Source: Escherichia coli
GTDB lineage: Bacteria; Pseudomonadota; Gammaproteobacteria; Enterobacterales; Enterobacteriaceae
Length of the DNA: 64,000 nt
Assembly: GCF_024223415.1 (NCBI RefSeq)
Contig: NZ_CP100500.1
Strand: one strand, 5' to 3'
In this document: piece by piece, positions 1 to 64,000 of the stretch
Position numbering within the stretch: position 1 is the stretch's first letter
How the letters are laid out: every line of letters begins with the position of its first letter
Notes under the pieces: generated by a model
Databases searched by the model: none
What the model saw: the letters and a program-made list of their open reading frames with translations, nothing else
What the model was told of the DNA's origin: nothing
Position numbers and translations under genes: made by a program

Positions 1-1235
<1,235 letters not shown>

Positions 1236-1260
1236 GTCTGACTTTATCTGATTTAAAAAT

Positions 1261-1286
1261 GCCAGCCTTCGGGCTGGCGTTTTTTA
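1261..1286. terminator. Rho-independent terminator hairpin between convergent eno and TPM gene (gccagcc-ttcg-ggctggc followed by T-run; A-run on the other side)
   Basis: Perfect 7-bp stem GCCAGCC/GGCTGGC with 4-nt loop, then GTTTTTT; flanked by AAAAAT upstream so it can act on both strands. Confidence 0.8.
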
Positions 1287-1294
1287 TGGTTGAG

Positions 1295-2200
1295 TTACCA
1301 GCGACCGGACGCGCCGCCACCTCCAGAAGAACCGCCACCGCCGCTAAACCCGCCGCCTGAGCCTCCGCCACTTGAGCCGCCACCGGAAGAGGATGAAGAA
1401 GAACCTTTTCTTGAAGCTCTTTCTTTACTGAGTTTTTTGTATTTGGCGCGTAGCTTTTTATTGACGATAAGCCAAAAAATAACCAGTGGTACGATCGCAA
1501 AAGGCGTTAACATACCGCAGGCAACGATTAAATTGGTCCATGGTCCTGGCTCGGCAACATAGAGGAATACCATCCCGTAAATGGCGCCAGTGAGAGTGAT
1601 CCAGGGTAAATTCGACGGATCGGTAAAAACAATAAAATATGAAAGTACCGCCAGCAATATAATTACAGCAAGCGATAATGGAATAGGGGGATTGATACTG
1701 TAATAATCCCCCCTGTCTTCCGGTAATTCACCATTCAACAGAAGCGCGCCGATATTTTCGCTTGCCAGTGTTAATCCACCCATCAGGTCATCACTTTTGA
1801 AGGCAGGGATCAATATATCCCTGATAATCTTCGCCGCTTGCAGGTCGGTAACCACCCCTTCCAGCCCGTAGCCAACCTCAATACGAACAGCATGATCCTC
1901 CCAGGCAACCAGAAGTAAAATACCATCGTTTCTCTGCTTATCTCCCAGTTTCCAGCTATCAAAAACCCTTGTAGCATATTGTTCAATGGAATCGTCTCCG
2001 GTAGACGGCACTACTAATACAGCGACCTGCGCCCGTGTTTTATGTGTAATATCCTGCAGTTGCTGTGTCAGTGATTGTTGTTCAGAAGTGCTTAACGTAC
2101 CAGTAATATCGGTCACCTGTTGGCGCAGTTCCGGCACAGCAATTTGCTGGGCAAGCCCAGGAAGACACCACAAAGTGAATAGAATAAAGATTAAGCGCAT
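1295..2200 (-). CDS. ygcG: TPM-domain (TLP18.3/Psb32/MOLO-1 family) membrane protein, paralog 1; signal peptide, TPM domain, hydrophobic segments, Gly/Ser-rich C-terminal tail ending SGRW
   Basis: ORF 1295-2212; likely ATG at 2200 (MRLIFILF... signal-like N-terminus); TPM-like core (VAVLVVPSTGDDSIEQYATRVFDSWKLG...GILLLVAWEDHAVRIEVGYGLEG); symbol assigned by position next to eno and is uncertain because three paralogs are present. Confidence 0.8.
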   Translation of the reverse strand: MRLIFILFTLWCLPGLAQQIAVPELRQQVTDITGTLSTSEQQSLTQQLQDITHKTRAQVAVLVVPSTGDDSIEQYATRVFDSWKLGDKQRNDGILLLVAWEDHAVRIEVGYGLEGVVTDLQAAKIIRDILIPAFKSDDLMGGLTLASENIGALLLNGELPEDRGDYYSINPPIPLSLAVIILLAVLSYFIVFTDPSNLPWITLTGAIYGMVFLYVAEPGPWTNLIVACGMLTPFAIVPLVIFWLIVNKKLRAKYKKLSKERASRKGSSSSSSGGGSSGGGSGGGFSGGGGSSGGGGASGRW

Positions 2201-2205
2201 TACGA

Positions 2206-3354
2206 TCACCAACGGCCGGATGAACCGCCGCCTCCTGAAGAACCGCCACCACCGCGGAAAGAATTTCTCGACGAAGAGCGAGAGTGAGCATTACGATTCC
2301 CCGTTTTCCTGTTGCTTTTTTCTCCTGATCCCAGCTTAAGATTGCCAGTAAATTTGGCCACAATGATCAGCAGAACGATGCCAGCAATGGTTATTGGACC
2401 GATAAAATGATCAATTAACCCAATAATTGTTGAGATGAATGCAATATCTTTATTACTGGCGAACACTAGGCACCATCCCACAATAATTATCAGCATCACG
2501 ACAAACAATGAATTTCGTCCTGATTCACGAACCTGCGGAGTCTTCTTTTGTTTTTTCACTTTAGCGTTTTTATTTTTTGGGGTCAGCATCATAGGAAATA
2601 CGCGGCACATATTAAAAACTACCGCGAGACGCTGCTTGCAGGTTGTTGCTAACAATAAACTAAAACAAACGACCGATACCCGCCGAATGATGACATCGTC
2701 CTGAAAGGAGAAAAACCAGACCATAGGGGTAATCATCGATATCATCCATATGCCACGCCGTGGGCGGCTGGCAAATCGCCAGAGGACAACGATGGCAACG
2801 ATCATCAGCAGTGTCCAGGCAAGACATGGCAGCGAACGTTGCGGATTAGCAAACAGATGATTGGCTAAAGCATCCAAAGGGCTAATGTTCGCTTTGATAT
2901 GGGTAAACTGTGCGATGCTTTCAATTCCGCCCGTTAATCCAGCAAAGAGATTGTTTTTTTCGAATTCTGGCTGCATATGGTAACGAACAATTTGCGCAGC
3001 TTGTTCCGGCGGCAACATCTGTTCCAGTCCATGTCCAATCTTCATTGACGCCAGCCCTTCCGGCCATACGACGAGAATTAAGATACCTTCGCCATATCGC
3101 TTCTCTCCAACGGGTTTCCAGTGATATACCCCGTATCTCTGCGAGGCTGCAAGTTTAATGTTTTTGCCCCCTGTGGTCGGCGTAACCAACACGGCCACCT
3201 GGAAGTGGTTTTGCTGCTCGAGAGTCTGTAATTGTTGAGTTAAAGCAGTTTGTTCTTCTGTCGTTAATGTCCCGGTTAAGTCAGTTACTGAAGGCCATTG
3301 TTCAGCGAATACCTGAAAACCGCATAGCATCAGAAGTAAGAGAAAAATACGCAT
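2206..3354 (-). CDS. TPM-domain membrane protein, paralog 2 (382 aa), with extra Lys-rich linker and additional hydrophobic segments; C-terminal GGGGSSGGGGSSGRW
   Basis: ORF with ATG at 3354; N-terminal signal-like MRIFLLLLMLCGFQVFA; TPM-like core (VAVLVTPTTGG...GILILVVWPEGLASMKIGHGLE); stop 5 nt upstream of paralog 1 start. Confidence 0.8.
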   Translation of the reverse strand: MRIFLLLLMLCGFQVFAEQWPSVTDLTGTLTTEEQTALTQQLQTLEQQNHFQVAVLVTPTTGGKNIKLAASQRYGVYHWKPVGEKRYGEGILILVVWPEGLASMKIGHGLEQMLPPEQAAQIVRYHMQPEFEKNNLFAGLTGGIESIAQFTHIKANISPLDALANHLFANPQRSLPCLAWTLLMIVAIVVLWRFASRPRRGIWMISMITPMVWFFSFQDDVIIRRVSVVCFSLLLATTCKQRLAVVFNMCRVFPMMLTPKNKNAKVKKQKKTPQVRESGRNSLFVVMLIIIVGWCLVFASNKDIAFISTIIGLIDHFIGPITIAGIVLLIIVAKFTGNLKLGSGEKSNRKTGNRNAHSRSSSRNSFRGGGGSSGGGGSSGRW

Positions 3355-3368
3355 ATCAATTCCTTTTG

Positions 3369-4262
3369 TTACCAGCGCCCGGAAGCGCCACCGCCACCAG
3401 ATGAACCGCCACCACCGCTGAAATTGTCATTGTTGAATGAAGAGGATGACGATGATGAATAGTGGGAGGAAGAATTGCTTCTTGTATGGCGTGATGGCTG
3501 GTTGACATCACGCATCAAATCCCGAACTTTTTTGCCGAAGGGGGTAAAAGCGATGGCGACAGCCAGGAACGGTGTGGCGAAGCAGAGTAATGTTGCGAGT
3601 ACTCCCCAGCTTCCGCTGAAGCCTGCTATAGGTAAAACAAAGGCCAGTACAATAGCTGCGAAGCAAATTACTCCCAGCGTTTTGATATATCCTCTGGCAG
3701 AAATAAACGTCAGTACTATCGCCCAGACTAACAATGCCCACCAACCGCTAAAGGGCAAAGGGTGATCGGTCGGTGTTATCGTTGCTAAATTATTCCCCGT
3801 AAGACGACTTTCAATATCGCTGATCCCCTTTTGTAAACCGCCAGCTAGGTCGCCTTTTTTAAATGCAGGAATAATACTGTTGCGAATAATTTTCCTGGAC
3901 TGTGCATCCGTAATAATACCTTCCAGCCCGTAACCGATTTCAATACGCACGGTATGATCCTGCCAGGCGACTAACAGTAGAACGCCATCATCACGGTCTT
4001 TATCACCCGGTTTCCAGCTATCGAATACCCGCGTTGCGTACTGCTCGATGGTTTCATCGCCTGTTGTTTCAACCACTAACACGACCAGTTGTGCGTGGCT
4101 TTTTTGCGTCAGGGCTTTAATCTGGTTGGTCAGGGTGTTTACTTCGCTGTTTGTTAATGTGCCCGTTAAGTCATTCACATACTTGGGTGATTCAGGTACT
4201 GGAATTTGTGTGGCAAACACAGATGAACAGAAGAAAGCCATAAGGAAGATAAAATTTCGCAT
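3369..4262 (-). CDS. TPM-domain membrane protein, paralog 3; C-terminal GGGGSSGGGGASGRW
   Basis: ORF 3369-4292; preferred ATG at 4262 (MRNFIFLMAFFCSSVFA signal-like, GGGGAAG RBS upstream); TPM core nearly identical to paralog 1 (YATRVFDSWKPGDKDRDDGVLLLVAWQDHTVRIEIGYGLEG). Confidence 0.8.
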   Translation of the reverse strand: MRNFIFLMAFFCSSVFATQIPVPESPKYVNDLTGTLTNSEVNTLTNQIKALTQKSHAQLVVLVVETTGDETIEQYATRVFDSWKPGDKDRDDGVLLLVAWQDHTVRIEIGYGLEGIITDAQSRKIIRNSIIPAFKKGDLAGGLQKGISDIESRLTGNNLATITPTDHPLPFSGWWALLVWAIVLTFISARGYIKTLGVICFAAIVLAFVLPIAGFSGSWGVLATLLCFATPFLAVAIAFTPFGKKVRDLMRDVNQPSRHTRSNSSSHYSSSSSSSFNNDNFSGGGGSSGGGGASGRW

Positions 4263-4275
4263 AGAACTTCCCCGC

Positions 4276-4878
4276 TTAATGAGCATTAGCATTCTGGCTA
4301 AAATCTATTGTTGGGGCTTTACTTACTGCGGCGACATCATCCGGCAAATAATTTTTCTTTGGTGTGTAATCCATGACCTTTGCGGTTAACACAGCGGGGA
4401 ATTTGCGGATAGTGACATTATATTGTTCAATGGCTTTAATATATCTTCCTCGCGCAACGGCAATCCGATTTTCACTTCCTTCAAGCTGTACCATTAAATT
4501 TTGATAGAGTTCCTGAGATTTTAACTCAGGGTAACGCTCACTAATTATCGTTAACTGACCGAGAGTGCGAGTCACCTGCGCTTGAGCCTGTTGCCAGGCT
4601 TGTAATTTTTGTTCATCTCCCGGAGTTTGCTGAAGATCGCTACTGGCGCGATTAGCCTGGCTACGAGCCAATGTTACGGCTTCCAGTACATCTCGTTCAT
4701 GGCTGGAATAACCTTTAATGCTGGCGACAAGATTAGGAATAAGATCGGCGCGACGTTGATATTGATTCAATACCTCAGACCAGGAGGCGTTAACCTGCTC
4801 ATCATAGGTTTGAATATCGTTATATCCACAGCCTGATAAATTGAAAATAAATATAATTACGATGAATATTCTGAGCAT
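4276..4878 (-). CDS. lemA: LemA-family lipoprotein (lipobox LSGC near N-terminus)
   Basis: 200-aa ORF with LemA-like motifs (NASWSEVLNQYQRRADLIPNLV, ERYPELK); first gene of the lemA-TPM-TPM-TPM co-directional cluster. Confidence 0.8.
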   Translation of the reverse strand: MLRIFIVIIFIFNLSGCGYNDIQTYDEQVNASWSEVLNQYQRRADLIPNLVASIKGYSSHERDVLEAVTLARSQANRASSDLQQTPGDEQKLQAWQQAQAQVTRTLGQLTIISERYPELKSQELYQNLMVQLEGSENRIAVARGRYIKAIEQYNVTIRKFPAVLTAKVMDYTPKKNYLPDDVAAVSKAPTIDFSQNANAH

Positions 4879-5050
4879 GTTTAAATCCCTTTTAATTAAT
4901 TCCTTAAAACATAATACTCTGCTTCATTTTATTCTTTATGATCTAATCCACTTTTTGCCATAAACCTGCCTGTAACAGAATGTTAATAAGACATGATTGT
5001 TGTGGCAGGATCTGCAATAATTAACAATTATCCACTTCACAGAGAATGCT

Positions 5051-5722
5051 ATGCAGTACCCGATTAACGAGATGTTCCAGACCCTGCAAGGTGAGGGTTA
5101 CTTTACCGGCGTCCCCGCCATTTTTATTCGTTTACAGGGATGCCCGGTTGGCTGTGCCTGGTGCGACACCAAACACACCTGGGAAAAGCTTGAGGATCGG
5201 GAAGTCTCCCTTTTCAGCATTCTGGCGAAGACCAAAGAGAGTGATAAGTGGGGGGCGGCGAGCAGTGAAGATTTGCTGGCTGTCATTGGTCGCCAGGGAT
5301 ACACCGCGCGGCATGTGGTGATTACGGGTGGTGAGCCTTGCATTCATGATTTGCTACCACTGACAGATCTGCTCGAAAAGAACGGTTTTAGCTGCCAGAT
5401 CGAAACCAGTGGTACTCATGAGGTACGCTGCACACCGAATACCTGGGTTACCGTATCACCAAAGCTGAACATGCGCGGCGGCTATGAAGTGTTGTCACAG
5501 GCACTGGAGCGAGCCAACGAAATCAAGCATCCAGTGGGACGCGTACGTGATATTGAAGCACTGGATGAACTTTTGGCGACGCTGACCGATGATAAACCGC
5601 GAGTCATTGCACTGCAGCCGATTAGCCAAAAGGATGATGCCACACGTTTGTGCATTGAAACCTGCATTGCGCGTAATTGGCGTTTGTCGATGCAAACCCA
5701 TAAATATTTAAATATTGCCTGA
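5051..5722 (+). CDS. queE: 7-carboxy-7-deazaguanine synthase (radical SAM, queuosine biosynthesis)
   Basis: 223-aa ORF; CxxxCxxC-type cluster motif (GCPVGCAWCDT) and overall match to QueE/YgcF. Confidence 0.93.
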   Translation: MQYPINEMFQTLQGEGYFTGVPAIFIRLQGCPVGCAWCDTKHTWEKLEDREVSLFSILAKTKESDKWGAASSEDLLAVIGRQGYTARHVVITGGEPCIHDLLPLTDLLEKNGFSCQIETSGTHEVRCTPNTWVTVSPKLNMRGGYEVLSQALERANEIKHPVGRVRDIEALDELLATLTDDKPRVIALQPISQKDDATRLCIETCIARNWRLSMQTHKYLNIA

Positions 5723-5899
5723 TTAAACATTTATAAGCGTTATAAATGGGTGGAAACTGTAAAGACTTCTACTCATTTATATTCTTTGTCGTCTCTGAAA
5801 AACCTCCATTTTGCCCATCCTGAACTAATCATTATCATTCTCTACAAATTCTGTGGCGTTAATTTTTCGCTGGAGTGAAAACTATTGCGGTAAAGTTTG

Positions 5900-6059
5900 G
5901 TAGATTTTAGTTTGTATAGAGTTATTTTAAATATTTACCTTTTTAATCAATGGGTTAAGTGCTCTTTAACATGATGGATGTGTTGTTTGTGTGATACTGT
6001 AAAGTTGGTAGATTGTGACTGGCTTAAAAAATCATTAATTAATAATAGGTTATGTTTAG
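5900..6059 (+). promoter_or_regulatory. CRISPR leader (AT-rich) for array at 6060-6759
   Basis: AT-rich sequence ending ...taggttatgtttaga immediately 5' of first repeat; resembles the E. coli I-E leader as I recall it; boundaries approximate. Confidence 0.7.
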
Positions 6060-6759
6060 AGAGTTCCCCGCGCTAGCGGGGATAAACCGGCTGGATACCG
6101 ATCAATTCAATATCGTTTTACGAGTTCCCCGCGCTAGCGGGGATAAACCGGAATACCGATTCATAACGGCGGAAATGTGGATGAGTTCCCCGCGCTAGCG
6201 GGGATAAACCGGTTAATGATGTCAGTGGCGGTTTTCGTATCGCGAGTTCCCCGCGCTAGCGGGGATAAACCGAGTGAGGCAATCAAATGACCCGCCCGCA
6301 ATTAGAGTTCCCCGCGCCAGCGGGGATAAACCGTAAATCCCTCGCGCATCGAGTCAAATGTCGGAGAGTTCCCCGCGCCAGCGGGGATAAACCGGTCGCT
6401 GGAACGGGGCGAATAAAGAGGGGCTCGAGTTCCCCGCGCCAGCGGGGATAAACCGACAGCTCTTTCCCGTCGTTATCCAGTTGGTAAGAGTTCCCCGCGC
6501 CAGCGGGGATAAACCATATGATTCACGAATTACAGGAAACCAGCCGCCGAGTTCCCCGCGTCAGCGGGGGTAAACCGCTATCGGGGTGATTCTGCCAATG
6601 CTCAGAGTGGTGTTCCCCGCGCCAGCGGGGATAAACCGAGCGTTTGCTCCGGGTGGAATAACCCTGGCGGGTGTTCCCCGCTCCAGCGGGGATAAACCGT
6701 TTGCTGGAACCCAAAACTCAGCGCACAGGTTGTGTTCCCCGCGCCAGCGGGGATAAACC
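6060..6759 (+). CRISPR. Type I-E CRISPR array, 12 repeats of 29 bp with 11 spacers of 32 bp (61-bp period)
   Basis: Repeats GAGTTCCCCGCGC[T/C]AGCGGGGATAAACCG at 6060, 6121, 6182, 6243, 6304, 6365, 6426, 6487, 6548, 6609, 6670, 6731; distal repeats degenerate (GTG..., last base A). Confidence 0.98.
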
Positions 6760-7214
6760 ACCATATAACCCGTTATCTCTTTCTCAAGTTTTTATATTAG
6801 CTGTACTTGTAATAAGCAACATATCCACGTAACACCTCATGTTCAAAATAGTTCCCCATGCCAGATAAGTTCACAATTATCGATACAAAAAATTAAATTT
6901 AATCAAAGTGTTATTTGTATAATTCTTAAGCCGTTAAGAAATTTTAATCTATTATTTTTTTAATATTAATTAATGCCTGTTAATTTTTTCTTTAGTATAA
7001 CAGTGTATTTTTTAAGCTTGTTATTCATTGATTAAGTAATAAATCTGGAAATTTGTCTTTGTTTTGAGGCTAATGAGTGGTTTTACATAACCGCCTCTAT
7101 ACGCTGTTGATGAATAGTTCTTATGAATAAAGATATCCAGTTCATACTTTAAGTGAAAATTGATAAAGTGCGATTCGTATTGTCTTTTATTCTAAAGACA
7201 TCGAGTGTAGTTAA

Positions 7215-7352
7215 TATTCCTTGTAAAAACAGGGATAAACCGAACTAGTTAAAGTTTTTATTATGTTCCCTGCATCAGCGGGGATAAACCGGACTTGTTA
7301 TCATTTTTTAAGTTGTCGAACTTATGTTCCCCGCGCCAGCGGGGATAACCAT
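7215..7352 (+). CRISPR. Degenerate CRISPR remnant (2-3 decayed repeats, one 32-bp spacer) preceded by AT-rich leader-like region
   Basis: Repeat-like atgttccctgcatcagcggggataaaccg at 7263-7291 and atgttccccgcgccagcggggataacc at 7324-7350; partial cagggataaaccg at 7231-7243. Confidence 0.75.
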
Positions 7353-7397
7353 TCAGGTATGTTCAGGCCGGGCAGTTTCCCGCCCGGTCTTCCTCAC

Positions 7398-8876
7398 TTA
7401 CGCATTCGACCAGCTCTGGATCGAATCCGCATTCCCCAATTCCCCATGCATCACTTCATACGATTTTTTCAGGATCACATCAGTATGTTTGGTTAGGTCT
7501 TTGAAAATGCCTTTATTCATCGCGTCGTAGCGTTTGGCATTGCTCTCAATCGGTATAAAGATATCTTTCACGCGAACCATTTTATCGACAGCCGTTGCGT
7601 AATCCGGGTATAGCCCCAGACCTACCGCTGTATTAATCGCTGCCCCCAGGCTTGCACAACCGTTAATGGCGTTACGGCGTGCCGGAAGGTTGAACACGTC
7701 GGCAAAAATCTGCATAAACAGATCGCTGTTCGAACCGCCGCCAGTAATGATCACATGCTTTGCAAAGTGATTCATTTCATTACACATATTGTCGTAATTG
7801 TTCTTCAGCGTCAGCGCCACGCTTTCCAGTATAGAACGATATATCCATGCGTAATCCATGCTGGAATCAAAGCCGATCATAATCCCACGTTTGTAGGGTT
7901 CCCACGGGTTGGTCAGCCAGTCCAGCACCGTCATCAGACCATTACAGCCAGGCGGCACACAAGAAGCTTTTTTGTTGAGCAAATCTTCCGGTGAAAGATC
8001 CTGTGCTTTGGCATCCTGAATTAACGACTCGCCTAGCATGTCGCGCAGCCAGCTCACCGTCCACATGCCTTTACGGATACCGTAACCTTCATACAGCAAT
8101 GTTTGCGGAATAGAAGACATAATCGGCCAGTACGCCACCGGATCTTTCGGCAGTGCTTTGCCGTTCATCATCAATGCGATGTAAGTGCCAAGAGAAATTA
8201 CCGCCGTTTCATCATCCAGTAATCCGGCCCCCAGAGCTTCTACCGGTTTATCACTGGTGGTACAAACAACCGGCAGTCCTGCCGGGAAATGTGTCGCCAG
8301 TGCGGCTTGTGGTGTGATATGTCCGAGGACGGTGCCAGGCATTTGCACATCAAACAGCATATGACGGGGGATATTAAACTTATCCATTACCGCAGCATCT
8401 TCACTCCATGCCCAGCTCTTATAATCCACCGGCCACTGACCAAAATAGTTGGAGATATTGTCTTTAAACTCGCCGGTTAAGCGATGCGTCAGATAACCCG
8501 AAAAAGAGGTGACATAGGCCACGTCAGGATTAGTGTGTTCGTAGGGACGCGTTACGCGTGCATCCTGCCAGCTAATCAATGGCGCAGCTGGCGTGCCATC
8601 GGCTTTCAATAACGCACGGCAGCAACGGATGGATCCCAGACCAATACCGACAATATCTTCTTTATTCCCGGCAAACTGACTCATCAAATCGTGACCGGCA
8701 AAACATAATGATGCCCATAAATCGTCGTCAGGATGTTCTGCGGTATCGGCATCTGGCGTGTGCATCGGCTGCAATAAGCCTTTACCTTCGCAAACCACAT
8801 TACCTTCCAGATCGTACATCACCACTTTTGTGCTCTGACTTCCGCCATCAATCCCTATGATGTATTTTTTCGACAT
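7398..8876 (-). CDS. ygcE: FGGY-family carbohydrate kinase
   Basis: 492-aa ORF; FGGY kinase N-terminus (YIIGIDGGSQSTKVVMYD) and position next to CRISPR array as in K-12. Confidence 0.9.
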   Translation of the reverse strand: MSKKYIIGIDGGSQSTKVVMYDLEGNVVCEGKGLLQPMHTPDADTAEHPDDDLWASLCFAGHDLMSQFAGNKEDIVGIGLGSIRCCRALLKADGTPAAPLISWQDARVTRPYEHTNPDVAYVTSFSGYLTHRLTGEFKDNISNYFGQWPVDYKSWAWSEDAAVMDKFNIPRHMLFDVQMPGTVLGHITPQAALATHFPAGLPVVCTTSDKPVEALGAGLLDDETAVISLGTYIALMMNGKALPKDPVAYWPIMSSIPQTLLYEGYGIRKGMWTVSWLRDMLGESLIQDAKAQDLSPEDLLNKKASCVPPGCNGLMTVLDWLTNPWEPYKRGIMIGFDSSMDYAWIYRSILESVALTLKNNYDNMCNEMNHFAKHVIITGGGSNSDLFMQIFADVFNLPARRNAINGCASLGAAINTAVGLGLYPDYATAVDKMVRVKDIFIPIESNAKRYDAMNKGIFKDLTKHTDVILKKSYEVMHGELGNADSIQSWSNA

Positions 8877-8902
8877 GATTTTTCTCCTGTAATTTTCCTG
8901 GC

Positions 8903-10180
8903 TTACTTGCTGCTAGCTATTGCGGGGGCGCTATCAGCAGTACGAATTTTTTGGAACAGCAAAAAGGTAAAGACAATCACCATGGCAAGCGCCGCCATGC
9001 CCATCAGCCACATATTGCGGTAGGCTTCTGCTGCGGGCAGGGTGTCTTGCCAGTGGCCGATAATGGGGTAAACGAAGACATCCGGCAGGAATCCAATCAC
9101 CGAACAAATACCTACCGTGGTGCCCATAATGTAAGACGGTGTTCTCGCTTCGCCAGGGCAGGCCCAGTACAGCCCGCGTGAGGCGTAACAGGTGAATCCC
9201 AGCAGTAAAATCAGGCCAATCCCCATCGCGACCGATTGCGGGTTAGAGTTCGTGACGAGCAGGGCAGTCAGTGCCAGCAGGCCGATGATGGAAAGGATTT
9301 GAATCACGCGGGTAGGGGATTTCACTTTGCTGTAGGTGGTGATTATGCCGCCAAGTGGGCCGCACAGCGCGCGGAATATTTTGTTGATCACAATCCCCAT
9401 GTAGCTCGCCGCCACCAGCGACATGCCGTACATTTCGGTCAGATAGTTGGTGGAGTAACTCAGAATGGCGTAGATGGTGAAGACACCAAAAATCACCATG
9501 CTGCAATACCAGGTGGTGCTGATGCGCAAAACGGCCAGGATGTCGCTAAGCTGGAATGATTGTTTTTCTTCGTTATTGGCACTGCGCAGGTTGTTGTTAT
9601 CGCTAACAAAAAACCAGCACAGAATCCCCAACAAGATGTAAACCACACTGTAGATGATAATGACCGTTTTCAGGCTGGCGCTGTCATCCGGTGCAAAGCG
9701 AGAAAAAACCCACATGGTAAACACTGCCAGCGACATTACACCGACGCCGCGCAGCCCTTCCATCCAGCCCATAATTTTCCCTTGCTCGCTATGATCGCCA
9801 AGCAACGATGCGGCTTTAATCGACACCGACCACAGCATTAAAATCGTTGTTATCGCAAAGGCGACCTGAATACAGAGCATTACCCACAGCGGTGGATACG
9901 TTGCCATTAACAGACCCAGTAATCCGGTAATGATCATCGCGGAAGTAATCATTTTGCGGTGTGAAAATTTATCGGCAATAACGCCGCTGGGGGCATAAAG
10001 AATAATAGCCGCAATACCAAAGGTACTCATTATTAAACCTATCTCGGTATTGCTGAATCCCATAAATTTCGCCATGGGAATTTGATAAATATAACGTAAA
10101 TAAGCCAGGTCGAAACTAACGCCGCCGCTAAAACTAATTATCGCGAGGGTTATCCAACGGCGATATGAGTTGTGTTGCAT
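8903..10180 (-). CDS. yqcE: MFS-family transporter
   Basis: 425-aa ORF with ~12 hydrophobic segments; gene order matches K-12 yqcE. Confidence 0.85.
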   Translation of the reverse strand: MQHNSYRRWITLAIISFSGGVSFDLAYLRYIYQIPMAKFMGFSNTEIGLIMSTFGIAAIILYAPSGVIADKFSHRKMITSAMIITGLLGLLMATYPPLWVMLCIQVAFAITTILMLWSVSIKAASLLGDHSEQGKIMGWMEGLRGVGVMSLAVFTMWVFSRFAPDDSASLKTVIIIYSVVYILLGILCWFFVSDNNNLRSANNEEKQSFQLSDILAVLRISTTWYCSMVIFGVFTIYAILSYSTNYLTEMYGMSLVAASYMGIVINKIFRALCGPLGGIITTYSKVKSPTRVIQILSIIGLLALTALLVTNSNPQSVAMGIGLILLLGFTCYASRGLYWACPGEARTPSYIMGTTVGICSVIGFLPDVFVYPIIGHWQDTLPAAEAYRNMWLMGMAALAMVIVFTFLLFQKIRTADSAPAIASSK

Positions 10181-10358
10181 ATCGTATTCCCATTTGTAAT
10201 AGACAAAAAAAAGAGAAAAGTAAGCCGCCCTTTCAGGTGGATTACTTTTCTCAGGTCTCTAGTAATTGAAATAATAAATAACATGGAAAGCAGAGGTGTT
10301 GTGTGAGAGTAATCACGCTTCTGCTTTTTAAAACTATTTGATAATACGAATATCACAC

Positions 10359-10374
10359 TGTGATTACGATCACA
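10359..10374. promoter_or_regulatory. Predicted CRP-binding site (TGTGA-N6-TCACA, perfect half-sites) in yqcE-ygcW divergent intergenic region
   Basis: tgtgattacgatcaca read directly in sequence; embedded in longer palindrome atcacactgtgattacgatcacat. Confidence 0.6.
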
Positions 10375-10427
10375 TTAGCAGTTATGTCCTTATGCTAAAA
10401 ATTATCTCCAGTTACCAGAGATAATGA

Positions 10428-10474
10428 GAAAGGTAACTTCCCTCTCGCGGGGGAAGTTACCTTTCTTTTTTTTT
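10428..10474 (+). terminator. Strong intrinsic terminator/attenuator hairpin in the 5' leader of ygcW (15-bp perfect stem, 8-nt loop, 9-T run)
   Basis: gaaaggtaacttccc (10428-10442) pairs with gggaagttacctttc (10451-10465), followed by TTTTTTTTT 10466-10474; ends 24 nt before ygcW ATG. Confidence 0.75.
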
Positions 10475-10498
10475 GCCTTACGGAAATTGGAGCTAACT

Positions 10499-11284
10499 AT
10501 GTCAATCGAATCTCTCAATGCGTTCTCAATGGATTTTTTTTCCCTGAAAGGTAAAACCGCAATTGTTACCGGCGGGAATAGCGGTTTAGGCCAGGCATTT
10601 GCCATGGCGTTGGCCAAAGCAGGCGCAAATGTCTTTATTCCAAGTTTTGTCAAAGATAACGGCGAAACAAAGGAAATGATTGAAAATCAGGGTGTTGAGG
10701 TGGACTTCATGCAGGTGGATATCACCGCAGAAGGCGCGCCGCAGAAGATTATCGCTGCCTGCTGTGAGCGTTTCGGTACAGTTGATATTCTGGTTAACAA
10801 TGCCGGTATTTGTAAGCTGAATAAGGTGCTGGACTTCGGTCGTGCCGACTGGGACCCGATGATTGATGTGAACCTGACCGCCGCATTCGAGTTAAGCTAC
10901 GAAGCGGCAAAAATTATGATCCCGCAGAAAAGCGGTAAAATCATTAATATCTGTTCATTGTTCTCTTACTTAGGTGGACAATGGTCACCTGCATATTCTG
11001 CTACTAAACATGCTCTTGCCGGATTCACCAAAGCTTATTGTGATGAACTAGGTCAATATAATATTCAGGTAAATGGTATCGCCCCTGGCTATTATGCAAC
11101 AGATATTACGCTGGCGACACGCAGTAATCCAGAAACCAATCAGCGCGTTCTTGATCATATTCCGGCAAACCGTTGGGGCGATACTCAAGATTTAATGGGC
11201 GCAGCCGTATTCCTCGCAAGTCAGGCATCGAATTATGTCAACGGGCATTTATTAGTGGTCGATGGCGGTTATTTAGTGCGCTAA
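10499..11284 (+). CDS. ygcW: Short-chain dehydrogenase/reductase (SDR)
   Basis: ORF 10424-11284; preferred ATG 10499 (GGAG RBS 6 nt upstream), giving 261 aa; TGGNSGLG Rossmann motif and YxxxK. Confidence 0.9.
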   Translation: MSIESLNAFSMDFFSLKGKTAIVTGGNSGLGQAFAMALAKAGANVFIPSFVKDNGETKEMIENQGVEVDFMQVDITAEGAPQKIIAACCERFGTVDILVNNAGICKLNKVLDFGRADWDPMIDVNLTAAFELSYEAAKIMIPQKSGKIINICSLFSYLGGQWSPAYSATKHALAGFTKAYCDELGQYNIQVNGIAPGYYATDITLATRSNPETNQRVLDHIPANRWGDTQDLMGAAVFLASQASNYVNGHLLVVDGGYLVR

Positions 11285-11353
11285 CCCATAACGGTGGTTT
11301 CTGTTTTCTCTTATTAATGATTATTCCATTTTTATTATCAGGAAGGAATTACT

Positions 11354-12808
11354 ATGTCTTTATCTCGCGCAGCGATTGTCGACCAGCTAAAGGAAATTGT
11401 TGGTGCAGATCGCGTAATTACCGATGAAACAGTATTAAAGAAGAACAGTATTGACCGTTTTCGTAAATTTCCGGATATTCATGGTATTTATACTTTGCCG
11501 ATTCCGGCTGCGGTCGTAAAACTCGGTTCCACAGAACAAGTCTCCCGTGTGCTGAATTTTATGAATGCGCACAAAATTAACGGTGTGCCGCGTACCGGTG
11601 CTTCCGCCACCGAAGGTGGGCTGGAAACTGTTGTAGAAAACTCGGTGGTGCTCGACGGCTCCGCCATGAATCAAATCATTAATATTGATATTGAGAATAT
11701 GCAGGCGACGGCGCAATGTGGCGTTCCCCTGGAAGTGCTGGAAAACGCGTTGCGTGAAAAAGGTTACACCACGGGGCACTCTCCGCAGTCAAAGCCGCTG
11801 GCGCAGATGGGCGGCCTGGTAGCAACCCGCAGTATCGGGCAGTTCTCCACACTCTACGGTGCAATCGAAGATATGGTCGTTGGTCTGGAAGCAGTATTGG
11901 CTGATGGCACCGTCACACGCATTAAAAACGTGCCACGCCGCGCGGCTGGCCCGGACATTCGTCACATCATCATCGGCAACGAAGGTGCATTGTGCTATAT
12001 CACTGAAGTAACAGTGAAAATCTTTAAATTCACCCCGGAAAACAACCTCTTCTACGGCTATATCCTGGAAGACATGAAAACCGGCTTCAACATCCTGCGT
12101 GAAATCATGGTGGAAGGGTATCGTCCGTCGATCGCTCGTTTGTATGACGCTGAAGATGGCACCCAACACTTCACCCATTTTGCCGACGGAAAATGTGTGC
12201 TGATCTTTATGGCTGAAGGTAACCCTCGCATTGCGAAGGCGACGGGCGAAGGGATTGCGGAAATCGTTGCCCGCTACCCGCAATGCCAACGCGTGGACAG
12301 CAAGCTGATCGAAACCTGGTTTAACAACCTGAACTGGGGACCGGATAAAGTGGCTGCCGAACGTGTGCAGATCCTCAAAACCGGCAACATGGGCTTTACT
12401 ACCGAAGTGTCCGGCTGCTGGAGCTGCATCCACGAAATCTACGAAAGCGTTATTAACCGTATTCGTACCGAGTTCCCGCACGCCGACGACATCACTATGC
12501 TGGGCGGTCACTCCTCTCATAGCTATCAGAACGGCACCAACATGTACTTCGTCTACGACTACAACGTTGTCAACTGTAAGCCGGAAGAGGAAATCGACAA
12601 GTACCACAATCCGCTCAACAAAATCATCTGCGAAGAAACCATTCGCCTCGGCGGTTCGATGGTGCACCACCACGGTATCGGTAAACATCGCGTTCACTGG
12701 AGCAAACTGGAACACGGCAGCGCGTGGGCGTTGCTGGAAGGGCTGAAAAAGCAGTTCGATCCTAATGGCATTATGAATACGGGTACTATCTATCCGATTG
12801 AAAAATAA
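11354..12808 (+). CDS. ygcU: FAD-linked oxidoreductase (GlcD/alkyl-DHAP-synthase-like FAD-binding PCMH family)
   Basis: 484-aa ORF; FAD-binding domain-like N-terminal region; order matches K-12. Confidence 0.88.
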   Translation: MSLSRAAIVDQLKEIVGADRVITDETVLKKNSIDRFRKFPDIHGIYTLPIPAAVVKLGSTEQVSRVLNFMNAHKINGVPRTGASATEGGLETVVENSVVLDGSAMNQIINIDIENMQATAQCGVPLEVLENALREKGYTTGHSPQSKPLAQMGGLVATRSIGQFSTLYGAIEDMVVGLEAVLADGTVTRIKNVPRRAAGPDIRHIIIGNEGALCYITEVTVKIFKFTPENNLFYGYILEDMKTGFNILREIMVEGYRPSIARLYDAEDGTQHFTHFADGKCVLIFMAEGNPRIAKATGEGIAEIVARYPQCQRVDSKLIETWFNNLNWGPDKVAAERVQILKTGNMGFTTEVSGCWSCIHEIYESVINRIRTEFPHADDITMLGGHSSHSYQNGTNMYFVYDYNVVNCKPEEEIDKYHNPLNKIICEETIRLGGSMVHHHGIGKHRVHWSKLEHGSAWALLEGLKKQFDPNGIMNTGTIYPIEK

Positions 12809-12901
12809 TGTGTCAGGCAGCGTTCCGCGATGACGGGGCGTTGCCTTTTCGGCTTCTCAGGCGAGAAGCCGTTCTTATTACCGGACAATGAAGGGGTAAA
12901 G

Positions 12902-14239
12902 ATGAACACTTCACCGGTGCGAATGGATGATTTACCGCTTAACCGTTTTCACTGCCGCATTGCTGCGCTCACTTTCGGCGCACACCTGACCGACGGTTAT
13001 GTTCTCGGCGTCATTGGTTACGCCATTATTCAGCTTACGCCCGCCATGCAACTGACGCCGTTTATGGCGGGAATGATCGGCGGCTCGGCGCTCCTTGGTT
13101 TGTTTCTTGGCAGCCTGGTTCTTGGGTGGATCTCCGACCATATTGGTCGGCAAAAAATCTTCACCTTCAGCTTTTTGCTGATTACGCTCGCTTCGTTCTT
13201 GCAATTTTTTGCCACCACGCCAGAGCATCTTATTGGGCTGCGCATTTTGATCGGCATTGGTCTGGGAGGCGATTACTCAGTAGGTCACACCTTGCTGGCT
13301 GAATTTTCCCCGCGCCGCCATCGCGGTATTTTGCTGGGCGCATTCAGCGTGGTGTGGACCGTAGGCTATGTGTTGGCAAGTATTGCCGGACATCACTTTA
13401 TTAGCGAAAGCCCGGAGGCCTGGCGCTGGCTGCTGGCATCGGCAGCTCTGCCCGCGTTGTTGATTACGTTATTACGCTGGGGAACGCCAGAATCGCCACG
13501 CTGGCTACTGCGCCAGGGGCGTTTTGCAGAAGCTCACGCTATCGTGCATCGCTATTTTGGTCCCCATGTTTTACTGGGCGATGAAGTGGCAACGGCGACC
13601 CATAAACACATCAAAACCTTGTTCTCTTCGCGCTACTGGCGGCGCACGGCGTTTAACAGCGTCTTCTTTGTCTGCCTCGTAATCCCATGGTTTGTGATTT
13701 ATACCTGGCTGCCAACTATCGCCCAGACTATTGGACTGGAAGATGCGCTGACTGCCAGCCTGATGCTTAATGCGTTGTTAATTGTGGGCGCGCTGCTGGG
13801 ATTAGTTCTGACGCACCTGCTGGCACATCGCAAGTTTTTGCTGGGAAGTTTTTTGCTGCTGGCGGCAACGCTGGTAGTGATGGCCTGTTTGCCTTCCGGC
13901 AGTTCATTAACGCTACTGCTTTTTGTTCTCTTCAGCACCACCATTTCGGCAGTCAGTAATCTGGTGGGCATTTTGCCTGCGGAAAGTTTTCCTACTGACA
14001 TTCGCTCGCTGGGCGTCGGTTTTGCCACCGCCATGAGTCGGTTGGGGGCGGCGGTAAGTACTGGCCTGCTGCCGTGGGTGCTGGCGCAGTGGGGAATGCA
14101 AGTCACCTTATTGCTCCTGGCGGCAGTGTTGTTGGTTGGTTTTGTTGTGACCTGGCTATGGGCACCAGAAACCAAAGCCCTCCCGCTGGTGGCGGCGGGA
14201 AATGTAGGAGGTGCGAATGAACATTCTGTTAGCGTTTAA
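12902..14239 (+). CDS. ygcS: MFS-family transporter
   Basis: ORF 12830-14239; preferred ATG 12902 giving 445 aa; multiple hydrophobic segments and MFS-like GxxxDxxGRR-type motif (ISDHIGRQK). Confidence 0.85.
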   Translation: MNTSPVRMDDLPLNRFHCRIAALTFGAHLTDGYVLGVIGYAIIQLTPAMQLTPFMAGMIGGSALLGLFLGSLVLGWISDHIGRQKIFTFSFLLITLASFLQFFATTPEHLIGLRILIGIGLGGDYSVGHTLLAEFSPRRHRGILLGAFSVVWTVGYVLASIAGHHFISESPEAWRWLLASAALPALLITLLRWGTPESPRWLLRQGRFAEAHAIVHRYFGPHVLLGDEVATATHKHIKTLFSSRYWRRTAFNSVFFVCLVIPWFVIYTWLPTIAQTIGLEDALTASLMLNALLIVGALLGLVLTHLLAHRKFLLGSFLLLAATLVVMACLPSGSSLTLLLFVLFSTTISAVSNLVGILPAESFPTDIRSLGVGFATAMSRLGAAVSTGLLPWVLAQWGMQVTLLLLAAVLLVGFVVTWLWAPETKALPLVAAGNVGGANEHSVSV

Positions 14240-14996
14240 AGCCGAACCGGATGCCGGAATGCTGGCGGAAAAAGAGTGGCAGGCGGCGGCTCAGGGTAAT
14301 AGCGGACCGGATGTTTCGCTACTGCGAAGTTTACTCGGTGCTGATGAACAGGCTGCCGCCGCGCTGCTGTTGGCGCAGAGAAAAAACGGTACGCCGATGT
14401 CTTTAACCGCGTTGAGCATGGGGGATGAACGGGCGTTACACTGGCTGCGCTATCTCATGGCTCTTGGGTTTGAGGAAGCTGTATTGCTGGAGACGGCGGC
14501 AGATCTGCGCTTTGCGTCGGAATTTGTCGCTCGCCATATTGCCGAATGGCAGCGTCAGAATCCGCTGGATCTGATAATTACCGGCTGCCAAAGCAGCGAA
14601 GGGCAGAATGGGCAAACGCCATTTTTGCTGGCGGAAATGCTGGGCTGGCCCTGCTTCACCCAGGTGGAGCGTTTCACTCTCGACGCGCTGTTTATCACCC
14701 TCGAACAGCGTACTGAACATGGGCTGCGCTGTTGCCGGGTTCGCTTGCCTGCGGTGATTGCCGTGCGTCAGTGCGGTGAAGTGGCCTTGCCAGTACCGGG
14801 AATGCGCCAGCGAATGGCTGCGGGGAAAGCGGAAATTATCCGTAAAACTGTTGCTGCCGAATTGCCAGCGATGCAGTGTCTGCAACTGGCAAGAGCAGAG
14901 CAACGACGCGGAGCGACGCTGATTGATGGGCAAACGGTAGCAGAAAAAGCGCAAAAGCTATGGCAGAACTATTTACGCCAAAGGATGCAGCCATGA
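14217..14996 (+). CDS. ygcR: Electron-transfer flavoprotein beta-subunit-like protein
   Basis: ORF 14211-14996 (start ~14217); ETF-beta-like; overlaps ygcS end and ygcQ start. Confidence 0.8.
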   Translation: MNILLAFKAEPDAGMLAEKEWQAAAQGNSGPDVSLLRSLLGADEQAAAALLLAQRKNGTPMSLTALSMGDERALHWLRYLMALGFEEAVLLETAADLRFASEFVARHIAEWQRQNPLDLIITGCQSSEGQNGQTPFLLAEMLGWPCFTQVERFTLDALFITLEQRTEHGLRCCRVRLPAVIAVRQCGEVALPVPGMRQRMAAGKAEIIRKTVAAELPAMQCLQLARAEQRRGATLIDGQTVAEKAQKLWQNYLRQRMQP

Positions 14997-15853
14997 ATAT
15001 CGCAATTGTGACAATAAATCAGGAGAATGCCGCAATAGCAAGCTGGCTGGCGGCACAGGATTTCAGCGGTTGTACCCTGGCGCACTGGCAGATTGAACCT
15101 CAGCCTGTAGTGGCGGAACAGGTGCTGGATGCGTTGGTGGAACAGTGGCAGCGAACGCCTGCGGACGTTGTTCTCTTTCCGCCGGGAACGTTTGGCGATG
15201 AACTGTCGACCCGGCTGGCCTGGCGTTTACATGGTGCAAGCATCTGCCAGGTGACTTCGTTAGAGATTCCAATCGTAAGCGTGCGCAAATCCCACTGGGG
15301 AAATGCGCTAACGGCGACGCTGCAAACAGAAAAACGCCCGCTATGTCTTTCCCTGGCGCGCCAGGCGGGAGCAGATAAAAATGCCACGTTGCCCTCTGGT
15401 ATTCAGCAACTGAACATAGTCCCAGGTGCGCTTCCGGACTGGCTGGTTAGCATAGAGAACCTGAAAAATGTTAGCCGCGACCCATTAGCTGAGGCCAGAC
15501 GGGTGTTGGTGGTAGGGCAGGGCGGAGAGGCAGATAACCAGGAAATCGCTATGCTGGCAGAAAAGCTGGGAGCCGAAGTGGGCTACAGTCGGGCGCGAGT
15601 GATGAACGGTGGCGTTGATGCTGAAAAAGTGATTGGTATTTCCGGACATCTGCTGGCACCTGAGGTGTGTATTGTTGTTGGCGCTTCTGGCGCAGCAGCG
15701 TTAATGGCGGGCGTGCGCAATAGCAAGTTTGTGGTGGCGATTAATCATGACGCCAGCGCTGCGGTATTTTCACAGGCAGATGTTGGCGTGGTTGATGACT
15801 GGAAAGTGGTGCTGGAGGCACTGGTGACAAACATTCACGCAGATTGCCAATAA
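14993..15853 (+). CDS. ygcQ: Electron-transfer flavoprotein alpha-subunit-like protein
   Basis: ORF 14960-15853; preferred ATG 14993 giving 286 aa; ETF-alpha-like C-terminal FAD-binding region. Confidence 0.82.
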   Translation: MNIAIVTINQENAAIASWLAAQDFSGCTLAHWQIEPQPVVAEQVLDALVEQWQRTPADVVLFPPGTFGDELSTRLAWRLHGASICQVTSLEIPIVSVRKSHWGNALTATLQTEKRPLCLSLARQAGADKNATLPSGIQQLNIVPGALPDWLVSIENLKNVSRDPLAEARRVLVVGQGGEADNQEIAMLAEKLGAEVGYSRARVMNGGVDAEKVIGISGHLLAPEVCIVVGASGAAALMAGVRNSKFVVAINHDASAAVFSQADVGVVDDWKVVLEALVTNIHADCQ

Positions 15854-15874
15854 CGTGTTGCCGGATGATCCTGC

Positions 15875-15955
15875 CTACGGTTCTGGCCTGGGGACTTGTA
15901 GGCCTGATAAGACGCGTCAAGCGTCGCATCAGGTGCTGAATGTCGGATGTGGCGT
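15875..15955. repeat. REP/BIME-type extragenic palindromic element(s)
   Basis: gtaggcctgataagacgcgtcaagcgtcgcatcaggtg and adjacent gatgtggcgtgtagcctac; characteristic E. coli REP sequence; boundaries approximate. Confidence 0.8.
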
Positions 15956-15999
15956 GTAGCCTACAAATCACACAAATTCAATTCGTTACGAATATCCCG

Positions 16000-16575
16000 T
16001 CAAAGCAATTTTTTCGCTAATGTCCAGACCCCGGTATTCGTGGTGGAAAGCGCCACGACACCCGCGTTAATCGCATTACGCGCATCTTCTTCATCGCAAA
16101 CCAGCCCACCGGCAATCAGCGGTTGGCGGATTTTCTCCGTCACCCAGCCCAGTACTTTGGGCATGCAGCCTGGCAGGATCTCAATACAATCCGGATTCGA
16201 TTGCGCAACTTGCTTATCAATGTTGTGAAACGAAATCGAATCAACAATAAACAGGCGATGAATACAGAAAAAACCTTCCGCTCTTGCCGCTTTTAGCATC
16301 GATGCTTTGGTGCTGATAATGCCGTCCGCCTCGGTCACCAGTTTCAAAAACTGAATCACGACTTCTTTATTTGACGCGCCTTCCAGCAAATCAACATGAA
16401 TAAAAGCATATTTCCCGGCGTTCTTAATCTTTTTAACGATATTACTGATGGTGCAGATATTGCCGTACAACACGGAAATAAACTGGCATTCAGAGTCGAT
16501 TGCCAGTTGCAGGCTGGCATTATCTTTTACGGCAGCAATCACCGGATTCTGGCGGAGCAGGTGTAAGAGGGGCAT
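16000..16575 (-). CDS. ygcP: GlpP-like glycerol-3-phosphate-responsive antiterminator family protein
   Basis: 191-aa ORF; family assignment from K-12 synteny and recall. Confidence 0.8.
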   Translation of the reverse strand: MPLLHLLRQNPVIAAVKDNASLQLAIDSECQFISVLYGNICTISNIVKKIKNAGKYAFIHVDLLEGASNKEVVIQFLKLVTEADGIISTKASMLKAARAEGFFCIHRLFIVDSISFHNIDKQVAQSNPDCIEILPGCMPKVLGWVTEKIRQPLIAGGLVCDEEDARNAINAGVVALSTTNTGVWTLAKKLL

Positions 16576-16591
16576 AAATTATCCTTATTAT

Positions 16592-16852
16592 TTATCCAAA
16601 GCGGTAGGTGATGCCGAATCCGGAAGGTGGATAGCGCCACTGTTGTAGTGTTGATTCGTCGCACAGCAAACGGCAGGTGCCACACTCCAGGCAACTGCGA
16701 TAGTCAATACGTAAGTCACCTTCCGGTGTGAGCGAAAAAAGACCTGCCGGACAGGCGTTAATCAACCGTTCTGCCGTCTGGCGCTCAACGGAGTCAGCCG
16801 GAACAATGTGCGGCGCATCAGCAACGCGCCAGAGATTACGGGCTACAGACAT
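16592..16852 (-). CDS. ygcO: FixX-like ferredoxin-type protein
   Basis: ORF 16592-16888; preferred start 16852 giving 86 aa; Cys-rich (CLECGTCRLLCDES); overlaps ygcN stop. Confidence 0.8.
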   Translation of the reverse strand: MSVARNLWRVADAPHIVPADSVERQTAERLINACPAGLFSLTPEGDLRIDYRSCLECGTCRLLCDESTLQQWRYPPSGFGITYRFG

Positions 16853-18114
16853 CGCAGACTCCTGATAACATCGCCCGCCAGATGCCACAGGCCGTGACGA
16901 CGTAAATGACGCCAGAATAACTGGCGCAGCGGTGGAACAGGTTTATCACCCTGATCCCATAAATCGCGGGAAATATCCTGCATTAACGCAGGCCACGCCC
17001 GATACCAGCCAGGGCGTTGCAAAAGCGCCGGAACATGCTGATAACGTTGTAGAACATCCCACAGCAGGCTGCGCTCTACGTTGTGATGATAAAGCGGAAA
17101 CAGATTTTGCGGCTCGCGGTGCTGGCAGGCGCTTATCAGTGTTTGTGCCGCCGCCTGCGCGCCAGTTAGCGCCGTATCCATGCCGCGCACGGAAATTCCG
17201 GTATTGACGCAACTGCGCAACGCATCGCCTACCAGCAGCCAGCCGTTACCGGCGTATTGCACTGGCATACTGTGCAAGCCACCTTCTGGCACCAGATGCG
17301 CACCATACTCCAGTGATTCCGTGTTTTTGATAAGTGGGCGCACTGCCGGATGCGCTTTAAAGCGAGTCAGCAGCTCGCTTGCCGGAACACGACTTTGCGT
17401 AAGTGAAGAGAGCGGGCAAACAATCCCTAACGAGAGCGTTTGTTGATTAGTATAAAGAAATGCGCCGCCGGGAAAGTCATCACAGATTCCGCCGCTGAAC
17501 AGCAACGCTGCGCCTTCGTTATTCTCCAGATGAAAACGTTCTTCAATAGCGGATGTTTCCAGCGACAGCACTTCTTTGATCCCCAACGCCATCGCTTCGC
17601 CAGCAGGACGAGTCACTAATCCGTGACGCTCAGCCAGGACGCTGTTGGCACCTTCTGCCAGCACCACATAACGGGCGCGGAGAATATCGTCACCACAAAT
17701 GACACCACACACCCTGCCGTCTTCTTCATACAGAGCATCCACCGTCGCACCAGGGATGCACTCGACACCTTCTTTTTCGGCTTCGGCAACCAGCCACGGA
17801 TCGAACCGTGCACGTAATACACTCCAGGATTCACCGCCGGGCTGTAAGCTGGAAAACGTCGTTGCGCCATCCGGCGTTAACAGGGAAAGGCTTTCGTGAG
17901 TGATGAGTCGTTCAAGAGGCGCGGTCAGATGAAATTGCGGGAGGAGTTCCGCGAGTGCATGGGTATATAACCGCCCGCCGGAAAGATTTTTGCTGCCGGG
18001 GATTTCAGCGCGTTCCAGTAACAAAACGGATAAACCCGCTCGCGCGCAGCGTAACGCGCAAGCGGTGCCTGCAATACCGGCACCAATAATAATAATGTCG
18101 CAGTCGTCTTCCAT
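16843..18114 (-). CDS. ygcN: FixC-like FAD-dependent oxidoreductase (ETF-quinone oxidoreductase family)
   Basis: ORF 16843-18144; preferred ATG 18114 giving 423 aa; N-terminal dinucleotide-binding motif DIIIIGAGIAGTACA. Confidence 0.88.
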   Translation of the reverse strand: MEDDCDIIIIGAGIAGTACALRCARAGLSVLLLERAEIPGSKNLSGGRLYTHALAELLPQFHLTAPLERLITHESLSLLTPDGATTFSSLQPGGESWSVLRARFDPWLVAEAEKEGVECIPGATVDALYEEDGRVCGVICGDDILRARYVVLAEGANSVLAERHGLVTRPAGEAMALGIKEVLSLETSAIEERFHLENNEGAALLFSGGICDDFPGGAFLYTNQQTLSLGIVCPLSSLTQSRVPASELLTRFKAHPAVRPLIKNTESLEYGAHLVPEGGLHSMPVQYAGNGWLLVGDALRSCVNTGISVRGMDTALTGAQAAAQTLISACQHREPQNLFPLYHHNVERSLLWDVLQRYQHVPALLQRPGWYRAWPALMQDISRDLWDQGDKPVPPLRQLFWRHLRRHGLWHLAGDVIRSLRCL

Positions 18115-18191
18115 GTCATGCCCCAGATATCCTGAACACAACACCCTAACATAGCGTTACTTAAGGGAAATTGACCGCCGACACACTCTTA

Positions 18192-18557
18192 TCATTCGCC
18201 GCGATAGATACAACCAGCGGTGCAGGTTTCTTTTACCATCACCGCACTTAACAGCGGCACAACGGGTTTAACCTGATCCCAAATCCATTTTGCTAAAACT
18301 TCGCTGGTCGGGTTTTCCAGACCTGGAATATCATTGAGATAATGGTGATCGAGGCGGTCATAAGTTGGCTTAAACGCCGCTTTCAGTTCAGCGAAATCGA
18401 TAATCCAGCCCGTATGCGGATCGACTTCCCCGGTAATTTCCAGTCGCACCATAAAGGAATGCCCGTGCAGGCGACCACATTTATGCCCTTCCGGGACGTG
18501 TGGTAAGCGGTGAGCGGCTTCGAAGGTGAAATCTTTAAATAACGTGGTGGACATCAT
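18192..18557 (-). CDS. queD: 6-carboxy-5,6,7,8-tetrahydropterin synthase (queuosine biosynthesis)
   Basis: ORF 18192-18641; preferred start 18557 ([20 protein letters not shown]...) giving 121 aa; PTPS-family HxH motif. Confidence 0.9.
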
Positions 18558-18872
18558 AATTTCTCTACAGGACGATAAAACCGCCGTAGAGTACCGGAAA
18601 GGCTGTTTTTTCGCATTATCTAAAACGACTTTGTTGCGCAAAATCGCTGATTTATCTTAATGATTGGCTAAATTCATTTGTTTTTCATTAGGTTGGTTAA
18701 TCTATTTTGTTGTTAAAGACTATTGCTAAAACAGGTTAGTCGATTTGGTTATTAGTTATCGCTATCCCGTCTTTAATCCACACCGTTCACCCCGTTAACC
18801 TTACCTTCTCTTCTGTTTTATGGGCGCTGACAGGGCGCAGAAACAGCTTTGCTTACTGGAACATAACGACGC

Positions 18873-20672
18873 ATGACGACACAGGTCCCACCTTCCGCGT
18901 TGCTTCCGTTGAACCCGGAGCAACTGGCACGCCTTCAGGCGGCCACGACCGATTTAACTCCCACCCAGCTTGCCTGGGTTTCTGGCTATTTCTGGGGCGT
19001 GCTCAATCAGCAGCCTGCTGCGCTTGCAGCAACGCCAGCGCCAGCCGCAGAAATGCCGGGTATAACTATTATCTCCGCCTCGCAAACCGGCAATGCGCGC
19101 CGGGTTGCTGAAGCATTACGCGATGATTTATTGACGGCAAAACTGAACGTTAAGCTGGTGAGCGCGGGCGACTATAAATTCAAACAAATCGCCAGCGAAA
19201 AACTGCTTATCGTGGTGACGTCAACGCAAGGGGAAGGGGAACCGCCGGAAGAAGCCGTCGCGCTGCATAAGTTCCTGTTCTCCAAAAAAGCGCCGAAGCT
19301 GGAAAATACCGCTTTTGCCGTGTTTAGCCTCGGCGATAGTTCTTATGAATTTTTCTGCCAGTCCGGGAAAGATTTCGACAGCAAGCTGGCGGAACTGGGC
19401 GGTGAACGCCTGCTCGACCGTGTCGACGCCGACGTTGAATACCAGGCTGCTGCCAGCGAGTGGCGCACCCGCGTGGTTGATGCGCTTAAATCGCGTGCGC
19501 CTGTCGCGGCACCTTCGCAATCCGTCGCTACTGGCGCGGTAAATGAAATCCACACCAGCCCGTACAGCAAAGACGCGCCGCTGGTGGCTAGCCTCTCTGT
19601 TAACCAGAAAATTACCGGGCGTAACTCTGAAAAAGACGTTCGCCATATCGAAATTGACTTAGGTGACTCGGGCCTGCGCTATCAGCCGGGCGACGCGCTG
19701 GGCGTGTGGTATCAGAACGATCCGGCACTGGTGAAAGAACTTGTCGAACTGCTGTGGCTGAAAGGCGATGAAACTGTCACCGTTGACGGCAAAACGCTGA
19801 CCCTGCGCGAAGCGCTACAGTGGCACTTCGAACTGACGGTTAACACCGCCAATATCGTTGAGAACTATGCCACGCTTACCCGCAGTGAAACGCTGCTGCC
19901 GCTGGTGGGCGATAAAGCGAAGTTGCAGCATTACGCCGCGACCACGCCGATTGTCGATATGGTGCGTTTCTCTCCGGCACAGCTTGATGCTGAAGCGCTG
20001 ATTAACCTGCTGCGCCCGCTGACGCCGCGTCTCTATTCCATCGCCTCCTCGCAGGCGGAAGTCGAGAACGAAGTACACGTCACCGTTGGTGTGGTGCGTT
20101 ACGACGTGGAAGGCCGCGCCCGTGCCGGTGGTGCCTCCAGCTTCCTCGCTGACCGCGTGGAAGAAGAGGGCGAAGTCCGCGTATTTATCGAACATAACGA
20201 TAACTTTCGCCTGCCCGCTAACCCGGAAACCCCGGTGATTATGATAGGCCCAGGCACCGGTATTGCGCCGTTCCGCGCCTTTATGCAGCAACGCGCCGCT
20301 GACGAAGCGCCAGGTAAAAACTGGCTGTTCTTTGGCAATCCGCATTTTACGGAAGACTTCCTGTATCAGGTGGAGTGGCAGCGCTACGTCAAAGAGGGGG
20401 TGCTGACGCGGATCGATCTCGCCTGGTCGCGCGATCAAAAAGAAAAAGTTTACGTACAAGACAAACTGCGCGAACAGGGCGCGGAGCTGTGGCGCTGGAT
20501 CAATGACGGTGCCCACATTTATGTCTGCGGCGACGCTAATCGCATGGCGAAAGACGTTGAGCAGGCACTTCTGGAAGTGATTGCCGAATTTGGTGGCATG
20601 GACACCGAAGCGGCGGATGAATTTTTAAGTGAGCTGCGCGTAGAGCGCCGTTATCAGCGAGATGTCTACTAA
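18873..20672 (+). CDS. cysJ: Sulfite reductase [NADPH] flavoprotein alpha subunit
   Basis: 599-aa ORF; flavodoxin + FAD/NADPH-binding domains; ends ...ERRYQRDVY. Confidence 0.97.
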
Positions 20673-22384
20673 TGAGCGAAAAACATCCAGGGCCTTTAGT
20701 GGTCGAAGGAAAACTGACAGACGCCGAGCGCATGAAGCTTGAAAGCAACTACCTGCGCGGCACCATTGCGGAAGATTTAAACGACGGTCTGACCGGCGGC
20801 TTTAAGGGCGACAACTTCCTGCTGATCCGCTTCCACGGCATGTATCAGCAGGATGACCGCGACATCCGCGCCGAACGTGCTGAACAGAAGCTGGAGCCGC
20901 GCCACGCGATGCTGTTGCGCTGTCGTCTGCCGGGTGGGGTGATTACCACTAAACAGTGGCAGGCGATCGACAAATTTGCCGGTGAAAACACCATCTATGG
21001 CAGCATTCGCCTGACCAACCGCCAGACGTTTCAGTTCCACGGCATTCTGAAAAAGAACGTCAAACCGGTGCACCAGATGCTGCACTCGGTCGGTCTTGAT
21101 GCGCTGGCGACCGCTAACGACATGAACCGTAACGTACTCTGCACCTCGAACCCTTACGAGTCGCAGCTACACGCGGAAGCGTATGAATGGGCGAAGAAAA
21201 TCTCTGAACATCTGCTGCCGCGTACCCGCGCGTATGCGGAGATCTGGCTCGATCAGGAAAAAGTCGCCACCACCGATGAAGAACCGATCCTCGGTCAGAC
21301 TTATTTGCCGCGTAAATTCAAAACCACGGTAGTGATCCCGCCGCAGAACGATATCGATCTGCATGCCAACGACATGAACTTCGTGGCAATCGCCGAAAAC
21401 GGCAAGCTGGTAGGCTTTAACCTGCTGGTGGGCGGCGGGCTTTCCATCGAACACGGTAATAAGAAAACCTACGCCCGCACGGCGAGCGAGTTTGGTTATC
21501 TGCCGCTGGAGCATACCCTGGCGGTGGCGGAAGCCGTCGTGACGACTCAGCGCGATTGGGGTAACCGTACCGATCGTAAAAATGCCAAAACCAAATACAC
21601 GCTGGAGCGCGTGGGTGTTGAGACATTTAAAGCGGAAGTGGAACGTCGCGCGGGGATCAAATTCGAGCCGATTCGCCCGTATGAGTTTACCGGACGCGGA
21701 GATCGTATTGGCTGGGTTAAGGGCATTGATGATAACTGGCACCTGACGCTGTTTATCGAAAATGGTCGCATCCTTGATTATCCGGGGCGTCCGCTGAAAA
21801 CCGGCCTGCTGGAGATCGCGAAGATCCACAAAGGTGATTTCCGCATTACGGCGAACCAGAATCTGATCATCGCCGGTGTGCCGGAAAGCGAGAAAGCGAA
21901 GATCGAGAAGATCGCCAAAGAGAGCGGGTTAATGAATGCCGTCACGCCGCAGCGTGAAAACTCAATGGCCTGCGTCTCGTTCCCGACTTGCCCGCTGGCG
22001 ATGGCGGAAGCGGAGCGTTTCCTGCCGTCTTTTATCGACAACATCGATAATTTAATGGCGAAACATGGTGTCAGCGATGAGCATATCGTGATGCGTGTAA
22101 CAGGCTGCCCGAACGGTTGTGGTCGCGCGATGCTGGCGGAAGTGGGTCTGGTGGGTAAAGCGCCGGGTCGCTACAACCTGCATCTTGGCGGCAACCGTAT
22201 TGGGACACGTATCCCACGAATGTATAAAGAAAACATCACCGAGCCGGAAATCCTGGCGTCGCTTGATGAACTGATAGGGCGCTGGGCGAAAGAGCGCGAA
22301 GCGGGTGAAGGCTTCGGCGACTTTACGGTGCGTGCAGGCATCATTCGCCCGGTGCTCGATCCGGCGCGCGATTTGTGGGATTAA
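20672..22384 (+). CDS. cysI: Sulfite reductase [NADPH] hemoprotein beta subunit
   Basis: 570-aa ORF, start overlaps cysJ stop; siroheme/4Fe-4S Cys motifs ([18 protein letters not shown]). Confidence 0.97.
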
Positions 22385-22387
22385 CCA

Positions 22388-22440
22388 TCAGCCCGGTCTT
22401 GTAGGCCTGATAAGACGCGTGAGCGTCGCATCAGGCAAGG
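22388..22440. repeat. REP element between cysI and cysH
   Basis: cttgtaggcctgataagacgcgtgagcgtcgcatcaggc, same REP family as at 15875-15955. Confidence 0.8.
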
Positions 22441-22457
22441 CAAACAGTGAGGAATCT

Positions 22458-23192
22458 ATGTCCAAACTCGATCTAAACGCCCTGAACGAACTGCCGAAGG
22501 TAGATCGCATTCTGGCGCTGGCGGAAACTAACGCCCAACTGGAAAAACTGGACGCTGAAGGCCGCGTAGCCTGGGCGCTGGATAATCTGCCCGGTGAATA
22601 TGTGCTTTCTTCCAGCTTCGGCATTCAGGCGGCGGTGAGCCTGCATCTGGTGAATCAGATTCGCCCGGATATTCCAGTGATCCTCACCGATACGGGTTAT
22701 TTGTTCCCGGAAACCTACCGCTTTATTGACGAGTTAACGGACAAACTCAAGCTCAACCTGAAAGTGTACCGTGCTACCGAAAGCGCAGCCTGGCAGGAAG
22801 CACGCTACGGAAAACTGTGGGAACAGGGCGTTGAAGGCATTGAAAAGTACAATGACATCAACAAAGTCGAACCGATGAACCGGGCGCTGAAAGAACTTAA
22901 CGCGCAAACGTGGTTTGCTGGTCTGCGCCGTGAACAATCCGGCAGCCGCGCCAATTTACCGGTGCTGGCAATTCAGCGTGGCGTATTTAAAGTGCTGCCG
23001 ATTATCGACTGGGATAACCGAACGATATATCAGTATCTACAAAAGCATGGCCTGAAATATCATCCATTATGGGACGAAGGATATTTATCGGTGGGCGATA
23101 CCCATACAACCCGTAAATGGGAACCCGGCATGGCGGAAGAAGAAACGCGTTTCTTTGGCTTAAAAAGGGAATGTGGGTTACACGAAGGGTAA
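22458..23192 (+). CDS. cysH: Phosphoadenosine phosphosulfate (PAPS) reductase
   Basis: ORF-track call 22305-23192 is a 5' over-extension through the REP; preferred ATG 22458 ([14 protein letters not shown]...) giving 244 aa. Confidence 0.95.
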
Positions 23193-23456
23193 ATATTGCC
23201 GGATAAATTAAACGCCTCTGTCAGAAATGATGGGTGCGTTTTTATTTTGCGAGCAGCATTCCTGATTTTAAACGTGAACGCCGCTGGAAGAATTATCAGG
23301 TATAGAATGGCGTCGGGTGCTTGAGGCTGTCTGGCGTTAAGCATTCGCGAGGTTCCAGATGGACAAAAGCCCCAGGCGATATTTCTATCAACCTGAGGCC
23401 AGCGTTCGAACCTAAGCAATTCGGATGTTAGTCTCTTCTTTGCAGGGAGGCAAGAC

Positions 23457-23609
23457 ATGCTAACAAAATATGCCCTTGTGGCAATCATAGTACTGTGTTG
23501 TACAGTACTGGGATTCACGCTCATGGTAGGCGACTCGTTGTGTGAGTTGAGTATCAGAGAACGTGGTATGGAGTTTAAGGCTGTTCTCGCTTACGAATCG
23601 AAGAAGTAG
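23457..23609 (+). CDS. hokX: Hok-family type I toxin peptide (50 aa, single TM helix, conserved Cys and C-terminal AYESKK-like tail)
   Basis: Own translation: [50 protein letters not shown]; AGGGAGG RBS 8 nt upstream; below the ORF-track size cutoff; symbol by position between cysH and cas3 (recall of K-12 hokX/sokX). Confidence 0.75.
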
Positions 23610-23614
23610 CCACC

Positions 23615-23636
23615 ACGCGGGGGTAAAACCCCGCGT
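23615..23636 (+). other. Stable stem-loop immediately 3' of hok-like ORF (8-bp GC-rich stem acgcgggg/ccccgcgt, 6-nt loop), no T-run
   Basis: Read directly; position consistent with the 3' fold-back hairpin typical of hok mRNAs. Confidence 0.55.
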
Positions 23637-23649
23637 ATTGAATTGTGAT

Positions 23650-23801
23650 GGTTTGGTCTCCTGCACCCTTTTTTAAATTTATATTTTTTATGTGAATATA
23701 TTGTCTCTATTTATTATTATGAATTTCAAATGAAAATCATAAATTTATTCACAATATAAATGTTTTATTGGCTGATATATATCACAGATAATTTTTAAAA
23801 T
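23650..23801 (+). promoter_or_regulatory. Extremely AT-rich cas3 upstream region (candidate H-NS-silenced promoter region)
   Basis: ~85% A+T tract directly 5' of cas3 start; H-NS repression of E. coli cas promoters is established, but no site is mapped here. Confidence 0.5.
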
Positions 23802-26501
23802 ATGCGTAAATATCCTTTAAGTTTACTGAAGGATAAAAATATTGTGACTTTCTTTGATTTCTGGGGAAAAACCCGACGCGACGAGAAAGAAGGGGGTGAC
23901 GACTATCACCTTCTTTGCTGGCATTCGCTGGATGTGGCCGCGATGGGCTATTTAATGGTTAAAAGAAATTGCTTCGGGCTGGCTGATTATTTCCGTCAAT
24001 TAGGGATTTCTGACAAGGAACAGGCGGCTCAATTTTTCGCCTGGTTGTTGTGCTGGCACGATATTGGAAAATTTGCCCGCTCATTTCAGCAACTTTACCT
24101 GCACCCACAACTCAAGGTTCCGGAAGGCGCAAGAAAGAATTACGAAAAGATCTCTCATTCAACGCTGGGCTACTGGCTGTGGCATCATTATTTAAGTGAA
24201 TGCGAAGAATTGCTTCCTGCCTCTTCACTCTCTACTCGCAAACTTAAACGTGTAATAGCGATGTGGATGCCCATGACTACCGGGCATCATGGTCGCCCGC
24301 CTGACCGTATTGATGAACTGGATAATTTTCTGCCTGAAGACAAAGCTGCCGCGCGAGATTTTCTCCTTGAAATCAAGCCACTGTTTCCGCAGCTAGAGAT
24401 CCCCGCATTCTGGGATGATGACGAGGGCGTTGAACTTATAAAACAACTTTCCTGGTATATCTCTGCAACCGTCGTACTTGCAGACTGGACAGGATCGTCA
24501 ACGCGATTTTTTCCACGCGTCGCACAGACAATGGATATTGAAGATTACTGGCAAAAGGCTTTAGTTCAGGCTCAAAACGCATTAACCGTCTTTCCTCCAA
24601 AAGCAGAAACCGCGCCTTTCACCGGAATTAATACGCTGTTTCCTTTTATTGAGAATCCGAAACCGTTACAGCAAAAGGTGCTGGATCTGGATATCAGCCA
24701 GCCAGGACCGCAGTTATTTATTCTGGAGGATGTAACCGGCGCAGGTAAAACAGAAGCGGCGCTTATCCTGGCACACAGGTTGATGGCTGCGGGTAAAGCT
24801 CAGGGTTTGTTTTTTGGCCTGCCAACAATGGCAACGGCCAATGCCATGTACGATCGGCTGGTCAAAACCTGGCTTTCTTTCTATTCGCCAGAATCCCGCC
24901 CCAGCCTGGTGCTGGCACACAGTGCCCGCACATTAATGGACCGCTTTAATGAATCACTCTGGTCCGGTGATTTAGTCGGGTCAGAAGAACCGGATGAACA
25001 AACGTTCAGTCAGGGATGTGCGGCCTGGTTTGCCGACAGTAACAAGAAGGCGTTGCTGGCTGAAATTGGCGTCGGCAAGCTGGATCAGGCGATGATGGCA
25101 GTGATGCCGTTTAAACATAATAATCTGCGGCTTCTGGGGTTGAGTAACAAAATCCTGCTGGCTGATGAGATCCACGCCTGTGACGCTTACATGTCGTACA
25201 TTCTTGAAGGGTTGATTGAGCGACAGGTGCGTGGCGGAAACAGCGTCATTTTGCTTTCTGCTACGTTATCTCAACAGCAGCGCGACAAACTTGTCGCCGC
25301 CTTTGCGCGTGGCACAGAGGGCCAGCAAGAAGCTCCGTTCCTGGAAAAGGATGATTACCCCTGGCTGACGCATGTCACGAAATCCGATGTGCATTCGCAC
25401 CGGGTAGCGACGCGCAAAGACGTTGAGCGTAGCGTGAGCGTGGGTTGGCTTCATAGCGAACAAGAATGTATTGCGCGTATCGAATCAGCGGTAAGTCAGG
25501 GGAAATGCATCGCCTGGATCCGGAATTCTGTCGATGACGCTATTAAGGTTTATCGTCAGTTACTTGCCCGCGGCGTCATTCCTGCTTCCAGCCTTTCACT
25601 TTTTCATAGCCGCTTTGCTTTTAGCGATCGCCAGCGAATTGAAACGGAAACGCTGGCACGCTTTGGTAAAAATTGTAGTTTAAAAAGATCATCTCAAGTC
25701 ATTGTTTGTACACAAGTAATTGAGCAAAGTGTGGATATTGACCTGGACGAAATGATCTCCGACCTGGCCCCCATTGATTTGCTGATCCAGCGAGCGGGGC
25801 GATTACAACGGCATATTCGCGATATTAATGGTCAGTTAAAGCGTGATGGAAAAGACGAGCGTTCCCCTCCTGAATTGCTGATTCTGGCCCCCGTCTGGGA
25901 CGACGCTCCTGGTGACGAATGGTTCGGCAGTGCCATGCGTAACAGTGCATATGTCTACCCGGATCATGGGCGAATCTGGCTGACCCAGCGTGTGCTGCGT
26001 GAGCAAGGCGTTATTCAGATGCCACACTCAGCCCGCCTTCTTATTGAATCAGTCTACGGTGAGGACGTGGTAATGCCGGACGGATTTGCCCGCAGCGAGC
26101 AGGAGCAAGTGGGCAAATATTACTGCGATCGCTCAATGGCTAAAAAGTTTGTGCTGAACTTCAGGCCCGGCTATGCCGCCAATATCAACGATTACCTTCC
26201 GGAAAAGCTGTCGACACGTCTGGCTGAGGAATCTGTTTCCCTGTGGCTGGCTAGCTGTATTAACGGCGTGGTGAAGCCTTATGCCAGCGGTGCTCACGCA
26301 TGGGAAATGAGCGTTGTCAGAGTGCGCCGAAGCTGGTGGAAAAAACATCGGGATGAGTTTTCTTTACTGGAAGGGGAAGTGTTAAGGCAGTGGTGCATTG
26401 AACAGCGGCAAGATCCGGAGATGGCAAACGTGATTTTAGTCACCGATGACGAAAGTTGCGGGTATTCGGCTACGGAAGGATTGATTGGCAAGGTTGATTG
26501 A
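23802..26501 (+). CDS. cas3: Cas3 helicase-nuclease (HD domain + SF2 helicase), type I-E
   Basis: 899-aa ORF; HD motif region (HSLDVAAMG...WHDIGK), Walker A (GAGKT) and DEAD-like (ADEIH) motifs; start ambiguous (ATG 23802 vs in-frame GTG 23844). Confidence 0.93.
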   Translation: MRKYPLSLLKDKNIVTFFDFWGKTRRDEKEGGDDYHLLCWHSLDVAAMGYLMVKRNCFGLADYFRQLGISDKEQAAQFFAWLLCWHDIGKFARSFQQLYLHPQLKVPEGARKNYEKISHSTLGYWLWHHYLSECEELLPASSLSTRKLKRVIAMWMPMTTGHHGRPPDRIDELDNFLPEDKAAARDFLLEIKPLFPQLEIPAFWDDDEGVELIKQLSWYISATVVLADWTGSSTRFFPRVAQTMDIEDYWQKALVQAQNALTVFPPKAETAPFTGINTLFPFIENPKPLQQKVLDLDISQPGPQLFILEDVTGAGKTEAALILAHRLMAAGKAQGLFFGLPTMATANAMYDRLVKTWLSFYSPESRPSLVLAHSARTLMDRFNESLWSGDLVGSEEPDEQTFSQGCAAWFADSNKKALLAEIGVGKLDQAMMAVMPFKHNNLRLLGLSNKILLADEIHACDAYMSYILEGLIERQVRGGNSVILLSATLSQQQRDKLVAAFARGTEGQQEAPFLEKDDYPWLTHVTKSDVHSHRVATRKDVERSVSVGWLHSEQECIARIESAVSQGKCIAWIRNSVDDAIKVYRQLLARGVIPASSLSLFHSRFAFSDRQRIETETLARFGKNCSLKRSSQVIVCTQVIEQSVDIDLDEMISDLAPIDLLIQRAGRLQRHIRDINGQLKRDGKDERSPPELLILAPVWDDAPGDEWFGSAMRNSAYVYPDHGRIWLTQRVLREQGVIQMPHSARLLIESVYGEDVVMPDGFARSEQEQVGKYYCDRSMAKKFVLNFRPGYAANINDYLPEKLSTRLAEESVSLWLASCINGVVKPYASGAHAWEMSVVRVRRSWWKKHRDEFSLLEGEVLRQWCIEQRQDPEMANVILVTDDESCGYSATEGLIGKVD

Positions 26502-26598
26502 GATGTCTGCGACAGGACTCTCTGAATAGTTGATATACAGAAAAGGATGGAAAGATGGACAACCGACCTGGGATGGTCTTTTTTACGAGAGGATGCGT

Positions 26599-28161
26599 AT
26601 GAACTCGTTTTCACTTCTGACAACCTCGTGGTTGCCCGTTCGTTTTAAAGACGGAACGACAGGCAAACTGGCACCAGTCGATCTGGCTGATGAAAATGTT
26701 GTCGATATCGCTGCGCCGCGGGCAGATCTCCAGGGTGCGGCATGGCAGTTTTTGCTGGGGCTACTACAAACCAGCTTCGCGCCAAAAGATCATCGTCGTT
26801 GGGATGATATCTGGGAAGACGGACTGGAATCTGAAAAGCTACGGGAAGCATTGCTGTCATTAGAACACGCTTTCCAGTTTGGGCCAGATTCCCCTTCATT
26901 TATGCAGGATTTCGAGGCGCTCACGGGAGATAAAGTTCAGATCGCTTCGTTACTGCCTGAGATTCCCGGCGCTCAAACAACGAAGTTTAATAAAGACCAT
27001 TTTATCAAGCGTGGTGTAACGGAATACCTGTGTCCTCATTGTTCAGCGTTAGCCCTGTTCTCCCTACAGTTAAATGCACCGTCAGGCGGCAAAGGCTATC
27101 GCACCGGTTTACGCGGCGGTGGGCCGATGACCACTCTTATTGAATTACAGGAATATCAGGGCAATCAACAAACACCCTTATGGCGCAAACTGTGGCTCAA
27201 TGTGATGCCGCAGGATGAAGCCGACTTACCGCTACCCAAAAAATTTGACGATCTGATTTTCCCCTGGCTTGGCCCGACGCGTACCAGCGAACTGGCCGGT
27301 GCGGTGGTAACCGATGATCAGGTTAATAAACTCCAGGCGTACTGGGGAATGCCACGGCGTATTCGTATTGATTTTAATACCACGACAGTCGGCAACTGCG
27401 ATATTTGCGGCGAGCAGAACGACGCGCTCCTGAACCTGATGACGACCAAAAATTACGGCGCTAACTATGCCATGTGGCAGCATCCCTTAACGCCTTACCG
27501 TATACCACTTAAAGAGGGTGGCGAGTTTTACTCCGTTAAACCACAACCGGGCGGTTTAATCTGGCGCGACTGGTTAGGCCTTATCGAAACGGGTAAATCA
27601 GAAAACAATACGGAACTTCCCGCGCTGGTGGTGAAACTCTTTAATGCCAGCAGTCTGAAACAGGCAAAAGTGGGCCTATGGGGATTTGGTTATGATTTCG
27701 ACAATATGAAAGCGCGCTGTTGGTACGAACACCATTTCCCGCTGCTGCTCAATAAAAAAGAAGGCCAGATACCGAAACTGCGGCTGGCTGCGCAAACGGC
27801 TTCACGGATTCTGAGTCTGTTACGGAGTGCATTGAAAGAAGCGTGGTTCTCCGATCCAAAAGGTGCACGGGGTGATTTCAGTTTTGTGGATATCGACTTC
27901 TGGAACAAAACTCAGCATCGCTTCCTGAGGTTAGTGCGCCAAATTGAAGAAGGTCAGGATCCAGATGAATTACTCGGCAAATGGCAAAAGGAAATTTGGT
28001 TATTTGCGCGTCAGGATTTTGACGAGCGTGTATTCACCAATCCTTATGAGCCCGTTGATTTGAAACGCGTCATGACCGCACGCAAGAAATATTTTACAAC
28101 ATCGGCGGAGAAGCAAAATGCTAAAGCCGCCAGGGAGAAAAAGCAGGAGGCTGCTGAATGA
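26599..28161 (+). CDS. casA: Cascade large subunit Cse1/CasA (Cas8e)
   Basis: ORF 26530-28161; preferred ATG 26599 (GAGAGG RBS); position after cas3 and size ~520 aa; sequence differs from K-12 CasA as I recall it. Confidence 0.85.
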   Translation: MNSFSLLTTSWLPVRFKDGTTGKLAPVDLADENVVDIAAPRADLQGAAWQFLLGLLQTSFAPKDHRRWDDIWEDGLESEKLREALLSLEHAFQFGPDSPSFMQDFEALTGDKVQIASLLPEIPGAQTTKFNKDHFIKRGVTEYLCPHCSALALFSLQLNAPSGGKGYRTGLRGGGPMTTLIELQEYQGNQQTPLWRKLWLNVMPQDEADLPLPKKFDDLIFPWLGPTRTSELAGAVVTDDQVNKLQAYWGMPRRIRIDFNTTTVGNCDICGEQNDALLNLMTTKNYGANYAMWQHPLTPYRIPLKEGGEFYSVKPQPGGLIWRDWLGLIETGKSENNTELPALVVKLFNASSLKQAKVGLWGFGYDFDNMKARCWYEHHFPLLLNKKEGQIPKLRLAAQTASRILSLLRSALKEAWFSDPKGARGDFSFVDIDFWNKTQHRFLRLVRQIEEGQDPDELLGKWQKEIWLFARQDFDERVFTNPYEPVDLKRVMTARKKYFTTSAEKQNAKAAREKKQEAAE

Positions 28162-28694
28162 GTATTGTAAAAGAGGAGCACAAAGCCACGCTGCGTAAAT
28201 GGCACGAAGAGTTGCAGGCTAAACGCGGCAATCGTGCCAGTCTGCGGCGTAGCACAACGGTTAATGATGTTTGCTTGTCAGAAGGGTTTCGTTCTCTGCT
28301 GATGCAGACCCACACTTTGTGGAAAATTGAAGCACAAGAGTGGCGTTTTACCGCACTGGCGCTGGTCGCCGCAGTTAGCGCCAATGTAAAAGCCATTGAT
28401 GAACGGCAGCCTTTTGCCGCGCAGCTGGCGGCGGTAATGTCGGAGGGGCGTTTTACTCGCCTGTCGGCAGTAAAAACGCCGGATGATTTACTGCGTCAGT
28501 TACGTCGCGCGGTCAAATTATTAAACGGTTCCGTCAATCTTATCTCTTTGGCAGAAGATATTTTCCGCTGGTGTCAGGAGAGCGACGACCTGCTCAATCA
28601 TCACCGCCGCCAGCAGCGGCCAACCGAATTTATCCGTATCCGCTGGGCACTGGAATATTACCAGGCTGGCGACGCCGATAACGAACAAAATTAA
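28158..28694 (+). CDS. casB: Cascade small subunit Cse2/CasB
   Basis: 178-aa ORF overlapping casA stop by 4 nt; operon position. Confidence 0.85.
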   Translation: MSIVKEEHKATLRKWHEELQAKRGNRASLRRSTTVNDVCLSEGFRSLLMQTHTLWKIEAQEWRFTALALVAAVSANVKAIDERQPFAAQLAAVMSEGRFTRLSAVKTPDDLLRQLRRAVKLLNGSVNLISLAEDIFRWCQESDDLLNHHRRQQRPTEFIRIRWALEYYQAGDADNEQN

Positions 28695-28708
28695 TAAAGG
28701 ACTATCTC

Positions 28709-29764
28709 ATGACAACATTTATTCAGCTTCATTTGTTAACCGCTTACCCTGCTGCCAACCTTAACCGTGATGATACTGGTGCGCCAAAAACTGTGGTACT
28801 GGGTGGTGCAACGCGTCTGCGCGTTTCCTCACAAAGTCTGAAACGTGCGTGGCGCACTTCTGCACTTTTTGAACAGGCACTGGCGGGCCATATTGGTATT
28901 CGCAGTGGGCGAATTGCGCGTGAGGCGGCAACTATCCTGATTGAGAAAGGAATCGAAGAGAAAAAAGCCATCGAATGGGCGGCAAAAATTGCGGATTATC
29001 TTGGGAAAGCTAAAAACGACAAAAAACCAAAAGATCCGCTCACTAACGCCGAAACTGAACAATTAGTTCATATCAGCCCGGCAGAATTTGACGCCGTAAA
29101 AGCGCTGGCCCATCAACTGGCAGAAGAAAAGCGCGCGCCAATAGAGGAAGATCTCGCGTTGTTACGTAAAGACCGTATAGCGGTAGATATCGCTATGTTT
29201 GGTCGTATGCTGGCGAATAAACCTGAGTTTAATGTTGAAGCCGCCTGCCAGGTCGCGCATGCGTTTGGTGTCAGTGAAACGATTGTCGAAGATGATTTTT
29301 TCACCGCCGTTGATGATTTGCGCCAGGCCTCTGAAGATGCCGGTGCCGGGCATCTCGGAGAAACCGGATTCGGTTCAGCACTTTTCTACACCTATATCTG
29401 CATTGATAAAGATCTGCTGGTAGAAAACCTCGGCGGTGACGAAGCGTTAGCTAATCAGACCATACGCGCTTTTACGGAAGCCGCACTTAAAGTCTCCCCA
29501 ACCGGCAAACAGAACAGCTTTGCCAGCCGTGCCTACGCCTCCTGGGCGCTGGCAGAAAAAGGCACCGAACAACCGCGTTCTCTGGCGGCGGCTTTCTATG
29601 AACCCATTAATGGCACCCGGCAGTTAGATGTGGCGGTGCAGCGTATTACAACGCTTCGCGAAAACATGAATACGGTCTACGAACAGAAGACCGAATGCGT
29701 AAGTTTTGACGTGATGAACAAACAGGGAAGCATGAAGGACGTGCTGGACTTTATCTGCGCGTAA
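28709..29764 (+). CDS. casC: Cascade backbone subunit Cas7e/CasC
   Basis: 351-aa ORF; N-terminus MTTFIQLHLLTAYPAANLNRDDTGAPK typical of Cas7e. Confidence 0.9.
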   Translation: MTTFIQLHLLTAYPAANLNRDDTGAPKTVVLGGATRLRVSSQSLKRAWRTSALFEQALAGHIGIRSGRIAREAATILIEKGIEEKKAIEWAAKIADYLGKAKNDKKPKDPLTNAETEQLVHISPAEFDAVKALAHQLAEEKRAPIEEDLALLRKDRIAVDIAMFGRMLANKPEFNVEAACQVAHAFGVSETIVEDDFFTAVDDLRQASEDAGAGHLGETGFGSALFYTYICIDKDLLVENLGGDEALANQTIRAFTEAALKVSPTGKQNSFASRAYASWALAEKGTEQPRSLAAAFYEPINGTRQLDVAVQRITTLRENMNTVYEQKTECVSFDVMNKQGSMKDVLDFICA

Positions 29765-29774
29765 GGGGCGGCTT

Positions 29775-30521
29775 ATGAGCCAATATCTGATTTTTCAGCT
29801 TCATGGGCCGATGGCATCCTGGGGCGTCGATGCTCCCGGCGAAGTGCGTCATACCCATGAACTGCCTTCGCGCTCAGCATTGCTGGGGTTACTGGCTGCC
29901 GGGGTAGGGATTCGGCGTGATGATACCGAACGATTAAACGCGTTTAACCGCCACTATTCACTGGTGGTTTGCGCCAGCCGTAACCCGCGCTGGGCACGGG
30001 ATTATCACACGGTCCAGATGCCAAAAGAGGTGCGTAAATCGCGTTATTTCAGCCGTCGCGAAGAGTTGAGCGATCCTGATCTTCTGAGCGCAATTATCTC
30101 CCGGCGCGACTACTACACCGATGCCTGGTGGATGGTGGCGGTGGCAACAACCCCCGATGCGCCTTACAGCCTTGAACAGTTGCAGGAAGGTTTACGTCAT
30201 CCGGTTTTTCCGCTTTATCTGGGGCGAAAAAGTCATCCGCTGGCATTACCACTCGCGCCGTTACTGATCGAAGGCAACGCGTCTGATGCCTTATGTAACG
30301 CATACCAACAGTATCAGGATAGTTTCCGCGAACTGAAAGTCTCACTCCCGAAACTTCAGGATGAATGCTGGTGGGAAGGGAAACACGACGGCCTGGTCGC
30401 GAGCAAAATATTACGTCGCCGGGATGTTCCTTTGAATCGTCAGCAGTGGCTGTTTGGGGAACGCACCGTCAATCAGGGGCCGTGGCTCAGCAAGGAGGAA
30501 CCATGTACCTCTCAAGAATAA
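29775..30521 (+). CDS. casD: Cascade subunit Cas5e/CasD
   Basis: 248-aa ORF; N-terminus MSQYLIFQLHGPMASWG typical of Cas5e; 3' end overlaps casE start by 19 nt. Confidence 0.88.
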   Translation: MSQYLIFQLHGPMASWGVDAPGEVRHTHELPSRSALLGLLAAGVGIRRDDTERLNAFNRHYSLVVCASRNPRWARDYHTVQMPKEVRKSRYFSRREELSDPDLLSAIISRRDYYTDAWWMVAVATTPDAPYSLEQLQEGLRHPVFPLYLGRKSHPLALPLAPLLIEGNASDALCNAYQQYQDSFRELKVSLPKLQDECWWEGKHDGLVASKILRRRDVPLNRQQWLFGERTVNQGPWLSKEEPCTSQE

Positions 30522-31149
30522 CCTTACATACCGGCCAGCTTTCGCCTGCGCAGTTGTTGCATCTGGTGGATCGCGGTGAATATGTGATGCATCAGTGGCT
30601 GTGGGATCTCTTCCCAGGCGGCAAAGAAAGGCAATTTCTTTATCGTCGGGAAGAACTCCAGGGCGCGTTTCGCTTTTTTGTCCTGTCGCAGGAACGCCCG
30701 GCGGAAAGTGAAATGTTCACCATCGAATGCCGACCATTTGCGTCGGAGTTGCGTACCGGACAATCGCTTTGTTTCAACCTGCGGGCGAATCCAACAATCT
30801 GTAAAGCGGGCAAGCGCCACGATCTGCTGATGGAAGCGAAACGGCAGGTGAGGGGGCAGGCGGAAGGAAGTGATGTCTGGTTGCATCAACAACAGGCAGC
30901 GCTGGACTGGCTGGCAGCGCAGGGGGAGAGAAGCGGTTTTACACTGCTGGATACCTCGGTTGATGCCTACCGACAACAGCAACTCCGGCGGGAAAACTCC
31001 CGACAACTGATCCAGTTCAGTAGCGTGGATTATACGGGGATGCTTACGGTCACCGATCCTGGGTTATTTCTGCAACGTCTGAGCCAGGGGTATGGCAAAA
31101 GCCGCGCGTTCGGCTGTGGTCTGATGCTGATCAAACCCGGAGCAGAGGC

Positions 31150-31153
<4 letters not shown>
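30503..31153 (+). CDS. casE: Cas6e/CasE crRNA endoribonuclease
   Basis: ORF-track call starts 30365; preferred ATG 30503 (MYLSRITLHTG..., AAGGAGG RBS), ~216 aa; C-terminal G-rich loop GYGKSRAFGCGLM. Confidence 0.9.
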
Positions 31154-32363
<1,210 letters not shown>

Positions 32364-32459
32364 GTTATGTGTTCTTTAAAAATAAGGAAATGTTTGAATT
32401 TAGTTGGTAGATTGTTGATGTGGAATAAATTTGTTTAAAAACAGATATGTATGCTTAGT
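32364..32459 (+). promoter_or_regulatory. CRISPR leader for cas-adjacent array
   Basis: AT-rich 96 bp between cas2 stop and first repeat; shares ...ttagttggtagattgt... with the other leader. Confidence 0.7.
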
Positions 32460-33342
32460 GTGTTCCCCGCGCCAGCGGGGATAAACCGGTCAAATCGGTT
32501 ACCTTAACCTGTTGAATGTGGTGTTCCCCGCGCCAGCGGGGATAAACCGAACGGCTACGGCACCGAGGTGACAAACCAGATGTGTTCCCCGCGCCAGCGG
32601 GGATAAACCGAACTCCAGGATATTGCAAACCGCATAGTGGATGTGTTCCCCGCGCCAGCGGGGATAAACCGCCGTTGCGCTGGCATCGGGTGTACCTGTT
32701 GTGGTGTTCCCCGCGCCAGCGGGGATAAACCGCCGTTGCGCTGGCATCGGGTGTACCTGTTGTGGTGTTCCCCGCGCCAGCGGGGATAAACCGGGCTTAC
32801 ACGCCACCATGGCATCAAGAACGATGTGTTCCCCGCGCCAGCGGGGATAAACCGATTACGACTTCCGCACGCACCCACCGTTTGTAGTGTTCCCCGCGCC
32901 AGCGGGGATAAACCGTTGGGCTAGGAGGAAGAGCATCATTAACATGGGTGTTCCCCGCGCCAGCGGGGATAAACCTGAGGCGGCTAAACCGTCGCGCACA
33001 CGAGCGACGTGTTCCCCGCGCCAGCGGGGATAAACCGCGTACTGCTTACTCCGTCATCGATGTATGAGTGTGTTCCCCGCGCCAGCGGGGATAAACCGTA
33101 CGTGTCGCCGTTACAGATTTCAGTCTGTTAGTGTTCCCCGCGCCAGCGGGGATAAACCGGGCGTCCAGTGATGCTTTCTGGTGCTCGAATAGTGTTCCCC
33201 GCGCCAGCGGGGATAAACCGCACGATTTTATGTGCCGCGTTGAGGCGTGGGCGTGTTCCCCGCGCCAGCGGGGATAAACCGGGCGCACTGGATGCGATGA
33301 TGGATATCACTTAGAATTCCCCGCCCCTGCGGTAGAACACCC
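32460..33342 (+). CRISPR. Type I-E CRISPR array, 14 repeats of 29 bp plus degenerate terminal repeat; 14 spacers of 32 bp
   Basis: GTGTTCCCCGCGCCAGCGGGGATAAACCG every 61 bp from 32460 to 33253; degenerate repeat gaattccccgcccctgcggtagaacac at 33314-33342. Confidence 0.98.
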
Positions 33343-33362
33343 AGCTCCCATTTTCCAACCCA

Positions 33363-34400
33363 TCAAGACGCCTTCGCCAGCTCCTTCACCAACGGTAGCA
33401 TTATCCGCATAACATCACGGCAGCGACGTTCTATTCTTCCAGGAAGTGCCTTATCAATATGCTGTTGATTATCCAGTCTTACGTCATGCCAGCTATTTCC
33501 CGCAGGGAATGCGGCTGTTTTTGCGCGTTGCTGATAACCATCCTTATTCCCAAGATTCCAGTTAGTCGCTTCCACCGAAAGTACAGCAATGCCCGCTTTG
33601 TCGAATATTTCTGCGTCATTACAACACCCAGTGCCTTTCGGATAATTTTTATTCAAACCCGGATTGGTCGTTGCGGCTATTCCGTGACTGCGCGCAATTG
33701 CCAGCGCCCTGTCGCGCGTTAATTTCCTTACTGCCTCAGGGGTTTTTACACCGCTGTTGAAATACAATTTATCGCCAACAATTAAGTTATCGAGATTAAT
33801 CACCAGCAGCGTATTTTTCTTTTCGGTGTCACTCATCCGCTTGAGTAAATTCTCAGCGCCTAATTTCCCTTCCTCTTCGCCGCTGGTCGCCACAAATCGA
33901 ATACCATACTCGGTAGGCGTATTTTTCAGGCGTTCTGCCAGTTCCAGCATGACACCTAAACCTGCGGCGTTATCATCCATTCCTTGTAACGTCAGCCCGC
34001 CGAGATTGGCATCGGCGTCAGCATCGCTCAGCGGGGCGTAAGTATCCAGATGCGCCATAATGATGATCTGCTGCGGCGCTTTGCCTTCATGAGCGGCAAT
34101 CACCGTACTTCCCGTCACGTTATGCCAGCTCTTACGATTATCGCGGGCGGTATAAATATACCGACTATTAAATGTCCGAATATCACTGCGATAACCCATT
34201 TGCTGAAACTGTTGGCGAATATAATCGGCAGATAACATTTCTGCAGGAGTTCCGGTCATGCGTCCCGGAAAGAAAGTAGCAATATGTCGTGCCTGAGTAT
34301 TAGCAAAATCGCCAGGTTTAGGTGACGAGGCGTGTACGGGGAGAATAAAGCATACGCCGAGCGCCAGGGCAGCGGTACGGTGGCGCAATGCGGAAAACAT
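33363..34400 (-). CDS. iap: Alkaline phosphatase isozyme conversion aminopeptidase
   Basis: 345-aa ORF with signal peptide; M28-family peptidase-like; position adjacent to CRISPR array as in K-12. Confidence 0.9.
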   Translation of the reverse strand: MFSALRHRTAALALGVCFILPVHASSPKPGDFANTQARHIATFFPGRMTGTPAEMLSADYIRQQFQQMGYRSDIRTFNSRYIYTARDNRKSWHNVTGSTVIAAHEGKAPQQIIIMAHLDTYAPLSDADADANLGGLTLQGMDDNAAGLGVMLELAERLKNTPTEYGIRFVATSGEEEGKLGAENLLKRMSDTEKKNTLLVINLDNLIVGDKLYFNSGVKTPEAVRKLTRDRALAIARSHGIAATTNPGLNKNYPKGTGCCNDAEIFDKAGIAVLSVEATNWNLGNKDGYQQRAKTAAFPAGNSWHDVRLDNQQHIDKALPGRIERRCRDVMRIMLPLVKELAKAS

Positions 34401-34651
34401 AGTGAGTCCTTAAATACCATGCAAATTTTTTTACCGCCATAGTATGAAACTGCCGCTGCGCTAAAACAATTTCAAATCTTCCTAAACGCCCGAAATCCGG
34501 TGCCTTAAGCACTTTTTGATATTAGCTTTGCCAAATCGTTATTCCGTTAAGGAACTACTCATTCTAATTGGTAATTTCATTCGTTCTCTTACGCTCCCTA
34601 TAGTCGAAACATCTGATGGCAAGAAAATAGCGGTATTGCAAAGGAACGGTT

Positions 34652-35560
34652 ATGGATCAAAAACGACTTACCCACCTACGACAGCTGGAGGCGGAAAGCA
34701 TCCACATCATTCGCGAGGTGGCGGCAGAATTCTCAAATCCGGTGATGCTCTACTCTATCGGTAAAGATTCCAGCGTCATGCTGCATCTGGCGCGCAAGGC
34801 GTTTTATCCAGGTACGCTGCCTTTCCCGTTGCTGCATGTCGATACCGGCTGGAAATTCCGCGAGATGTATGAGTTCCGCGATCGTACGGCGAAAGCCTAC
34901 GGCTGCGAGCTGCTGGTGCATAAAAACCCGGAAGGCGTGGCGATGGGGATTAATCCATTCGTGCACGGCAGCGCGAAACATACCGATATTATGAAGACCG
35001 AAGGCCTGAAGCAGGCGCTGAATAAATACGGTTTTGATGCCGCCTTCGGTGGTGCGCGCCGCGACGAAGAGAAATCCCGTGCTAAAGAGCGAATCTATTC
35101 TTTCCGTGATCGCTTCCATCGCTGGGATCCGAAAAATCAGCGCCCGGAGCTGTGGCACAACTACAACGGGCAAATTAATAAAGGCGAAAGCATCCGCGTC
35201 TTCCCGCTCTCTAACTGGACCGAGCAGGATATCTGGCAATACATCTGGCTGGAAAATATCGACATTGTGCCGCTGTATCTCGCTGCGGAACGTCCGGTTC
35301 TGGAACGCGACGGTATGTTGATGATGATTGATGACAACCGTATCGACCTGCAACAGGGCGAAGTGATTAAAAAACGGATGGTGCGTTTCCGTACGCTGGG
35401 CTGCTGGCCGCTGACCGGTGCGGTGGAGTCAAATGCACAAACACTGCCGGAGATCATCGAAGAGATGCTGGTTTCCACCACCAGTGAACGTCAGGGCCGC
35501 GTGATTGACCGCGACCAGGCGGGATCCATGGAGCTGAAAAAACGTCAGGGGTATTTTTAA
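34652..35560 (+). CDS. cysD: Sulfate adenylyltransferase subunit 2
   Basis: 302-aa ORF; PAPS-reductase-like fold motif ([13 protein letters not shown]). Confidence 0.97.
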
Positions 35561-35561
35561 G

Positions 35562-36989
35562 ATGAACACCGCACTTGCACAACAAATCGCCAATGAAGGC
35601 GGCGTCGAAGCCTGGATGATTGCGCAACAACATAAAAGCCTGCTGCGTTTTCTGACCTGTGGTAGCGTCGATGACGGCAAAAGTACCCTGATTGGTCGTC
35701 TGCTGCACGATACCCGCCAAATCTATGAAGATCAGCTCTCATCGCTGCATAACGACAGTAAGCGTCACGGCACCCAGGGCGAAAAGCTGGATCTGGCTCT
35801 GCTGGTGGACGGCCTGCAAGCTGAGCGTGAACAGGGCATCACCATTGACGTGGCCTACCGCTATTTCTCTACCGAGAAGCGTAAATTTATTATCGCCGAC
35901 ACTCCAGGGCACGAGCAGTACACCCGCAATATGGCGACTGGCGCATCGACATGTGAACTGGCGATCTTACTGATCGATGCCCGTAAAGGCGTGTTCGATC
36001 AAACCCGTCGTCACAGTTTTATCTCCACACTGTTGGGGATCAAACATCTGGTCGTGGCGATCAACAAAATGGATCTGGTGGATTACAGTGAAGAGACGTT
36101 CACCCGTATTCGTGAAGATTATTTGACCTTTGCCGGGCAGCTGCCGGGTAATCTGGATATCCGCTTTGTGCCGCTCTCTGCACTGGAAGGCGACAACGTG
36201 GCTTCGCAAAGTGAAAGTATGCCGTGGTACAGCGGTCCGACACTGCTCGAAGTGCTGGAAACCGTGGAGATTCAGCGAGTGGTGGATGCCCAGCCAATGC
36301 GCTTCCCGGTGCAGTACGTTAACCGCCCAAATCTCGATTTTCGTGGCTACGCCGGAACGCTGGCATCCGGTCGCGTGGAAGTCGGGCAACGTGTAAAAGT
36401 GCTGCCCTCTGGTGTGGAATCAAACGTCGCGCGGATCGTGACTTTTGATGGTGATCGCGAAGAAGCCTTTGCCGGAGAAGCGATCACCCTGGTGCTGACG
36501 GATGAGATCGACATCAGCCGTGGCGATCTGCTGCTGGCGGCAGACGAAGCGTTACCAGCTGTGCAGAGCGCGTCGGTGGATGTGGTATGGATGGCGGAAC
36601 AGCCGCTTTCCCCGGGCCAGAGTTATGACATCAAAATTGCCGGTAAGAAGACGCGTGCTCGTGTTGATGGCATTCGTTATCAGGTTGATATTAATAACCT
36701 TACCCAACGCGAAGTTGAAAACCTGCCGCTGAACGGCATCGGCCTGGTGGATCTCACTTTTGACGAGCCACTGGTGTTAGATCGTTATCAGCAAAACCCG
36801 GTTACCGGTGGGCTGATTTTTATCGATCGCCTGAGCAATGTGACCGTAGGTGCCGGTATGGTGCATGAGCCAGTTAGCCAGGCAACTGCTGCGCCATCTG
36901 AATTTAGTGCATTCGAACTGGAATTGAATGCCCTGGTTCGCCGCCACTTTCCACACTGGGGCGCGCGCGATTTGCTGGGGGATAAATAA
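35562..36989 (+). CDS. cysN: Sulfate adenylyltransferase subunit 1 (GTPase)
   Basis: 475-aa ORF; GTPase motifs ([21 protein letters not shown]). Confidence 0.97.
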
Positions 36990-37594
36990 TGGCGCTGCAT
37001 GACGAAAACGTCGTCTGGCATAGCCATCCGGTCACTGTGCAACAACGCGAGCTACACCACGGTCATCGTGGTGTAGTGCTGTGGTTTACCGGCCTCTCCG
37101 GGTCCGGTAAATCAACGGTCGCCGGGGCGCTGGAGGAGGCGTTACATAAACTCGGCGTCAGTACGTATCTGCTGGATGGCGACAATGTTCGCCACGGATT
37201 ATGTAGCGATCTCGGTTTTAGCGATGCCGATCGTAAAGAGAATATCCGTCGCGTCGGTGAAGTGGCGAATTTGATGGTTGAGGCCGGACTGGTGGTGCTG
37301 ACCGCATTTATCTCGCCACACCGCGCCGAACGCCAGATGGTTCGTGAACGCGTAGGAGAAGGGCGCTTTATCGAAGTGTTTGTCGATACGCCGCTGGCGA
37401 TTTGCGAAGCCCGCGATCCAAAAGGCTTATATAAGAAAGCGCGTGCCGGTGAACTGGGCAACTTTACGGGAATAGATTCCGTTTACGAAGCGCCTGAATC
37501 GGCAGAAATTCATCTCAATGGTGAACAATTAGTAACAAATTTGGTACAGCAATTATTAGATCTGTTGAGACAGAACGATATTATCAGATCCTGA
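36989..37594 (+). CDS. cysC: Adenylyl-sulfate (APS) kinase
   Basis: 201-aa ORF; P-loop GLSGSGKST. Confidence 0.97.
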
Positions 37595-37643
37595 GACACC
37601 ACCGGGTTTCCATGCCCGGTTCGTCAAAGTAACAGGATCAAAT

Positions 37644-37967
37644 ATGCGTAATAGCCATAACATTACACTAACAAATAACGACAGCCTTACTGAGGATGAA
37701 GAAACCACATGGTCACTGCCTGGTGCCGTGGTCGGTTTTATCTCCTGGTTATTTGCGCTGGCGATGCCGATGTTGATTTATGGCTCTAACACGCTGTTCT
37801 TCTTTATCTACACCTGGCCTTTCTTTCTGGCGCTGATGCCCGTTGCGGTAGTGGTGGGGATTGCGCTGCATTCATTGATGGACGGAAAGCTACGCTACAG
37901 TATTGTTTTCACCCTGGTGACAGTAGGCATTATGTTTGGCGCACTGTTTATGTGGCTGCTGGGCTAA
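37644..37967 (+). CDS. ygbE: Small inner-membrane protein YgbE (DUF3561-like)
   Basis: 107-aa ORF with three hydrophobic segments; synteny. Confidence 0.85.
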   Translation: MRNSHNITLTNNDSLTEDEETTWSLPGAVVGFISWLFALAMPMLIYGSNTLFFFIYTWPFFLALMPVAVVVGIALHSLMDGKLRYSIVFTLVTVGIMFGALFMWLLG

Positions 37968-38160
37968 TTTGTACTTTCCCGTCTCCTCTGTTCATAATTC
38001 AAACCGTAACTAATAATGAGATTATGTTCTGCACGCCCTGGGTATACGTAACAATGGACAAATGTGGTACATTTGCCCGCGTTGTCGCGGTATCCCCAAC
38101 AGAGGATGTAGAGTCGTCTTCGGATGCATGGGATGATGATGCCGTTTTTCAGGGGGCAGG

Positions 38161-38472
38161 ATGGGTAAACTAACGCTGCTGTTGCTGGCTATTCTGGTCT
38201 GGCTACAGTATTCGCTGTGGTTCGGTAAGAACGGTATACATGACTATACCCGCGTCAATGATGATGTGGCGGCACAGCAAGCTACAAACGCGAAACTTAA
38301 AGCGCGAAACGATCAACTTTTTGCCGAAATTGACGATCTCAATGGCGGCCAGGAGGCGCTCGAAGAGCGTGCGCGTAATGAACTCAGCATGACCAGGCCG
38401 GGCGAAACTTTTTATCGTCTGGTGCCTGACGCGTCGAAGCGCGCACAGTCTGCGGGGCAAAACAATCGATAA
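38161..38472 (+). CDS. ftsB: Cell division protein FtsB
   Basis: 103-aa ORF; N-terminal TM segment followed by coiled-coil region. Confidence 0.93.
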
Positions 38473-38490
38473 ATCAGCCCGGGAATTAAC

Positions 38491-39201
38491 ATGGCAACCA
38501 CTCATTTGGATGTTTGCGCCGTGGTTCCGGCGGCCGGATTTGGCCGTCGAATGCAAACGGAATGTCCTAAGCAATATCTCTCAATCGGTAATCAAACCAT
38601 TCTTGAACACTCGGTGCATGCGCTGCTGGCACATCCCCGGGTGACACGTGTCGTCATTGCCATAAGTCCTGGCGATAGCCGTTTTGCACAACTTCCTCTG
38701 GCGAATCATCCGCAAATCACCGTTGTAGATGGCGGTGATGAGCGTGCCGATTCCGTGCTGGCAGGTCTGAAAGCCGCTGGCGACGCGCAGTGGGTATTGG
38801 TGCATGACGCCGCTCGTCCTTGTCTGCATCAGGATGACCTCGCGCGATTGTTGGCGTTGAGCGAAACCAGCCGCACGGGAGGGATCCTCGCCGCACCAGT
38901 GCGCGATACTATGAAACGTGCCGAACCGGGCAAAAATGCCATTGCTCATACCGTTGATCGCAACGGCTTATGGCACGCGCTGACGCCGCAATTTTTCCCT
39001 CGAGAGCTGTTACATGACTGTCTGACGCGCGCTCTAAATGAAGGCGCGACTATTACCGACGAAGCCTCGGCGCTGGAATATTGCGGATTTCATCCGCAGT
39101 TGGTCGAAGGCCGCGCGGATAACATTAAAGTCACGCGCCCGGAAGATTTGGCACTGGCCGAGTTTTACCTCACCCGAACCATCCATCAGGAGAATACATA
39201 A
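38491..39201 (+). CDS. ispD: 2-C-methyl-D-erythritol 4-phosphate cytidylyltransferase
   Basis: 236-aa ORF; [10 protein letters not shown] motif. Confidence 0.96.
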
Positions 39202-39680
39202 TGCGAATTGGACACGGTTTTGACGTACACGCCTTTGGCGGTGAAGGCCCAATTATCATTGGTGGCGTACGCATTCCTTACGAAAAAGGATTGCTGGCGC
39301 ATTCTGATGGCGACGTGGCGCTCCATGCGTTGACCGATGCATTGCTTGGCGCGGCGGCGCTGGGGGATATCGGCAAGCTGTTCCCGGATACCGATCCGGC
39401 ATTTAAAGGTGCCGACAGCCGCGAGCTGCTACGCGAAGCCTGGCGTCGTATTCAGGCGAAGGGTTATACCCTTGGTAACGTCGATGTCACTATCATCGCT
39501 CAGGCACCGAAGATGTTGCCGCACATTCCACAAATGCGCGTGTTTATTGCCGAAGATCTCGGCTGCCATATGGATGATGTTAACGTGAAAGCCACTACTA
39601 CGGAAAAACTTGGATTTACCGGACGTGGGGAAGGGATTGCCTGTGAAGCGGTGGCGCTACTCATTAAGGCAACAAAATGA
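39201..39680 (+). CDS. ispF: 2-C-methyl-D-erythritol 2,4-cyclodiphosphate synthase
   Basis: 159-aa ORF; [12 protein letters not shown]...SDGDV motif. Confidence 0.97.
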
Positions 39681-40706
39681 TTGAGTTTGATAATCTCACT
39701 TACCTCCACGGTAAACCGCAAGGCACCGGGCTGCTGAAAGCCAATCCGGAAGACTTTGTGGTGGTGGAAGATTTGGGCTTTGAGCCTGATGGTGAAGGTG
39801 AGCATATTCTGGTTAGAATCCTCAAAAACGGCTGCAATACCCGTTTTGTGGCGGATGCACTGGCGAAATTCCTGAAAATTCATGCCCGTGAAGTCAGCTT
39901 CGCTGGGCAAAAAGATAAACATGCTGTTACGGAACAGTGGTTATGCGCTCGCGTGCCGGGCAAAGAGATGCCCGATCTGAGTGCCTTTCAACTGGAAGGC
40001 TGCCAGGTGCTGGAGTATGCGCGGCACAAGCGCAAGCTGCGTTTAGGGGCGCTGAAAGGTAACGCCTTTACCCTGGTACTACGCGAAGTGAGCAATCGCG
40101 ATGACGTTGAACAACGTCTGATCGATATTTGCGTAAAAGGTGTACCGAACTACTTCGGTGCCCAACGTTTTGGGATTGGCGGTAGCAACTTGCAGGGCGC
40201 GCTGCGCTGGGCGCAAACCAATACTCCGGTGCGCGATCGCAATAAACGGAGTTTTTGGTTGTCGGCAGCCCGCAGTGCGTTGTTTAATCAGATTGTTGCT
40301 GAGCGCCTCAAAAAAGCAGACGTTAATCAAGTTGTTGACGGCGATGCGCTACAATTAGCCGGACGTGGTAGCTGGTTTGTAGCAACCACCGAAGAACTGG
40401 CGGAATTACAGCGTCGCGTCAACGATAAAGAGCTGATGATAACCGCCGCATTGCCGGGCAGTGGCGAATGGGGAACTCAGCGTGAAGCGCTGGCATTCGA
40501 ACAAGCAGCTGTCGCCGCAGAAACTGAATTACAAGCCTTACTGGTGCGCGAAAAAGTTGAAGCCGCGCGCAGAGCGATGCTGCTGTATCCGCAACAATTA
40601 AGCTGGAACTGGTGGGACGACGTCACTGTCGAAATCCGTTTCTGGCTTCCGGCAGGAAGCTTTGCGACCAGCGTTGTCAGGGAACTTATCAACACAACAG
40701 GTGATT

Positions 40707-40726
<20 letters not shown>
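39677..40726 (+). CDS. truD: tRNA pseudouridine(13) synthase
   Basis: 349-aa ORF overlapping ispF stop; TruD family. Confidence 0.95.
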
Positions 40727-42088
<1,362 letters not shown>

Positions 42089-42227
42089 AACGTGAGGAAA
42101 TACCTGGATTTTTCCTGGTTATTTTGCCGCAGGTCAGCGTATCGTGAACATCTTTTCCAGTGTTCAGTATGGTGCCTTGCACGGTAATTATGTCACTGGT
42201 TATTAACCAATTTTTCCTGGGGGATAA

Positions 42228-43367
42228 ATGAGCGCGGGAAGCCCAAAATTCACCGTTCGCCGCATTGCGGCTTTGTCACTGGTTTCGCTATGGCTGGCAG
42301 GCTGTTCTGACACTTCAAATCCACCGGCACCGGTCAGCTCCGTTAATGGCAATGCGCCTGCAAATACCAATTCTGGTATGTTGATTACGCCGCCGCCGAA
42401 AATGGGGACGACGTCTACAGCGCAGCAACCGCAAATTCAGCCGGTACAGCAGCCACAAATTCAGGCCACTCAACAACCGCAAATCCAGCCAGTGCAGCCA
42501 GTAGCTCAGCAGCCGGTACAGATGGAAAACGGACGCATCGTCTATAACCGTCAGTATGGGAACATTCCGAAAGGCAGTTATAGCGGCAGTACCTATACCG
42601 TGAAAAAAGGCGACACGCTTTTCTATATCGCCTGGATTACTGGCAACGATTTCCGTGACCTTGCTCAGCGCAACAATATTCAGGCACCATACGCGCTGAA
42701 CGTCGGTCAGACCTTACAGGTGGGGAATGCTTCCGGTACGCCAATCACTGGCGGAAATGCCATTACCCAGGCCGACGCAGCAGAGCAAGGAGTTGTGATC
42801 AAGCCTGCACAAAATTCCACCGTTGCTGTTGCGTCGCAACCGACAATTACGTATTCTGAGTCTTCGGGTGAACAGAGTGCTAACAAAATGTTGCCGAACA
42901 ACAAGCCAACTGCGACCACGGTCACAGCGCCTGTAACGGTACCAACAGCAAGCACAACCGAGCCGACTGTCAGCAGTACATCAACCAGTACGCCTATCTC
43001 CACCTGGCGCTGGCCGACTGAGGGCAAAGTGATCGAAACCTTTGGCGCTTCTGAGGGGGGCAACAAGGGGATTGATATCGCAGGCAGCAAAGGACAGGCA
43101 ATTATCGCGACCGCAGATGGCCGCGTTGTTTATGCCGGTAACGCGCTGCGCGGCTACGGTAATCTGATTATCATCAAACATAATGATGATTACCTGAGTG
43201 CCTACGCCCATAACGACACAATGCTGGTCCGGGAACAACAAGAAGTGAAGGCGGGGCAAAAAATAGCAACCATGGGTAGCACCGGAACCAGTTCAACACG
43301 CTTGCATTTTGAAATTCGTTACAAGGGGAAATCCGTAAACCCGCTGCGTTATTTGCCGCAGCGATAA
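42228..43367 (+). CDS. nlpD: Murein hydrolase activator lipoprotein NlpD (LysM + M23 peptidase-like domain)
   Basis: 379-aa ORF; lipobox LAGC, Gln/Pro-rich repeats, LysM ([13 protein letters not shown]), C-terminal M23-like domain. Confidence 0.96.
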
Positions 43368-43429
43368 ATCGGCGGAACCAGGCTTTTGCTTGAATGTTCC
43401 GTCAAGGGATCACGGGTAGGAGCCACCTT

Positions 43430-44422
43430 ATGAGTCAGAATACGCTGAAAGTTCATGATTTAAATGAAGATGCGGAATTTGATGAGAACGGAGTTGAGGT
43501 TTTTGACGAAAAGGCCTTAGTAGAAGAGGAACCCAGTGATAACGATTTGGCCGAAGAGGAACTGTTATCGCAGGGAGCCACACAGCGTGTGTTGGACGCG
43601 ACTCAGCTTTACCTTGGTGAGATTGGTTATTCACCACTGTTAACGGCCGAAGAAGAAGTTTATTTTGCGCGTCGCGCACTGCGTGGAGATGTCGCCTCTC
43701 GCCGCCGGATGATCGAGAGTAACTTGCGTCTGGTGGTAAAAATTGCCCGCCGTTATGGCAATCGTGGTCTGGCGTTGCTGGACCTTATCGAAGAGGGCAA
43801 CCTGGGGCTGATCCGCGCGGTAGAGAAGTTTGACCCGGAACGTGGTTTCCGCTTCTCAACATACGCAACCTGGTGGATTCGCCAGACGATTGAACGGGCG
43901 ATTATGAACCAAACCCGTACTATTCGTTTGCCGATTCACATCGTAAAGGAGCTGAACGTTTACCTGCGAACCGCACGTGAGTTGTCCCATAAGCTGGACC
44001 ATGAACCAAGTGCGGAAGAGATCGCAGAGCAACTGGATAAGCCAGTTGATGACGTCAGCCGTATGCTTCGTCTTAACGAGCGCATTACCTCGGTAGACAC
44101 CCCGCTGGGTGGTGATTCCGAAAAAGCGTTGCTGGACATCCTGGCCGATGAAAAAGAGAACGGTCCGGAAGATACCACGCAAGATGACGATATGAAGCAG
44201 AGCATCGTCAAATGGCTGTTCGAGCTGAACGCCAAACAGCGTGAAGTACTGGCACGTCGATTCGGTTTGCTGGGGTACGAAGCGGCAACACTGGAAGATG
44301 TAGGTCGTGAAATTGGCCTCACCCGTGAACGTGTTCGCCAGATTCAGGTTGAAGGCCTGCGCCGTTTGCGCGAAATCCTGCAAACGCAGGGGCTGAATAT
44401 CGAAGCGCTGTTCCGCGAATAA
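43430..44422 (+). CDS. rpoS: RNA polymerase sigma factor sigma-S
   Basis: ORF-track start 43394; preferred ATG 43430 ([17 protein letters not shown]...) giving 330 aa; full length, no internal stop. Confidence 0.98.
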
Positions 44423-44438
44423 GTAAGCATCTGTCAGA

Positions 44439-44475
44439 AAGGCCAGTCTCAAGCGAGGCTGGCCTTTTTCTTTTG
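44439..44475 (+). terminator. rpoS intrinsic terminator (GC stem ggccag...ctggcc followed by tttttctttt)
   Basis: Read directly 17 nt after rpoS stop. Confidence 0.7.
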
Positions 44476-44541
44476 TTTGGGAAGCTTGTGTTTTTGTCGC
44501 CTGGATAAGACACGTCAGCGTCCTACCCGGCAATTTGCATC

Positions 44542-44949
44542 CTATGTGTTCATCATCTTGCGCACCAGCTGCACAAACAGCTCCTGCTCTTCTGCACTCA
44601 AACGCCCCAAAAATTCCTCATCCACGCTGTCACCAATCGGTATCGCCGCAGCAAGTATCTTTTCTCCTTCGGCAGTCAGCCAGACAAAGCGACGCCGCTT
44701 GTCAGCGGCATCATGTTCACGTCTGACTAAGCCACGATTCTCCATTCTTGCCAACATTTCTGCCAACGTTGCTTTGGTGCTGACTGCTGCTTCTATCAGT
44801 GCCACCTGTTCGATACCAGGCTTATCAGCAATGGCGCGCATCACCGCATACTGTGGTTTGGTCAGGTCAGGTAACTCGTGCTGCCAGCGAGCCGTGTGCT
44901 GCTGAAAAAGCTGTCGTAACTGATGGAACGCTTTATTTCGTAACGCCAT
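44542..44949 (-). CDS. MarR/SlyA-family transcriptional regulator
   Basis: ORF 44542-44982; preferred ATG 44949 (GGAG RBS), ~135 aa; divergent from decarboxylase operon. Confidence 0.82.
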   Translation of the reverse strand: MALRNKAFHQLRQLFQQHTARWQHELPDLTKPQYAVMRAIADKPGIEQVALIEAAVSTKATLAEMLARMENRGLVRREHDAADKRRRFVWLTAEGEKILAAAIPIGDSVDEEFLGRLSAEEQELFVQLVRKMMNT

Positions 44950-45063
44950 GTAAACTCCGGGCAAACTATCTGCCGCTATCATAGCGGTTTTTCAGTGACG
45001 AAGGGGATGTTGTTACTTTTCAGTGCTTGCCGCAATGAGAACAGAGGCGTATTTTAATAATAA

Positions 45064-45079
45064 TGTTCGTATACGAACA
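45064..45079. promoter_or_regulatory. Perfect 16-bp palindrome tgttcgtatacgaaca in MarR-decarboxylase divergent intergenic region (candidate operator)
   Basis: Self-complementary sequence read directly; 17 nt upstream of the UbiX-like start. Confidence 0.55.
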
Positions 45080-45095
45080 ATTAAGAGAGTAAGCA

Positions 45096-45689
45096 ATGAA
45101 ACTGATCGTCGGGATGACAGGGGCTACCGGTGCGCCTCTTGGTGTGGCATTACTGCAAGCGCTGCGGGAGATGCCGAATGTCGAGACTCATCTGGTGATG
45201 TCGAAGTGGGCGAAAACCACCATTGAACTGGAAACGCCTTACAGCGCCCGCGATGTTGCTGCCCTCGCTGACTTCAGCCATAACCCGGCGGATCAGGCGG
45301 CGACCATCTCCTCAGGTTCCTTTCGTACCGACGGCATGATCGTTATTCCGTGCAGTATGAAAACGCTCGCCGGTATCCGCGCTGGTTACGCTGATGGCCT
45401 GGTAGGGCGCGCGGCGGACGTCGTGCTCAAAGAAGGCCGCAAACTGGTGCTGGTGCCGCGTGAAATGCCGCTTAGCACCATCCATCTCGAAAATATGCTC
45501 GCACTTTCACGCATGGGCGTGGCGATGGTGCCGCCGATGCCTGCCTTTTATAACCATCCCGAAACGGTAGATGACATTGTCCACCACGTGGTAGCCCGCG
45601 TGCTGGATCAATTTGGCCTTGAACATCCCTACGCCAGGCGCTGGCAAGGATTGCCGCAGGCCCGGAATTTTTCTCAGGAGAATGAATAA
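45096..45689 (+). CDS. UbiX-like flavin prenyltransferase (phenolic acid decarboxylase subunit B)
   Basis: 197-aa ORF; MKLIVGMTGATGAPLGVALLQAL flavoprotein N-terminus typical of UbiX/Pad1. Confidence 0.88.
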   Translation: MKLIVGMTGATGAPLGVALLQALREMPNVETHLVMSKWAKTTIELETPYSARDVAALADFSHNPADQAATISSGSFRTDGMIVIPCSMKTLAGIRAGYADGLVGRAADVVLKEGRKLVLVPREMPLSTIHLENMLALSRMGVAMVPPMPAFYNHPETVDDIVHHVVARVLDQFGLEHPYARRWQGLPQARNFSQENE

Positions 45690-47116
45690 TGGCATTTGAT
45701 GATTTACGCAGCTTTTTACAGGCGCTTGATGACCACGGCCAGTTACTGAAAATCAGCGAAGAGGTGAACGCGGAACCGGATCTGGCTGCCGCTGCCAACG
45801 CCACCGGGCGTATCGGCGATGGTGCACCGGCGCTGTGGTTTGATAATATTCGCGGTTTTACCGATGCCCGCGTGGCGATGAATACCATCGGTTCCTGGCA
45901 GAACCACGCGATTTCCTTGGGCCTGCCGCCAAACACCCCGGTTAAAAAACAGATTGATGAGTTTATCCGCCGCTGGGATAACTTCCCGATCGCCCCGGAG
46001 CGCCGCGCCAATCCAGCCTGGGCGCAGAACACCGTCGATGGTGACGAGATTAATCTGTTCGATATCCTGCCGCTGTTTCGTTTAAACGACGGTGATGGCG
46101 GTTTCTATCTCGACAAAGCGTGCGTGGTTTCCCGCGATCCGCTCGACCCGGATAACTTCGGCAAGCAGAACGTCGGCATCTACCGCATGGAAGTGAAGGG
46201 CAAGCGTAAGCTCGGCCTGCAACCGGTGCCGATGCACGATATCGCCCTGCATCTGCATAAAGCAGAAGAGCGCGGTGAAGATCTACCGATTGCGATCACG
46301 CTCGGTAACGATCCGATCATCACGCTGATGGGCGCAACGCCACTGAAATACGATCAATCTGAGTACGAAATGGCAGGCGCGCTGCGTGAAAGCTCGTACC
46401 CGATCGCCACCGCCCCGCTGACCGGTTTTGATGTGCCGTGGGGTTCAGAAGTGATCCTCGAAGGGGTCATCGAAAGCCGTAAACGCGAAATCGAAGGGCC
46501 GTTCGGTGAGTTTACCGGACACTACTCCGGCGGGCGTAACATGACCGTGGTGCGCATCGATAAAGTCTCTTACCGCACCAGGCCGATTTTCGAATCGCTG
46601 TACCTCGGCATGCCGTGGACCGAAATCGACTACCTGATGGGGCCAGCCACCTGTGTGCCGCTGTATCAGCAACTGAAAGCCGAGTTCCCGGAAGTGCAGG
46701 CGGTAAACGCCATGTACACCCACGGCCTGCTGGCGATTATCTCCACCAAAAAACGCTACGGCGGCTTTGCCCGCGCGGTGGGCCTGCGTGCGATGACCAC
46801 GCCGCACGGTCTGGGCTACGTAAAGATGGTGATTATGGTCGATGAAGACGTTGACCCGTTCAACCTGCCGCAGGTGATGTGGGCGCTCTCCTCGAAAGTA
46901 AATCCGGCAGGGGATTTGGTGCAGTTGCCGAATATGTCCGTGCTGGAACTCGACCCTGGCTCAAGCCCGGCGGGGATCACCGACAAGCTGATTATCGACG
47001 CCACCACGCCTGTCGCCCCGGACAACTGTGGTCACTACAGCCAGCCGGTGGTGGATTTGCCGGAAACCAAAGCCTGGGCTGAAAAACTGACCGCTATGCT
47101 GGCTGCACGTAAATAA
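45689..47116 (+). CDS. UbiD-family (prenylated-FMN-dependent) aromatic acid decarboxylase, subunit C
   Basis: 475-aa ORF overlapping upstream stop; UbiD-family size and motifs. Confidence 0.85.
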   Translation: MAFDDLRSFLQALDDHGQLLKISEEVNAEPDLAAAANATGRIGDGAPALWFDNIRGFTDARVAMNTIGSWQNHAISLGLPPNTPVKKQIDEFIRRWDNFPIAPERRANPAWAQNTVDGDEINLFDILPLFRLNDGDGGFYLDKACVVSRDPLDPDNFGKQNVGIYRMEVKGKRKLGLQPVPMHDIALHLHKAEERGEDLPIAITLGNDPIITLMGATPLKYDQSEYEMAGALRESSYPIATAPLTGFDVPWGSEVILEGVIESRKREIEGPFGEFTGHYSGGRNMTVVRIDKVSYRTRPIFESLYLGMPWTEIDYLMGPATCVPLYQQLKAEFPEVQAVNAMYTHGLLAIISTKKRYGGFARAVGLRAMTTPHGLGYVKMVIMVDEDVDPFNLPQVMWALSSKVNPAGDLVQLPNMSVLELDPGSSPAGITDKLIIDATTPVAPDNCGHYSQPVVDLPETKAWAEKLTAMLAARK

Positions 47117-47126
47117 GGAGAACAAG

Positions 47127-47363
47127 ATGATTTGTCCACGTTGTGCCGATGAACAGATTGAAGTGATGGCGAAATCGCCGGTGAAAGATGTCTGGACGGT
47201 ATATCAGTGCCAGCATTGCCTTTATACCTGGCGCGATACCGAACCGCTGCGCCGTACCAGCCGCGAACATTACCCTGAAGCGTTCCGCATGACGCAGAAA
47301 GATATTGATGACGCGCCAATGGTGCCGAGCATCCCGCCGCTGCTGGCGGCAGATAAGCGCTAA
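47127..47363 (+). CDS. Small zinc-ribbon decarboxylase subunit D (BsdD/VdcD-like)
   Basis: 78-aa ORF with CPRC...CQHC four-Cys motif, immediately after the UbiD-like gene. Confidence 0.8.
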   Translation: MICPRCADEQIEVMAKSPVKDVWTVYQCQHCLYTWRDTEPLRRTSREHYPEAFRMTQKDIDDAPMVPSIPPLLAADKR

Positions 47364-47371
47364 TAAAAAGT

Positions 47372-47400
47372 GCCGGGTAGTGGCTTTGCTTTACCCGGCC
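47372..47400. terminator. Hairpin between convergent decarboxylase operon and pphB (gccgggta...tacccggc)
   Basis: 8-bp stem with 12-nt loop, flanked by A/T-rich sequence on both sides. Confidence 0.55.
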
Positions 47401-47403
47401 TCA

Positions 47404-48060
47404 TTACTTTATTTTATAAAATGACAGCCGCCCGCTTTTCGGCGATCCGGTATCAATATAAATCTGGTTAGCGAACGTCTGAATGTTATCAAACATCATA
47501 TGTCCAAATATAAAATAATCAGCGCCGTTTATTTGTTGTAACTCGCCATTAAGCGATTTCTGCACACGATCAACAGGCCAGAGTAATTCGCTCTCCGCTA
47601 TTTCTTTACCAAAGAGATATTCACTCCCCGGATAATCTGCATGTGCGATGACATATTTTATATTGTCGTTAGTGATTTCAATAATATGTGGAAGGTGATG
47701 GAATTTCAGCAACAGATCTGTAGCTTCTTTTTGCTCTGAATCATTTAAATCGAAAAACCAGTCACCACCGCTGGCAAGCCACATATTTCCATCGCCAGTT
47801 TCGAATGCATCAAGCGCCATCGCTTCGTGGTTGCCTTTAACGGAGATAAACCAGGGCTGGTTTAGCAGGCGCAGGACGTTAAGACTCTCCGGCCCACGAT
47901 CAATATTATCGCCGACAGAAATAAGTAAGTCGGTTTCGGGGAAAAAAGAGAGTTGATGTAAGCGGGATTGTAATAACTGATATTCACCATGAATATCACC
48001 AACGACCCATATATGGCGATAGTGATGGGCATTGATTTTTTGATAGCGTGTAGATGGCAT
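47404..48060 (-). CDS. pphB: Serine/threonine protein phosphatase 2
   Basis: 218-aa ORF; metallophosphatase motifs GDIHG, GDNIDRG, GNHE. Confidence 0.93.
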   Translation of the reverse strand: MPSTRYQKINAHHYRHIWVVGDIHGEYQLLQSRLHQLSFFPETDLLISVGDNIDRGPESLNVLRLLNQPWFISVKGNHEAMALDAFETGDGNMWLASGGDWFFDLNDSEQKEATDLLLKFHHLPHIIEITNDNIKYVIAHADYPGSEYLFGKEIAESELLWPVDRVQKSLNGELQQINGADYFIFGHMMFDNIQTFANQIYIDTGSPKSGRLSFYKIK

Positions 48061-48165
48061 GGTTTTACCCTGTAAAATAAGCTTTCCTATTATACAGGGT
48101 ATTTTTATTTGATTCGTCAGTTATCGTTAATATTCCCGATAGCAAAAGACTATCGGGAATTATTA

Positions 48166-50727
48166 TTACACCAGACTCTTCAGGCGATAAATCCATTCCA
48201 GCGCCTGACGCGGGGTGAGTGAATCTGGATCGAGGTTTTCCAGTGCCTCGACCGCAGGCGAGGTTTCTTCCGGTACGGACAGCAAAGACATTTGTGTACC
48301 ATCCACTTGCGTAGCGGCGGCGTTCGGTGAAATGCTTTCCAGCTCACGCAGTTTCTGCCGCGCGCGTTTGATCACCTCTTTTGGCACGCCGGCCAGAGCT
48401 GCAACCGCCAGGCCGTAGCTTTTGCTCGCCGCGCCATCCTGCACGCTATGCATAAAGGCAATGGTGTCGCCGTGCTCCAGTGCATCGAGATGCACGTTGG
48501 CGACGCCTTCCATTTTCTCCGGTAACTGGGTCAGCTCGAAATAGTGGGTAGCAAACAGCGTCAATGCCTTAATCTTATTCGCCAGATTTTCCGCGCACGC
48601 CCATGCCAGTGACAGACCATCGTAAGTGGACGTTCCACGCCCGATCTCATCCATTAACACCAGACTGTATTCGGTGGCGTTATGTAAAATATTGGCGGTT
48701 TCAGTCATCTCCACCATAAAGGTTGAGCGCCCGGAAGCCAGGTCATCTGCCGCGCCTACGCGGGTAAAGATGCGATCGATAGGTCCAATCTCGACTTTTT
48801 GTGCCGGTACATAGCTGCCGATGTAGGCCATCAGCGCAATCAGTGCGGTCTGGCGCATATAGGTACTTTTACCGCCCATGTTCGGGCCGGTAATAATCAA
48901 CATCCGGCGCTGCGGTGACAGATTCAGCGGGTTGGCGATAAATGGCTCGTTCAGCACCTGTTCAACCACCGGATGGCGGCCTTCGGTAATGCGAATGCCC
49001 GGTTTATCAATAAAGGTCGGGCAGGTGTAGTTCAGGGTATAGGCCCGTTCCGCCAGGTTCACCAGCACGTCGAGTTCCGCCAGCGCGCTCGCGCTCTGTT
49101 GCAACGCTTCCAGATGCGGCAACAGCAGGTCGAACAACTCTTCATAAAGCTGTTTTTCCAGTGCCAGTGCTTTGCCTTTTGAAGTGAGGACTTTATCTTC
49201 GTACTCTTTTAGCTCTGGAATGATGTAGCGCTCGGCGTTTTTCAGCGTCTGGCGACGCATATAGTTGATAGGTGCCAGATGGCTTTGCCCACGGCTGATT
49301 TGAATGTAGTAGCCGTGCACCGCATTAAAGCCAACTTTTAGCGTGTCCAGGCCGGTACGTTCACGCTCGCGGACTTCCAGACGCTCCAGATAATCGGTCG
49401 CGCCGTCAGCCAGCGCGCGCCACTCATCCAGCTCTTCGTTATAGCCTGATGCGATAACACCACCGTCGCGTACCAGCACCGGCGGTGTGTCGATGATTGC
49501 TCGCTCCAGCAGATCGCGCAGCTCGGCAAACTCGCCCATCTTCTCACGTAGCGCCTGTACTGGTGCACTATCAACAGTTTCTAACTGCGCACGCAGCTCC
49601 GGCAGTTGCTGGAAAGCGTGACGCATACGGGCCAGATCGCGTGGGCGAGCGGTACGCAACGCCAGACGCGCCAGAATACGTTCCAGGTCGCCGACCTGAC
49701 GTAGTACCGGCTGCAACTCGGCGGTGAAATCCTGCAATGCGCCAATAGTTTGCTGGCGCTCAAGCAACACGCGGGTATCGCGCACTGGCATATGCAGCCA
49801 GCGTTTCAGCATACGGCTGCCCATCGGCGTGACGGTGCAGTCGAGCACAGAAGCCAGCGTATTTTCCGCACCACCCGCCAGATTCTGGGTGATTTCCAGA
49901 TTACGACGCGTCGCGGCATCCATAATGATGCTGTCCTGCTCACGTTCCATGGTGATGGAACGAATATGCGGCAGAGTCGTACGTTGGGTATCTTTCGCAT
50001 ACTGCAACAGACAACCGGCAGCACAAAGTCCGCGCGGCGCGTTCTCGACGCCAAAACCGACCAGATCGCGAGTGCCAAATTGCAGATTCAACTGCTGGCG
50101 CGCGGTGTCGATTTCAAACTCCCACAGCGGGCGACGGCGCAGGCCGCGACGGCCTTCAATTAACGACATTTCAGCAAAATCTTCTGCATACAGCAGTTCC
50201 GCAGGATTAGTGCGTTGCAGTTCTGCCGCCATCGTTTCCCGGTCAGCCGGTTCGCTCAGGCGAAAACGACCGGAACTGATATCCAGCGTCGCGTAGCCGA
50301 AACCTTTGCTGTCCTGCCAGATAGCCGCCAGCAGGTTGTCCTGACGCTCCTGCAACAGGGCTTCATCGCTGATGGTGCCTGGCGTAACGATACGCACAAC
50401 TTTGCGCTCAACCGGACCTTTGCTGGTCGCCGGATCGCCAATTTGTTCGCAGATGGCAACGGACTCGCCCTGATTCACCAGTTTGGCGAGGTAGTTTTCC
50501 ACCGCATGATAGGGGATCCCCGCCATCGGGATCGGCTCTCCCGCTGAAGCACCGCGTTTGGTCAGTGAAATATCCAGCAGTTGCGATGCGCGTTTTGCGT
50601 CGTCATAAAACAGTTCATAAAAATCACCCATCCGGTAAAACAGCAGGATCTCGGGATGCTGGGCTTTCAGCTTGAGATACTGCTGCATCATGGGCGTATG
50701 GGCGTCGAAATTTTCTATTGCACTCAT
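48166..50727 (-). CDS. mutS: DNA mismatch repair protein MutS
   Basis: 853-aa ORF; Walker [10 protein letters not shown]; full length. Confidence 0.98.
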
Positions 50728-51013
50728 GGGGTTATGTCCGGTTCCCTGATATTAAATGGGGTGTGATGGTTTTTATTTTCGTTGTAATCACATAAGGCGC
50801 ACATGATACCGGAGTTAATCATTTCAGGGGAAGAAGCGAACGGCGAGTTCTTGATGCTGGTTCCGGGAAAGATGCTGTTTTGCAGCTTTTGCGTGATGCT
50901 TATGAAGCAAGTACGCAAAATTGCGTCGGTTGAATAAACCTCCTCCTTCAGAGCCATAGTCCCCTTTGAAATTAAGTTGTAGTATAAATACACCTTAAGA
51001 GTATGGAGGCAGC

Positions 51014-51358
51014 ATGTCCGGCAAGCGTATCTCTCGTGAAAAACTGACGATTAAAAAAATGATCGATCTTTATCAAGCGAAATGCCCGCAGGCGTCAGCG
51101 GAGCCGGAGCATTACGACGCGCTGTTTGCCTACGCGCAAAAGCGGCTGGATAAATGTGTGTTCGGCGAAGAGAAACCAGCCTGTAAGCAGTGTCCGGTGC
51201 ACTGTTACCAGCCTGCAAAGCGTGAAGAGATGAAACAGATTATGCGTTGGGCCGGGCCGAGAATGCTGTGGCGTCATCCGATCTTAACCGTGCGTCATCT
51301 CATCGATGACAAGCGTCCGGTGCCGGAGTTGCCAGAAAAATATCGTCCAAAGAAATAA
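51014..51358 (+). CDS. ygbA: Nitrous-oxide-stimulated-promoter family protein YgbA (Cys-rich)
   Basis: 114-aa ORF; synteny next to mutS. Confidence 0.85.
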   Translation: MSGKRISREKLTIKKMIDLYQAKCPQASAEPEHYDALFAYAQKRLDKCVFGEEKPACKQCPVHCYQPAKREEMKQIMRWAGPRMLWRHPILTVRHLIDDKRPVPELPEKYRPKK

Positions 51359-51362
51359 ATCT

Positions 51363-51385
51363 GCCGGAGAGCCATACTCTCCGGC
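51363..51385. terminator. Hairpin between convergent ygbA and TOBE gene (gccggagag-ccata-ctctccggc)
   Basis: Perfect 9-bp stem, 5-nt loop; read directly. Confidence 0.6.
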
Positions 51386-51396
51386 AAATAAGGCGT

Positions 51397-51825
51397 TTAC
51401 GCTTTGGTGGCAATCAGGATGGCTGATGCTTTGATCAATGCAATAACGCGTGAGCCAGTGGTGAGTTTCATTTCATCCTGACTTTCATTTGTTACCACTG
51501 CCACAATTTCAAAACCCGCATCCGTTTTGATATGGACAGTGGCGTTCACTGCGCCTTCGGTGATTGTCGACACGCTGCCAGCAAACTGGTTGCGAGCAGA
51601 GAATTTCAGTCCACAGTCTTCCGTTGCCAGCGTTACCCACGGGGCTTTAATCAGGGCAATCGCTTCTTTCCCTTTCGCCAGACCCAGAGCCTGCTGGCTG
51701 CTGTGAGTCACAATTGCCACCAGCTTTGCACCACCTGCCAGCGTCAGTTCTAATTCGTCATTCACCGCGCCCATTGCTACTGCGCTAACTGTTCCGGTTA
51801 ATTGATTTCTTGCTGAAACTGCCAT
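51397..51825 (-). CDS. Tandem TOBE-domain (Mop/ModG-like) molybdate/tungstate-binding protein
   Basis: ORF 51397-51864; preferred ATG 51825 (AAAGGAGG RBS), ~142 aa; two ~70-aa repeats each starting SARNQ.(T/A)G.VS. Confidence 0.8.
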   Translation of the reverse strand: MAVSARNQLTGTVSAVAMGAVNDELELTLAGGAKLVAIVTHSSQQALGLAKGKEAIALIKAPWVTLATEDCGLKFSARNQFAGSVSTITEGAVNATVHIKTDAGFEIVAVVTNESQDEMKLTTGSRVIALIKASAILIATKA

Positions 51826-51869
51826 ACTGCCTCCTTTCATTGAATGTTGATCGAGTATAACCACATCTG

Positions 51870-53948
51870 TTAAATCAATGCCGATTTATCAATTCCCAGT
51901 CGCTTCATCCGTGACAGCAGGGTCGTGCGTTTCAGCCCCAGACGTTGCGCAGCGCCTTTAGGCCCGGCAACCACGCCGTTAGTTTCTTTCAGCACGCGAA
52001 CAATCAACTGATATTCATCTTCGCCCTCCTGAGCGACAACCGTTGCGGCAGGCGGCGTTTCAGGCTCCGGTAAAGCAATATCTGGCAATGACAGCTGCAG
52101 CACGTTGCCGCGTGTTAGCAATACCGCGCGCTCAATGACGTTTTCCAGTTCGCGTACGTTACCCGGCCACTCCATATTGCTCAAGGTGCGCAACGTCTCG
52201 GCAGGAATGCTGTCGATATTGCGCCCCAGACGACGGGCAATTTTGAAGGTAAAGGCTTTCGCCAGCAGCGGAATATCTTCCGGACGCTCGCGTAGTGGCG
52301 GAAGGTGAATCGGGAATACGTTCAGGCGGTAATAGAGATCGCTACGGAACTCACGGTCGGCGACCATTTTTTTCAGATCGCGGTTAGTCGCGGCGATTAG
52401 ACGCACGTCCGTCTGAATGATTTTGTTGCTGCCGAGGCGTTCAAACTCCTGTTCCTGCAATACACGCAGCAACTTCGGCTGTAACTCCAGTGGCATATCG
52501 CCCACTTCGTCGAGGAACAGGGAGCTTTTATCCGCCAGTTCAAAACGACCAATGCGCTGGGCGCTGGCACCAGTAAAAGCCCCACGTTCATGACCAAACA
52601 GATCGCTCTCCAGCAATCCGGCAGGCATCGCCGCGCAGTTCATTTTGACCATGCGGCGATTATTACGCCCACTGAGATTATGGATAGCACGGGCAATCAG
52701 CTCTTTACCCGTGCCAGTTTCACCGAGGATCAGCACGGTACTGTCACTTTGCGCCACCATTTCAACTTGTTTAAGCACGCTGTACATGGCTTCGCTGCGG
52801 CCAATAATCTCGCCAAATTCACTATCAACATTGTTGAGCTGCTCGGTCAGGGCGAGGTTTTCATCAACCAGCCGTTCTTTCAGACGATGGATTTCCTGAT
52901 AGGCGAGGGCGTTATCGACAGCGATTGCCACACGTTCGGCAATCTGGCGCAGTAAATTCAGATTGGTAGTGGTAAACACTTTCTCTTCACATTGCGCCAG
53001 TTTCAGCACGCCCAGCATGGTGTCGCCAGACATCAGCGGTAACAGGCACAAGGTTTGAATCTGGTTGCCCCAGGTGTCGAACAACATGCGTTCGTAGGGG
53101 GCTAAATTATCTCGTTCGTGGAGATTGATCAGCAGCATCTCTTTACTTTTGAACACGCGTTCGGTGAGGGTTCCGGCTTCATCGACTTCGCTCTGTTCGT
53201 GGGCGGGATGTTGTTTATCAAGATAGTGAGTGGAGTAGATGTTGAGTTTGTTTTTACGGTGGCTGCGTAAGACAATGCTGATATCGTCAATGTCGAAATA
53301 GTAATGGATTTCTTTGGCGACTTCGCTGACCAGTTCGTCCATATCCAGGCGGGAAAGCACCGCGTTGGTGATGGCGACCAGGATGCGGAAGTTATCGCGT
53401 TCCCGGCATAACAACTCATAGTCGACATTGTTAACGACGCGACTCTGGATTTGTTCGGTGACGACAGAAACGATCTGCGTAAATGTTTGCAGACGATTGA
53501 ACTCTTTTTCGCTCCAGGGGCGATCGTCATAACGAATAAATTCACAGCCACCAAAAATATGCCCTTCCGCCGCCAGTGGCATCAGGCAATAGTGACCAAA
53601 TTTGGGGTATAGCCCACCTGCGGCCAGCTGCGGCCAGGTTTCACAAAATTCTTCGTAACTGCAATGCAGCGTATCAGGGCGCGACAAAATGCTGCGTACC
53701 GGACCGTGTGCCAGAACAGTTTCGTCTTCATATTTAATGGGGGTGTCTTTTTCACGCGATGCGTAATAAGACGCACGTTGAGTCTGCGCTTGCCACAACA
53801 CAATAGCCGCGTTGTCGGCGAGCGCAGAACGCTTTACCAGTTGCGAAAGAGCCTCACACAGCGAGGCCAGATCGGGCTGCTGCAATAGTGTCCGAGTGAT
53901 GTCGAACAACCCTTGCTGTCCGAGATCACTCATCGGTGTATATGACAT
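51870..53948 (-). CDS. fhlA: Formate hydrogenlyase transcriptional activator (sigma-54-dependent)
   Basis: ORF-track start 53984; preferred ATG 53948 (MSYTPMSDLGQQ...) giving 692 aa; AAA+ sigma-54 activator motifs (GETGTGKE, GAFTGA). Confidence 0.96.
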   Translation of the reverse strand: MSYTPMSDLGQQGLFDITRTLLQQPDLASLCEALSQLVKRSALADNAAIVLWQAQTQRASYYASREKDTPIKYEDETVLAHGPVRSILSRPDTLHCSYEEFCETWPQLAAGGLYPKFGHYCLMPLAAEGHIFGGCEFIRYDDRPWSEKEFNRLQTFTQIVSVVTEQIQSRVVNNVDYELLCRERDNFRILVAITNAVLSRLDMDELVSEVAKEIHYYFDIDDISIVLRSHRKNKLNIYSTHYLDKQHPAHEQSEVDEAGTLTERVFKSKEMLLINLHERDNLAPYERMLFDTWGNQIQTLCLLPLMSGDTMLGVLKLAQCEEKVFTTTNLNLLRQIAERVAIAVDNALAYQEIHRLKERLVDENLALTEQLNNVDSEFGEIIGRSEAMYSVLKQVEMVAQSDSTVLILGETGTGKELIARAIHNLSGRNNRRMVKMNCAAMPAGLLESDLFGHERGAFTGASAQRIGRFELADKSSLFLDEVGDMPLELQPKLLRVLQEQEFERLGSNKIIQTDVRLIAATNRDLKKMVADREFRSDLYYRLNVFPIHLPPLRERPEDIPLLAKAFTFKIARRLGRNIDSIPAETLRTLSNMEWPGNVRELENVIERAVLLTRGNVLQLSLPDIALPEPETPPAATVVAQEGEDEYQLIVRVLKETNGVVAGPKGAAQRLGLKRTTLLSRMKRLGIDKSALI

Positions 53949-54021
53949 TTTGTTCTTCCAGGAAAGCACCGCAAAGCGGTGCAAAAGGTCATTGACTAAC
54001 TATAGGAGATTTAGAATTTTA

Positions 54022-55032
54022 TTAGCATATACGCGGAAGCGGTTCGGCGTGTGGTAAATCGAGGGTTCGTTTCACGCCATACAGACCGGCAAGACGAACA
54101 CCTTTACGTTCCACCACTTCACCAATCAGCGCCGCGTCTTTCCCCAGTGGATGGGAATGTAACGCTACCAGCACTTGCTCTGCCGCGTTGCGTTCAACGG
54201 CGATCACCAGTTTGCCTTCGTTGGCAAAGTTCAGGGCGTCCAGTCCCAGCAGTTCGCAAACGCCGCGCACGGCAGGTTTAACCGGCAGCGCTGATTCAGA
54301 AATTTCAATACCGCAACCGCAGGCTGCCGCGAACTCATGAACCACCGCGTTTACACCACCACGGGTGGCATCACGCAGCGCTTTCACGCCGGGAATGTCA
54401 CGCAGCGTCTGAATAAGCGGCGTCAGCACCGCGCAGTCGCTGACCAGTTCGCCATCCAGCCCCAGCTGCTCACGCAGGTTAAGGATAGTCGCCCCGTGGT
54501 CGCCGAGTGTACCGCTAACCAGCAATACATCGCCTGCGGTTAGCGTCTGTGCGCCCCAGTGAATATTCGCCGGAATTGCGCCCATGCCCGCGGTGTTGAT
54601 AAACAGTTTATCTGCCGCGCCGCGCTGCACCACTTTAGTATCGCCAGTAACGATGGCAATGCCTGCCGTGCGGGCGGTTTCTGCCATGCTGGTCACTACG
54701 GCTTTCAGTGTCTCCATCGGCAATCCTTCTTCGAGGATAAAGCCACAGGAGAGATAGCGCGGAATAGCGCCACTGACCGCAACGTCATTGGCGGTGCCGC
54801 AAATCGCCAGCTTGCCGATATTACCGCCAGGGAAGAACAGCGGGTCAATAACGTAACTGTCGGTGGAGAACGCCAGACGGTCGCCTTCCGCTACCAGTTG
54901 CGCCAGATCAAGACGTGCCTGATCTTCCTGCTCTGCCAGCCACGGGTTGGCAAAGGCTTCCATAAACAGGCTGTTGATTAATTGCTGCATCGCCTGGCCG
55001 CCGCTGCCGTGGGCGAGTTGGATATTATTCAC
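54022..55032 (-). CDS. hypE: Hydrogenase maturation carbamoyl dehydratase HypE
   Basis: 336-aa ORF; AIR-synthase-like fold; C-terminal ...PRIC. Confidence 0.95.
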   Translation of the reverse strand: MNNIQLAHGSGGQAMQQLINSLFMEAFANPWLAEQEDQARLDLAQLVAEGDRLAFSTDSYVIDPLFFPGGNIGKLAICGTANDVAVSGAIPRYLSCGFILEEGLPMETLKAVVTSMAETARTAGIAIVTGDTKVVQRGAADKLFINTAGMGAIPANIHWGAQTLTAGDVLLVSGTLGDHGATILNLREQLGLDGELVSDCAVLTPLIQTLRDIPGVKALRDATRGGVNAVVHEFAAACGCGIEISESALPVKPAVRGVCELLGLDALNFANEGKLVIAVERNAAEQVLVALHSHPLGKDAALIGEVVERKGVRLAGLYGVKRTLDLPHAEPLPRIC

Positions 55033-56150
55033 GCTTCACTCTCCTGCTGACGATACTGATACCACGCGGCGCACGCTCCTTCGGAGGAAACCATCAGCGC
55101 ACCAAACGCGGTTTGAGGATTACAGGTGTTACCAAACAGCGGGCATTGATGCGGCTTACATTTGCCCGTCAAGACTTCGCCACAACGCGCGCGCGGGTCA
55201 TCGCAGACCTGCTGCGGTGCCGGGCGGAAATGTGCTTCGGCATCGAATCGTTGATAATCCGGCGTCAGGTGCACGCCAGAAGATTCAATCACGCCTAAGC
55301 CGCGCCATTCGCTGTCGCCGTTGACACAGAACACATCGGCAATCGCCTGTTGCGCCAGCAGGTTACCGGCATCCGGTACCACCCGACGATACTGATTCTC
55401 TACCTTGCTGTGGGCCGCTATTTTCTGCTCCACCAGCATCACCACGCCTTGCAGTAGATCAAGGGGTTCGAAACCAGCGACCACCAGCGGACGATGAAAA
55501 TCGCTGGCGATAAAATTATAGGCATCAGTGCCGATAACCATACTAACGTGGCCCGGCGCGAGGAACGCGTCGATACCGTTATCCGGCTGTTCCAGCAAAC
55601 TGCGCAGCGTCGGGATAAGCGTAATGTGCTGGCAGAAGAAGTAAAAATTCTGCACATCACGCGCTTTCGCCTGTTGCAGAGTGATGGCGGTGGTCGGCAT
55701 GGTGGTTTCAAAACCTAAGCCGAAGAACACCACTTTGCGGGTTGGATTCTCCTGCGCCAGTTTCAACGCATCCATCGGCGAATAGACGATGCGCACATCG
55801 GCACCGCGTGCTTTTGCCTGCAACAGCGATCCCTGTTTCCCCGGCACGCGCATGGCGTCGCCAAAGGTACAGAAGATGACTTCCGGATGGCTGGCAATCT
55901 CCACGCAGGTGTCGATTCTGCCCATCGGCAGTACGCACACCGGGCAACCCGGACCGTGGATAAACTCAACGTTTTCAGGCAGTAACTGGTCGAGGCCGAA
56001 TTTAAAAATGGCGTGGGTATGACCACCGCACACTTCCATAATCCGCAGAGGGCGTTCGGCGGTGTAAGAGAGATGTGAAGCACGTTCGCGCAGATGCTCA
56101 ATTAACTGCATCACCTGTTCCGGCGCGCGATATTCATCAACAAAACGCAT
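55029..56150 (-). CDS. hypD: Hydrogenase maturation factor HypD
   Basis: 373-aa ORF; Cys motifs (CGGH, GPGCPVC). Confidence 0.95.
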   Translation of the reverse strand: MRFVDEYRAPEQVMQLIEHLRERASHLSYTAERPLRIMEVCGGHTHAIFKFGLDQLLPENVEFIHGPGCPVCVLPMGRIDTCVEIASHPEVIFCTFGDAMRVPGKQGSLLQAKARGADVRIVYSPMDALKLAQENPTRKVVFFGLGFETTMPTTAITLQQAKARDVQNFYFFCQHITLIPTLRSLLEQPDNGIDAFLAPGHVSMVIGTDAYNFIASDFHRPLVVAGFEPLDLLQGVVMLVEQKIAAHSKVENQYRRVVPDAGNLLAQQAIADVFCVNGDSEWRGLGVIESSGVHLTPDYQRFDAEAHFRPAPQQVCDDPRARCGEVLTGKCKPHQCPLFGNTCNPQTAFGALMVSSEGACAAWYQYRQQESEA

Positions 56151-56422
56151 TATTTTTCCTCGCCATACAACAGCGCGCCGACATCCGGCTCAACGTCAAA
56201 CATGTTTTGTAAGGCGTCGAGAGTGTCGCGTGCTTCGGCTTCATTAATTACGCTCATGGCAAAGCCAACGTGTACCAGTACCCACTGGCCCACGCGCGGC
56301 TGACCGTTTTCATCGCAGCTGCCGACTAACGTTAAATCGACATCGCGCTGAATGCCGCAGATGTCGACTTTCGCCTGGTTGCCGTCAATGGTGCGGATCT
56401 GGCCGGGAACGCCTATGCACAT
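56150..56422 (-). CDS. hypC: Hydrogenase maturation chaperone HypC
   Basis: ORF-track start 56449; preferred ATG 56422 ([12 protein letters not shown]) giving 90 aa. Confidence 0.93.
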
Positions 56423-57285
56423 CGCTGTGTCTCCAGCCAGTTCAGCCACTGGTCCATCCCTTCGCCGCTGGTGGCGGAAATAAGGATGATTTCAATTTCT
56501 GGATTGACTTCGCGGGCGCAGGCGATGCACTTCTCAACGTCAAAGTTAAGATACGGCAGCAGGTCAACTTTGTTGAGCAGCATTAGCGAGGCGGCGGCAA
56601 ACATATGCGGATATTTCAGCGGTTTGTCTTCACCTTCGGTAACGGAAAGCACCGCCACTTTGTGTTTTTCACCGAGATCGAAGCTGGCCGGGCATACGAG
56701 GTTGCCAACGTTTTCGATAAACAGAATACCGTTATCGTCCAGTGGCAGGCGCGGTGCGGCGTCGGCAATCATCTGTGCGTCAAGATGGCAGCCTTTACCG
56801 GTATTCACCTGAATCGCTGGTGTGCCGGTAGCGCGAATGCGTGCGGCATCGTTCACGGTTTGCTGATCGCCTTCAATAACCGCGCACGGAACGCTGTCTT
56901 TCAGGCGCATTAAGGTTTCCGTCAGCAGGGTGGTTTTACCGGAACCTGGGCTGGAAACCAGGTTGAGCACCAGTTGCTTGCGGGCAGCAAAGCGCGCGCG
57001 GTTGCGTTCAGCCAGACGGTTATTTTTGTCCAGCACGTCAATTTCGACTTCCAGCATCCGACGCTGGCTCATGCCCGGTGCGTGAGTGCCCGCTTCGCCA
57101 TGACCGTAATGCAGGTCGCCTTCTTCAGTCTGGCTGGGGGTAAATTCAGGCGCTTTAATTCCGGTGATTTTCATCTTCGGGCGTGCCGCCGGGGCAAATG
57201 GCGCGCTACGAAACGCGGAATGAGGGTTATGTTCATCACCCTCGATATACAGGTTGCCTTCACCGCAACCGCATGTTGTACACAT
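56413..57285 (-). CDS. hypB: Hydrogenase nickel-incorporation GTPase HypB
   Basis: 290-aa ORF; [11 protein letters not shown]-terminus, His-rich stretch, P-loop GSGKTT. Confidence 0.96.
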
Positions 57286-57288
57286 CGC

Positions 57289-57639
57289 TCACTCCTGGTC
57301 TATTTCTATCCGCCGAATCTGTAAACCGTCGTCTGCCACAATCTGTAGCATGTCACCATGACACTGTGGACAGCGGCGGACGCGCTGGGTCAGTAGCGTC
57401 ACATACTGTTGGCATGTTTCACACCAGCATTCGGCCTCTTGTTCTTCGAGGTGCAGTTTACAACCTTCCGCCACGCTGCCGCGGCAAACCAGATCAAAAC
57501 AAAAGGCAAGAGAGCTGGTTTCGACACAAGAAAATGCGCCAATTTTGAGCCAGACCCCAGTTACGCGTTTTGCGCCGTGTTTTGCGGCCTGCTGTTCGAT
57601 CAATTCCAGTGCCCGTTGGCAGAGGGTTATTTCGTGCAT
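57289..57639 (-). CDS. hypA: Hydrogenase nickel-incorporation protein HypA
   Basis: ORF-track start 57651; preferred ATG 57639 (MHEITLCQRALEL) giving 116 aa; zinc-site CxxC...CxxC. Confidence 0.95.
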   Translation of the reverse strand: MHEITLCQRALELIEQQAAKHGAKRVTGVWLKIGAFSCVETSSLAFCFDLVCRGSVAEGCKLHLEEQEAECWCETCQQYVTLLTQRVRRCPQCHGDMLQIVADDGLQIRRIEIDQE

Positions 57640-57850
57640 ATCGCCTCCCATTAACTATGGCTAGCCACAAGCAATAATTGTGCCAGTATTGATTATCCCT
57701 GCGGTGAATAATGTCGATGATGTCGAAATGACACGTCGACACGGCGACGAAATTCATCTTTAGCTTAAAAATCGTTTTAATAACAATGAATTAAAAGTTG
57801 GCACAGAAAATGCTTAAAGCTGGCATCTCTGTTAAACGGGTAACCTGACA

Positions 57851-58312
57851 ATGACTATTTGGGAAATAAGCGAGAAAGCCGATTACATCGCACAGCGGCA
57901 TCGTCGCCTACAGGACCAGTGGCACAACTACTGCAATTCGCTGGTTCAGGGGATCACGTTATCGAAAGCGCGCCTGCATCACGCCATGAGCTGCGCGCCG
58001 GACAAAGAACTCTGTTTCGTCCTTTTTGAACATTTTCGTATTTACGTCACCCTGGCGGATGGCTTTAACAGCCACACCATCGAGTATTACGTCGAAACAA
58101 AAGAGGGCGAAGACAAACAGCGGATTGCGCAGGCGCAACTGAGCATTGACGGCATGATTGATGGCAAGGTCAACATCCGCGATCGCGAACAGGTTCTGGA
58201 ACACTATCTCGAAAAAATCGCTGGCGTTTACGACAGCTTATACACCGCCATTGAAAACAATGTGCCGGTGAATTTAAGCCAACTGGTAAAGGGACAAAGC
58301 CCGGCAGCATGA
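57851..58312 (+). CDS. hycA: Formate hydrogenlyase regulatory protein HycA
   Basis: 153-aa ORF divergent from hypA; synteny. Confidence 0.9.
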   Translation: MTIWEISEKADYIAQRHRRLQDQWHNYCNSLVQGITLSKARLHHAMSCAPDKELCFVLFEHFRIYVTLADGFNSHTIEYYVETKEGEDKQRIAQAQLSIDGMIDGKVNIRDREQVLEHYLEKIAGVYDSLYTAIENNVPVNLSQLVKGQSPAA

Positions 58313-58436
58313 GCTGAGGCTTTGCCCGTTTTGCAGGCGTTACGCCTGTTTGGGGATGGGCGTGTCGATGAGTGTCGAAAATGACATTTCATCGGCATGT
58401 TTTCGTCAAAAATGACAATCACCTGAGGAATGCCTG

Positions 58437-59048
58437 GTGAATCGTTTTGTAATTGCTGACTCCACGCTCTGTATCGGCTGCCACACTTGTGAGGCCGCCT
58501 GTTCAGAGACGCATCGCCAGCACGGCCTGCAATCAATGCCGCGCCTGAGAGTGATGCTGAATGAAAAAGAATCTGCGCCGCAGCTCTGTCACCACTGTGA
58601 AGATGCACCCTGCGCGGTGGTCTGCCCGGTTAACGCCATCACCCGCGTTGATGGGGCCGTGCAGTTGAATGAAAGCCTGTGCGTAAGCTGCAAGCTGTGC
58701 GGCATCGCCTGCCCGTTTGGCGCAATTGAATTTTCCGGCAGCCGTCCGCTGGATATTCCTGCAAATGCCAATACCCCGAAAGCGCCACCGGCACCGCCTG
58801 CTCCGGCGCGTATCAGTACGCTGCTTGACTGGGTGCCGGGTATTCGCGCGATCGCCGTCAAATGTGACCTTTGCAGTTTTGATGAACAAGGTCCGGCCTG
58901 CGTGCGGATGTGCCCGACTAAAGCCCTGCATCTGGTGGATAACACCGATATCGCCCGCGTCAGCAAACGTAAGCGTGAGCTGACCTTTAATACGGACTTT
59001 GGCGATCTCACCTTGTTTCAGCAGGCTCAAAGTGGAGAGGCTAAATGA
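58437..59048 (+). CDS. hycB: Formate hydrogenlyase subunit 2 (4Fe-4S ferredoxin-type)
   Basis: 203-aa ORF with multiple CxxCxxCxxxCP motifs. Confidence 0.95.
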   Translation: MNRFVIADSTLCIGCHTCEAACSETHRQHGLQSMPRLRVMLNEKESAPQLCHHCEDAPCAVVCPVNAITRVDGAVQLNESLCVSCKLCGIACPFGAIEFSGSRPLDIPANANTPKAPPAPPAPARISTLLDWVPGIRAIAVKCDLCSFDEQGPACVRMCPTKALHLVDNTDIARVSKRKRELTFNTDFGDLTLFQQAQSGEAK

Positions 59049-60871
59049 GCGCAATTTCCCTGATCAATAGCGGCGTGGCGTGGTTTGTCGCCGCCGCTGT
59101 TCTGGCATTTCTCTTTTCTTTTCAAAAGGCGCTAAGCGGCTGGATAGCCGGAATTGGCGGCGCGGTTGGTAGCCTGTATACGGCAGCCGCGGGCTTCACT
59201 GTGCTGACTGGCGCGGTTGGCGTGAGCGGTGCGCTGTCGCTGGTAAGCTACGATGTGCAAATCTCTCCGCTTAACGCGATTTGGCTGATTACGCTCGGTC
59301 TGTGCGGTCTGTTTGTCAGCCTCTACAACATTGACTGGCATCGCCACGCGCAGGTGAAGTGCAACGGCTTGCAGATCAATATGTTGATGGCTGCCGCCGT
59401 CTGCGCCGTCATCGCCAGCAACCTCGGCATGTTCGTGGTAATGGCTGAAGTCATGGCCTTGTGTGCGGTGTTCCTTACCAGCAACAGCAAAGAGGGCAAA
59501 CTGTGGTTTGCGCTGGGGCGTCTTGGCACTCTGCTGCTGGCGATTGCTTGCTGGCTGCTGTGGCAACGTTATGGCACGCTGGATCTGCGCCTGCTGGATA
59601 TGCGTATGCAACAGCTGCCGCTCGGTTCCGATATCTGGCTGCTCGGTGTGATTGGCTTTGGCCTGCTGGCCGGGATTATTCCGCTGCACGGCTGGGTGCC
59701 GCAGGCACATGCTAACGCCTCTGCGCCAGCTGCCGCGTTGTTTTCTACGGTAGTCATGAAAATTGGCCTGCTGGGCATTTTAACCCTGTCGCTGCTGGGT
59801 GGTAACGCGCCGCTGTGGTGGGGGATCGCGCTGCTGGTGCTCGGCATGATCACCGCGTTCGTCGGCGGTCTGTATGCGTTGATGGAACACAATATCCAGC
59901 GTCTACTGGCTTACCACACCCTGGAAAATATCGGCATTATCCTGCTGGGGCTGGGCGCTGGCGTAACGGGTATCGCGCTAGAACAACCGGCGCTGATTGC
60001 TCTTGGCCTGGTCGGTGGTCTGTACCATCTGCTTAACCATAGCCTGTTCAAAAGCGTACTGTTCCTCGGGGCGGGGAGCGTCTGGTTCCGTACCGGTCAT
60101 CGCGATATCGAAAAACTCGGTGGTATTGGCAAGAAAATGCCGGTTATCTCCATCGCCATGTTAGTCGGGCTGATGGCAATGGCTGCGCTGCCGCCGCTGA
60201 ACGGGTTTGCCGGGGAATGGGTTATCTATCAATCCTTTTTCAAACTGAGCAATAGTGGCGCGTTTGTTGCCCGTCTGCTGGGGCCGCTGCTCGCTGTGGG
60301 TCTGGCAATTACCGGTGCGCTGGCGGTGATGTGTATGGCGAAAGTCTATGGCGTCACGTTCCTCGGCGCGCCGCGTACCAAAGAAGCCGAAAACGCCACC
60401 TGTGCACCGCTCCTGATGAGCGTAAGCGTAGTGGCACTGGCGATTTGCTGCGTAATTGGCGGTGTTGCTGCGCCGTGGCTACTGCCGATGCTCTCTGCTG
60501 CTGTACCTCTGCCGCTGGAGCCTGCTAACACCACCGTTTCTCAACCGATGATCACGTTGCTGCTGATTGCCTGCCCGCTGCTGCCATTCATCATTATGGC
60601 GATTTGCAAAGGCGATCGTTTGCCATCGCGTTCCCGCGGCGCGGCCTGGGTGTGCGGCTACGACCACGAAAAATCAATGGTGATTACCGCTCACGGTTTT
60701 GCCATGCCGGTGAAACAGGCGTTTGCGCCGGTGCTGAAACTGCGCAAATGGCTGAATCCGGTGTCGCTGGTGCCGGGCTGGCAGTGCGAAGGCAGTGCGT
60801 TGCTGTTCCGCCGGATGGCGCTGGTTGAACTGGCGGTACTGGTGGTGATTATTGTTTCACGAGGAGCCTGA
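59045..60871 (+). CDS. hycC: Formate hydrogenlyase subunit 3 (membrane, NuoL-like)
   Basis: 608-aa polytopic membrane protein; overlaps hycB stop. Confidence 0.95.
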   Translation: MSAISLINSGVAWFVAAAVLAFLFSFQKALSGWIAGIGGAVGSLYTAAAGFTVLTGAVGVSGALSLVSYDVQISPLNAIWLITLGLCGLFVSLYNIDWHRHAQVKCNGLQINMLMAAAVCAVIASNLGMFVVMAEVMALCAVFLTSNSKEGKLWFALGRLGTLLLAIACWLLWQRYGTLDLRLLDMRMQQLPLGSDIWLLGVIGFGLLAGIIPLHGWVPQAHANASAPAAALFSTVVMKIGLLGILTLSLLGGNAPLWWGIALLVLGMITAFVGGLYALMEHNIQRLLAYHTLENIGIILLGLGAGVTGIALEQPALIALGLVGGLYHLLNHSLFKSVLFLGAGSVWFRTGHRDIEKLGGIGKKMPVISIAMLVGLMAMAALPPLNGFAGEWVIYQSFFKLSNSGAFVARLLGPLLAVGLAITGALAVMCMAKVYGVTFLGAPRTKEAENATCAPLLMSVSVVALAICCVIGGVAAPWLLPMLSAAVPLPLEPANTTVSQPMITLLLIACPLLPFIIMAICKGDRLPSRSRGAAWVCGYDHEKSMVITAHGFAMPVKQAFAPVLKLRKWLNPVSLVPGWQCEGSALLFRRMALVELAVLVVIIVSRGA

Positions 60872-60873
60872 GA

Positions 60874-61797
60874 ATGAGTGTTTTATATCCGTTAATTCAG
60901 GCGCTGGTGTTATTTGCCGTTGCGCCGCTGCTCTCCGGTATTACCCGCGTGGCGCGCGCCCGTCTGCATAACCGTCGTGGGCCGGGTGTGTTGCAGGAGT
61001 ATCGTGACATTTTCAAACTGCTGGGCCGCCAGAGCGTTGGCCCGGATGCCTCCGGCTGGGTGTTCCGCCTGACGCCGTATGTGATGGTGGGCGTCATGCT
61101 GACTATCGCTACTGCGCTGCCGGTGGTGACCGTCGGTTCTCCGCTGCCGCAGCTGGGTGATTTGATCACCTTACTGTATCTCTTTGCCATAGCGCGTTTC
61201 TTCTTTGCCATTTCTGGTCTGGATACCGGTAGCCCGTTTACCGCTATCGGCGCGAGCCGTGAAGCGATGCTGGGTGTGCTAGTCGAGCCGATGTTGTTGC
61301 TTGGTCTGTGGGTTGCCGCGCAGGTTGCTGGTTCCACCAACATCAGCAACATCACCGACACCGTTTATCACTGGCCGCTGAGCCAGAGTATCCCGCTGGT
61401 GCTGGCGCTTTGTGCCTGTGCGTTCGCCACTTTTATCGAAATGGGCAAACTGCCGTTCGACCTGGCGGAAGCCGAGCAGGAGTTGCAGGAAGGTCCGCTC
61501 TCTGAGTACAGCGGCAGCGGCTTTGGCGTCATGAAATGGGGTATCAGCCTGAAACAGTTGGTGGTGCTGCAGATGTTCGTCGGGGTGTTTATTCCGTGGG
61601 GACAAATGGAAACCTTCACCGTCGGTGGGCTGCTGCTGGCGTTGGTGATTGCCATCGTCAAACTGGTGGTCGGCGTCCTGGTTATCGCGCTGTTCGAAAA
61701 CAGCATGGCCCGTCTGCGTCTTGATATTACTCCGCGCATTACCTGGGCTGGGTTTGGCTTTGCATTTTTAGCGTTCGTCTCCTTGCTGGCGGCGTGA
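60874..61797 (+). CDS. hycD: Formate hydrogenlyase subunit 4 (membrane, NuoH-like)
   Basis: 307-aa membrane protein. Confidence 0.95.
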   Translation: MSVLYPLIQALVLFAVAPLLSGITRVARARLHNRRGPGVLQEYRDIFKLLGRQSVGPDASGWVFRLTPYVMVGVMLTIATALPVVTVGSPLPQLGDLITLLYLFAIARFFFAISGLDTGSPFTAIGASREAMLGVLVEPMLLLGLWVAAQVAGSTNISNITDTVYHWPLSQSIPLVLALCACAFATFIEMGKLPFDLAEAEQELQEGPLSEYSGSGFGVMKWGISLKQLVVLQMFVGVFIPWGQMETFTVGGLLLALVIAIVKLVVGVLVIALFENSMARLRLDITPRITWAGFGFAFLAFVSLLAA

Positions 61798-61814
61798 TTA
61801 AAGAGAGTTTGAGC

Positions 61815-63524
61815 ATGTCTGAAGAAAAATTAGGTCAACATTATCTCGCCGCGCTGAATGAGGCATTTCCGGGCGTCGTGCTGGACCACGCCTGGCAGAC
61901 CAAAGATCAGCTGACTGTCACCGTAAAGGTGAACTACCTGCCGGAAGTGGTGGAGTTTCTTTACTACAAACAGGGTGGCTGGCTGTCGGTGCTGTTTGGT
62001 AACGACGAACGCAAACTGAATGGTCATTACGCCGTTTATTACGTGCTGTCGATGGAGAAGGGCACCAAGTGTTGGGTAACGGTTCGCGTCGAAGTTGATG
62101 CCAACAAACCGGAGTATCCGTCCGTGACGCCGCGCGTTCCGGCGGCGGTGTGGGGCGAGCGCGAAGTGCGCGATATGTACGGTTTGATTCCGGTAGGGCT
62201 GCCGGATGAACGCCGTCTGGTGCTGCCGGATGACTGGCCGGATGAACTTTATCCGCTGCGTAAAGACAGCATGGATTATCGTCAACGTCCGGCACCGACC
62301 ACCGATGCTGAAACCTACGAGTTCATCAACGAACTGGGCGACAAGAAAAACAACGTCGTGCCGATTGGTCCGCTGCACGTTACTTCTGACGAACCGGGTC
62401 ACTTCCGTCTGTTCGTCGATGGCGAAAACATTATCGACGCCGACTACCGTCTGTTCTACGTCCATCGCGGCATGGAAAAACTGGCGGAAACCCGTATGGG
62501 TTACAACGAAGTGACCTTCCTCTCTGACCGTGTGTGCGGGATCTGCGGCTTCGCCCACAGCACCGCCTACACCACGTCGGTGGAAAACGCGATGGGTATT
62601 CAGGTGCCAGAACGTGCGCAGATGATCCGCGCCATTCTGCTGGAGGTGGAACGCCTGCACTCGCATCTGCTCAACCTCGGCCTGGCCTGTCACTTTACCG
62701 GCTTTGACTCCGGCTTTATGCAGTTCTTCCGCGTGCGTGAAACCTCCATGAAAATGGCAGAGATCCTTACCGGTGCGCGTAAAACCTACGGCCTGAACTT
62801 GATCGGCGGGATTCGTCGCGATCTGCTGAAAGACGACATGAACCAGACCCGCCAGCTGGCACAACAGATGCGTCGTGAAGTGCAGGAGCTGGTGGATGTG
62901 CTGTTGAGTACGCCGAACATGGAACAGCGCACTGTCGGCATTGGTCGTCTGGACCCGGAAATCGCCCGCGACTTCAGTAACGTCGGCCCGATGGTCCGCG
63001 CCAGCGGTCACGCCCGCGATACCCGTGCCGATCACCCGTTTGTCGGTTATGGCCTGCTGCCGATGGAAGTGCACAGCGAGCAGGGCTGCGACGTTATTTC
63101 CCGTCTGAAAGTGCGTATCAATGAAGTCTATACCGCGCTGAACATGATCGACTACGGTCTGGATAACCTGCCGGGCGGTCCGCTGATGGTGGAAGGCTTT
63201 ACCTACATTCCGCACCGCTTTGCGCTGGGCTTTGCCGAAGCGCCGCGCGGCGATGATATTCACTGGAGCATGACCGGCGACAACCAGAAGCTGTTCCGCT
63301 GGCGCTGCCGTGCCGCGACCTACGCGAACTGGCCGACCCTGCGCTACATGCTGCGCGGCAACACCGTTTCCGATGCGCCGCTGATTATCGGTAGCCTGGA
63401 CCCTTGCTACTCCTGTACCGACCGCATGACCGTGGTCGATGTGCGTAAGAAGAAGAGCAAAGTGGTGCCGTACAAAGAACTCGAGCGTTACAGCATTGAG
63501 CGTAAAAACTCGCCGCTGAAATAA
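61815..63524 (+). CDS. hycE: Formate hydrogenlyase large subunit (hydrogenase 3, [NiFe])
   Basis: ORF-track start 61794; preferred ATG 61815 (MSEEKLGQHY) giving 569 aa; NiFe ligand motifs RVCGICG and DPCYSCTDR. Confidence 0.96.
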   Translation: MSEEKLGQHYLAALNEAFPGVVLDHAWQTKDQLTVTVKVNYLPEVVEFLYYKQGGWLSVLFGNDERKLNGHYAVYYVLSMEKGTKCWVTVRVEVDANKPEYPSVTPRVPAAVWGEREVRDMYGLIPVGLPDERRLVLPDDWPDELYPLRKDSMDYRQRPAPTTDAETYEFINELGDKKNNVVPIGPLHVTSDEPGHFRLFVDGENIIDADYRLFYVHRGMEKLAETRMGYNEVTFLSDRVCGICGFAHSTAYTTSVENAMGIQVPERAQMIRAILLEVERLHSHLLNLGLACHFTGFDSGFMQFFRVRETSMKMAEILTGARKTYGLNLIGGIRRDLLKDDMNQTRQLAQQMRREVQELVDVLLSTPNMEQRTVGIGRLDPEIARDFSNVGPMVRASGHARDTRADHPFVGYGLLPMEVHSEQGCDVISRLKVRINEVYTALNMIDYGLDNLPGGPLMVEGFTYIPHRFALGFAEAPRGDDIHWSMTGDNQKLFRWRCRAATYANWPTLRYMLRGNTVSDAPLIIGSLDPCYSCTDRMTVVDVRKKKSKVVPYKELERYSIERKNSPLK

Positions 63525-63533
63525 GGAATCGCC

Positions 63534-64000
63534 ATGTTTACCTTTATCAAAAAAGTCATCAAAACCGGCACGGCGACCTCGTCTTATCCGCTGGAGCCGA
63601 TTGCGGTTGATAAAAACTTCCGTGGTAAGCCAGAGCAGAACCCGCAGCAGTGCATCGGCTGCGCGGCCTGCGTCAATGCCTGCCCGTCAAACGCCTTAAC
63701 GGTTGAAACTGACCTCGCCACAGGAGAGCTGGCCTGGGAGTTTAATCTCGGGCGCTGCATCTTCTGTGGACGCTGCGAAGAAGTTTGCCCGACGGCGGCA
63801 ATCAAACTGTCGCAAGAGTACGAACTGGCGGTGTGGAAGAAAGAAGACTTCCTGCAACAGTCCCGCTTCGCGCTGTGCAACTGTCGCGTCTGCAATCGTC
63901 CTTTCGCCGTCCAGAAAGAGATCGACTACGCCATTGCTCTGCTTAAGCACAATGGTGACAGCCGCGCGGAAAACCACCGCGAAAGCTTTGAGACTTGCCC
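63534..64000 (+). CDS. hycF: Formate hydrogenlyase subunit 6 (4Fe-4S), 3'-truncated at window edge
   Basis: ATG at 63534 after hycE stop; MFTFIKKVIKTG... with CIGCAACVNACP and CIFCGRCEEVCP ferredoxin motifs; not in ORF track because no stop lies within the window. Confidence 0.9.
   Translation, partial: MFTFIKKVIKTGTATSSYPLEPIAVDKNFRGKPEQNPQQCIGCAACVNACPSNALTVETDLATGELAWEFNLGRCIFCGRCEEVCPTAAIKLSQEYELAVWKKEDFLQQSRFALCNCRVCNRPFAVQKEIDYAIALLKHNGDSRAENHRESFETC

Follow-up and report, generated by a model that had tools for sequence, protein, structure and literature searches.

The intergenic region between the divergent E. coli genes yqcE and ygcW specifies two short leader transcripts, one for each of the flanking operons, and our analysis suggests that they form a twin switch in which cAMP-CRP activates both promoters and ligand-bound YgcP, a GlpP-family protein whose binding to the leader RNA we infer from sequence comparison and analogy, antiterminates both transcripts. 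We regard this reading as probable. A more far-reaching proposition, to which we give about an even chance, is that YgcP is a functional GlpP-family antiterminator that reads a GAGA-N-GAG loop code shared by all PF04309 proteins, B. subtilis GlpP among them, and gates a sugar- or polyol-phosphate pathway under the joint control of CRP and an inducer. The CRP site, the short RNAs and their 3′ ends are already known, and existing annotation describes YgcP as a putative antiterminator. Our contribution comprises the connection between these items, the twin leader, the covarying helix with its loop motif, and the association with PF04309 genes across phyla.

Throughout, the window denotes the whole 64-kb stretch of DNA that was analyzed, and positions are those of the window. 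It is 99% identical to K-12 at this locus; published K-12 coordinates were converted by subtracting the v3 coordinate from 2910772, v3 being equal to v2 plus 1979, and the conversion was checked by aligning the K-12 region. The yqcE/ygcW intergenic region is 318 bp long. On its minus-strand side, the yqcE coding sequence (8903-10180, ATG at 10180) heads the yqcE-ygcE operon (7398-10180), which encodes an MFS transporter and an FGGY kinase. On the plus-strand side, ygcW (10499-11284, ATG at 10499-10501, Shine-Dalgarno sequence GGAG at 10489-10492) heads the operon ygcW-ygcU-ygcS-ygcR-ygcQ (10499-15853), which encodes an SDR, an FAD oxidase, a transporter, ETF beta and ETF alpha. The gene ygcP lies at 16000-16575 on the minus strand and encodes a full-length PF04309 (GlpP-family) protein, a putative antiterminator. 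Judging from these annotations, the ygc gene set probably represents an uncharacterized catabolic pathway in which a sugar or polyol is phosphorylated and then oxidized. A KduD-like SDR, an FGGY kinase, a GlcD-like FAD oxidase, ETF alpha/beta and a transporter are kept together with YgcP from Clostridia to Enterobacterales (7398-16575 in the window; loci L056-L067). No match to the intergenic region was found in 359 of 5,426 complete E. coli genomes, indicating that it is absent or diverged in approximately 7% of strains. In one E. coli genome, NZ_CP080133.1, the match is confined to a 44-bp piece (10290-10333) that has the yqcE-proximal CRP site inside it. A 286-aa open reading frame that begins at an ATG within the ygcW terminator (10424-11284) was rejected as an over-extended old ygcW start, the conserved start being at 10499; an older intergenic probe label, IG2898371, suggests that the ATG at 10424 was once taken for the start of ygcW.

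The first-pass annotation of this DNA had proposed that a strong hairpin upstream of ygcW acts as an attenuator within the ygcW leader, and published transcriptome data bear this out. The primary transcription start of ygcW, mapped by dRNA-seq, is a cluster at 10405-10409 on the plus strand (Class I TSS RVS_(I)-2898388, v2 2898384-2898388; Romero et al., 2014, PMC4681348). A terminated short RNA of 73 nt, ecr2774 (10405-10478, plus strand; Table S5 of PMC4681348), whose sequence we checked, extends from this start to the hairpin; it is a short terminated transcript of the kind that the annotation had proposed to look for. The terminator spans 10426-10474, with the hairpin at 10426-10467 and a U9 run at 10466-10474. 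The 15 perfect pairs and nine Ts noted at first sight are indeed there, the former as the core of a hairpin of 19 pairs, and the T-run ends, as described, 24 nt before the ATG, which is at 10499 and not at 10500, and just before GGAG. The proposed fold calculation for 10420-10480 gave −31 kcal/mol (z = −7.8), and none of 200 shuffled sequences was equally stable. There is, as had been pointed out, no plus-strand gene upstream for the hairpin to serve, yqcE being encoded on the minus strand. A 3′ end detected by Term-seq at window position 10461, 38 nt upstream of ygcW, is supported by 40,640 reads, has a Rho score of 0.50, which classifies it as not Rho-dependent, and scores 15.8 as an intrinsic terminator (Adams et al., 2021, PMC7815308 supplementary file 3). 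A transcription start downstream of the hairpin had been named as the result that would speak against attenuation; the Class I start lies upstream, and the dRNA-seq list contains no start between either hairpin of the intergenic region and its own gene (PMC4681348). Given an upstream start, a 73-nt RNA and a Rho-independent 3′ end, the ygcW hairpin is a working terminator within the leader, in keeping with an attenuator: ygcW has a terminated leader, and the hairpin is a real stop signal there.

The yqcE side of the region is organized in the same way, which the first-pass annotation, correct on the ygcW half, had missed along with a second CRP site. Transcription of yqcE starts at 10266-10265 on the minus strand (Class I, v2 2898527-8; PMC4681348), and a northern-positive terminated leader RNA of 63 nt, ecr2775, covers 10203-10266 on that strand (Table S5 of PMC4681348). 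The intrinsic leader terminator (10205-10252, minus strand) consists of a hairpin at 10252-10213 and a U8 run at 10212-10205 that ends 24 nt before the ATG; its fold has an energy of −20.5 kcal/mol (z = −4.8). Term-seq places a 3′ end at window position 10216, 36 nt upstream of yqcE, with 1,557 reads, no Rho dependence and an intrinsic score of 11.4 (PMC7815308). Aligned with each other, the two halves of the intergenic region are paralogues over their whole length, so that the region as a whole is an inverted duplication. Each half contains, in this order, a CRP site, a TG-extended −10 element, the transcription start, a conserved block with the sequence TTACYAGAGA(2-3 nt)TGAGAAARGTAA, the terminator, the U-run, a Shine-Dalgarno sequence and the ATG. 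The upper stems of the two terminators have diverged in sequence while retaining their pairing. Searching the 64-kb window with a leader profile returned these two copies only; a weak profile match at 30625-30679 was dismissed, as it looked unrelated to the leader motif.

In the catalogue from which they come, ecr2774 and ecr2775 are listed as "potential novel sRNAs" and filed as "simple stem-loop, perhaps REP-like" (PMC4681348), and the TSS, sRNA and Term-seq entries at yqcE/ygcW are uncommented in the source papers (PMC4681348, PMC7815308). The Term-seq 3′ ends of both leaders fall within the hairpin's 3′ arm, 4-5 nt deep, and not in the U-run, and the RNA-seq boundaries of the short RNAs (10478 and 10203) lie just beyond the U-run. 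The ends inside the 3′ arm may reflect exonuclease trimming of the A-U-rich stem base. When the full ygcW leader was folded, positions 10404-10412 (UCUCCAGUU) paired with 10486-10494 (AAUUGGAG(C)) and covered the Shine-Dalgarno sequence, a possible additional block at the level of translation; this long-range pairing was kept out of the model, being conserved, as judged by eye, in close relatives only.

Each of the two leader promoters has a CRP site. CRP site 1, TGTGATTACGATCACA (10359-10374, centre 10366.5), serves the ygcW leader promoter; it is the perfect consensus that had been reported at these positions, and its spacing is fixed in other genera. CRP site 2, TGTGAGAGTAATCACG (10302-10317, centre 10309.5), serves the yqcE leader promoter and is likewise kept in other genera. 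An exact TGTGA-N6-TCACA occurs only once in the 64-kb window, at CRP site 1; with one mismatch allowed there are three matches, two of them in the yqcE/ygcW intergenic region, against 1.75 expected, so that by number alone these sites do not exceed chance. The reality of CRP site 1 rests instead on published binding: a CRP ChIP-seq peak coincides with it in ETEC H10407 (PMC4287617), and CRP binds it in vitro with a Kd of ~1.7 nM (PMC12871828). The extended −10 elements predicted from the sequence and from the homology of the two halves are TGcTAAAAA for ygcW (10393-10401, plus strand) and TGtTATTTA for yqcE (10275-10283, minus strand). In both halves a distance of 29.5 bp, as in class II promoters, separates the CRP centre from the start of the predicted −10 hexamer; relative to the mapped TSS cluster at 10405-10409, the centre of CRP site 1 is at −38.5 to −42.5, making the class II geometry (−41.5) approximate. 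This spacing points to activation of both leader promoters by cAMP-CRP. An extra TCACA half-site abuts CRP site 1 (TCACAcTGTGA, 10353-10363); the resulting short palindrome overlaps the left half of that site.

In both leaders an alternative helix can form, in which AGUUACY pairs with RGUAACU at the start of the terminator 5′ arm and encloses a GAGA-N3-4-GAGAAA loop. The 5′ strand of the ygcW antiterminator, AGUUACC (10410-10416, plus strand), pairs with GGUAACU at 10432-10438, which is shared with the 5′ arm of the terminator; the intervening purine-rich loop AGAGAUAAUGAGAAA (10417-10431; GAGA-N4-GAG) is a candidate recognition site for YgcP. The corresponding hairpin of yqcE (10240-10267, minus strand) is made up of the flank AAUUACU (10267-10261), the loop AGAGACCUGAGAAA (10260-10247) and the arm AGUAAUC (10246-10240). 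Among 91 unique leaders, 90 pair flank and arm at no fewer than six of the seven positions. One helix position alternates between G-C and A-U (64 and 26 leaders, one exception) and a second between C-G and U-A (22 and 65 leaders, four exceptions), and in Firmicute versions an A-U pair is replaced by G-C. Paralogous sites within one genome differ in their half-sites, each site being internally compensated.

The pairing was also assessed in a MAFFT alignment of 71 leaders, with slid partners and 500 shuffles as controls. The antiterminator helix is 90.7% paired, compared with at most 54.7% for slid partners, and three of its seven pairs change on both sides; no shuffle out of 500 reached the observed values, although these statistics overstate independence, since the compensatory changes stem from a handful of lineage-level events in sequences that are related. 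For the terminator, pairing is 86%, compared with at most 65%, and nine of its pairs change on both sides. Column 39 of the alignment, in the shared arm, pairs with the flank in 65 of the 71 leaders and with the terminator 3′ arm in only 24, so the position appears to be constrained by the antiterminator and not by the terminator. The non-Watson-Crick pairs of the helix are mostly G.U on the transcribed strand (25 cells of the alignment), which argues for pairing in RNA over a DNA operator. The loop has the consensus AGAGAYnnnGAGAAA, and its GAG and GAGA.A columns are invariant in the 71 leaders. On their own the two E. coli antiterminator hairpins have energies of only −6.7 and −1.4 kcal/mol and are no more stable than shuffled sequence; such weak hairpins fit a default-off switch that needs a stabilizing factor, and they fit the default-off state in LB and M9-glucose.

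YgcP matches PF04309 over the full length of the model (E = 1.6e-62), and this is its sole domain; structures have been solved for two related proteins, PDB 3kts and 1vkf, which bear the name "glycerol uptake operon antiterminator". A literature search for the function of ygcP found nothing, and B. subtilis GlpP is not among the best 120 homologues of YgcP. We searched 64 loci with YgcP relatives, taken from species-representative genomes, with a nucleotide profile of the leaders. Leader-bearing lineages include Enterobacterales, Vibrio, Listeria, Bacillaceae and Clostridium, and a PF04309 gene is present in every leader-bearing locus where this could be tested. Leaders head ygc-type operons in all 57 loci for which the module promoter region was fetched, despite rearrangements, and in all lineages a distance of 20-90 nt separates them from the first gene of the operon, which lies downstream on the same strand. 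Each Enterobacterales locus that includes sufficient flanking sequence has exactly one divergent leader pair; in Serratia, Pantoea and Erwinia this pair has the opposite orientation with respect to ygcP. In Vibrio the leaders likewise form a divergent pair, with CRP-like sites. In Listeria a single leader precedes an operon that contains the ygcP homologue itself (L056, L058, L060, L061 and L063, at ~8330-8400), which implies autoregulation. Two leaders, each behind a sigma-A promoter of its own, are present in a Bacillus species and in Clostridium sediminicola, and a single one, divergent from ygcP, in Thalassobacillus. No DNA-binding regulator was seen among the module genes examined.

The association also holds in reverse. 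A scan of metagenomes with the RNA motif alone, which has 22 specified bases, found the leader directly upstream of module genes in all five contigs recovered, and a YgcP homologue is encoded in four of them, that is, in all that extend far enough. The connection between hairpin and YgcP, suggested at first because a GlpP-family gene lies in the same island, thus gains comparative support: a covarying leader accompanies PF04309 genes across phyla, in a layout like that of glpD, and YgcP is its likely reader.

For the GlpP side, the comparison used one validated target, B. subtilis glpD, the 5′ UTR of which we took from the supplement of PMC9604022; placed alone behind constitutive promoters, this 5′ UTR confers GlpP- and glycerol-dependent control (PMC9604022). 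It reads ...ACGGUCC UGAGAUGAGGAGA GACCACAGC...terminator, and its flank GGUC is complementary to GACC at the start of the terminator 5′ arm, around a GAGA-U-GAG loop. A GAGA-N1-4-GAG signature occurs in 0.5% of random 45-nt windows. Two further loci, L064 and L065, in which a glpP-like gene is followed by a type 2 glycerol-3-phosphate oxidase gene, have leaders with a glpD-like layout. The ygc system and GlpP leader antitermination in B. subtilis, which acts on glpD, glpFK and glpTQ, have in common a PF04309 protein encoded beside its regulon, an intrinsic terminator in the 5′ UTR, termination by default, a helix between flank and terminator 5′ arm that encloses GAGA-N-GAG, and catabolite control on top. 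They differ in the helix, which is AGUUACY/RGUAACU in the ygc leaders but GGUC/GACC in glpD; a common purine loop within helices of different sequence is what would be expected if the loop is the element recognized by the protein. None of the sources consulted gives an RNA consensus for GlpP or the PF04309 family. The genes differ as well, being an SDR, an FGGY kinase, an FAD oxidase with ETF and transporters instead of glpF, glpK and glpD, so the ligand is probably not glycerol-3-phosphate; gene content suggests a different phosphorylated substrate as the inducer of YgcP. Catabolite control would act through class II CRP sites, whereas that of GlpP acts through CcpA/cre. Finally, the ygc system has two divergent leaders in one intergenic region of a Gram-negative host, and the dependence of these leaders on a protein is one that we infer.

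Other leader-binding proteins offer partial parallels. As with BglG and the RAT elements of SacY and LicT, a sugar-specific RNA-binding protein would stabilize a hairpin that is weak by itself and shares sequence with the terminator's 5′ arm in the leader, and the CRP-dependent promoter expected here has its parallel in the E. coli bgl operon. YgcP, however, has neither CAT nor PRD domains, the ygc RNA motif is unrelated to RAT, and YgcP would be controlled by ligand binding, not by PTS phosphorylation. HutP and TRAP are ligand-activated proteins that recognize short purine triplet repeats (NAG/GAG) beside a terminator; they are oligomeric rings that read 6-11 repeats, and their folds differ from that of YgcP. 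The ygc leaders, by contrast, have only two GAG(A) elements, situated inside a hairpin loop.

We propose that the switch would operate as follows. cAMP-CRP would turn on both divergent promoters, and within each leader of approximately 65-70 nt the strong terminator forms by default, so that polymerase stops ~25 nt short of the start codon; ecr2774 and ecr2775, as the published data show, are the products of this default termination. Alternatively, the first bases of the transcript, AGUUACY, could pair with RGUAACU to give the weak hairpin with its GAGA-N3-4-GAGAAA loop. Having taken up a phosphorylated intermediate of the pathway, YgcP would attach to the purine loop and lock the helix of flank and arm; the inducer, by homology with B. 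subtilis GlpP and its glycerol-3-phosphate, is plausibly the product of the YgcE kinase. Once held, the antiterminator would sequester 13 of the 19 nt of the terminator 5′ arm and leave an upper stem that is away from the U-run. The covariation suggests that a terminator adjacent to the U-run would thereby be prevented, allowing read-through into ygcWUSRQ and yqcE-ygcE. Expression would need cAMP-CRP and inducer together.

The main competitor for the role assigned to YgcP is the RNA itself. The small hairpin with its purine loop might bind the pathway metabolite directly, as a riboswitch, leaving YgcP with some other role. Small aptamers are known to exist, a conserved alternative structure is present, and the RNA element is associated with the enzyme module no less faithfully than with YgcP; given that YgcP and the enzyme module always occur together, the comparative data fit a protein-dependent switch and a metabolite-binding RNA alike. 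We nevertheless consider a riboswitch unlikely. The conserved core amounts to a helix of 6-7 bp and a loop of 13-18 nt, further conserved helices being absent from the 71-leader alignment, and a scan of window positions 9000-12000 against Rfam 15, at E values up to 5, gave matches at chance level only and no known riboswitch or leader element. Moreover, glycerol-type leaders, for which control is known to need the GlpP protein, have this loop signature as well, and every locus open to the test does contain the PF04309 gene.

Three other explanations fit the data poorly. That the short RNAs are trans-acting sRNAs, or the terminators constitutive dampers or insulators, could account for the abundance of both RNAs in non-inducing conditions and agrees with their cataloguing as candidate sRNAs. 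Against such roles, which seem quite improbable to us, the element stays fixed 20-90 nt before the first gene of its operon, on the same strand, after every rearrangement; a conserved antiterminator pairing would be purposeless in a constitutive terminator; and ygcW and yqcE would be left with no other mapped promoter. The repeat AGTTACY...RGTAACT might also be a DNA operator for a dimeric repressor just downstream of the transcription start, and its location at +3 to +33 is typical of operators. This possibility becomes very remote when the sequences are compared, for the non-canonical pairs are G.U on the sense strand and not symmetric changes, differing and internally compensated half-sites at paralogous sites of one genome are not what an operator predicts, and the element is kept behind CRP-type and sigma-A-type promoters alike; nor do the module genes examined include a candidate repressor. 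The sRNA catalogue itself suggests the last category, in which the hairpins would be repeated extragenic elements, REP-like or other, that lack any specific role. We give this almost no credence: the intergenic region has a median of one place per genome in 5,067 E. coli genomes, the window contains no more than two copies of the element and other loci have two each, and its position is conserved relative to the genes.

If antitermination by YgcP is correct, it would place a second protein antiterminator with substrate specificity beside BglG in E. coli K-12 and would be the first GlpP-type system outside Gram-positive bacteria, and it would explain two orphan "sRNAs" and two Term-seq 3′ ends. 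The comparison also supplies the PF04309 family with a concrete RNA consensus. The switch is directly testable in E. coli K-12, where a leader-gfp reporter offers a route to the inducer and substrate of the ten-gene ygc island, which is conserved across phyla.

Some individual loci depart from the common arrangement. Serratia microhaemolytica (L045) encodes a YgcP homologue that is 70% identical, but the 10 kb downstream contain neither ygc-module genes nor a leader motif. Limnobaculum eriocheiris appears to have a single terminator between ygcW and yqcE (L032:13829-13993), into which the two divergent leaders have been fused; the two promoters and the two antiterminator flanks have apparently been lost, and the locus is possibly inactivated. 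In Clostridium sediminicola, the second full promoter and leader lie within the cluster, between the kinase and oxidase genes (L067:4268-4327).

Follow-up and report, generated by a model that had tools for sequence, protein, structure and literature searches.

The mechanism of the hok/sok module of plasmid R1, as summarised in PMC9841398, serves here as the template against which a chromosomal hok locus of Escherichia coli is read. Relatives in the interval downstream of cysH are already on record. An extra hok gene in the cysH-iap interval was named hokX, and the same source describes the hokX copy of E. coli B as inactivated by an insertion element and the hok loci of K-12 as non-functional (PMC7232551). 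Uropathogenic strains have hok and sokX beside cysH in 90% of cases; K-12-like strains have sokX alone (PMC12736100). The hokX/sokX locus has also been described in PMC3903273, where hok sok was found in all strains but those with the E2 cas variant (Almendros et al. 2014).

The locus considered here lies between the end of cysH (23192) and the start of cas3 (23802) in the window, by which we mean the whole 64,000-nucleotide stretch of DNA that was analysed. We consider it highly likely that this is the chromosomal hokX/sokX type I toxin-antitoxin system in its complete, uninterrupted form, and that its I-E neighbour is incidental. Such a locus at cysH is already known, annotated and common, a hok/sok module of textbook type. 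Positions 23190-23810 are a 100% DNA match to E. coli SCU-316, in which the open reading frame is annotated as a Hok/Gef family protein, and the product of 23457-23609 (plus strand) is identical to RefSeq WP_000956458.1, “Hok/Gef family protein”, of SCU-316 and Nissle 1917. A sequence-only reading of the same DNA had called this ORF unannotated, which does not hold for public records. A plasmid origin was considered and rejected: the matches in plasmid collections were mislabelled chromosomes or large replicons with hokE, and none was a true plasmid match.

The toxin gene and its antisense RNA

The predicted Hok/Gef toxin gene, hokX, occupies 23457-23609 on the plus strand (ATG at 23457, TAG at 23607-23609, 50 codons). 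Its peptide matches the Pfam profile HOK_GEF (PF01848) over residues 5-46, covering all 42 profile positions, with 39.1 bits against a cutoff of 22 (E=5.7e-10). A hydrophobic stretch at residues 5-24, a conserved cysteine within SLCEL and a C-terminal AYES align with the motifs of R1 Hok (SLCEI, AYES) and with those of K-12 HokE. Against two NCBIfam models the peptide stays below the cutoff, at 53 bits versus 89 for the HokA equivalog (NF007290) and 39.5 bits versus 73 for the Hok subfamily (NF007279). These scores, together with 80% identity to HokE, place the peptide in a separate HokE/HokX branch, apart from HokA and from R1-type Hok. A Shine-Dalgarno sequence, AGGGAGG, lies at 23444-23450 (plus strand), 6 nt 5' of the ATG. 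The sequence-only reading had recognised the 50-codon Hok-like ORF, a transmembrane helix with the family's cysteine and AYES, the strong ribosome-binding site and a GC-rich stem-loop after the ORF, and all of these are borne out.

Alignments were made to hok/sok of an IncF plasmid and to K-12 hokE, followed by 50 relatives that a scan of species-representative genomes had supplied. The comparison indicates that the hokX peptide is under constraint. Variable columns number 31, 17 and 42 of 50 at codon positions 1, 2 and 3, and codon differences comprise 591 synonymous versus 352 non-synonymous changes. All 54 relatives read MLTKYAL or MPTKYAL, then SLCE, then LAYE or LACE, with LACE in place of LAYE in two, and the 50-codon frame is kept in 52 of the 54. 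At the Shine-Dalgarno sequence, GGAGGCAA is kept in 50 of 51 relatives.

On the opposite strand, the first 57 nt of K-12 sokX (b4701, 59 nt) align to 23359-23417 with one mismatch, which places the Sok antisense RNA gene, the orthologue of sokX, at 23417→23359. The predicted RNA has a single-stranded 5' tail followed by a terminator hairpin and CUUUUG (fold -22.7 kcal/mol, z=-3.6). Its promoter, as read from the sequence, would lie at 23425-23453 on the minus strand, with a -35 TTGCCT (23453→23448), a 17-nt spacer and a -10 TAACAT (23430→23425); the predicted +1 is seven nt beyond the -10, at about 23417. This element matches the consensus at 8 of 12 positions, under the 9/12 threshold of the scan, and has the same geometry as the Sok promoter of plasmid hok/sok (TTGCGC-17-TATCCT). 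The -35 and the hok Shine-Dalgarno region are reverse complements of each other, and AGGCAA, in the -35 region, is invariant in 51 relatives. The Sok gene is thus predicted to be convergent with hok, with its own terminator and with its own promoter overlapping the hok ribosome-binding site. A second promoter-like site on the minus strand, within hok (TTGCCA-16-TAGCAT with TG, 23484→23457), was treated as a chance match, because its -10 needs a CTA Leu codon that is CTG in most relatives and because the K-12 sokX annotation begins 40 nt further on.

The only Rfam family above threshold across the whole window is RF01794 ('sok'), which matches 23315-23472 at 110.4 bits against a gathering score of 59, full length over model positions 1-157. 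With this match and the K-12 sokX alignment, the antisense RNA falls where the sequence-only reading had expected it, at about 23330-23460. The strand that RF01794 models is that of the hok mRNA leader, not the antisense strand. Because it matches the sense strand over the entire hok leader, automated annotation would put the antitoxin on the wrong strand. An Rfam match to ctRNA_p42d at 23208-23250 (19.7 bits against 50, E=0.49) was set aside as merely the hairpin and U-tract that follow cysH.

The same reading placed a mok leader in this interval, and here its expectation stands only in part. When all three frames upstream of and across hok were translated, neither an R1-type mok of 70 codons nor an initiation codon at the position of the R1 mok start came to light. 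A TAG at 23429-23431 interrupts the frame that corresponds to R1 mok, and this frame lacks a start codon ahead of hok. The frame of hok itself is open upstream from 23397 but contains no ATG, GTG or TTG there. A 36-codon ORF with a TTG start (23321-23431) was also rejected as mok, since its start lies within the tac stem, 6 nt from the 5' end of the mRNA, and it ends before the hok Shine-Dalgarno sequence. What the leader does contain is a 12-codon ORF at 23425-23463 (plus strand), which spans the Shine-Dalgarno sequence and overlaps the start of hok, its stop codon (23461-23463) lying 4 nt past the hok AUG (AUGCUAA). In R1, mok translation is required only up to the hok initiation region (PMC9841398), so a 12-codon ORF in this position could do the job of mok. 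Its ATG is present in 45 of 51 relatives, overlapping or in frame with hok except at one locus (L052), and the remaining 6 of 51 have a different ATG that opens a 6-codon ORF with the same stop. No recognisable Shine-Dalgarno sequence precedes the ATG at 23425. Read on the minus strand, this ATG forms part of the Sok -10 hexamer; its conservation may therefore reflect the promoter rather than translation. By our own estimate, open frames of 11-12 codons would be expected by chance at about 59%, with some five independent lineages, which makes the conservation of the leader ORF suggestive and not significant. We regard the ORF as a candidate mok analogue only.

The predicted hok mRNA and its conserved fold

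The full-length hok mRNA is predicted to run from 23315 to 23675 on the plus strand, about 360 nt from the tac box to a U-tract past fbi. Its 5' end is placed by position 1 of the Rfam model and by the plasmid hok tac box GGCGCTTGAGG. A putative -10 of the hok promoter, TAGAAT, lies at 23303-23308 (plus strand), 7 nt upstream of this end; upstream of it there is no good -35 and the consensus scan made no call. With so poor a -35, the hok promoter looks weak. Further upstream, after cysH, stands a terminator-like hairpin with a U-tract (23210-23249, plus strand; fold -13.4 kcal/mol, z=-1.9), for which a simple terminator scan made no call. This hairpin probably insulates the hok locus from cysJIH read-through.

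The elements that the sequence-only reading had left to be mapped against hok/sok references, namely tac, a ucb-like box, fbi and the Sok promoter, are all located and undisrupted. De novo folding of 23315-23675 gives a minimum free energy of -135.4 kcal/mol (z=-4.56); the two ends of the RNA pair with each other, and the hok Shine-Dalgarno sequence pairs with an upstream UCUCUUC tract. In this fold the translational activator (tac) box GGGUGCUUGAGGCU, at 23315-23328 (plus strand), pairs with the fold-back inhibitory (fbi) box GGUCUCCUGCACCC, at 23655-23668 (plus strand) and followed by U6 at 23669-23674; the pairing joins GGGUGC/GCACCC and GAGGCU/GGUCUC (-20.6 kcal/mol). A fold of just the first 61 nt has tac paired with AAGCCCC (23367-23373), in a stem that Rfam also models. 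This alternative partner of tac is a ucb-like box, AAGCCCCAGG, at 23367-23376 (plus strand), and in the consensus full-length fold it is paired with CCUUGUGGC at 23474-23482 inside hok (helix 3). The Sok target hairpin (sokT), at 23395-23435 (plus strand), has a GAGGC/GUCUC closing stem, a 10-bp upper stem and a loop, CCUAAGCAA, with a CUAA turn of the YUNR type (fold -16.6 kcal/mol, z=-3.4). The stop codon is closely followed by the GC-rich 3' hairpin ACGCGGGG-GUAAAA-CCCCGCGU (23615-23636, plus strand; 8 bp, -18.4 kcal/mol, z=-4.2). If fbi is removed in silico, the 5' end of the 3'-truncated mRNA takes up a local fold, and the centroid structure contains the sokT hairpin. A local hairpin over the hok Shine-Dalgarno sequence and start (23438-23472) is not significant alone (-3.8 kcal/mol, z=-0.2) and its consensus pairs are invariant; no claim is made for it.

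Homology among the 51 relatives starts at GGGTGC and ends just past GCACCC. The fact that it spans the tac box to just past GCACCC means that the conserved unit is exactly the predicted transcript. An RNAalifold consensus on the 51 sequences has 65 pairs, with 97.5% of its cells paired versus 38-47% for slid-partner controls, and with double (compensatory) changes at 19 pairs versus 3-7 in the slid controls. These pairing and covariation values were reached by 0 of 500 shuffles. Double changes occur in 19 sequences in the 5' stem, in 22, 8 and 8 in the upper stem of sokT and in 7 in its closing stem, and the base of the 3' hairpin covaries from CG to UA in 15 sequences. Helix 3 of the ucb-like box has 98% of its cells paired and is nearly invariant, hence yields no covariation evidence. 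The core of the tac/fbi pairing, GGUGC/GCACC, is paired in 51 of 51 relatives and is itself almost invariant, which confines the covariation signal to its variable extension. Cognate 5' and 3' partners beat permuted pairings in 1000 of 1000 cases (51 loci, relatedness ignored). The structure of the hok mRNA, including the pairing of its 5' and 3' ends, is conserved with compensatory changes across Enterobacteriaceae.

We propose that the locus works by the steps of its plasmid counterpart. The full-length hok mRNA would be locked by the pairing of tac (23315-23328) with fbi (23655-23668), and would be neither translated nor bound by Sok. Slow trimming of the 3' end back to the hairpin at 23615-23636 would then remove fbi; in the modelled structure the prerequisites for such processing, the hairpin and an fbi downstream of it, are present. 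Once fbi is lost, the ucb-like box (23367-23376) would become the partner of tac, and the Sok target hairpin (23395-23435) would take shape. For as long as the labile Sok RNA is made, it would pair with this hairpin and the mRNA would be destroyed. When Sok synthesis stops, ribosomes would reach the hok start, possibly by way of the 12-codon leader ORF (23425-23463) across the hok Shine-Dalgarno sequence, and Hok would damage the inner membrane. Transcription, processing, Sok binding, translation coupling and toxicity at hokX/sokX are each inferred, carried over from plasmid R1. Since hokX/sokX is chromosomal and single-copy, however, it cannot serve for the post-segregational killing of cells that have lost a plasmid. 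In 1999, Pedersen and Gerdes reportedly found that chromosomal hok loci in E. coli C killed cells and did not stabilise plasmids.

States of the locus and its neighbourhood

The population counts covered 5,426 complete genomes of E. coli. The stretch 23315-23640, with leader, hok CDS and hairpin, is present to 80% or more in 4,146 of them; the stretch 23586-23676 (hok 3' end, hairpin and fbi) is uninterrupted in 3,416, and 4,220 have any match to it. The intact allele of the window is the commonest state of the locus in E. coli and no exception. A K-12-type junction is found in 1,179 of the 5,426 genomes, with sokX kept, the toxin CDS lost and cas3 present: homology ends right after the hok ATG (23459) and gives way to K-12-type cas3 upstream sequence, and the outcome is an orphan sokX with both promoters retained. 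The counts of 4,146 and 3,416 imply about 700-800 genomes with an insertion sequence at the 3' hairpin. In many of the other genomes an element of the IS421/IS186 family interrupts this hairpin, with a target duplication of GGGGTAAAACCC; strain Res13-Lact-PEA06-10, for instance, has IS421 there with this duplication, and IS186 sits at the same hairpin position in K-12 hokE. Judged from these sequences, the 3' hairpin at 23615-23636 is an insertion hot spot for IS186 and IS421. IS150 is found in the leader as well, in one strain.

The copy in the window is free of insertion, as the sequence-only reading had noted. Being complete and IS-free, it is suited to experimental work on a chromosomal hok system, for which K-12 is unusable because the toxin gene is lost there. 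The coordinates of the Sok gene, the promoters, tac, ucb and fbi, the target hairpin and the leader ORF can be used for proper annotation; beyond correct annotation the locus has little importance.

Between the hok mRNA and cas3 there is a 126-bp spacer of 15% GC, and no regulatory sequence common to the two was found. Nissle has the order cysH-hok-iap, with the same Hok protein and without cas genes. In 13 species-representative loci cysH lies directly upstream of hok, and the downstream gene is iap in 8 of these and cas3 in 3. The eight cysH-hok-iap loci are those of E. whittamii, an Escherichia clade, E. coli E69, two Pseudocitrobacter, two Kluyvera and Lelliottia. At a fourteenth locus, that of E. 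albertii, cas3 is downstream and the contig ends before cysH. This gene order suggests that hokX/sokX is anchored to cysH, its constant neighbour, and that hokX adjoins cas3 only because the I-E cas cluster separates hokX from iap.

The sequence-only reading considered the proximity of cas3 noteworthy and suggested a link to defence, which finds no support here. On this account, hokX/sokX would be functionally tied to the I-E locus, either stabilising it against deletion or serving as an abortive-infection backup when phage shut off transcription. The adjacency of hokX and cas3 recurs in 2,239 genomes, hok sok accompanies the E1 cas variant (PMC3903273), and chromosomal hok/sok have been proposed as genetic stabilisation elements (PMC1635323). 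However, hokX is equally present without cas in Nissle and in E. whittamii, Kluyvera, Lelliottia and Pseudocitrobacter (8 of 13 syntenic loci), and the 1,179 genomes of the K-12 type have cas3 without hok; together these argue against a specific cas link. It is plain that the cas cluster disappeared on many occasions while hok remained, the reverse of what a stabilising role would produce. The neighbour that stays constant is cysH and not cas, and the hok mRNA and cas3 have no regulatory sequence in common. Even counting in its favour that R1 hok/sok can, as Pecota and Wood are said to have found in 1996, exclude phage T4, we regard a functional tie to the I-E locus as extremely improbable. 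We also give very little credence to a bolder proposal, in which hokX/sokX would be a sensor of transcription shut-off backing CRISPR-Cas I-E, or an addiction element anchoring the cysH-iap segment in which cas modules are exchanged, or to the smaller novelty of a HokE/HokX branch that would have replaced the 70-codon mok by a 12-codon or in-frame upstream start.

It is also conceivable that the locus is intact in sequence yet physiologically inert, in other words a domesticated or decaying remnant, kept by linkage or drift, whose toxin never reaches harmful levels. The weak predicted hok promoter, the lack of an R1-type mok or of a leader ORF led by a Shine-Dalgarno sequence, and the description of the K-12 hok loci as non-functional (PMC7232551) are consistent with inertness, and loss or disruption is clearly tolerated, given 1,179 genomes without the CDS and about 700-800 with an insertion at the 3' hairpin. 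However, the reading frame, the Sok promoter and 19 compensatory pairs have been maintained across many genera, which indicates that RNA and peptide alike are still under selection. Moreover, most genomes have the intact form (3,416 of 5,426), and repeated independent insertions that separate fbi from hok are the expectation for an active, costly element. We therefore think an inert remnant unlikely. The notion that 23457-23609 is a chance open frame in intergenic DNA and no gene could appeal to its length of only 50 codons, but is refuted by Pfam and Rfam matches above curated thresholds, by a frame kept in 54 loci from many genera and by the RefSeq annotation, and we attach next to no probability to it. 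A complete hokX/sokX system, with an incidental I-E neighbour, is the reading that we prefer.

Comparison with plasmid and chromosomal hok systems

Hok of the R1/IncF system hok/sok (parB) belongs to the same Pfam family as the hokX peptide, with SLCE and AYES conserved, although only 21 of 50 residues are identical. The two loci have a common type of tac box, the mRNA 5' end reading GGCGCUUGAGG in the plasmid and GGGUGCUUGAGG in the window, with a matching change in fbi (GCGCC in the plasmid versus GCACCC in the window). In both, the Sok promoter lies over the hok Shine-Dalgarno sequence and a GC hairpin follows the stop codon, and 23615-23636 corresponds to the R1 hairpin at which 3' trimming stops. 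Unlike R1, the window locus has a shorter leader, without a 70-codon mok and without a start codon at the mok position.

The closest paralogue is hokE/sokE of K-12 (b4415/b4835), in which 40 of 50 peptide residues are identical (80%) and the DNA is about 80% identical to the window over most of the mRNA. Both loci have tac, Sok gene, Shine-Dalgarno sequence, CDS and GC hairpin in the same order, and the spacing from the Sok 5' end to the hok ATG is similar (44 nt in hokE, 40 nt in hokX). However, hokE is at a different chromosomal site, ybdK-entD. Its upstream ATG is in frame with hok, owing to a 4-nt indel, whereas hokX has the overlapping 12-codon ORF instead, and its fbi end is cut off by IS186, whereas the fbi of the window is present.

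Within the cysH interval itself, the window copy differs from the sokX locus of K-12 in keeping the toxin CDS, the 3' hairpin and fbi, and from the IS421-bearing strains and the E. coli B copy (the latter according to PMC7232551) in having no insertion sequence. From E. coli hokX/sokX as found in SCU-316 and Nissle it shows no difference of substance: the locus, the protein and the position after cysH are the same.

The cas-proximal boundary of hokX

Of 5,426 complete E. coli genomes, 1,179 are K-12-type, and in these genomes homology to the hokX locus stops exactly 3' of the hok ATG (window 23459/23460; position 1770/1771 of the K-12-type comparison locus L002). The hok promoter, the leader, sokX and the Sok promoter are all retained, and the toxin is absent. 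The homology breaks directly after the hok ATG and the sequence beyond it is the K-12-type cas3 upstream region, which places one endpoint of the recombination that exchanged cas-E variants within hokX. In cas-less strains, homology to the window stops at 23675/23676. The 126-bp spacer that separates the end of the hok transcript from the cas3 start codon (23676-23801) has a GC content of only 15%, against a window average of 52%, a composition typically seen in promoter regions under H-NS-type silencing.

hokX-type units in other genera

Three loci from assemblies labelled Pseudocitrobacter (L010, L011 and L012, about 1000-2230) were compared with E. coli: their CysH products share 97-99.6% identity with the E. 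coli protein and their HokX 98%, whereas iap is only ~81% identical. This sequence contrast suggests either that a cysH-hok segment was recently transferred or that the assemblies are mislabelled or contaminated. In several species, including Pseudocitrobacter faecalis, Klebsiella oxytoca, K. michiganensis and K. grimontii, HokX/HokE-type loci occur in two or three copies at separate chromosomal sites (L016, L018, L022, L058 and others). The full unit, from the 5' tac box to its 3' pairing partner fbi, is present in every copy, which suggests that the ~360-bp hok transcript unit is a module that moves or duplicates.

Overlapping signals in the leader

Toxin and antitoxin signals share bases at two points. 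The Sok -10 hexamer and the ATG that opens the 12-codon leader ORF occupy the same six base pairs, 23425-23430, on opposite strands (ATGTTA/TAACAT), and the Sok -35 overlaps the hok Shine-Dalgarno (AGGCAA/TTGCCT), such that mutations in these shared bases would alter expression of toxin and antitoxin jointly. The Rfam model named "sok antitoxin" (RF01794) matches the plus strand across the entire 157-nt hok leader (23315-23472), whereas the curated 59-nt sokX RNA is encoded on the minus strand. Annotation derived from RF01794 would have both the strand and the extent of the antitoxin wrong. A further promoter-like sequence on the minus strand (TTGCCA-16-TG-TAGCAT, 23457-23484), its -10 of the extended type, lies within the first hok codons and is directed toward the leader; it is probably a chance match, because relatives do not conserve it.

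Insertions in the 3' hairpin

The GC hairpin 3' of the hok stop codon (GGGG-N6-CCCC, 23615-23636) is a recurrent IS186/IS421 target, and hokX appears to be split there in ~700-800 complete E. coli genomes. The corresponding positions in the comparison loci are about 3430-4800 in L063 and 2008 in L005. Strain Res13-Lact-PEA06-10 carries an IS within the hokX hairpin with the target duplication GGGGTAAAACCC. Every such insertion cuts fbi off from hok. The equivalent hairpin position in hokE, the K-12 paralogue at another chromosomal site, is likewise occupied by IS186.

Follow-up and report, generated by a model that had tools for sequence, protein, structure and literature searches.

Type I-E CRISPR-Cas loci of Escherichia coli exist as two variants, cas-E1 and cas-E2, a dichotomy set out by Almendros et al. 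in 2014 (PMC3903273). Nearly all knowledge of their regulation comes from K-12, a cas-E2 strain whose cas genes and promoters are non-homologous to those of E1. The K-12 Pcas promoter region, which lies between cas3 and casA (IGLB), contains high-affinity H-NS sites and is repressed by H-NS and relieved by LeuO, according to later papers that cite Pul et al. (2010) and Westra et al. (2010). At the K-12 cas3 promoter, loss of hns was reported to have a slight effect (PMC7019758) or, in another study, an effect in stationary phase only; CRP binds this promoter, as seen by footprinting, and activates it (Yang et al. 2020, PMC7019758). In Salmonella enterica serovar Typhi, silencing of the cas3 unit by H-NS has been reported (Medina-Aparicio et al. 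2017, summarised in PMC8039139), and the same source describes the cse1 operon as a transcriptional unit separate from cas3, with a promoter of its own. An intergenic region termed 'IG4' was used by Almendros et al. as a marker of module exchange, and their paper assigns no regulatory function to it (PMC3903273). The literature that we searched contained no H-NS binding or expression data for cas-E1 strains, all the E. coli data found being from K-12, and no CRP binding or transcription-start data for any cas-E1 strain.

The locus described here lies in a 64,000-nucleotide stretch of E. coli DNA, referred to in its entirety as the window, and belongs to the cas-E1 variant of type I-E. The gene order is eno, CRISPR-II array, ygcE ... 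cysJ, cysI, cysH, hok/sok, cas3, casA-E, cas1, cas2, CRISPR-I array, iap and cysD. Assignment to E1 follows from the E1 primer site in cas3, from the intact hok/sok locus and from the dissimilarity of the K-12 cas3 gene; the reverse complement of primer cas3E1-R (GAGAAAGACGGGGGCGACGA) matches positions 23883–23902 with two mismatches, and the match is exact in the sub-variant S1-ISR-02-A. Over the queried segment, 23200–24100, the DNA is identical to that of E. coli strains NCTC10444 and SCU-316. Since all eight cas genes of NCTC10444 are annotated as intact, with a CRISPR array following cas2, the statement in a preliminary description of this region that the cas operon is genetically intact is borne out. 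K-12 MG1655 is near-identical to the window from cysH as far as the hok ATG (23459), beyond which the two sequences part completely: its hok is truncated, its cas3 is unrelated, and its cas3 upstream region is both unrelated and shorter. Because of this divergence from the hok ATG onward, the published work on the K-12 cas3 promoter is not transferable by homology, and such a transfer was rejected.

Analysis of base composition revealed a strongly AT-rich tract before cas3. The maximal-scoring AT segment, 23669–23843, comprises 175 bp at 83.4% A+T. The top-ranking 152-bp window in the 64 kb also starts at 23669 and reaches 84.2% A+T, against a mean of 48.1% (sd 6.6%); the highest 152-bp value obtained in 100 dinucleotide-preserving shuffles was 67.1%. 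TpA steps occur at 15.4 per 100 bp in the tract versus 4.4 window-wide. Among the annotated intergenic gaps, only the short CRISPR-I leader gap (75%) and a peak beside the CRISPR-II array rival the tract in A+T content. It is the sole sizeable non-coding DNA preceding cas3. No ORF of at least 30 aa lies wholly inside it, and an Rfam scan of 22800–24300 (E <= 1) placed nothing in it; the only results were a sok-family match and, at the cysH terminator, a ctRNA-like match that fell below threshold. A search of plasmids, made to see whether the tract has a mobile origin, yielded no more than three mislabelled chromosomes and a single 245-kb E. coli record.

The preliminary description had recorded about 150 bp of about 85% A+T directly before cas3, at 23650–23801. 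The AT-richness is real, but the figure applies to the core 23670–23801 alone (85.6%), the whole of that interval having 79.6% A+T. Its placement directly before the gene also holds, relative to the GTG codon at 23844, but both borders require correction. On the left, the first 19–25 bases of the interval are the 3' end of the hok mRNA, in which the GC-containing segment 23650–23668 (GGTCTCCTGCACCC) pairs with the 5' end of the same transcript. On the right, the interval stops 42 bp short, the tract running on beyond the annotated ATG at 23802 up to GTG 23844. As the hok transcript end and its T-run sit there, the initial 20–25 bases or so are not promoter DNA, and with the start of cas3 placed at 23844, the tract takes up exactly the stretch from the end of the hok transcript to cas3. 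The features of the region are collected in Table 1.

Table 1. Features of the hok/sok–cas3 region of the window, and CRP-like sites upstream of cas3 in related genera
Feature	Position	Strand	Basis or remarks
hok mRNA, chromosomal hok/sok locus	23315..23674	+	Rfam, RefSeq CDS and MFE fold
hok leader	23315–23472	+	Rfam sok family RF01794, 110.4 bits (gathering score, 59)
Equivalent of the K-12 sokX antisense RNA (putative)	23359..23417	-	Transferred by alignment; sokX is annotated in MG1655
Hok CDS	23457–23609	+	50 aa; RefSeq Hok/Gef, WP_000956458.1
hok mRNA stem-loop	23616–23637	+
hok 3' element GCACCC	23663–23668	+	Pairs with 5' GGGUGC
T-run after the hok 3' element	23669–23674	+
AT-rich tract, 5' non-coding control region of the cas-E1 module	23669..23843	+	Composition, shuffles and TpA density
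Left boundary of the cas-E1 module	23675..23676	.	Homology to cas-less strains stops, within about 1 bp
Distal half of the tract	23676..23760	+	Sequence variable among E1 sub-variants, length similar
Proximal half of the tract, presumed core promoter and 5' UTR	23761..23843	+	Highly conserved
CRP/FNR-family-like site GCTGATATATATCACA	23771..23786	.	Two mismatches to TGTGA-N6-TCACA
Candidate sigma-70 promoter A: CTGATA, 18-nt spacer, TAAAAT	23772..23801	+	-10 at 23796–23801; 9/12 consensus
RefSeq-annotated N-terminal 14 codons of Cas3, probably non-coding 5' UTR	23802..23843	+	Homology begins at residue 15
Candidate -10 element B, TAAATAT	23807..23813	+	Invariant among aligned E1 sub-variants
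Shine-Dalgarno-like GAAGGA	23828..23833	+	10 nt before GTG 23844; conserved in E1 sub-variants
cas3 (E1 variant)	23844..26501	+	885 aa read from GTG 23844; annotated as 23802–26501, 899 aa
cas3–casA gap	26502..26598	+	97 bp, 54.6% A+T; casA start at 26599
CRP-like site, Phytobacter			GGTGATTTAAATCACA
CRP-like site, K. grimontii			TTTGATGTAAATCACA
CRP-like site, Salmonella			CGTGAGGTGTATCAAA and TGTGAGGTATATCAAC
CRP-like site, Citrobacter MAG			TGTGAGGTGTGTCAAT
CRP-like site, Franconibacter			Weaker, three mismatches

The anatomy of the hok/sok locus fixes the left border of the tract. In the minimum of the RNA fold calculated for 23315–23680, nucleotides 1–6 (GGGUGC) pair with 23663–23668, with z = -5.2; long-range pairing between the 5' and 3' ends is a hallmark of hok mRNAs. 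This arrangement bears on the suggestion, made in the preliminary description, that hok-like and cas3 promoters share one short interval and compete there. The interval does touch the hok/sok locus, and a few promoter-like hexamer pairs are present on both strands of the tract, but at four against 2.3 ± 1.5 in shuffles these are not more numerous than expected. Moreover, hok runs in the same direction as cas3, the hok mRNA begins near 23315, and at 23650–23674 there is only its 3' end followed by the T-run. Because the hok promoter is thus located more than 350 bp upstream, and because the sokX equivalent lies within the hok leader on the minus strand, promoter competition fails on anatomical grounds; the model was rejected, and we regard it as exceedingly improbable.

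The left edge of the tract is also the left edge of the cas module. The cas-less strains 536, Nissle 1917 and ST131 share 23610–23674/5 with the window and then go straight towards iap, which follows in strain 536; since this homology ends at 23674/5, the tract begins exactly where the module does. Neither the cas-less strains nor K-12 have it. In this respect, it resembles IG4, which, according to Almendros et al., is present in all cas-E1 strains, absent from cas-less and E2 strains, and situated beside an intact hok/sok locus. Judging from that text, the tract is probably the IG4 region.

Comparison of complete genomes reveals that the two halves of the tract are conserved to very different extents. 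The proximal 83 bp were found in 2773 of 5426 genomes, with at least 99% identity in 1637 and at least 95% in 2605, whereas the distal 85 bp were detectable in only 1722, and at 99% identity or better in just 23. The A+T content of the distal half is nevertheless 82–88% in every E1 sub-variant, and the length of the whole tract is 172–178 bp across the sub-variants, with a single exception of 139 bp; in Escherichia sp. MOD1, the distal half is shortened to 56 bp. As read from these alignments, the pattern is one of sequence constraint near cas3 and compositional constraint further upstream. It is what a core promoter and 5' UTR would be expected to show if the DNA ahead of them acted, if at all, through its base composition. 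The earlier assignment of this DNA as an AT-rich promoter region upstream of cas3 is supported both by the strong conservation of the proximal half and by the fact that this is the sole sizeable non-coding block ahead of the gene.

Some of these observations could be accommodated if the tract were a junction remnant, that is, mostly neutral filler from a horizontally acquired cas-E1 module, in which the compact promoter alone matters and H-NS has no specific role. The exact coincidence of the start of the tract with the module boundary, the free divergence of the distal half among sub-variants and its reduction to 56 bp in Escherichia sp. MOD1 would all be in keeping with this idea, as would the lack of enrichment of the H-NS motif described below and the situation in K. 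indica, where cas3 lies only about 45 bp past the cysH terminator, without any AT-rich region. Neutral filler would, however, not be expected to keep its A+T content and length in nearly all sub-variants despite turnover of the sequence, and AT-rich regions recur upstream of cas3, in unrelated sequence, in most genera. H-NS also binds DNA of such composition rather indiscriminately. A junction remnant is in our judgement unlikely, and we class the AT-rich tract as regulatory DNA of an ordinary kind, serving as the control region of the widespread cas-E1 module.

The right border of this control region depends on where cas3 begins. RefSeq annotates an 899-aa product (WP_001233925.1) from ATG 23802, and this codon is in frame in the window, in O157:H7 and in most E1 genomes; were it the true start, the last 42 bp of the AT segment would be coding and the regulatory tract would end at 23801. 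However, AT-rich composition persists as far as 23843, and ATG 23802 has no preceding Shine-Dalgarno sequence, whereas GAAGGA precedes GTG 23844, and purine-rich, Shine-Dalgarno-like runs are found at the aligned position in most other genera. Residues 1–14 of the annotated product are without counterpart in those genera: in the Cas3 proteins of Citrobacter, Salmonella, Klebsiella, Phytobacter and Franconibacter, homology sets in only at residue 15 or 17, and their start codons (GTG, TTG or ATG) align with GTG 23844.

Frameshifts upstream of the GTG argue in the same direction. Insertion of a single base, or another indel, throws the upstream ATG out of frame in Escherichia sp. MOD1-EC7003, Pseudocitrobacter, E. 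coli UTME-7 and E. coli SCPM-O-B-8794, and also in E. coli 042. Two independent indel events displace the ATG frame but leave the 885-aa ORF that starts at the GTG unbroken, as seen in MOD1-EC7003. E. coli 042 carries the same additional T, and its cas3 is listed in RefSeq as "frameshifted", yet it contains a single 885-aa ORF when read from the GTG; the exact 93-nt variant with this T is present in 47 complete genomes. We conclude that cas3 very likely starts at GTG 23844 and that initiation at the annotated ATG is improbable. By the same comparison, the frameshift flag on the 042 gene is probably spurious, as it would be in the other genomes with this variant.

Candidate promoter elements are present in the proximal half of the tract (Table 1). 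Consensus scans of the region for promoters and terminators gave no more candidates than shuffled sequence, the hexamer count being that cited above, and weaker candidates are many in DNA so rich in A+T. Promoter A would imply transcription starting at about 23808. With element B serving as the -10 hexamer, transcription would start near 23820, and the CRP-like site would then lie near -41.5, in class II geometry; with TAAAAT as the -10 hexamer, the centre of the site would fall at about -29.5.

The CRP-like site itself holds a 12-bp perfect palindrome, TGATATATATCA (23773–23784), centred at 23778.5, which is 65.5 bp before GTG 23844. As a stand-alone prediction it was rejected, since the number of such CRP matches in the 64-kb window, 24, is within chance (24.9 expected). 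It was retained because its position is conserved across genera. For this comparison, we used as an anchor the Trp codon of the conserved WGK motif near the N-terminus of Cas3, the upstream regions being otherwise unalignable. In other genera, CRP-type sites are centred 82.5–84.5 nt upstream of this codon. Allowing up to three mismatches, 6 of 10 lineages have a site within one 3-nt window, whereas 2000 shuffles averaged 1.45 and never exceeded 4; allowing up to two, the count is 5 of 10 against a maximum of 2, both nulls ignoring shared ancestry. Conservation is not universal. The left half of the site is degraded (GACGA) in several E. coli sub-variants, no site was found at this position in C. 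youngae, C. sedlakii, K. indica or E. coli SCPM-O-B-8794, and in S. bongori, where the cas3 gene call is fragmented, the spacing is N7.

The K-12 cas3 promoter offers a parallel, in that it too has a CRP-type site a few tens of base pairs before the cas3 ORF, with metabolic input a possibility in both cases. The DNA is unrelated, and the sites differ: footprinting in K-12 revealed TATGA-N6-TCGAA, about -51 relative to the ORF, as against GCTGA-N6-TCACA, predicted here and centred 65.5 bp before GTG 23844. Because CRP binds and activates the non-homologous K-12 promoter, CRP input at the E1 promoter would fit a known theme. Overall, the predicted site may be functional, though we hold this to be slightly less likely than not.

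CRP and H-NS ChIP-seq data from ETEC H10407 were considered as a proxy and proved uninformative, the cas3 gene of this strain being of the K-12 type (E2) and disrupted by an IS66-family element. As a separate matter, the CRP matches in the window include two ETEC CRP ChIP-seq targets, one of which, in cysI, likewise has two mismatches.

In its composition and setting, the tract has the character of an H-NS target. It combines 83.4% A+T over 175 bp, against 48% in the window, with an abundance of TpA steps, and it lies in strain-variable DNA, forming the left margin of the cas-E1 module. The high-affinity H-NS motif TCGATAAATT is not enriched, the tract having one match with two mismatches (23742–23751, minus strand); window-wide, matches to this Lang-type motif (tCGATAAATT-like) number 77 against 60 ± 8 expected. 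This motif is not obligatory for H-NS binding. The tract is short and has flanks of about 50% GC, so that spreading of an H-NS filament from it may be limited. From its composition and by analogy with related loci, we consider it probable that H-NS occupies the tract and represses cas3.

The nearest analogue in E. coli is K-12 Pcas. Both are AT-rich non-coding blocks heading type I-E cas genes, their peak A+T contents over about 150 bp are similar (80.7% in K-12 and 84.2% in the tract), and the expected mode of action, predicted in the case of the tract, is nucleation of H-NS over a promoter. They are nevertheless non-homologous and differently placed. The K-12 block, 414 bp long with 70.5% A+T overall, lies between cas3 and casA, whereas the tract, at less than half this length, lies upstream of cas3, and the short cas3–casA gap of E1 is not AT-rich. 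It follows that the only strongly AT-rich block of the E1 locus precedes cas3; compared with K-12, the AT block has in effect been moved in front of this gene.

The S. Typhi cas3 unit provides a second analogue. Its Cas3 is of the same sub-family, the Salmonella proteins being 63–64% identical over the N-terminal 300 aa; the start codons align, the 200 bp upstream contain 68–71% A+T, and a CRP-like site lies equally distant from the coding region. The upstream sequences, however, are unalignable outside this short site, the neighbouring gene is sopD rather than hok/sok, and the E. coli tract is much more AT-rich. More generally, the 200 bp upstream of cas3 have 62–71% A+T in most related genera. 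The spacing of cas3 and cse1 in related genera is about 11 nt, or the two genes overlap.

The tract might instead activate transcription, through an UP element or bent DNA together with CRP as activator, giving constitutive or carbon-source-dependent expression of cas3 with no H-NS silencing. The A/T tracts just upstream of the candidate promoters and the conserved CRP-like site in the proximal part would suit such a role, and K-12 cas3 is expressed at measurable levels, which CRP increases and which rise only slightly in an hns mutant (PMC7019758). The K-12 precedent is weakened in that its cas3 upstream DNA is non-homologous and has only about 65% A+T, and S. Typhi, with a Cas3 closer to that of E1, has its cas3 unit reported as H-NS-silenced in PMC8039139. 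Activating and silencing roles are, in any case, not mutually exclusive. Activation to the exclusion of H-NS silencing appears to us distinctly unlikely.

How far repression from the tract would extend along the operon is a further point. Within the cas3–casA gap, the scans found no promoter-like or terminator-like consensus site, which would suggest that the downstream cas genes are probably kept low along with cas3. Control of the whole operon from the tract is uncertain, because the cse1 operon of S. Typhi is reported, in PMC8039139, as a unit separate from cas3. Silencing of the entire cas operon, as put forward in the preliminary description, therefore goes beyond the evidence.

Taken as a whole, the tract is best explained as the control region of cas-E1, with H-NS occupancy over its promoter and possible CRP input, an account that we favour with reasonable though not high confidence. 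The conserved proximal segment of about 83 bp would probably comprise the core promoter of cas3, an operator of the CRP-family type and a short 5' UTR that carries a Shine-Dalgarno sequence. The distal 85–92 bp or so, with the rest of the tract, would make up the sort of short block, dense in TpA steps, on which H-NS nucleates. H-NS over the promoter would keep cas3 expression low in laboratory conditions, and an input of the cAMP-CRP type may be superimposed on this silencing.

An AT-rich and probably H-NS-targeted promoter ahead of acquired defence genes is to be expected rather than surprising. The concrete by-products of the analysis are the probable 14-codon over-extension of cas3, the bipartite conservation of the tract and the positionally conserved CRP-like site. 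They are relevant beyond this strain, since roughly one in two of the complete E. coli genomes that were searched has the cas-E1 control region. Whether a survey counts cas3 as intact or decayed hinges on the correct start codon, and the control region also bears on the question of why E. coli retains a seemingly silent CRISPR-Cas system. Waking or repurposing the native CRISPR-Cas systems of pathogenic and other natural strains such as O157:H7 and 042 requires the site of the E1 promoter, the true start of cas3 and the factors bound there, namely H-NS and possibly CRP.

For the family as a whole, we offer a conjecture that is slightly less secure than the function of the CRP-like site in E. 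coli. E1-like type I-E cas3 genes across the Enterobacteriaceae may share an ancestral form of control, in which a CRP-family operator centred about 65 bp from the start codon is set in AT-rich, H-NS-prone DNA. Under this arrangement, xenogeneic silencing and cAMP or carbon status would together gate the expression of Cas3 and possibly of the entire contiguous cas3–cas2 block; as a corollary, the RefSeq E1 cas3 start would be 14 codons too long and the pseudogene flag on the 042 gene wrong. If true, this ancestral architecture would differ from the K-12 paradigm, which places the principal silenced promoter in the cas3–casA interval.

The cas3 gene of E. coli 042 carries the RefSeq label of a 'frameshifted' pseudogene; the locus nevertheless contains one unbroken open reading frame of 885 aa, read from the GTG that is the likelier start of cas3 in the window. 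The 'frameshifted' call stems from the +T in the 93-mer AAGTTTTACTG and is made solely because the RefSeq annotation takes the upstream ATG as the start codon. The exact +T 93-mer is present in 47 complete E. coli genomes.

The AT-rich control tract upstream of the E1-type cas3 was matched in the PLSDB records NZ_OL790696.1, NZ_CP141089.1, NZ_CP134663.1 and NZ_MN732922.1. Three of these four 'plasmid' records, at 4.8–4.9 Mb each, must evidently be chromosomal; the fourth, an E. coli record of 245 kb, has the tract at 96.4% identity.

The sequences of two CRP sites elsewhere in the window, one of them perfect, are both among the CRP ChIP-seq targets of ETEC H10407 (PMC4287617, supplement file 7). 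The cas3 gene of H10407 is of the K-12 type (E2) and is interrupted by an IS66-family element (ISCro1), and the published CRP and H-NS ChIP data for this strain are therefore uninformative on the E1 tract.

Coordinates of features in the window and in the comparison loci
Feature	Locus	Position	Remark
CRISPR-II array	window	6000-6760	annotated
Second most AT-rich stretch	window	~6773-7137	
ygcE	window	7398-8876	minus strand
Perfect CRP site TGTGATTACGATCACA	window	10359-10374	yqcE/ygcW intergenic region
ygcN	window	16843-18114	
CRP site CGTGATGCGTGTAACA	window	22087-22102	within cysI
Stem-loop and T-run	window	23208-23250	
Counterpart of segment behind 042 cas3 flag	window	23802-23843	
cas3-cse1 gap	window	26502-26598	
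cas3	E. coli 042 (L031)	3223-5923	
cas3 reading frame	Escherichia (L008)	2522-5179	listed with the 042 case
cas3 region	ETEC H10407 (L028)	NC_017633.1 3177715-3183088	
cas3 upstream region	Klebsiella indica (L013)	2440-2580	
CRP-like site	Salmonella bongori (L024)	~500-610	before cas3

Between the CRISPR-II array and ygcE lies the window's second-ranking AT-rich stretch, with a peak of 82.9% A+T at position 6883; it is presumably the leader of that array. The stem-loop and T-run directly after cysH, which score 19.7 bits against Rfam ctRNA_p42d, below the gathering score of 50, are most simply the cysH terminator. The annotation of the identical strain NCTC10444 gives ygcN as a pseudogene with an internal stop.

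In Klebsiella indica, only ~45 bp separate the cysH terminator from the cas3 start and the AT-rich region before cas3 is absent, a natural 'promoter-less' layout in which read-through from cysH may be needed. The CRP-like site of Salmonella bongori has a spacer of 7 rather than 6 nt (GGTGA-GGGTGTA-TCAAA), and cas3 is called there in fragments only.

Between cas3 and cse1, the E. coli E1 gap is 97 bp, and in five loci of Salmonella, Citrobacter, Klebsiella and Phytobacter (L011, L012, L014, L015 and L017) the cas3 stop lies ~11 nt from the cse1 ATG or overlaps it. These distances fall far below the 414 bp of the K-12 regulatory gap and suggest that cas3 and cse1 are co-transcribed in the E1-like sub-family.

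Follow-up and report, generated by a model that had tools for sequence, protein, structure and literature searches.

Tandem duplication of a repeat-spacer unit in the iap-proximal type I-E CRISPR array of an Escherichia coli strain and its probable origin by misalignment of adjacent repeats

Introduction

Duplications of repeat-spacer units inside CRISPR arrays have been described in surveys of natural arrays. In the SpacerPlacer survey, about 3% of spacers were found to be duplication candidates, and simple duplications accounted for 86% of the non-canonical spacer events, with reacquisitions at about 1% (PMC11472070). In the same work, deletions and duplications are both ascribed to replication misalignment, duplicated spacers are expected to be lost faster owing to the added homology, the single unit is the commonest size of a deletion (37%), and recombination between arrays is considered rare (PMC11472070). 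Kupczok et al. (2015) reported that replicated spacers represent 4.7% and 4.6% of the unique spacers in the two E. coli type I-E arrays and occasionally inferred recombination between arrays in this species (PMC4524480). The integration reporter plasmids of Diez-Villasenor et al. were built so that the duplication or deletion of CRISPR-spacer units would not be scored as background (PMC3737337).

Here, we describe an exact tandem duplication in the iap-proximal type I-E array encoded by a 64,000-nucleotide stretch of E. coli DNA (contig NZ_CP100500.1), referred to below as the window. It does not differ substantively from the published tandem duplications of repeat-spacer units (PMC11472070, PMC4524480). 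As in those cases, an exact internal copy is located beside its parent, against the leader-end polarity of arrays, and internal block deletions are present in the same lineage; the species and the type of array are those to which the 4.6-4.7% figure applies. The spacer of the window and the strain itself are absent from the collections searched. The duplication thus belongs to a class of events that is already known and well described.

Results

The array located between cas2e and iap (Table 1) is the usual iap-proximal array of the E. coli type I-E system (CRISPR2.1 of PMC3737337), with which it shares the 29-bp repeat, the 32-nt spacers, the 61-bp period, and the cas2-iap position. Its repeat variant corresponds to the 'CRISPR-A' variant of Diez-Villasenor et al. 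(GTGTTCC... in the orientation of the window; PMC3737337). The partially palindromic 29-bp repeat of the E. coli consensus, GTGTTCCCCGCGCCAGCGGGGATAAACCG, in which a CCCCGC/GCGGGG hairpin is predicted, is present in an exact form in 13 of the 14 full repeats, the remaining one having T as its last base; the spacers have a uniform length of 32 nt. The flanks of the array are base-for-base the same as those of RefSeq E. coli genomes annotated in the order cas6e/cas1e/cas2e - CRISPR - iap - cysD. A scan of positions 32300-33450 against Rfam indicated no family at the gathering score, the models of CRISPR direct repeats this short being weak.

The leader and the cas genes of the window represent a variant other than that of K-12. 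The 100-bp sequence that leads up to the first repeat is identical across the five related strains compared and clearly diverged from the K-12 leader, and the K-12 casA gave no nucleotide match at the position tested. The terminal 'anchor' spacer of K-12 is one base away from that of the window. At the nucleotide level, the cas genes of the window are the same as the genes annotated by RefSeq in strain NCTC10444, with the exception of one SNP in casA (position 26941), which is derived and private to the window: codon 115 is ATC (Ile), as compared to GTC (Val) in all six relatives described below and in one outgroup.

Table 1. Coordinates of CRISPR-associated features in the window
Feature	Coordinates	Strand	Remarks
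Second type I-E array	6061-6760	+	between queE and ygcE; 12 repeats; spacers a3-a5 of the fullest array in the clone are absent
Junction repeat of the a3-a5 deletion	6183-6211		in the second array
Two-repeat remnant	7263-7352		500 bp downstream of the second array
Type I-E cas operon	23802-32363	+	intact, no internal stops
cas3	23802-26501	+	
casA	26599-28161	+	
casB	28158-28694	+	
cas7e	28709-29764	+	
cas5e	29775-30521	+	
cas6e	30503-31153	+	
cas1e	31150-32073	+	
cas2e	32070-32363	+	
Leader	32364-32459	+	AT-rich, 96 bp, from cas2 stop to first repeat
Whole iap-proximal type I-E array	32460-33342	+	14 full repeats, 14 spacers including the duplicate, degenerate terminal repeat
Full repeats (n = 14)	32460-33281	+	all at 61-bp spacing
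Copy 1 of the duplicated unit	32643-32703	+	repeat 4 (32643-32671) and spacer 4 (32672-32703); in phase with the 61-bp period of the array
Copy 2 of the duplicated unit	32704-32764	+	repeat 5 (32704-32732) and spacer 5 (32733-32764); same letters as spacer 4
Exact period-61 tract	32643-32793	+	151 bp, 2.5 units, next repeat included
Junction of the spacer 8 deletion (del8)	32916-32976	+	loss of one repeat together with ancestral spacer 8 (GCGTTTCTGGCGGGGGTAGGGAACGCCCAGAA)
Degenerate terminal repeat	33314-33342	+	after the last spacer
iap	33363-34400	-	downstream of the array

Direct string comparison within the window indicates that two consecutive 61-bp units of the array are identical; in each unit, the repeat GTGTTCCCCGCGCCAGCGGGGATAAACCG precedes the 32-nt spacer CCGTTGCGCTGGCATCGGGTGTACCTGTTGTG. 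The first-pass annotation had claimed that these two spacers, numbered by it 4 and 5, are the same and that one repeat-spacer unit is exactly duplicated; both claims hold, and the numbering is correct when counted from the leader/cas2 end. The tract of exact 61-bp periodicity stops short of spacer 3 and of spacer 6. As the probability of a chance identity of two unrelated 32-nt spacers is about 4^-32, the duplication cannot be attributed to chance. The copy is exact and head-to-tail, and its boundaries are in pre-existing direct repeats, which is the form that misalignment of repeats would give. The crossover is located within one of the 29-bp repeats, a finer placement being impossible.

Among the 5426 complete E. 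coli genomes searched, not one has two copies of this spacer. No exact match to the spacer was detected in metagenome contigs or in a set comprising one genome per GTDB species, and exact look-ups of the products of two minus-strand ORFs that span the duplicated region gave no match.

The duplicated spacer contains a quasi-palindrome, CGGGUGUACCUG, at positions 32687-32698 and 32748-32759. In the predicted fold of the pre-crRNA (z-score -3.3), the two copies of the spacer form base pairs with one another over the intervening repeat, and the helix between them comes from the quasi-palindrome GGUGUACC, paired via G-U wobbles. The predicted helix is probably a curiosity, and a functional role for it is unsupported.

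A single copy of the duplicated spacer was found in four of the 5426 complete E. coli genomes (SCU-316, NCTC10444, O78 strain 3, and NCTC9112), in each case inside a CRISPR array. The comparison with related strains, which the first-pass annotation had recommended, places the spacer in these four at the same position as in the window, behind the same spacers 1-3. The four strains, as well as strains KV7 and GPEC1446, exhibit 100.0% identity (at one decimal) to the window in the 12.4 kb of cas DNA upstream of the array. The window and these six RefSeq complete genomes, in all of which the full 64-kb equivalent was compared, belong to one clone.

The window differs from the six relatives by 8-19 SNPs over 61,718 bp of non-array DNA, and the SNPs of the seven strains are almost all strain-private, which results in a star-like pattern. 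Four SNPs are private to the window (3846, 18357, 26941, and 35994). Three of them could be polarised with the use of K-12 and OZ197100 as outgroups, position 3846 being in DNA that is absent from both, and in each case the window has the derived base; hence, there is no support for a clade made up of the six relatives to the exclusion of the window. The derived base at site 5964 is common to SCU-316, NCTC10444, KV7, O78 strain 3, and GPEC1446, and since it is the sole informative SNP that structures the clone, the clone root is weakly supported. As compared to the six relatives, the window contains no private indel in the 61.7 kb, which is indicative of a clean consensus.

In the annotation of the culture-collection strain NCTC10444, rpoS and ygcN are each interrupted by an internal stop, and pphB by a frameshift (11119-12111, 15093-15748, and 17533-18804 in the coordinates of the extracted pieces), and the window has none of these lesions.

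The states of both type I-E arrays in the clone are given in Table 2, where the spacers of the iap-proximal array are numbered according to its fullest form (1-14), which is identical in SCU-316 and NCTC10444, and those of the queE-ygcE array according to the fullest form of the latter (a1-a14).

Table 2. Spacer content of the two type I-E arrays in seven strains of the clone
Strain	iap-proximal array	queE-ygcE array
Window	1,2,3,4,4,5,6,7,9-14 (dup4, del8)	without a3-a5
SCU-316	1-14	apparently without a1-a4; sequence poor there
NCTC10444	1-14	without a5-a6
NCTC9112	1-11,11,12-14 (dup11)	without a1
O78 strain 3	without 2 and 11-12	all 14 spacers and an exact tandem duplication of a9 (GTCGCTGGAACGG...)
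KV7	without 4-6	without a4
GPEC1446	without 3-12	without a1-a6

As compared to the inferred ancestor, the iap-proximal array of the window has undergone two private events: unit 4 was duplicated, and one unit, that with spacer 8, was lost. Among the six relatives, spacer 8 is missing only from GPEC1446, while in the window spacer 7 directly precedes the variant repeat ending in CCT (32948-32976). The retention of this variant repeat indicates that the crossover of the deletion is in the repeat, upstream of its last base. Since one unit was gained and one was lost, the window array is as long as the 14-unit array of the ancestor, the full repeats spanning 822 bp. No misalignment that would explain both changes by a single event could be found, the two sites being three units apart, and they were taken as two events. 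A second duplication in the iap-proximal array of the clone is the exact tandem duplication of the spacer 11 unit (TACGTGTCGCC...) in NCTC9112, whose array occupies positions 2289-3171 of the extracted sequence. In total, five deletions and two duplications were identified in this array in the clone.

The repeats of the queE-ygcE array are mixed (GAGTTCC...CTAGC, GAGTTCC...CCAGC, and GTGTTCC...), and the total for this array in the clone is at least five deletions and one duplication. In SCU-316, the repeats and spacers of this array contain many indels of 1-3 nt, such as extra bases in a T run and missing bases in G runs, which look like consensus errors of long-read sequencing, and the RefSeq annotation of this strain has no CRISPR feature there. 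Altogether, in the 14 arrays of the seven strains, a single unit was exactly duplicated in tandem on three independent occasions, and the internal deletions number at least ten. No clear case of a gain at the leader end was found in these 14 arrays.

Four P2-like Escherichia phages have, in their tail-fibre gene beside the baseplate J/W/I genes, a sequence that the duplicated spacer matches at 29 of 32 positions. The three bases before this protospacer are AAG, which is the canonical PAM of type I-E systems (the PAM was examined for the duplicated spacer only). The same 29/32 match is present in prophage genes annotated as 'phage tail protein' in 428 of the 5426 E. coli genomes (about 8%), and none of the four spacer-carrying strains is among these 428. 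The phage match with the AAG PAM, together with the lack of a match in the carriers, indicates a normal phage-derived spacer that is not self-targeting in the relatives of the window strain. A search of plasmids for the protospacer gave chance-level partial matches only, in unrelated taxa.

Discussion

Results of our analysis make it very probable that the duplication is genuine, private to the window strain, and formed by misalignment of adjacent identical repeats. In such a process, two neighbouring identical 29-bp CRISPR repeats, 61 bp apart, would misalign, either by slippage of the nascent strand in replication or in the course of an unequal sister-chromosome exchange. With the register of the misalignment reversed, units would be deleted, which is the dominant type of change in the clone, and the Cas1-Cas2 adaptation machinery would be unnecessary for either outcome. 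The duplication itself is exact, the close relatives have the single-copy state, and similar events are recurrent in the clone, where whole-unit deletions accompany the duplications as the reciprocal outcome. The first-pass annotation had proposed slippage or recombination between repeats as the source of the identical pair, or else an error of assembly, and the single copy in four close relatives, together with the two further duplications and many internal deletions in the clone, supports the former proposal. Its description of such duplications as uncommon was overstated, considering their frequency of about 3% overall and about 4.6-4.7% in E. coli type I-E arrays (PMC11472070, PMC4524480), as well as their presence in three of the 14 arrays of the clone.

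The presence of one copy in four relatives and the star-like pattern of SNPs indicate that the two-copy state is derived and most likely private to the window strain, although the root of the clone is weakly resolved. Should this root be located on the branch of the window, the ancestor would have had two copies, one of which was then lost once in the lineage leading to the other strains.

Concerning the route of the misalignment, we lean towards RecA-independent slippage and not RecA-dependent exchange, which the sequence cannot tell apart, because the homology of the repeats is only 29 bp and their spacing is close. According to the work of Lovett (2004), as it is cited in PMC11472070, RecA-independent slipped misalignment in E. 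coli takes place at short and close direct repeats. The 29-bp repeats located 61 bp apart are likewise of this kind, and products of both expansion and deletion are likewise present in the clone; the independence of RecA would follow here by analogy.

Among other explanations, an assembly artefact, although improbable, deserves attention in the first place. In this case, the organism would have a single copy of the unit (or the full 1-14 array), and the repeat graph would have been mis-traversed, with spacer 4 used twice and spacer 8 skipped. The duplication is known from the window sequence alone, CRISPR arrays are sometimes badly assembled, as exemplified by the second array of SCU-316, and the array length equal to that of the ancestral 14-unit form of SCU-316 and NCTC10444, with one unit gained and one lost, would fit a mis-resolved path. 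However, the zero net change in length is unremarkable, since a single unit is the commonest size of a deletion (37%; PMC11472070). Moreover, the junction of spacer 4, repeat, and spacer 4 would require reads containing it to enter a k-mer or overlap assembly, an exact insertion of 61 bp is atypical of long-read consensus errors, the consensus of the window is free of private indels, and the independently assembled genomes of two other strains of the clone (NCTC9112 and O78 strain 3) contain exact duplications of this kind.

It is very unlikely that the two copies result from two successive Cas1-Cas2 acquisitions of one protospacer at the leader end, for instance by primed adaptation, and were later buried under spacers 3, 2, and 1. 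Hot protospacers are known to be acquired repeatedly, and the plausible protospacer with the canonical AAG PAM indicates that the spacer is a genuinely acquired one. Nevertheless, all four spacer-carrying relatives share the later spacers 1-3 and yet have one copy, so that an ancestral two-copy state would have to be lost in every one of them, and a clear recent acquisition is missing anywhere in the clone. The proportions of reacquisitions and duplications among non-canonical events (about 1% vs. 86%; PMC11472070) also argue against this explanation. Equally doubtful is an unequal crossover with a segment of a homologous array transferred from outside, since, although recombination between arrays has occasionally been inferred in E. 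coli (PMC4524480), it is reported to be rare (PMC11472070), both copies and all flanking units are those of the array of the clone itself, and neither a foreign spacer nor a SNP tract is present beside the duplication.

The duplication formed by misalignment of repeats is expected to be effectively neutral and unstable. Type I-E arrays are transcribed from the leader, and the transcript is cleaved by Cas6e in each repeat. Two identical 61-nt crRNAs are therefore expected, and the guide would take two of the 14 crRNA slots of the array. At the DNA level, the local perfect homology was increased by the duplication from 29 to 90 bp, and thus the tract should be prone to collapse or further expansion. 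The type I-E system of E. coli is normally silenced by H-NS, and because of this silencing and of the lack of recent adaptation in the clone, the phenotypic effect of the duplication is probably negligible. We regard as scarcely credible the possibility that the duplication has been kept because the doubled dose of crRNA improves Cascade loading against the P2-like prophage family. If this were true, the amplification of guide copy number by repeat slippage would be a selectable tuning of CRISPR immunity.

Beyond bookkeeping, the duplication matters little. In this near-clonal set of E. coli strains (8-19 SNPs per 61.7 kb), both type I-E arrays change by slippage-type gain or loss of whole units alone. 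The pattern fits the published view that the arrays of E. coli erode rather than adapt and that deletions and duplications of units far outpace point mutation. The combination of dup4 and del8 is a strain-specific marker for subtyping within the clone, and tools for CRISPR typing and ancestral reconstruction need to cope with duplicates.

Further upstream in the window, a gene encoding a 50-aa toxin of the Hok/Gef family is located between cysH and cas3 (23457-23609, + strand). In K-12, the sole annotation in the cysH-cas3 interval is the sokX small RNA, and in GPEC1446, an IS421 insertion is present between the Hok/Gef-family toxin gene and cas3.

Follow-up and report, generated by a model that had tools for sequence, protein, structure and literature searches.

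Background

The closest described system is the HosA/HAD operon of Escherichia coli UMN026, E2348/69 and O157:H7 (Roy & Ranjan 2016; Ferrandiz 2005; PDB 8AGA, 8PQ4 and others), in which the regulator HosA controls the non-oxidative hydroxyarylic acid decarboxylase (HAD) genes vdcBCD (synonyms ecdBCD, kpdBCD and pad1-yclC-yclD). According to Roy & Ranjan 2016, as cited, HosA represses the HAD operon and also its own gene, acting through a site that lies on the downstream side of the transcription start, 4-hydroxybenzoate (4-HBA) frees it from the sequence GTTCGTATACGAAC, and E. coli decarboxylates 4-HBA or vanillate. For the UMN026 protein, EMSA demonstrated 4-HBA-dependent release from DNA, BLI was also employed, and ITC yielded a KD for 4-HBA of 4.7 uM. 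In EPEC, HosA is also reported to activate fliC and motility, given which it is not solely a local repressor. More distantly related are PcaV and other phenolic-acid-sensing MarR repressors (PDB 4FHT), the next-best PDB matches after HosA (E about 1e-16), which share with it the MarR fold, a hydroxybenzoate ligand and release from a palindromic operator, but differ in the operator itself and in the pathway regulated.

On the enzymatic side, the VdcCD complexes of Sedimentibacter hydroxybenzoicus (Sh) and Bacillus subtilis (Bs) pair a UbiD-like C subunit with a four-cysteine zinc-ribbon D subunit, and a UbiX-like B protein is encoded next to them (PDB 7AE4, 7AE5, 7AE7; PMC8379154). VdcC requires VdcD, and both complexes act on 4-HBA and vanillate (PMC8379154).

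Gene content of the locus

In the window, meaning the whole 64,000-nucleotide stretch of E. coli DNA analyzed here, positions 44542-47363 hold a MarR-type gene and, divergent from it, three co-oriented genes, all four intact. The features of the interval and its borders are as follows:

rpoS, 43430..44422, plus strand: ORF identical over 331 codons to RpoS of EDL933 and labelled rpoS in the matching records; bounds the variable interval on the left
rpoS intrinsic terminator, 44436..44469, plus strand: terminator-like hairpin and T-run; homology to K-12 stops just past it, which marks the left junction
hosA, 44542..44949, minus strand: MarR-family repressor sensing 4-HBA (Pfam MarR, 8AGA match; function per Roy & Ranjan 2016, as cited)
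vdcB (ecdB/pad1), 45096..45689, plus strand: UbiX-type flavin prenyltransferase making prFMN (NCBIfam VdcB, Pfam Flavoprotein, 1SBZ)
vdcC (ecdC/yclC), 45689..47116, plus strand: catalytic subunit of a UbiD-family, prFMN-dependent hydroxyarylic acid decarboxylase (NCBIfam, Pfam, 7AE4_A)
vdcD (ecdD/yclD), 47127..47363, plus strand: 78-aa zinc-ribbon small subunit, allosteric activator of VdcC (NCBIfam VdcD, 7AE4_a)
Hairpin GCCGGGTA...TACCCGGC, 47372..47399, no strand assigned: found on inspection of the sequence that separates the convergent genes vdcD and pphB; right junction, O157-type arrangement
pphB, 47404..48060, minus strand: protein-serine/threonine phosphatase (NCBIfam PRK09968, 474 bits), annotated pphB; right border
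mutS, 48166-50727, minus strand: beyond pphB

This is almost certainly the HosA-controlled HAD locus of E. coli, hosA plus vdcBCD. It shares with the UMN026/E2348/69/O157:H7 operon the locus itself, the operator core, the spacer, the gene order and the rpoS-side position, and differs from it only by alleles, each of the four proteins showing 0-2 amino-acid differences from its EDL933 counterpart. RefSeq annotation of the matching records gives the same four products. The initial annotation, which had recognized a divergent MarR/SlyA-type regulator and a UbiX-like/UbiD-like/zinc-ribbon trio, was right both in what it observed and in how it read it, yet all of this had already been described in print.

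The longest ORF of the regulator spans 44542-44982 on the minus strand, and the second ATG, which is the start used by RefSeq and by the crystallised protein, gives 44542-44949 and 135 aa. It carries a winged helix-turn-helix MarR domain (Pfam MarR, 45.4 bits against a cut-off of 24.6, E 7e-12; MarR_2, 41.8 bits against 27) and matches PDB 8AGA, 'Transcriptional regulator HosA', over its full length with 133/135 identical residues; HosA itself has been named "homologue of SlyA". Its genomic position is that of hosA in EDL933 and E2348/69, and I99V and V126M distinguish it from the E2348/69 protein. By analogy with UMN026 HosA, DNA binding relieved by 4-HBA would carry over to this allele.

VdcB scores above the cut-offs of NCBIfam VdcB (311 bits, cut-off 290) and ubiX_pad (246.8 bits, cut-off 108.9), and aligns over residues 1-197, that is, all 197, with PDB 1SBZ, the crystallised O157:H7 Pad1/EcdB (E 3e-130). 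Its amino-acid sequence is identical to that of the EDL933 protein, and family membership suggests that it makes prFMN. The 1SBZ structure was deposited as a 'probable aromatic acid decarboxylase' before the chemistry of UbiX was known. The stop codon of vdcB overlaps the start of vdcC (ATGA). VdcC exceeds the NCBIfam VdcC cut-off (785.6 bits against 650) and those of Pfam UbiD_N, UbiD and UbiD_C, aligns end to end with ShVdcC (PDB 7AE4_A, E 1.6e-159) and retains the catalytic Glu-Arg-Glu triad, with R166 in NVGIYR and E269 and E274 in EGPFGEF, the latter aligning with ShVdcC E278. VdcD (NCBIfam VdcD, 121.2 bits, cut-off 30; ShdD, PDB 7AE4_a, E 3.5e-11) has two CXXC knuckles formed by Cys3, Cys6, Cys28 and Cys31, numbered as the zinc ligands of crystallised ShVdcD; it is 78 aa long as against 68 aa in the homologue and contains a 6-residue insertion. 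Both the catalytic triad and the zinc ligands are thus common to this locus and the Sedimentibacter and Bacillus VdcCD, which are homologues from other phyla. Family and structure matches, and the conserved catalytic and zinc residues, support the assignment of the locus.

The substrates first proposed, 4-HBA and vanillate, are those of the homologous VdcCD, and 4-HBA is the effector of HosA; by analogy, this E. coli enzyme would accept similar substrates. Decarboxylation of 4-HBA or vanillate by E. coli was reportedly also described by Lupa in 2005.

The hairpin at 47372-47399 probably serves as a bidirectional terminator for vdcD and pphB; its loop is 12 nt and it was hence not flagged by the terminator scan. 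An Rfam search of the interval recovered no RNA family.

Operator and likely promoters

Three regulatory features were placed in and around the 146-bp divergent intergenic region:

Likely vdcB promoter, 45027..45055, plus strand: -35 TTGCCG at 45027-45032, 17-nt spacer, -10 TATTTT at 45050-45055; predicted start near 45062
HosA operator, 45064..45079, no strand assigned: 14-bp core GTTCGTATACGAAC at 45065-45078, extended by T45064 and A45079 to a 16-bp perfect palindrome in this lineage
Conserved block CTATCATAGCGG, 44975..44986, minus strand: contains TATGAT, the likely hosA -10

The palindrome TGTTCGTATACGAACA at 45064-45079, put forward in the initial annotation as a candidate MarR operator, has arms of 8+8 nt without spacer and 100% complementarity. 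Its position was confirmed exactly, and its core is the HosA binding site used experimentally in PMC6261655, where the EMSA/BLI oligos carry GTTCGTATACGAAC with the same E. coli flanks, CAGAGGCGTATTTTAATAATAAC ... AATTAAGAGAATAAAC. The supplement text of that paper prints the site as GTTTCGTATACGAAC, with one T more than every genome sequence; the main text speaks of 14 bp and a further oligo of that table carries GTTCGTATACGAAC, and the extra T probably reflects a misprint or an error in reading the PDF. Six E. coli lineages share the core without change and have either T or C at position 45064; in UMN026-type strains the base before the core is C, whereas T at this position here lengthens the palindrome from 14 to 16 bp.

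Perfect 16-bp palindromes occur twice in the window (the other at 23140-23155), against an average of 1.1 in mononucleotide shuffles, and the significance of the palindrome by itself was accordingly rejected. By rough arithmetic, about 0.002 would be expected in the 146-bp divergent intergenic region. It is this position, together with conservation across genera and the published binding experiments, that gives the palindrome its weight. The half-sites GTTCG/CGAAC are invariant in 74/80 Enterobacteriaceae species loci, while the flanks diverge, and in most of these they lie 15-19 nt before the vdcB ATG. A search of the window for a second operator with at most 2 mismatches outside the central 4 nt found none.

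Alternatively, the symmetry could belong to RNA instead of a protein-binding operator, the sequence forming a hairpin in the 5' leader of vdcB or serving as a weak minus-strand terminator. Its RNA fold has a stem of 6 bp and a loop of 4 nt (-5.8 kcal/mol, z -2.4 vs shuffles), and the sequence is among the minus-strand candidates of the terminator scan, with TTATTATTAA after it. However, the hairpin is weak, the minus-strand tail contains only interrupted T runs, and direct binding of HosA to the site has been published. Moreover, across the 80 species variation falls in the flanks and in the four central bases, and the stem bases are invariant, never showing a compensatory change; the one change that recurs in the stem, ATTCG in Rahnella, disrupts the pair without compensation. 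Invariant, uncompensated stem bases and the pair-breaking change in Rahnella point to base-specific protein contacts rather than an RNA stem, so that the RNA reading is barely credible and the site is taken here as the HosA operator.

For vdcB, the likely promoter is TTGCCG-17-TATTTT with a start near 45062; within E. coli neither hexamer varies, and other genera keep TTG in the -35 and TA in the -10. The operator would then likely lie just downstream of the transcription start. The predicted start agrees with the statement that the HosA site is downstream of the transcription start, as published and cited. A promoter returned by the consensus scan, ATGAGA-18-AATAAT (45035-45064), is not conserved across genera and was rejected.

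In the hosA-proximal half of the spacer, the only blocks conserved over 19 genera are CTATCATAGCGG and CTCC at 44955-44958, the complement of the hosA Shine-Dalgarno (GGAG). TATGAT in the former is likely the hosA -10. This block overlaps a 15-bp palindrome, CCGCTATCATAGCGG (44973-44987), which was considered as a regulator site and set aside: only its centre, TAT[C/G]ATAGC, is conserved, and this is read as the hosA -10. A direct repeat, TTTTCAGTG, present twice (44989, 45017), aligns poorly outside Escherichia and was treated as chance. With a single operator situated some 100 bp away from the likely -10 of hosA, this promoter assignment leaves the reported autorepression unaccounted for.

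In Klebsiella, Enterobacter, Kluyvera, Lelliottia, Leclercia and Pseudocitrobacter, the vdcB -35 is directly adjoined by a second, imperfect HosA-like box with consensus GATCGTGTACGAAC, which precedes the main operator by 56-57 bp on the upstream side. No such box exists in Escherichia, whose spacer is roughly 25 nt shorter, or in Citrobacter and Salmonella; only about 7/14 positions of the window stretch aligned with it match, in an alignment read by eye. Were the box functional, the ancestral locus might have used two HosA dimers and the E. coli system could be a simplified derivative, a tentative and rather doubtful proposal. In that case, repression in the ancestor would have been tighter or cooperative, possibly with true autoregulation of hosA, and the system characterised and used in biosensors would be the simplified form. 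The box may be the only part of the present results not yet in print.

Distribution and origin

The rpoS-mutS interval was called a known polymorphic hotspot in the initial annotation, and is documented as such in PMC4209514 and in Herbelin 2000, as cited in PMC5491219. Lineages of E. coli differ here by deletions, the window representing the O157:H7-type state, with the cluster retained and ygbN-ygbI missing; K-12 and SJ3 show other states. The window corresponds to 'pattern I' of PMC4209514 (cluster present, ygbN (o454) absent, vdcD adjoining pphB), as does EDL933, and it has the vdcD-pphB junction of the O157:H7 mutS-rpoS '2.9-kb' segment (Herbelin 2000), in which the ygb genes are likewise absent.

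The comparison with O157:H7 suggested at the outset recovered the same arrangement in EDL933, with DNA 98.9% identical over 2981 nt. Relative to EDL933, the window encodes S236 and C447 in VdcC (P and R there), A75 and D76 in VdcD (E and G there) and A2 in HosA (T there). The non-O157 commensal SCU-316 is 100% identical over the interval and carries all substitutions seen relative to EDL933.

In K-12, ygbN-ygbM-ygbL-otnK-ltnD-ygbI lie between rpoS and pphB, and the query matches only at nt 1-46, the rpoS terminator. That the cluster is absent from K-12 and stands where K-12 carries ygb genes was thus borne out, but the two gene sets are not alternatives in the species at large. The cluster occurs in 2379/5426 complete E. 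coli genomes (44%), of which the O157-type junction, with vdcD directly beside pphB, accounts for 807/5426, and about 1570 complete genomes (2379 with the cluster minus 807 with the junction of the window) have both.

Absence of the cluster from K-12 and most B2 strains, the reported regulation of motility via fliC in EPEC and the title of a bioRxiv preprint, which calls HosA 'horizontally acquired', would fit a pathogen-specific island obtained by horizontal transfer, with HosA acting mainly as a SlyA-like virulence/motility regulator. The surveyed loci speak otherwise. In most of 80 Enterobacteriaceae species loci, covering >15 genera, hosA-vdc(B)CD lies beside rpoS, with mutS or pphB within 6 kb on the other side, and because of this shared neighbourhood K-12 most likely lost the cluster. 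The K-12 and window junctions, too, look like simple deletions from a form with both the cluster and the ygb genes. The cluster is found in the 44% of complete genomes noted above, the closest genome comes from a healthy student's rectal swab, and in EPEC no effect on adherence or LEE regulation was found. A pathogen-specific acquisition therefore appears very improbable, and the comparison supports vertical inheritance with repeated loss.

Proposed mechanism and significance

This analysis established which genes are present and that they are intact, where the operator lies and how it is conserved, and how the cluster is distributed; HosA binding, release by 4-HBA, repression and the activity of VdcCD in homologues come from the literature. 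Combining both, HosA would bind as a MarR-family dimer to the 14-bp inverted repeat immediately downstream of the vdcB promoter and block transcription of vdcBCD. Binding of 4-HBA to HosA would take the repressor off the DNA and allow expression of the operon. VdcB would then prenylate reduced FMN to give prFMN, which VdcC, activated by tight binding of VdcD, would use for the reversible conversion of 4-HBA to phenol and of vanillate to guaiacol. No evidence contradicting this HosA/HAD explanation was encountered.

The value of the locus as a discovery is small, as genes, regulator, ligand, operator and strain polymorphism are all published, RefSeq annotation is already correct, and crystal structures are available for two of the four proteins and for close homologues of the remaining two. 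Added here are the 80-locus neighbourhood survey, the conservation of the half-sites, and the conserved -35/-10 elements that place the operator downstream of the likely start. In practical terms, HosA and its operator are in use for 4-HBA biosensors and the rpoS-mutS pattern serves as a typing marker. For the biology of the family, the locus would let many E. coli and most Enterobacteriaceae form phenol and guaiacol from 4-HBA and vanillate, compounds that come from plant phenolics and the hydrolysis of parabens.

Organization of the hosA-vdcBCD locus

The initial annotation had placed a MarR-type gene and a divergent three-gene cluster between rpoS and pphB, a layout that was borne out by the ORF list and the sequence.

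Features of the rpoS-mutS interval (window positions)
end at 44422, + strand, rpoS (ORF list)
44436-44469, rpoS terminator hairpin, directly after rpoS
44542-44982, - strand, MarR-type gene (hosA), longest ORF (ORF list)
44542-44949, - strand, hosA from the second ATG, as in RefSeq and the crystallised protein, 135 aa
44950-45095, hosA-vdcB spacer, 146 bp
45096-45689, + strand, vdcB (ORF list)
45689-47116, + strand, vdcC, ATGA stop/start overlap with vdcB
47127-47363, + strand, vdcD (ORF list)
47372-47399, hairpin separating vdcD from convergent pphB
47404-48060, - strand, pphB, convergent with vdcD
48166-50727, - strand, mutS, beyond pphB

The UbiX, UbiD and small-subunit assignments were upheld by profile searches, in which all three products exceeded the NCBIfam cut-offs for subunits B, C and D of the non-oxidative hydroxyarylic acid decarboxylase (HAD; VdcB, 311 bits versus 290; VdcC, 786 versus 650; VdcD, 121 versus 30), with Pfam in agreement (Flavoprotein in B; UbiD_N, UbiD and UbiD_C in C). 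VdcB is identical to its counterpart in the O157:H7 strain EDL933 and aligns over all 197 residues with crystallised E. coli O157:H7 Pad1 (PDB 1SBZ, E 3e-130). VdcC keeps R166, E269 and E274 and aligns end to end with Sedimentibacter VdcC (ShVdcC; PDB 7AE4, E 1.6e-159), E274 falling on the catalytic E278 discussed in PMC8379154, while Cys3, Cys6, Cys28 and Cys31 of VdcD are also the four zinc ligands of the crystallised zinc-ribbon ShVdcD. In the homologous enzymes, VdcC is inactive without VdcD, and VdcC-VdcD decarboxylates 4-hydroxybenzoate (4-HBA) and vanillate with prFMN from a UbiX enzyme (PMC8379154). By its sequence, the MarR-type regulator is HosA (133 of 135 residues identical to PDB 8AGA, 'Transcriptional regulator HosA').

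The HosA operator

The palindrome TGTTCGTATACGAACA lies exactly where first reported (45064-45079); its two 8-nt arms pair perfectly and adjoin without a spacer. At the scale of the window, a perfect 16-bp palindrome is no rarity (two are present, against 1.1 in shuffled sequence), so the weight of this one derives from location and conservation and not from its mere existence. Its proposed role as a MarR operator agrees with published work, in which HosA from E. coli UMN026 was used with 'a 14-bp TFBS', bound 4-HBA with a KD of 4.7 uM and was dissociated from its DNA site by this ligand in EMSA (PMC6261655). The oligonucleotide table of that study gives the natural spacer sequence as CAGAGGCGTATTTTAATAATAAC-site-AATTAAGAGAATAAAC, and one oligonucleotide contains GTTCGTATACGAAC; since these flanks match the aligned E. 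coli spacer, the published site corresponds to 45065-45078. The supplement prints the site in bold with an extra T (GTTTCG...), which we read as a typographical or PDF-reading error because the main text gives a length of 14 bp and the additional T occurs in no genome. Among six aligned E. coli lineages, base 45064 is T in the window, EDL933 and TUM1887 and C in 675SK2, SCU-105 and FUJ80154; hence the functional core is 14 bp long, and its extension to a perfect 16-bp palindrome is confined to some lineages. As summarised by two bioRxiv papers, Roy & Ranjan 2016 reported that HosA represses the HAD operon and its own gene, that 4-HBA relieves repression, and that the palindromic site, located downstream of the transcription start, acts as a roadblock.

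Conservation of the operator and putative promoters

A scan for HosA, taking one genome per species, yielded 80 loci, whose neighbouring genes were mapped by tblastn. Of these, 74 retain both half-sites, GTTCG and CGAAC, unchanged and vary only at the four central bases (TATA, TACA, TGTA, TATG, CATA). In most loci the vdcB ATG follows the operator at a distance of 15-19 nt; the sequence on either side of the operator diverges freely. As RNA it could form a weak hairpin (-5.8 kcal/mol), yet the sole stem change that recurs, ATTCG in Rahnella, has no compensatory change in the opposite arm; together with the invariant half-sites and free flanks, this argues for base-specific recognition by a protein rather than an RNA stem.

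Cross-genus alignment also points to a vdcB promoter with -35 TTGCCG (45027-45032; TTG conserved) and, 17 nt after it, -10 TATTTT (45050-45055; TA..T conserved), both hexamers being invariant within E. coli. Transcription would then start at about 45062, immediately ahead of the operator, which matches the account cited from Roy & Ranjan 2016. A promoter proposed from a consensus scan was rejected, as it was not conserved. The putative hosA -10 is TATGAT (minus strand, 44978-44983); with this assignment the single operator would lie ~100 bp upstream of the hosA start, and the reported autorepression would not be explained by simple occlusion.

Among E. coli, divergence in the spacer (44950-45095) far exceeds that in the flanking genes: megablast finds the spacer in only 1261 of the 2379 genomes with the cluster, at identities as low as 87%, yet operator, -35 and -10 are invariant. 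In many genera other than Escherichia an additional, imperfect HosA-like box (typically GATCGTGTACGAAC) abuts the vdcB -35 directly, 56-57 bp upstream of the main operator (species loci L009, L013, L020-L025, L030, L032, L033, L040-L061, L065, L067, L068 and L071). It is absent from 44950-45095 in the window and from Escherichia, where the spacer is ~25 nt shorter, and was not found in the Citrobacter, Salmonella and Kosakonia loci compared.

Polymorphism of the rpoS-mutS interval

Of 5426 complete E. coli genomes, 2379 contain the 2981-bp interval at ≥80% coverage; the closest genome, SCU-316, a commensal from a healthy student, is 100% identical over it. As the initial annotation had stated, K-12 differs here: in its strains the match is limited to the opening 46 nt, which hold the rpoS terminator, and ygbN-ygbM-ygbL-otnK-ltnD-ygbI occupies the stretch between rpoS and pphB. 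The vdcD-pphB junction of the window occurs in 807 of the 5426 genomes, and the remaining ~1570 carriers have cluster and ygb genes together, an arrangement that strain SJ3 illustrates through its vdcD-ygbN junction. In the typing scheme of PMC4209514 these states are patterns I, II and IV (pattern III being B2-specific), and PMC5491219 cites Herbelin 2000 for a '2.9 kb' hosA-pad1-yclC segment, in keeping with the hotspot originally proposed.

From the junction sequences, K-12 and the window are both simple deletion derivatives of the form carrying cluster and ygb genes. In most species loci the cluster adjoins rpoS on one flank and has mutS or pphB no more than 6 kb away on the opposite flank, an arrangement seen in Escherichia, Citrobacter, Klebsiella, Enterobacter, Kluyvera, Kosakonia, Leclercia, Lelliottia, Atlantibacter, Phytobacter and, in inverted orientation, Salmonella arizonae/diarizonae. 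The title of one preprint labels HosA 'horizontally acquired', which does not fit a position conserved across so many genera; the cluster is thus most likely ancestral there and was lost from K-12.

Six species loci (L055, L064, L070, L074, L080, L083; Pluralibacter, two Superficieibacter, Cedecea and two Rahnella) have hosA followed by vdcC-vdcD with no vdcB between; in these, prFMN presumably comes from the housekeeping UbiX. FUJ80154 (L088) has an intact hosA and operator, but its vdcB is annotated as a frameshifted pseudogene; in some lineages, gene decay instead of deletion may be removing the operon. SJ3 (L003) carries at 5797-8255 an IS91-family transposase insertion associated with the loss of the 3' end of surE, pcm, nlpD, rpoS, hosA, vdcB and most of vdcC; the strain is rpoS-null and retains just a vdcC remnant and vdcD. 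Beyond mutS, a TOBE-domain (molybdopterin-binding-like) gene between fhlA and ygbA (51397-51825, - strand), absent from the K-12 and EDL933 loci compared, corresponds to the known c3292 polymorphism (PMC4209514).

Other loci in the window

The second perfect 16-bp palindrome, AAGAAACGCGTTTCTT (23140-23155), lies near an Rfam sok antitoxin RNA match (23315-23472, + strand, 110 bits); in the near-identical SCU-316 the equivalent position, flanked by cysH and cas3, holds a Hok/Gef toxin gene. An unannotated gap of ~1.6 kb between queE and ygcE (~5723-7397), with periodic repeats in its ORF translations, holds a CRISPR array that we take to be the known ygcE-ygcF array of E. coli. A second array, whose approximate position (~32460-33280) is carried over from SCU-316, adjoins iap and cas2 and is accompanied by a complete type I-E cas operon, as in that strain.

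Proposed regulation of the cluster

The initial observation is confirmed and its interpretation supported, for a locus, regulator and operator that were already known; the second HosA-like box is possibly the only unpublished detail. The cross-species operator footprint is new in the present analysis and confirmatory. Decarboxylase activity in E. coli is reported in work cited by others, and was reportedly described by Lupa in 2005. In the proposed mechanism, a HosA dimer on 45065-45078, where binding is published, would block transcription from the adjacent promoter, whose position relative to the operator is deduced here and stated in the literature as cited. Binding of 4-HBA, published for the UMN026 allele, would release HosA from the DNA, whereupon VdcB would make prFMN, as expected from its family, and VdcC-VdcD would decarboxylate 4-HBA and vanillate, as published for homologues.

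Follow-up and report, generated by a model that had tools for sequence, protein, structure and literature searches.

A ModG-type di-Mop protein encoded directly behind fhlA in Escherichia coli: a putative molybdate buffer apparently lost from K-12

In a 64,000-nucleotide (64-kb) stretch of Escherichia coli DNA, hereafter the window, the formate hydrogenlyase (FHL) activator gene fhlA is directly followed by a gene, here called mop, that encodes a 142-aa protein composed of two tandem Mop/TOBE domains. We favor, with moderate confidence, the reading that its product is a ModG-type molbindin serving as an FHL-linked molybdate buffer or store, that mop is the last gene of an ancestral hypABCDE-fhlA unit, and that a single loss of ~466 bp removed it in the lineage of K-12 and O157:H7. 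The protein is an ordinary member of a known family, found in a suggestive context. The presence/absence polymorphism has already been published, with the gene as CFT073 c3292, and the gene is already annotated in RefSeq. Our analysis corrects the polarity of this polymorphism, which reads as a loss in K-12 and not a gain in pathogens, as well as a published "modE" label.

Molybdenum handling and FHL regulation were worked out in K-12-type strains (e.g., PMC3149613), and K-12 itself has no stand-alone gene here. This makes it the exception with respect to a member of the FHL regulatory operon: mop is carried by ~35% of complete E. coli genomes, including the major extraintestinal pathogens ST131, CFT073, and Nissle-type strains, and by most of the related genera sampled. 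Should the mop protein buffer molybdate, anaerobic formate metabolism might depend on it in settings of scarce molybdate or competing tungstate, such as the gut or the urinary tract. The searchable open-access full text, with supplementary tables outside its scope, held no functional, expression, or fitness data on mop or its enterobacterial orthologues.

Table 1. Features of the fhlA-mop-ygbA locus in window coordinates
Feature	Coordinates	Strand	Basis or remark
ygbA, 114 aa	51014..51358	+	PF11756, E 4.2e-41; convergent with mop
Segment without K-12 similarity, 513 bp	51356..51868	.	47 bp in K-12 MG1655; net difference 466 bp
Intrinsic-terminator hairpin, 14-bp stem then UUAUUUCUUU	51359..51389	-	Terminator scan and RNA fold
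mop CDS, 142-aa di-Mop (ModG-like) protein	51397..51825	-	ORF; RefSeq CDS; PF03459, TIGR00638, and ModG matches
Mop repeat 2, residues 73-142	51400..51609	-	Alignments, residue mapping, orthologue conservation
Mop repeat 1, residues 1-70	51616..51825	-	Alignments to ModG, ModE, Tub, and MopII; residue mapping
fhlA-mop spacer, 44 nt	51826..51869	-	Scan: no terminator-like or sigma-70 promoter-like site
Shine-Dalgarno AGGAGG	51830..51835	-	Sequence; 4 nt upstream of the mop ATG
fhlA, formate hydrogenlyase transcriptional activator, 692 aa	51870..53948	-	RefSeq annotation; directly upstream of mop

Domain content and ligand residues of the mop protein

The mop open reading frame has the same coordinates as the RefSeq CDS in strain SCU-316 (99.9-100% identical), reading from an ATG at 51825 on the minus strand to the stop codon at 51397-51399, which is included in the CDS. 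A longer, GTG-started frame of 155 aa (51864) was rejected, as it has no ribosome-binding site and both the orthologues and RefSeq use the ATG. The absence of such a site from the GTG form, together with a length of 142 aa in all 47 orthologues of the conservation-analysis set, identifies the ATG as the start, and the GGAG core at the Shine-Dalgarno position is kept in all related loci. RefSeq names the product "TOBE domain-containing protein" or "molybdopterin-binding protein," and the equivalent gene in CFT073 is c3292.

Profile searches placed the protein firmly in the Mop/TOBE family, as the original prediction of two such repeats in ~142 aa had held. The profile check that it had proposed, with Pfam TOBE (PF03459), gave matches in two stretches (E 2.6e-34; 117.7 bits against a cut-off of 22.3 bits), and TIGR00638 (Mop) matched with an E of 1.9e-41 (139.9 bits; cut-off, 55 bits). 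In a Pfam scan of the 142 aa, no domain other than TOBE scored above its cut-off. We defined a ModG-type di-Mop molbindin as a protein of about 14-15 kDa with two tandem Mop domains and no other domain, and the mop protein holds two tandem Mop domains and nothing else within its 142 aa. The repeats, which begin SARNQLTGTVS (residue 4) and SARNQFAGSVS (residue 76), are identical to each other at 29 of 68 positions. The best solved relative is the cytoplasmic molybdate-binding protein ModG (1H9J), which aligned over the full length with an E of 1.2e-32 and 48% identity over 140 columns. An AlphaFold model of the mop protein, built on 14 sequences, reached a pLDDT of 95.4, and its top Foldseek match was again 1H9J (TM 0.95; rmsd, 1.4 A).

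The residues expected to contact the oxyanion could be mapped from the numbering of the homologous tungstate-binding protein Tub, for which two kinds of binding site have been described and stated to resemble those of ModG, Mop, and ModE (PMC11980592). One is formed by the backbone of Ala20-Val21-Asn22 from three chains, and the other by Ser4, Arg6, Lys60, and Ala61 of one chain together with Ser40 of the next (PMC11980592). Accordingly, we looked for a Ser/Arg/Thr/Lys/Ala site at subunit interfaces and an Ala-Val-Asn loop on the three-fold axis. The corresponding positions are S4, R6, A20-V21-N22, T40, K60, and A61 in repeat 1 and S76, R78, A92-V93-N94, T112, K132, and A133 in repeat 2, so that the predicted ligand set is complete in both. 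Position 40, a serine in Tub, is threonine in the mop protein and, in these alignments, in ModG. Across the 47 orthologues, the ligand positions of both repeats are invariant or nearly so.

The retention of the ligand motif in both repeats points to a storage-like ModG type rather than a ModE type. Given the identity to ModG, the TM of 0.95, and the retention of all oxyanion-ligand positions, the mop protein is most likely a cytoplasmic buffer of molybdate or tungstate. Comparison with the orthologues yielded dN/dS values of 0.02-0.11, which, together with the fixed length of 142 aa, show that mop is maintained by selection. Decay of mop into a remnant that no longer functions in E. coli is very improbable, even though the gene was lost without obvious cost in the K-12/O157 lineage and one genome holds a truncated copy (29% coverage): the low dN/dS, the constant length, the invariant ligand residues, and a strong, conserved ribosome-binding site all speak against decay, as does the coverage of at least 80% of the gene in 1889 of the 1892 E. 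coli copies.

Transcription unit and formate hydrogenlyase setting

The coordinates agree with the predicted layout, in which mop is convergent to ygbA and directly downstream of fhlA, whose product is 99% identical to the FhlA of K-12. Between the fhlA stop codon (51870-51872) and the mop ATG lie 44 nt, and not the 45 originally given; the short spacing and the strong ribosome-binding site (AGGAGG) that had been pointed out were both found. A sigma-70 promoter scan of 50700-52300 returned no match. The only terminator-like site on the mop strand here is a hairpin with a U-rich tail, which starts 7 nt past the mop stop codon, between the convergent mop and ygbA, and folds at -29.5 kcal/mol (z -4.2). 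Because the spacer contains no promoter- or terminator-like site and a strong terminator follows mop, read-through from fhlA is the likeliest source of transcription, and mop is probably co-transcribed with fhlA, a suggestion of the original prediction that remains plausible. Between ygbA and mutS, RefSeq lists a hypothetical protein (WP_000611926.1) encoded by a 44-codon ORF at 50803-50937, of which strain 042 has a variant; the ORF overlaps the region where the ygbA promoter probably lies.

One element of the spacer deserves separate mention. At 51854-51862, ~30 nt upstream of the mop ATG, lies GGTTATACT, of the form GG(C/T)TATACT, which is conserved in Escherichia, Citrobacter, and Kluyvera, is represented by CTATAA in Pluralibacter and its relatives, and is not conserved in Klebsiella. 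No matching -35 element was found for it. This TATACT-like element might be the -10 box of a promoter belonging to mop itself, or another signal, and an own promoter would weaken the claim of co-transcription. The motif TATAT-N6-8-TAYAT, which we take to be the ModE operator consensus, occurs nowhere in the window, nor near mop when two mismatches are allowed. An Rfam scan of the window at gathering thresholds detected no RNA family near mop and no Moco riboswitch. Its sole match was sok (RF01794; 110 bits), part of a hok/sok toxin-antitoxin locus at 23315-23472 between cysH and cas3, where RefSeq annotates a Hok/Gef family protein.

From this layout, the following course can be proposed. In the ancestral enterobacterial transcription unit hypABCDE-fhlA, mop would be the final gene, transcribed by read-through from fhlA, with transcription stopping at the hairpin just past it. 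The product would be a small, cytoplasmic ModG-type "molbindin" composed only of two Mop/TOBE domains, made whenever the cell readies formate hydrogenlyase and subject to the same anaerobic and formate control as fhlA. By analogy with ModG, it would form a trimer, equal to six Mop domains, whose subunit interfaces would provide sites of two kinds for as many as eight ions of molybdate or tungstate; its task alongside FHL would be to buffer or store molybdate. One loss of ~466 bp would then have removed mop in the K-12/O157:H7 lineage, with CFT073, ST131, Nissle 1917, E2348/69, 042, and IAI39 keeping it.

Formate dehydrogenase-H (FDH-H) requires the molybdenum cofactor. Moreover, full expression of fdhF and hyc in K-12 depends on molybdate and ModE (PMC3149613). 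These two dependencies make a molybdate buffer produced alongside the FHL regulator plausible, and a link between molybdenum supply and FHL is a reasonable interpretation of the genomic context. The link is not universal, as some orthologues lie without fhlA or hyp upstream. Since K-12 and O157:H7 run FHL without mop, the gene is dispensable for FHL under laboratory conditions.

The same context would also accommodate a regulatory partner instead of a store, that is, a molybdate sensor acting on ModE or FhlA, perhaps through mixed oligomers with the di-Mop domain of ModE, and thereby conveying molybdenum status to the transcription of fdhF, hyc, and hyp. We consider this unlikely. In 36 of 49 loci, mop does lie directly behind the FHL regulator gene, its fold is close to that of the E. 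coli ModE di-Mop domain, and in Rhodobacter capsulatus a Mop molbindin reportedly interacts with the ModE-like regulator MopB. However, the mop protein has no DNA-binding domain, and both of its repeats carry complete ligand sets, like storage-type ModG and unlike ModE. The requirement for ModE and molybdate in full hyc and fdhF expression (PMC3149613) would fit a regulatory partner, yet K-12 achieves this molybdate-dependent regulation of FHL without mop, and orthologues exist in contexts that lack fhlA. A more ambitious version appears improbable to us. In it, the di-Mop protein would provide the FHL regulon with a molybdenum input of its own: as a partner of FhlA and/or ModE, the ancestral protein would have adjusted fdhF/hyc/hyp expression or FDH-H maturation to the molybdate supply, a layer of control that K-12 would have lost. 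If this were true, the textbook model of FHL control would not hold for about one-third of E. coli or for most other Enterobacteriaceae.

The identity of the ion raises a further alternative, to which we likewise assign a low probability: the protein may mainly handle tungstate, either sequestering it (tungstate competes with molybdate and yields inactive molybdoenzymes) or supplying tungsten, in which case "TudG" would be a better name than ModG. Mop domains bind tungstate and molybdate similarly, the ModE di-Mop domain was crystallized with tungstate (1H9R), and nothing in the sequence of the mop protein allows a preference to be derived. In a survey of gut microbes, many two-TOBE ModG-type proteins were predicted to work with tungsten, but the criterion there for tungsten use was that TupA or a tungsten oxidoreductase be present (PMC11980592); none of these is encoded within the 64-kb window, and the neighboring pathway is that of a molybdenum enzyme.

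Ancestry and distribution of the gene

A synteny scan of 49 related loci, with one genome per species, located fhlA directly upstream of mop on the same strand in 36. This order occurs in E. albertii, a cryptic Escherichia clade, Citrobacter, Pseudocitrobacter, Klebsiella, and Raoultella, as well as in Kluyvera, Pluralibacter, Enterobacter, Kosakonia, Yokenella, and Lelliottia, and the spacer measures 36-56 nt in most genera. In the related loci, ygbA lies convergent just downstream of mop, or past sitABCD where that operon is present, in keeping with a report that both ygbA and sitABCD have long been part of this locus (PMC7232297). Among the loci without fhlA, mop directly follows hypE in two Phytobacter genomes and one Kosakonia genome, whereas the orthologues in Serratia, Cedecea, and Edwardsiella (unrelated neighbors) and at two loci behind asc genes have neither fhlA nor hyp upstream.

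Synonymous divergence of mop resembled that of its neighbors. Against E. albertii, dS was 0.36 for mop, 0.60 for fhlA, 0.33 for ygbA, and 0.53 for mutS; against the cryptic Escherichia clade, it was 0.22 for mop and 0.19-0.40 for the flanking genes; and against Citrobacter, it was 1.13 for mop and 1.40 for fhlA. The G+C content of mop (50.6%) is likewise close to that of fhlA and ygbA (51-52%). Together, the fhlA-mop synteny across genera, the flank-like dS, and the neighbor-like G+C content indicate that mop is an ancestral enterobacterial gene and that the K-12 state is a loss.

The original prediction had described the gene as "inserted" between ygbA and fhlA, a description that these comparisons contradict; horizontal acquisition of an accessory gene at this site in some E. 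coli lineages is highly improbable in our estimate. It is true that mop is absent from K-12, that its frequency among complete E. coli genomes is only 35%, and that the fhlA-mutS interval is a known hotspot of island acquisition (PMC7232297). A Salmonella homologue beside an IS21 fragment also indicates that the gene can move. Nevertheless, the gene occupies the same position and orientation in E. albertii, the cryptic Escherichia clade, and more than 10 other genera, its dS and G+C content are like those of the flanking genes, the 513-bp segment showed neither genes of mobile elements nor flanking repeats, and one junction is common to all 3507 gene-less genomes. The term "accessory" applies to mop only with regard to its frequency of 35% among complete E. 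coli genomes.

Some Salmonella enterica genomes have an 88%-identical di-Mop gene away from the fhlA locus, beside an IS21 IstB fragment (copies at L054 6001-6429 and L055 4025-4453), suggesting that the di-Mop gene has also moved horizontally. This copy lies ~3 kb from genes for a sulfite-oxidase-family molybdoenzyme and a cytochrome b.

In K-12 MG1655, fhlA and ygbA are 36 nt apart with no gene between them, as the original prediction had supposed. BLAST similarity between the window and K-12 ends at 51869, one base past the fhlA stop codon, and restarts at 51355, in the last sense codon of ygbA. The terminator hairpin of K-12 is related but altered (GCCGGACAG...CTGTCCGGC vs GCCGGAGAG...CTCTCCGGC), with a compensatory C/G to G/C change in the stem between the two forms (window 51350-51395 compared with K-12). 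YgbA has 114 aa here and 117 aa in K-12, and the similarity ends exactly at the stop codon. A clean microhomology deletion between the stop-codon regions (TAAC, TAAAC) was rejected, because the 47 bp of K-12 mismatch the predicted product; with the compensatory hairpin changes and the three additional ygbA codons, the remaining 47 bp are not a clean deletion product.

The comparison of the fhlA-ygbA interval across E. coli that had been called for covered 5426 complete genomes. A mop gene was present in 1892 of them (35%), always as a single chromosomal copy; all but three of these copies (1889) cover at least 80% of the gene, and one genome has the truncated copy, with 29% coverage. The K-12-type junction, counted at ≥80% coverage of a 161-bp probe, was found in 3507, O157:H7 strains among them. 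Carriers include ST131, Nissle 1917, and E. coli 042, whose phylogroups we take to be B2 and D. The simplest reading is a single loss of ~466 bp in the E. coli lineage containing K-12 and O157:H7, a reading based on the shared junction, a handful of strains, and presumed phylogroups rather than a tree.

These results can be set against earlier reports. CFT073 and E2348/69 have the gene and MG1655 and EDL933 lack it (PMC4209514), and it is also carried by IAI39, E. albertii, and E. fergusonii (PMC7232297). The fhlA-mutS amplicons of Ewers et al. measured 1673 bp in CFT073 and 1208 bp in MG1655 and EDL933 (PMC4209514), a difference of 465 bp that matches the 466 bp measured here. The long amplicon was described as limited to pattern III (B2) strains (PMC4209514); the distribution of mop is wider than this, as the window and strain 042 carry it with a different mutS-rpoS arrangement. 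Lerminiaux et al. named the gene "transcriptional regulator modE" (PMC7232297), which is wrong, since the mop protein has no counterpart of the DNA-binding half of ModE.

Other intervals of the window are also of note. Its mutS-rpoS region (44500-48060) contains pphB, three genes for hydroxyarylic acid decarboxylase subunits (B, C, and D), and a MarR/SlyA-like regulator gene, an arrangement shared with E. coli 042 but unlike that of K-12 and unlike the B2 "pattern III." Between queE and eno (1295-4878), a LemA-family gene and three TPM-domain genes are present, as in strain 042; K-12 presumably has only ygcG there. The main type I-E CRISPR array (32460-33281; 14 repeats) adjoins a complete cas3-casABCDE-cas1-cas2 set (~23800-32070). 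A pattern search further revealed a second type I-E array of 12 repeats at 61-bp spacing between ygcE and queE (6061-6760), past which repeat-like translations go on near 7263-7400; Tandem Repeats Finder reported none at the second array, and the RefSeq record of SCU-316 (99.9% identical) has no feature there. The window and SCU-316 differ in two places, namely, the spacers at ~32733-32947 and ~90 bp at 6089-6183 inside the second array.

Resemblance to known molbindins and Mop-containing proteins

The closest counterpart of the mop protein is ModG of Azotobacter vinelandii (1H9J, 1H9K, 1H9M), which also consists of two Mop domains alone (~145 residues compared with 142) and has the SARN, AVN, T, and KA ligand motifs in both repeats. 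ModG forms a trimer with eight binding sites, an assembly predicted for the mop protein by analogy. The contexts differ: Azotobacter modG presumably sits in the mod locus, whereas mop follows fhlA in the hydrogenase-maturation/FHL regulator operon of non-diazotrophic enterics, with fhlA and ygbA as its neighbors and no mod or nif genes within the 64-kb window. ModG has been linked with molybdenum homeostasis and with the synthesis of the nitrogenase cofactor (PMC11980592).

Another resemblance is to ModC-type ABC ATPases, which have the TOBE family in common with mop (TIGR02142 partial match, E 2.4e-12; 3D31, TM 0.75). An identity as ModC or another ABC ATPase was rejected, as the protein has no ATPase domain and TIGR02142 and NF040840 align only through their C-terminal TOBE part, at 47-48 bits against cut-offs of 285-440.

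The C-terminal di-Mop domain of E. coli ModE (1H9S, 1O7L, 1B9M) has the same two-Mop fold (TM 0.88-0.89; 33-35% identity), and its first repeat has SARNQ and KAPWV in common with the mop protein. In the second Mop domain of ModE, the ligand motif is gone, with NADNQ in place of SARNQ, whereas the mop protein keeps the motif twice, and only ModE has an N-terminal DNA-binding domain. An identity as the ModE regulator was rejected as well, because the NCBIfam ModE model (NF007957) scored 87 bits against a cut-off of 369 and the alignment covers only ModE residues 124-261.

Finally, the single-domain molbindins of ~70 aa, namely, Clostridium pasteurianum Mop (1GUG), 1FR3 (which we take to be the Mop of Sporomusa), and Eubacterium limosum Tub (9BEB), align end to end with each mop repeat (E 1e-5 to 5e-9). 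They have the same ligand positions as the mop repeats, each of which is 40% identical to Tub. The hexamer of a single-domain molbindin is built from six separate chains, whereas the fused mop protein would need three.
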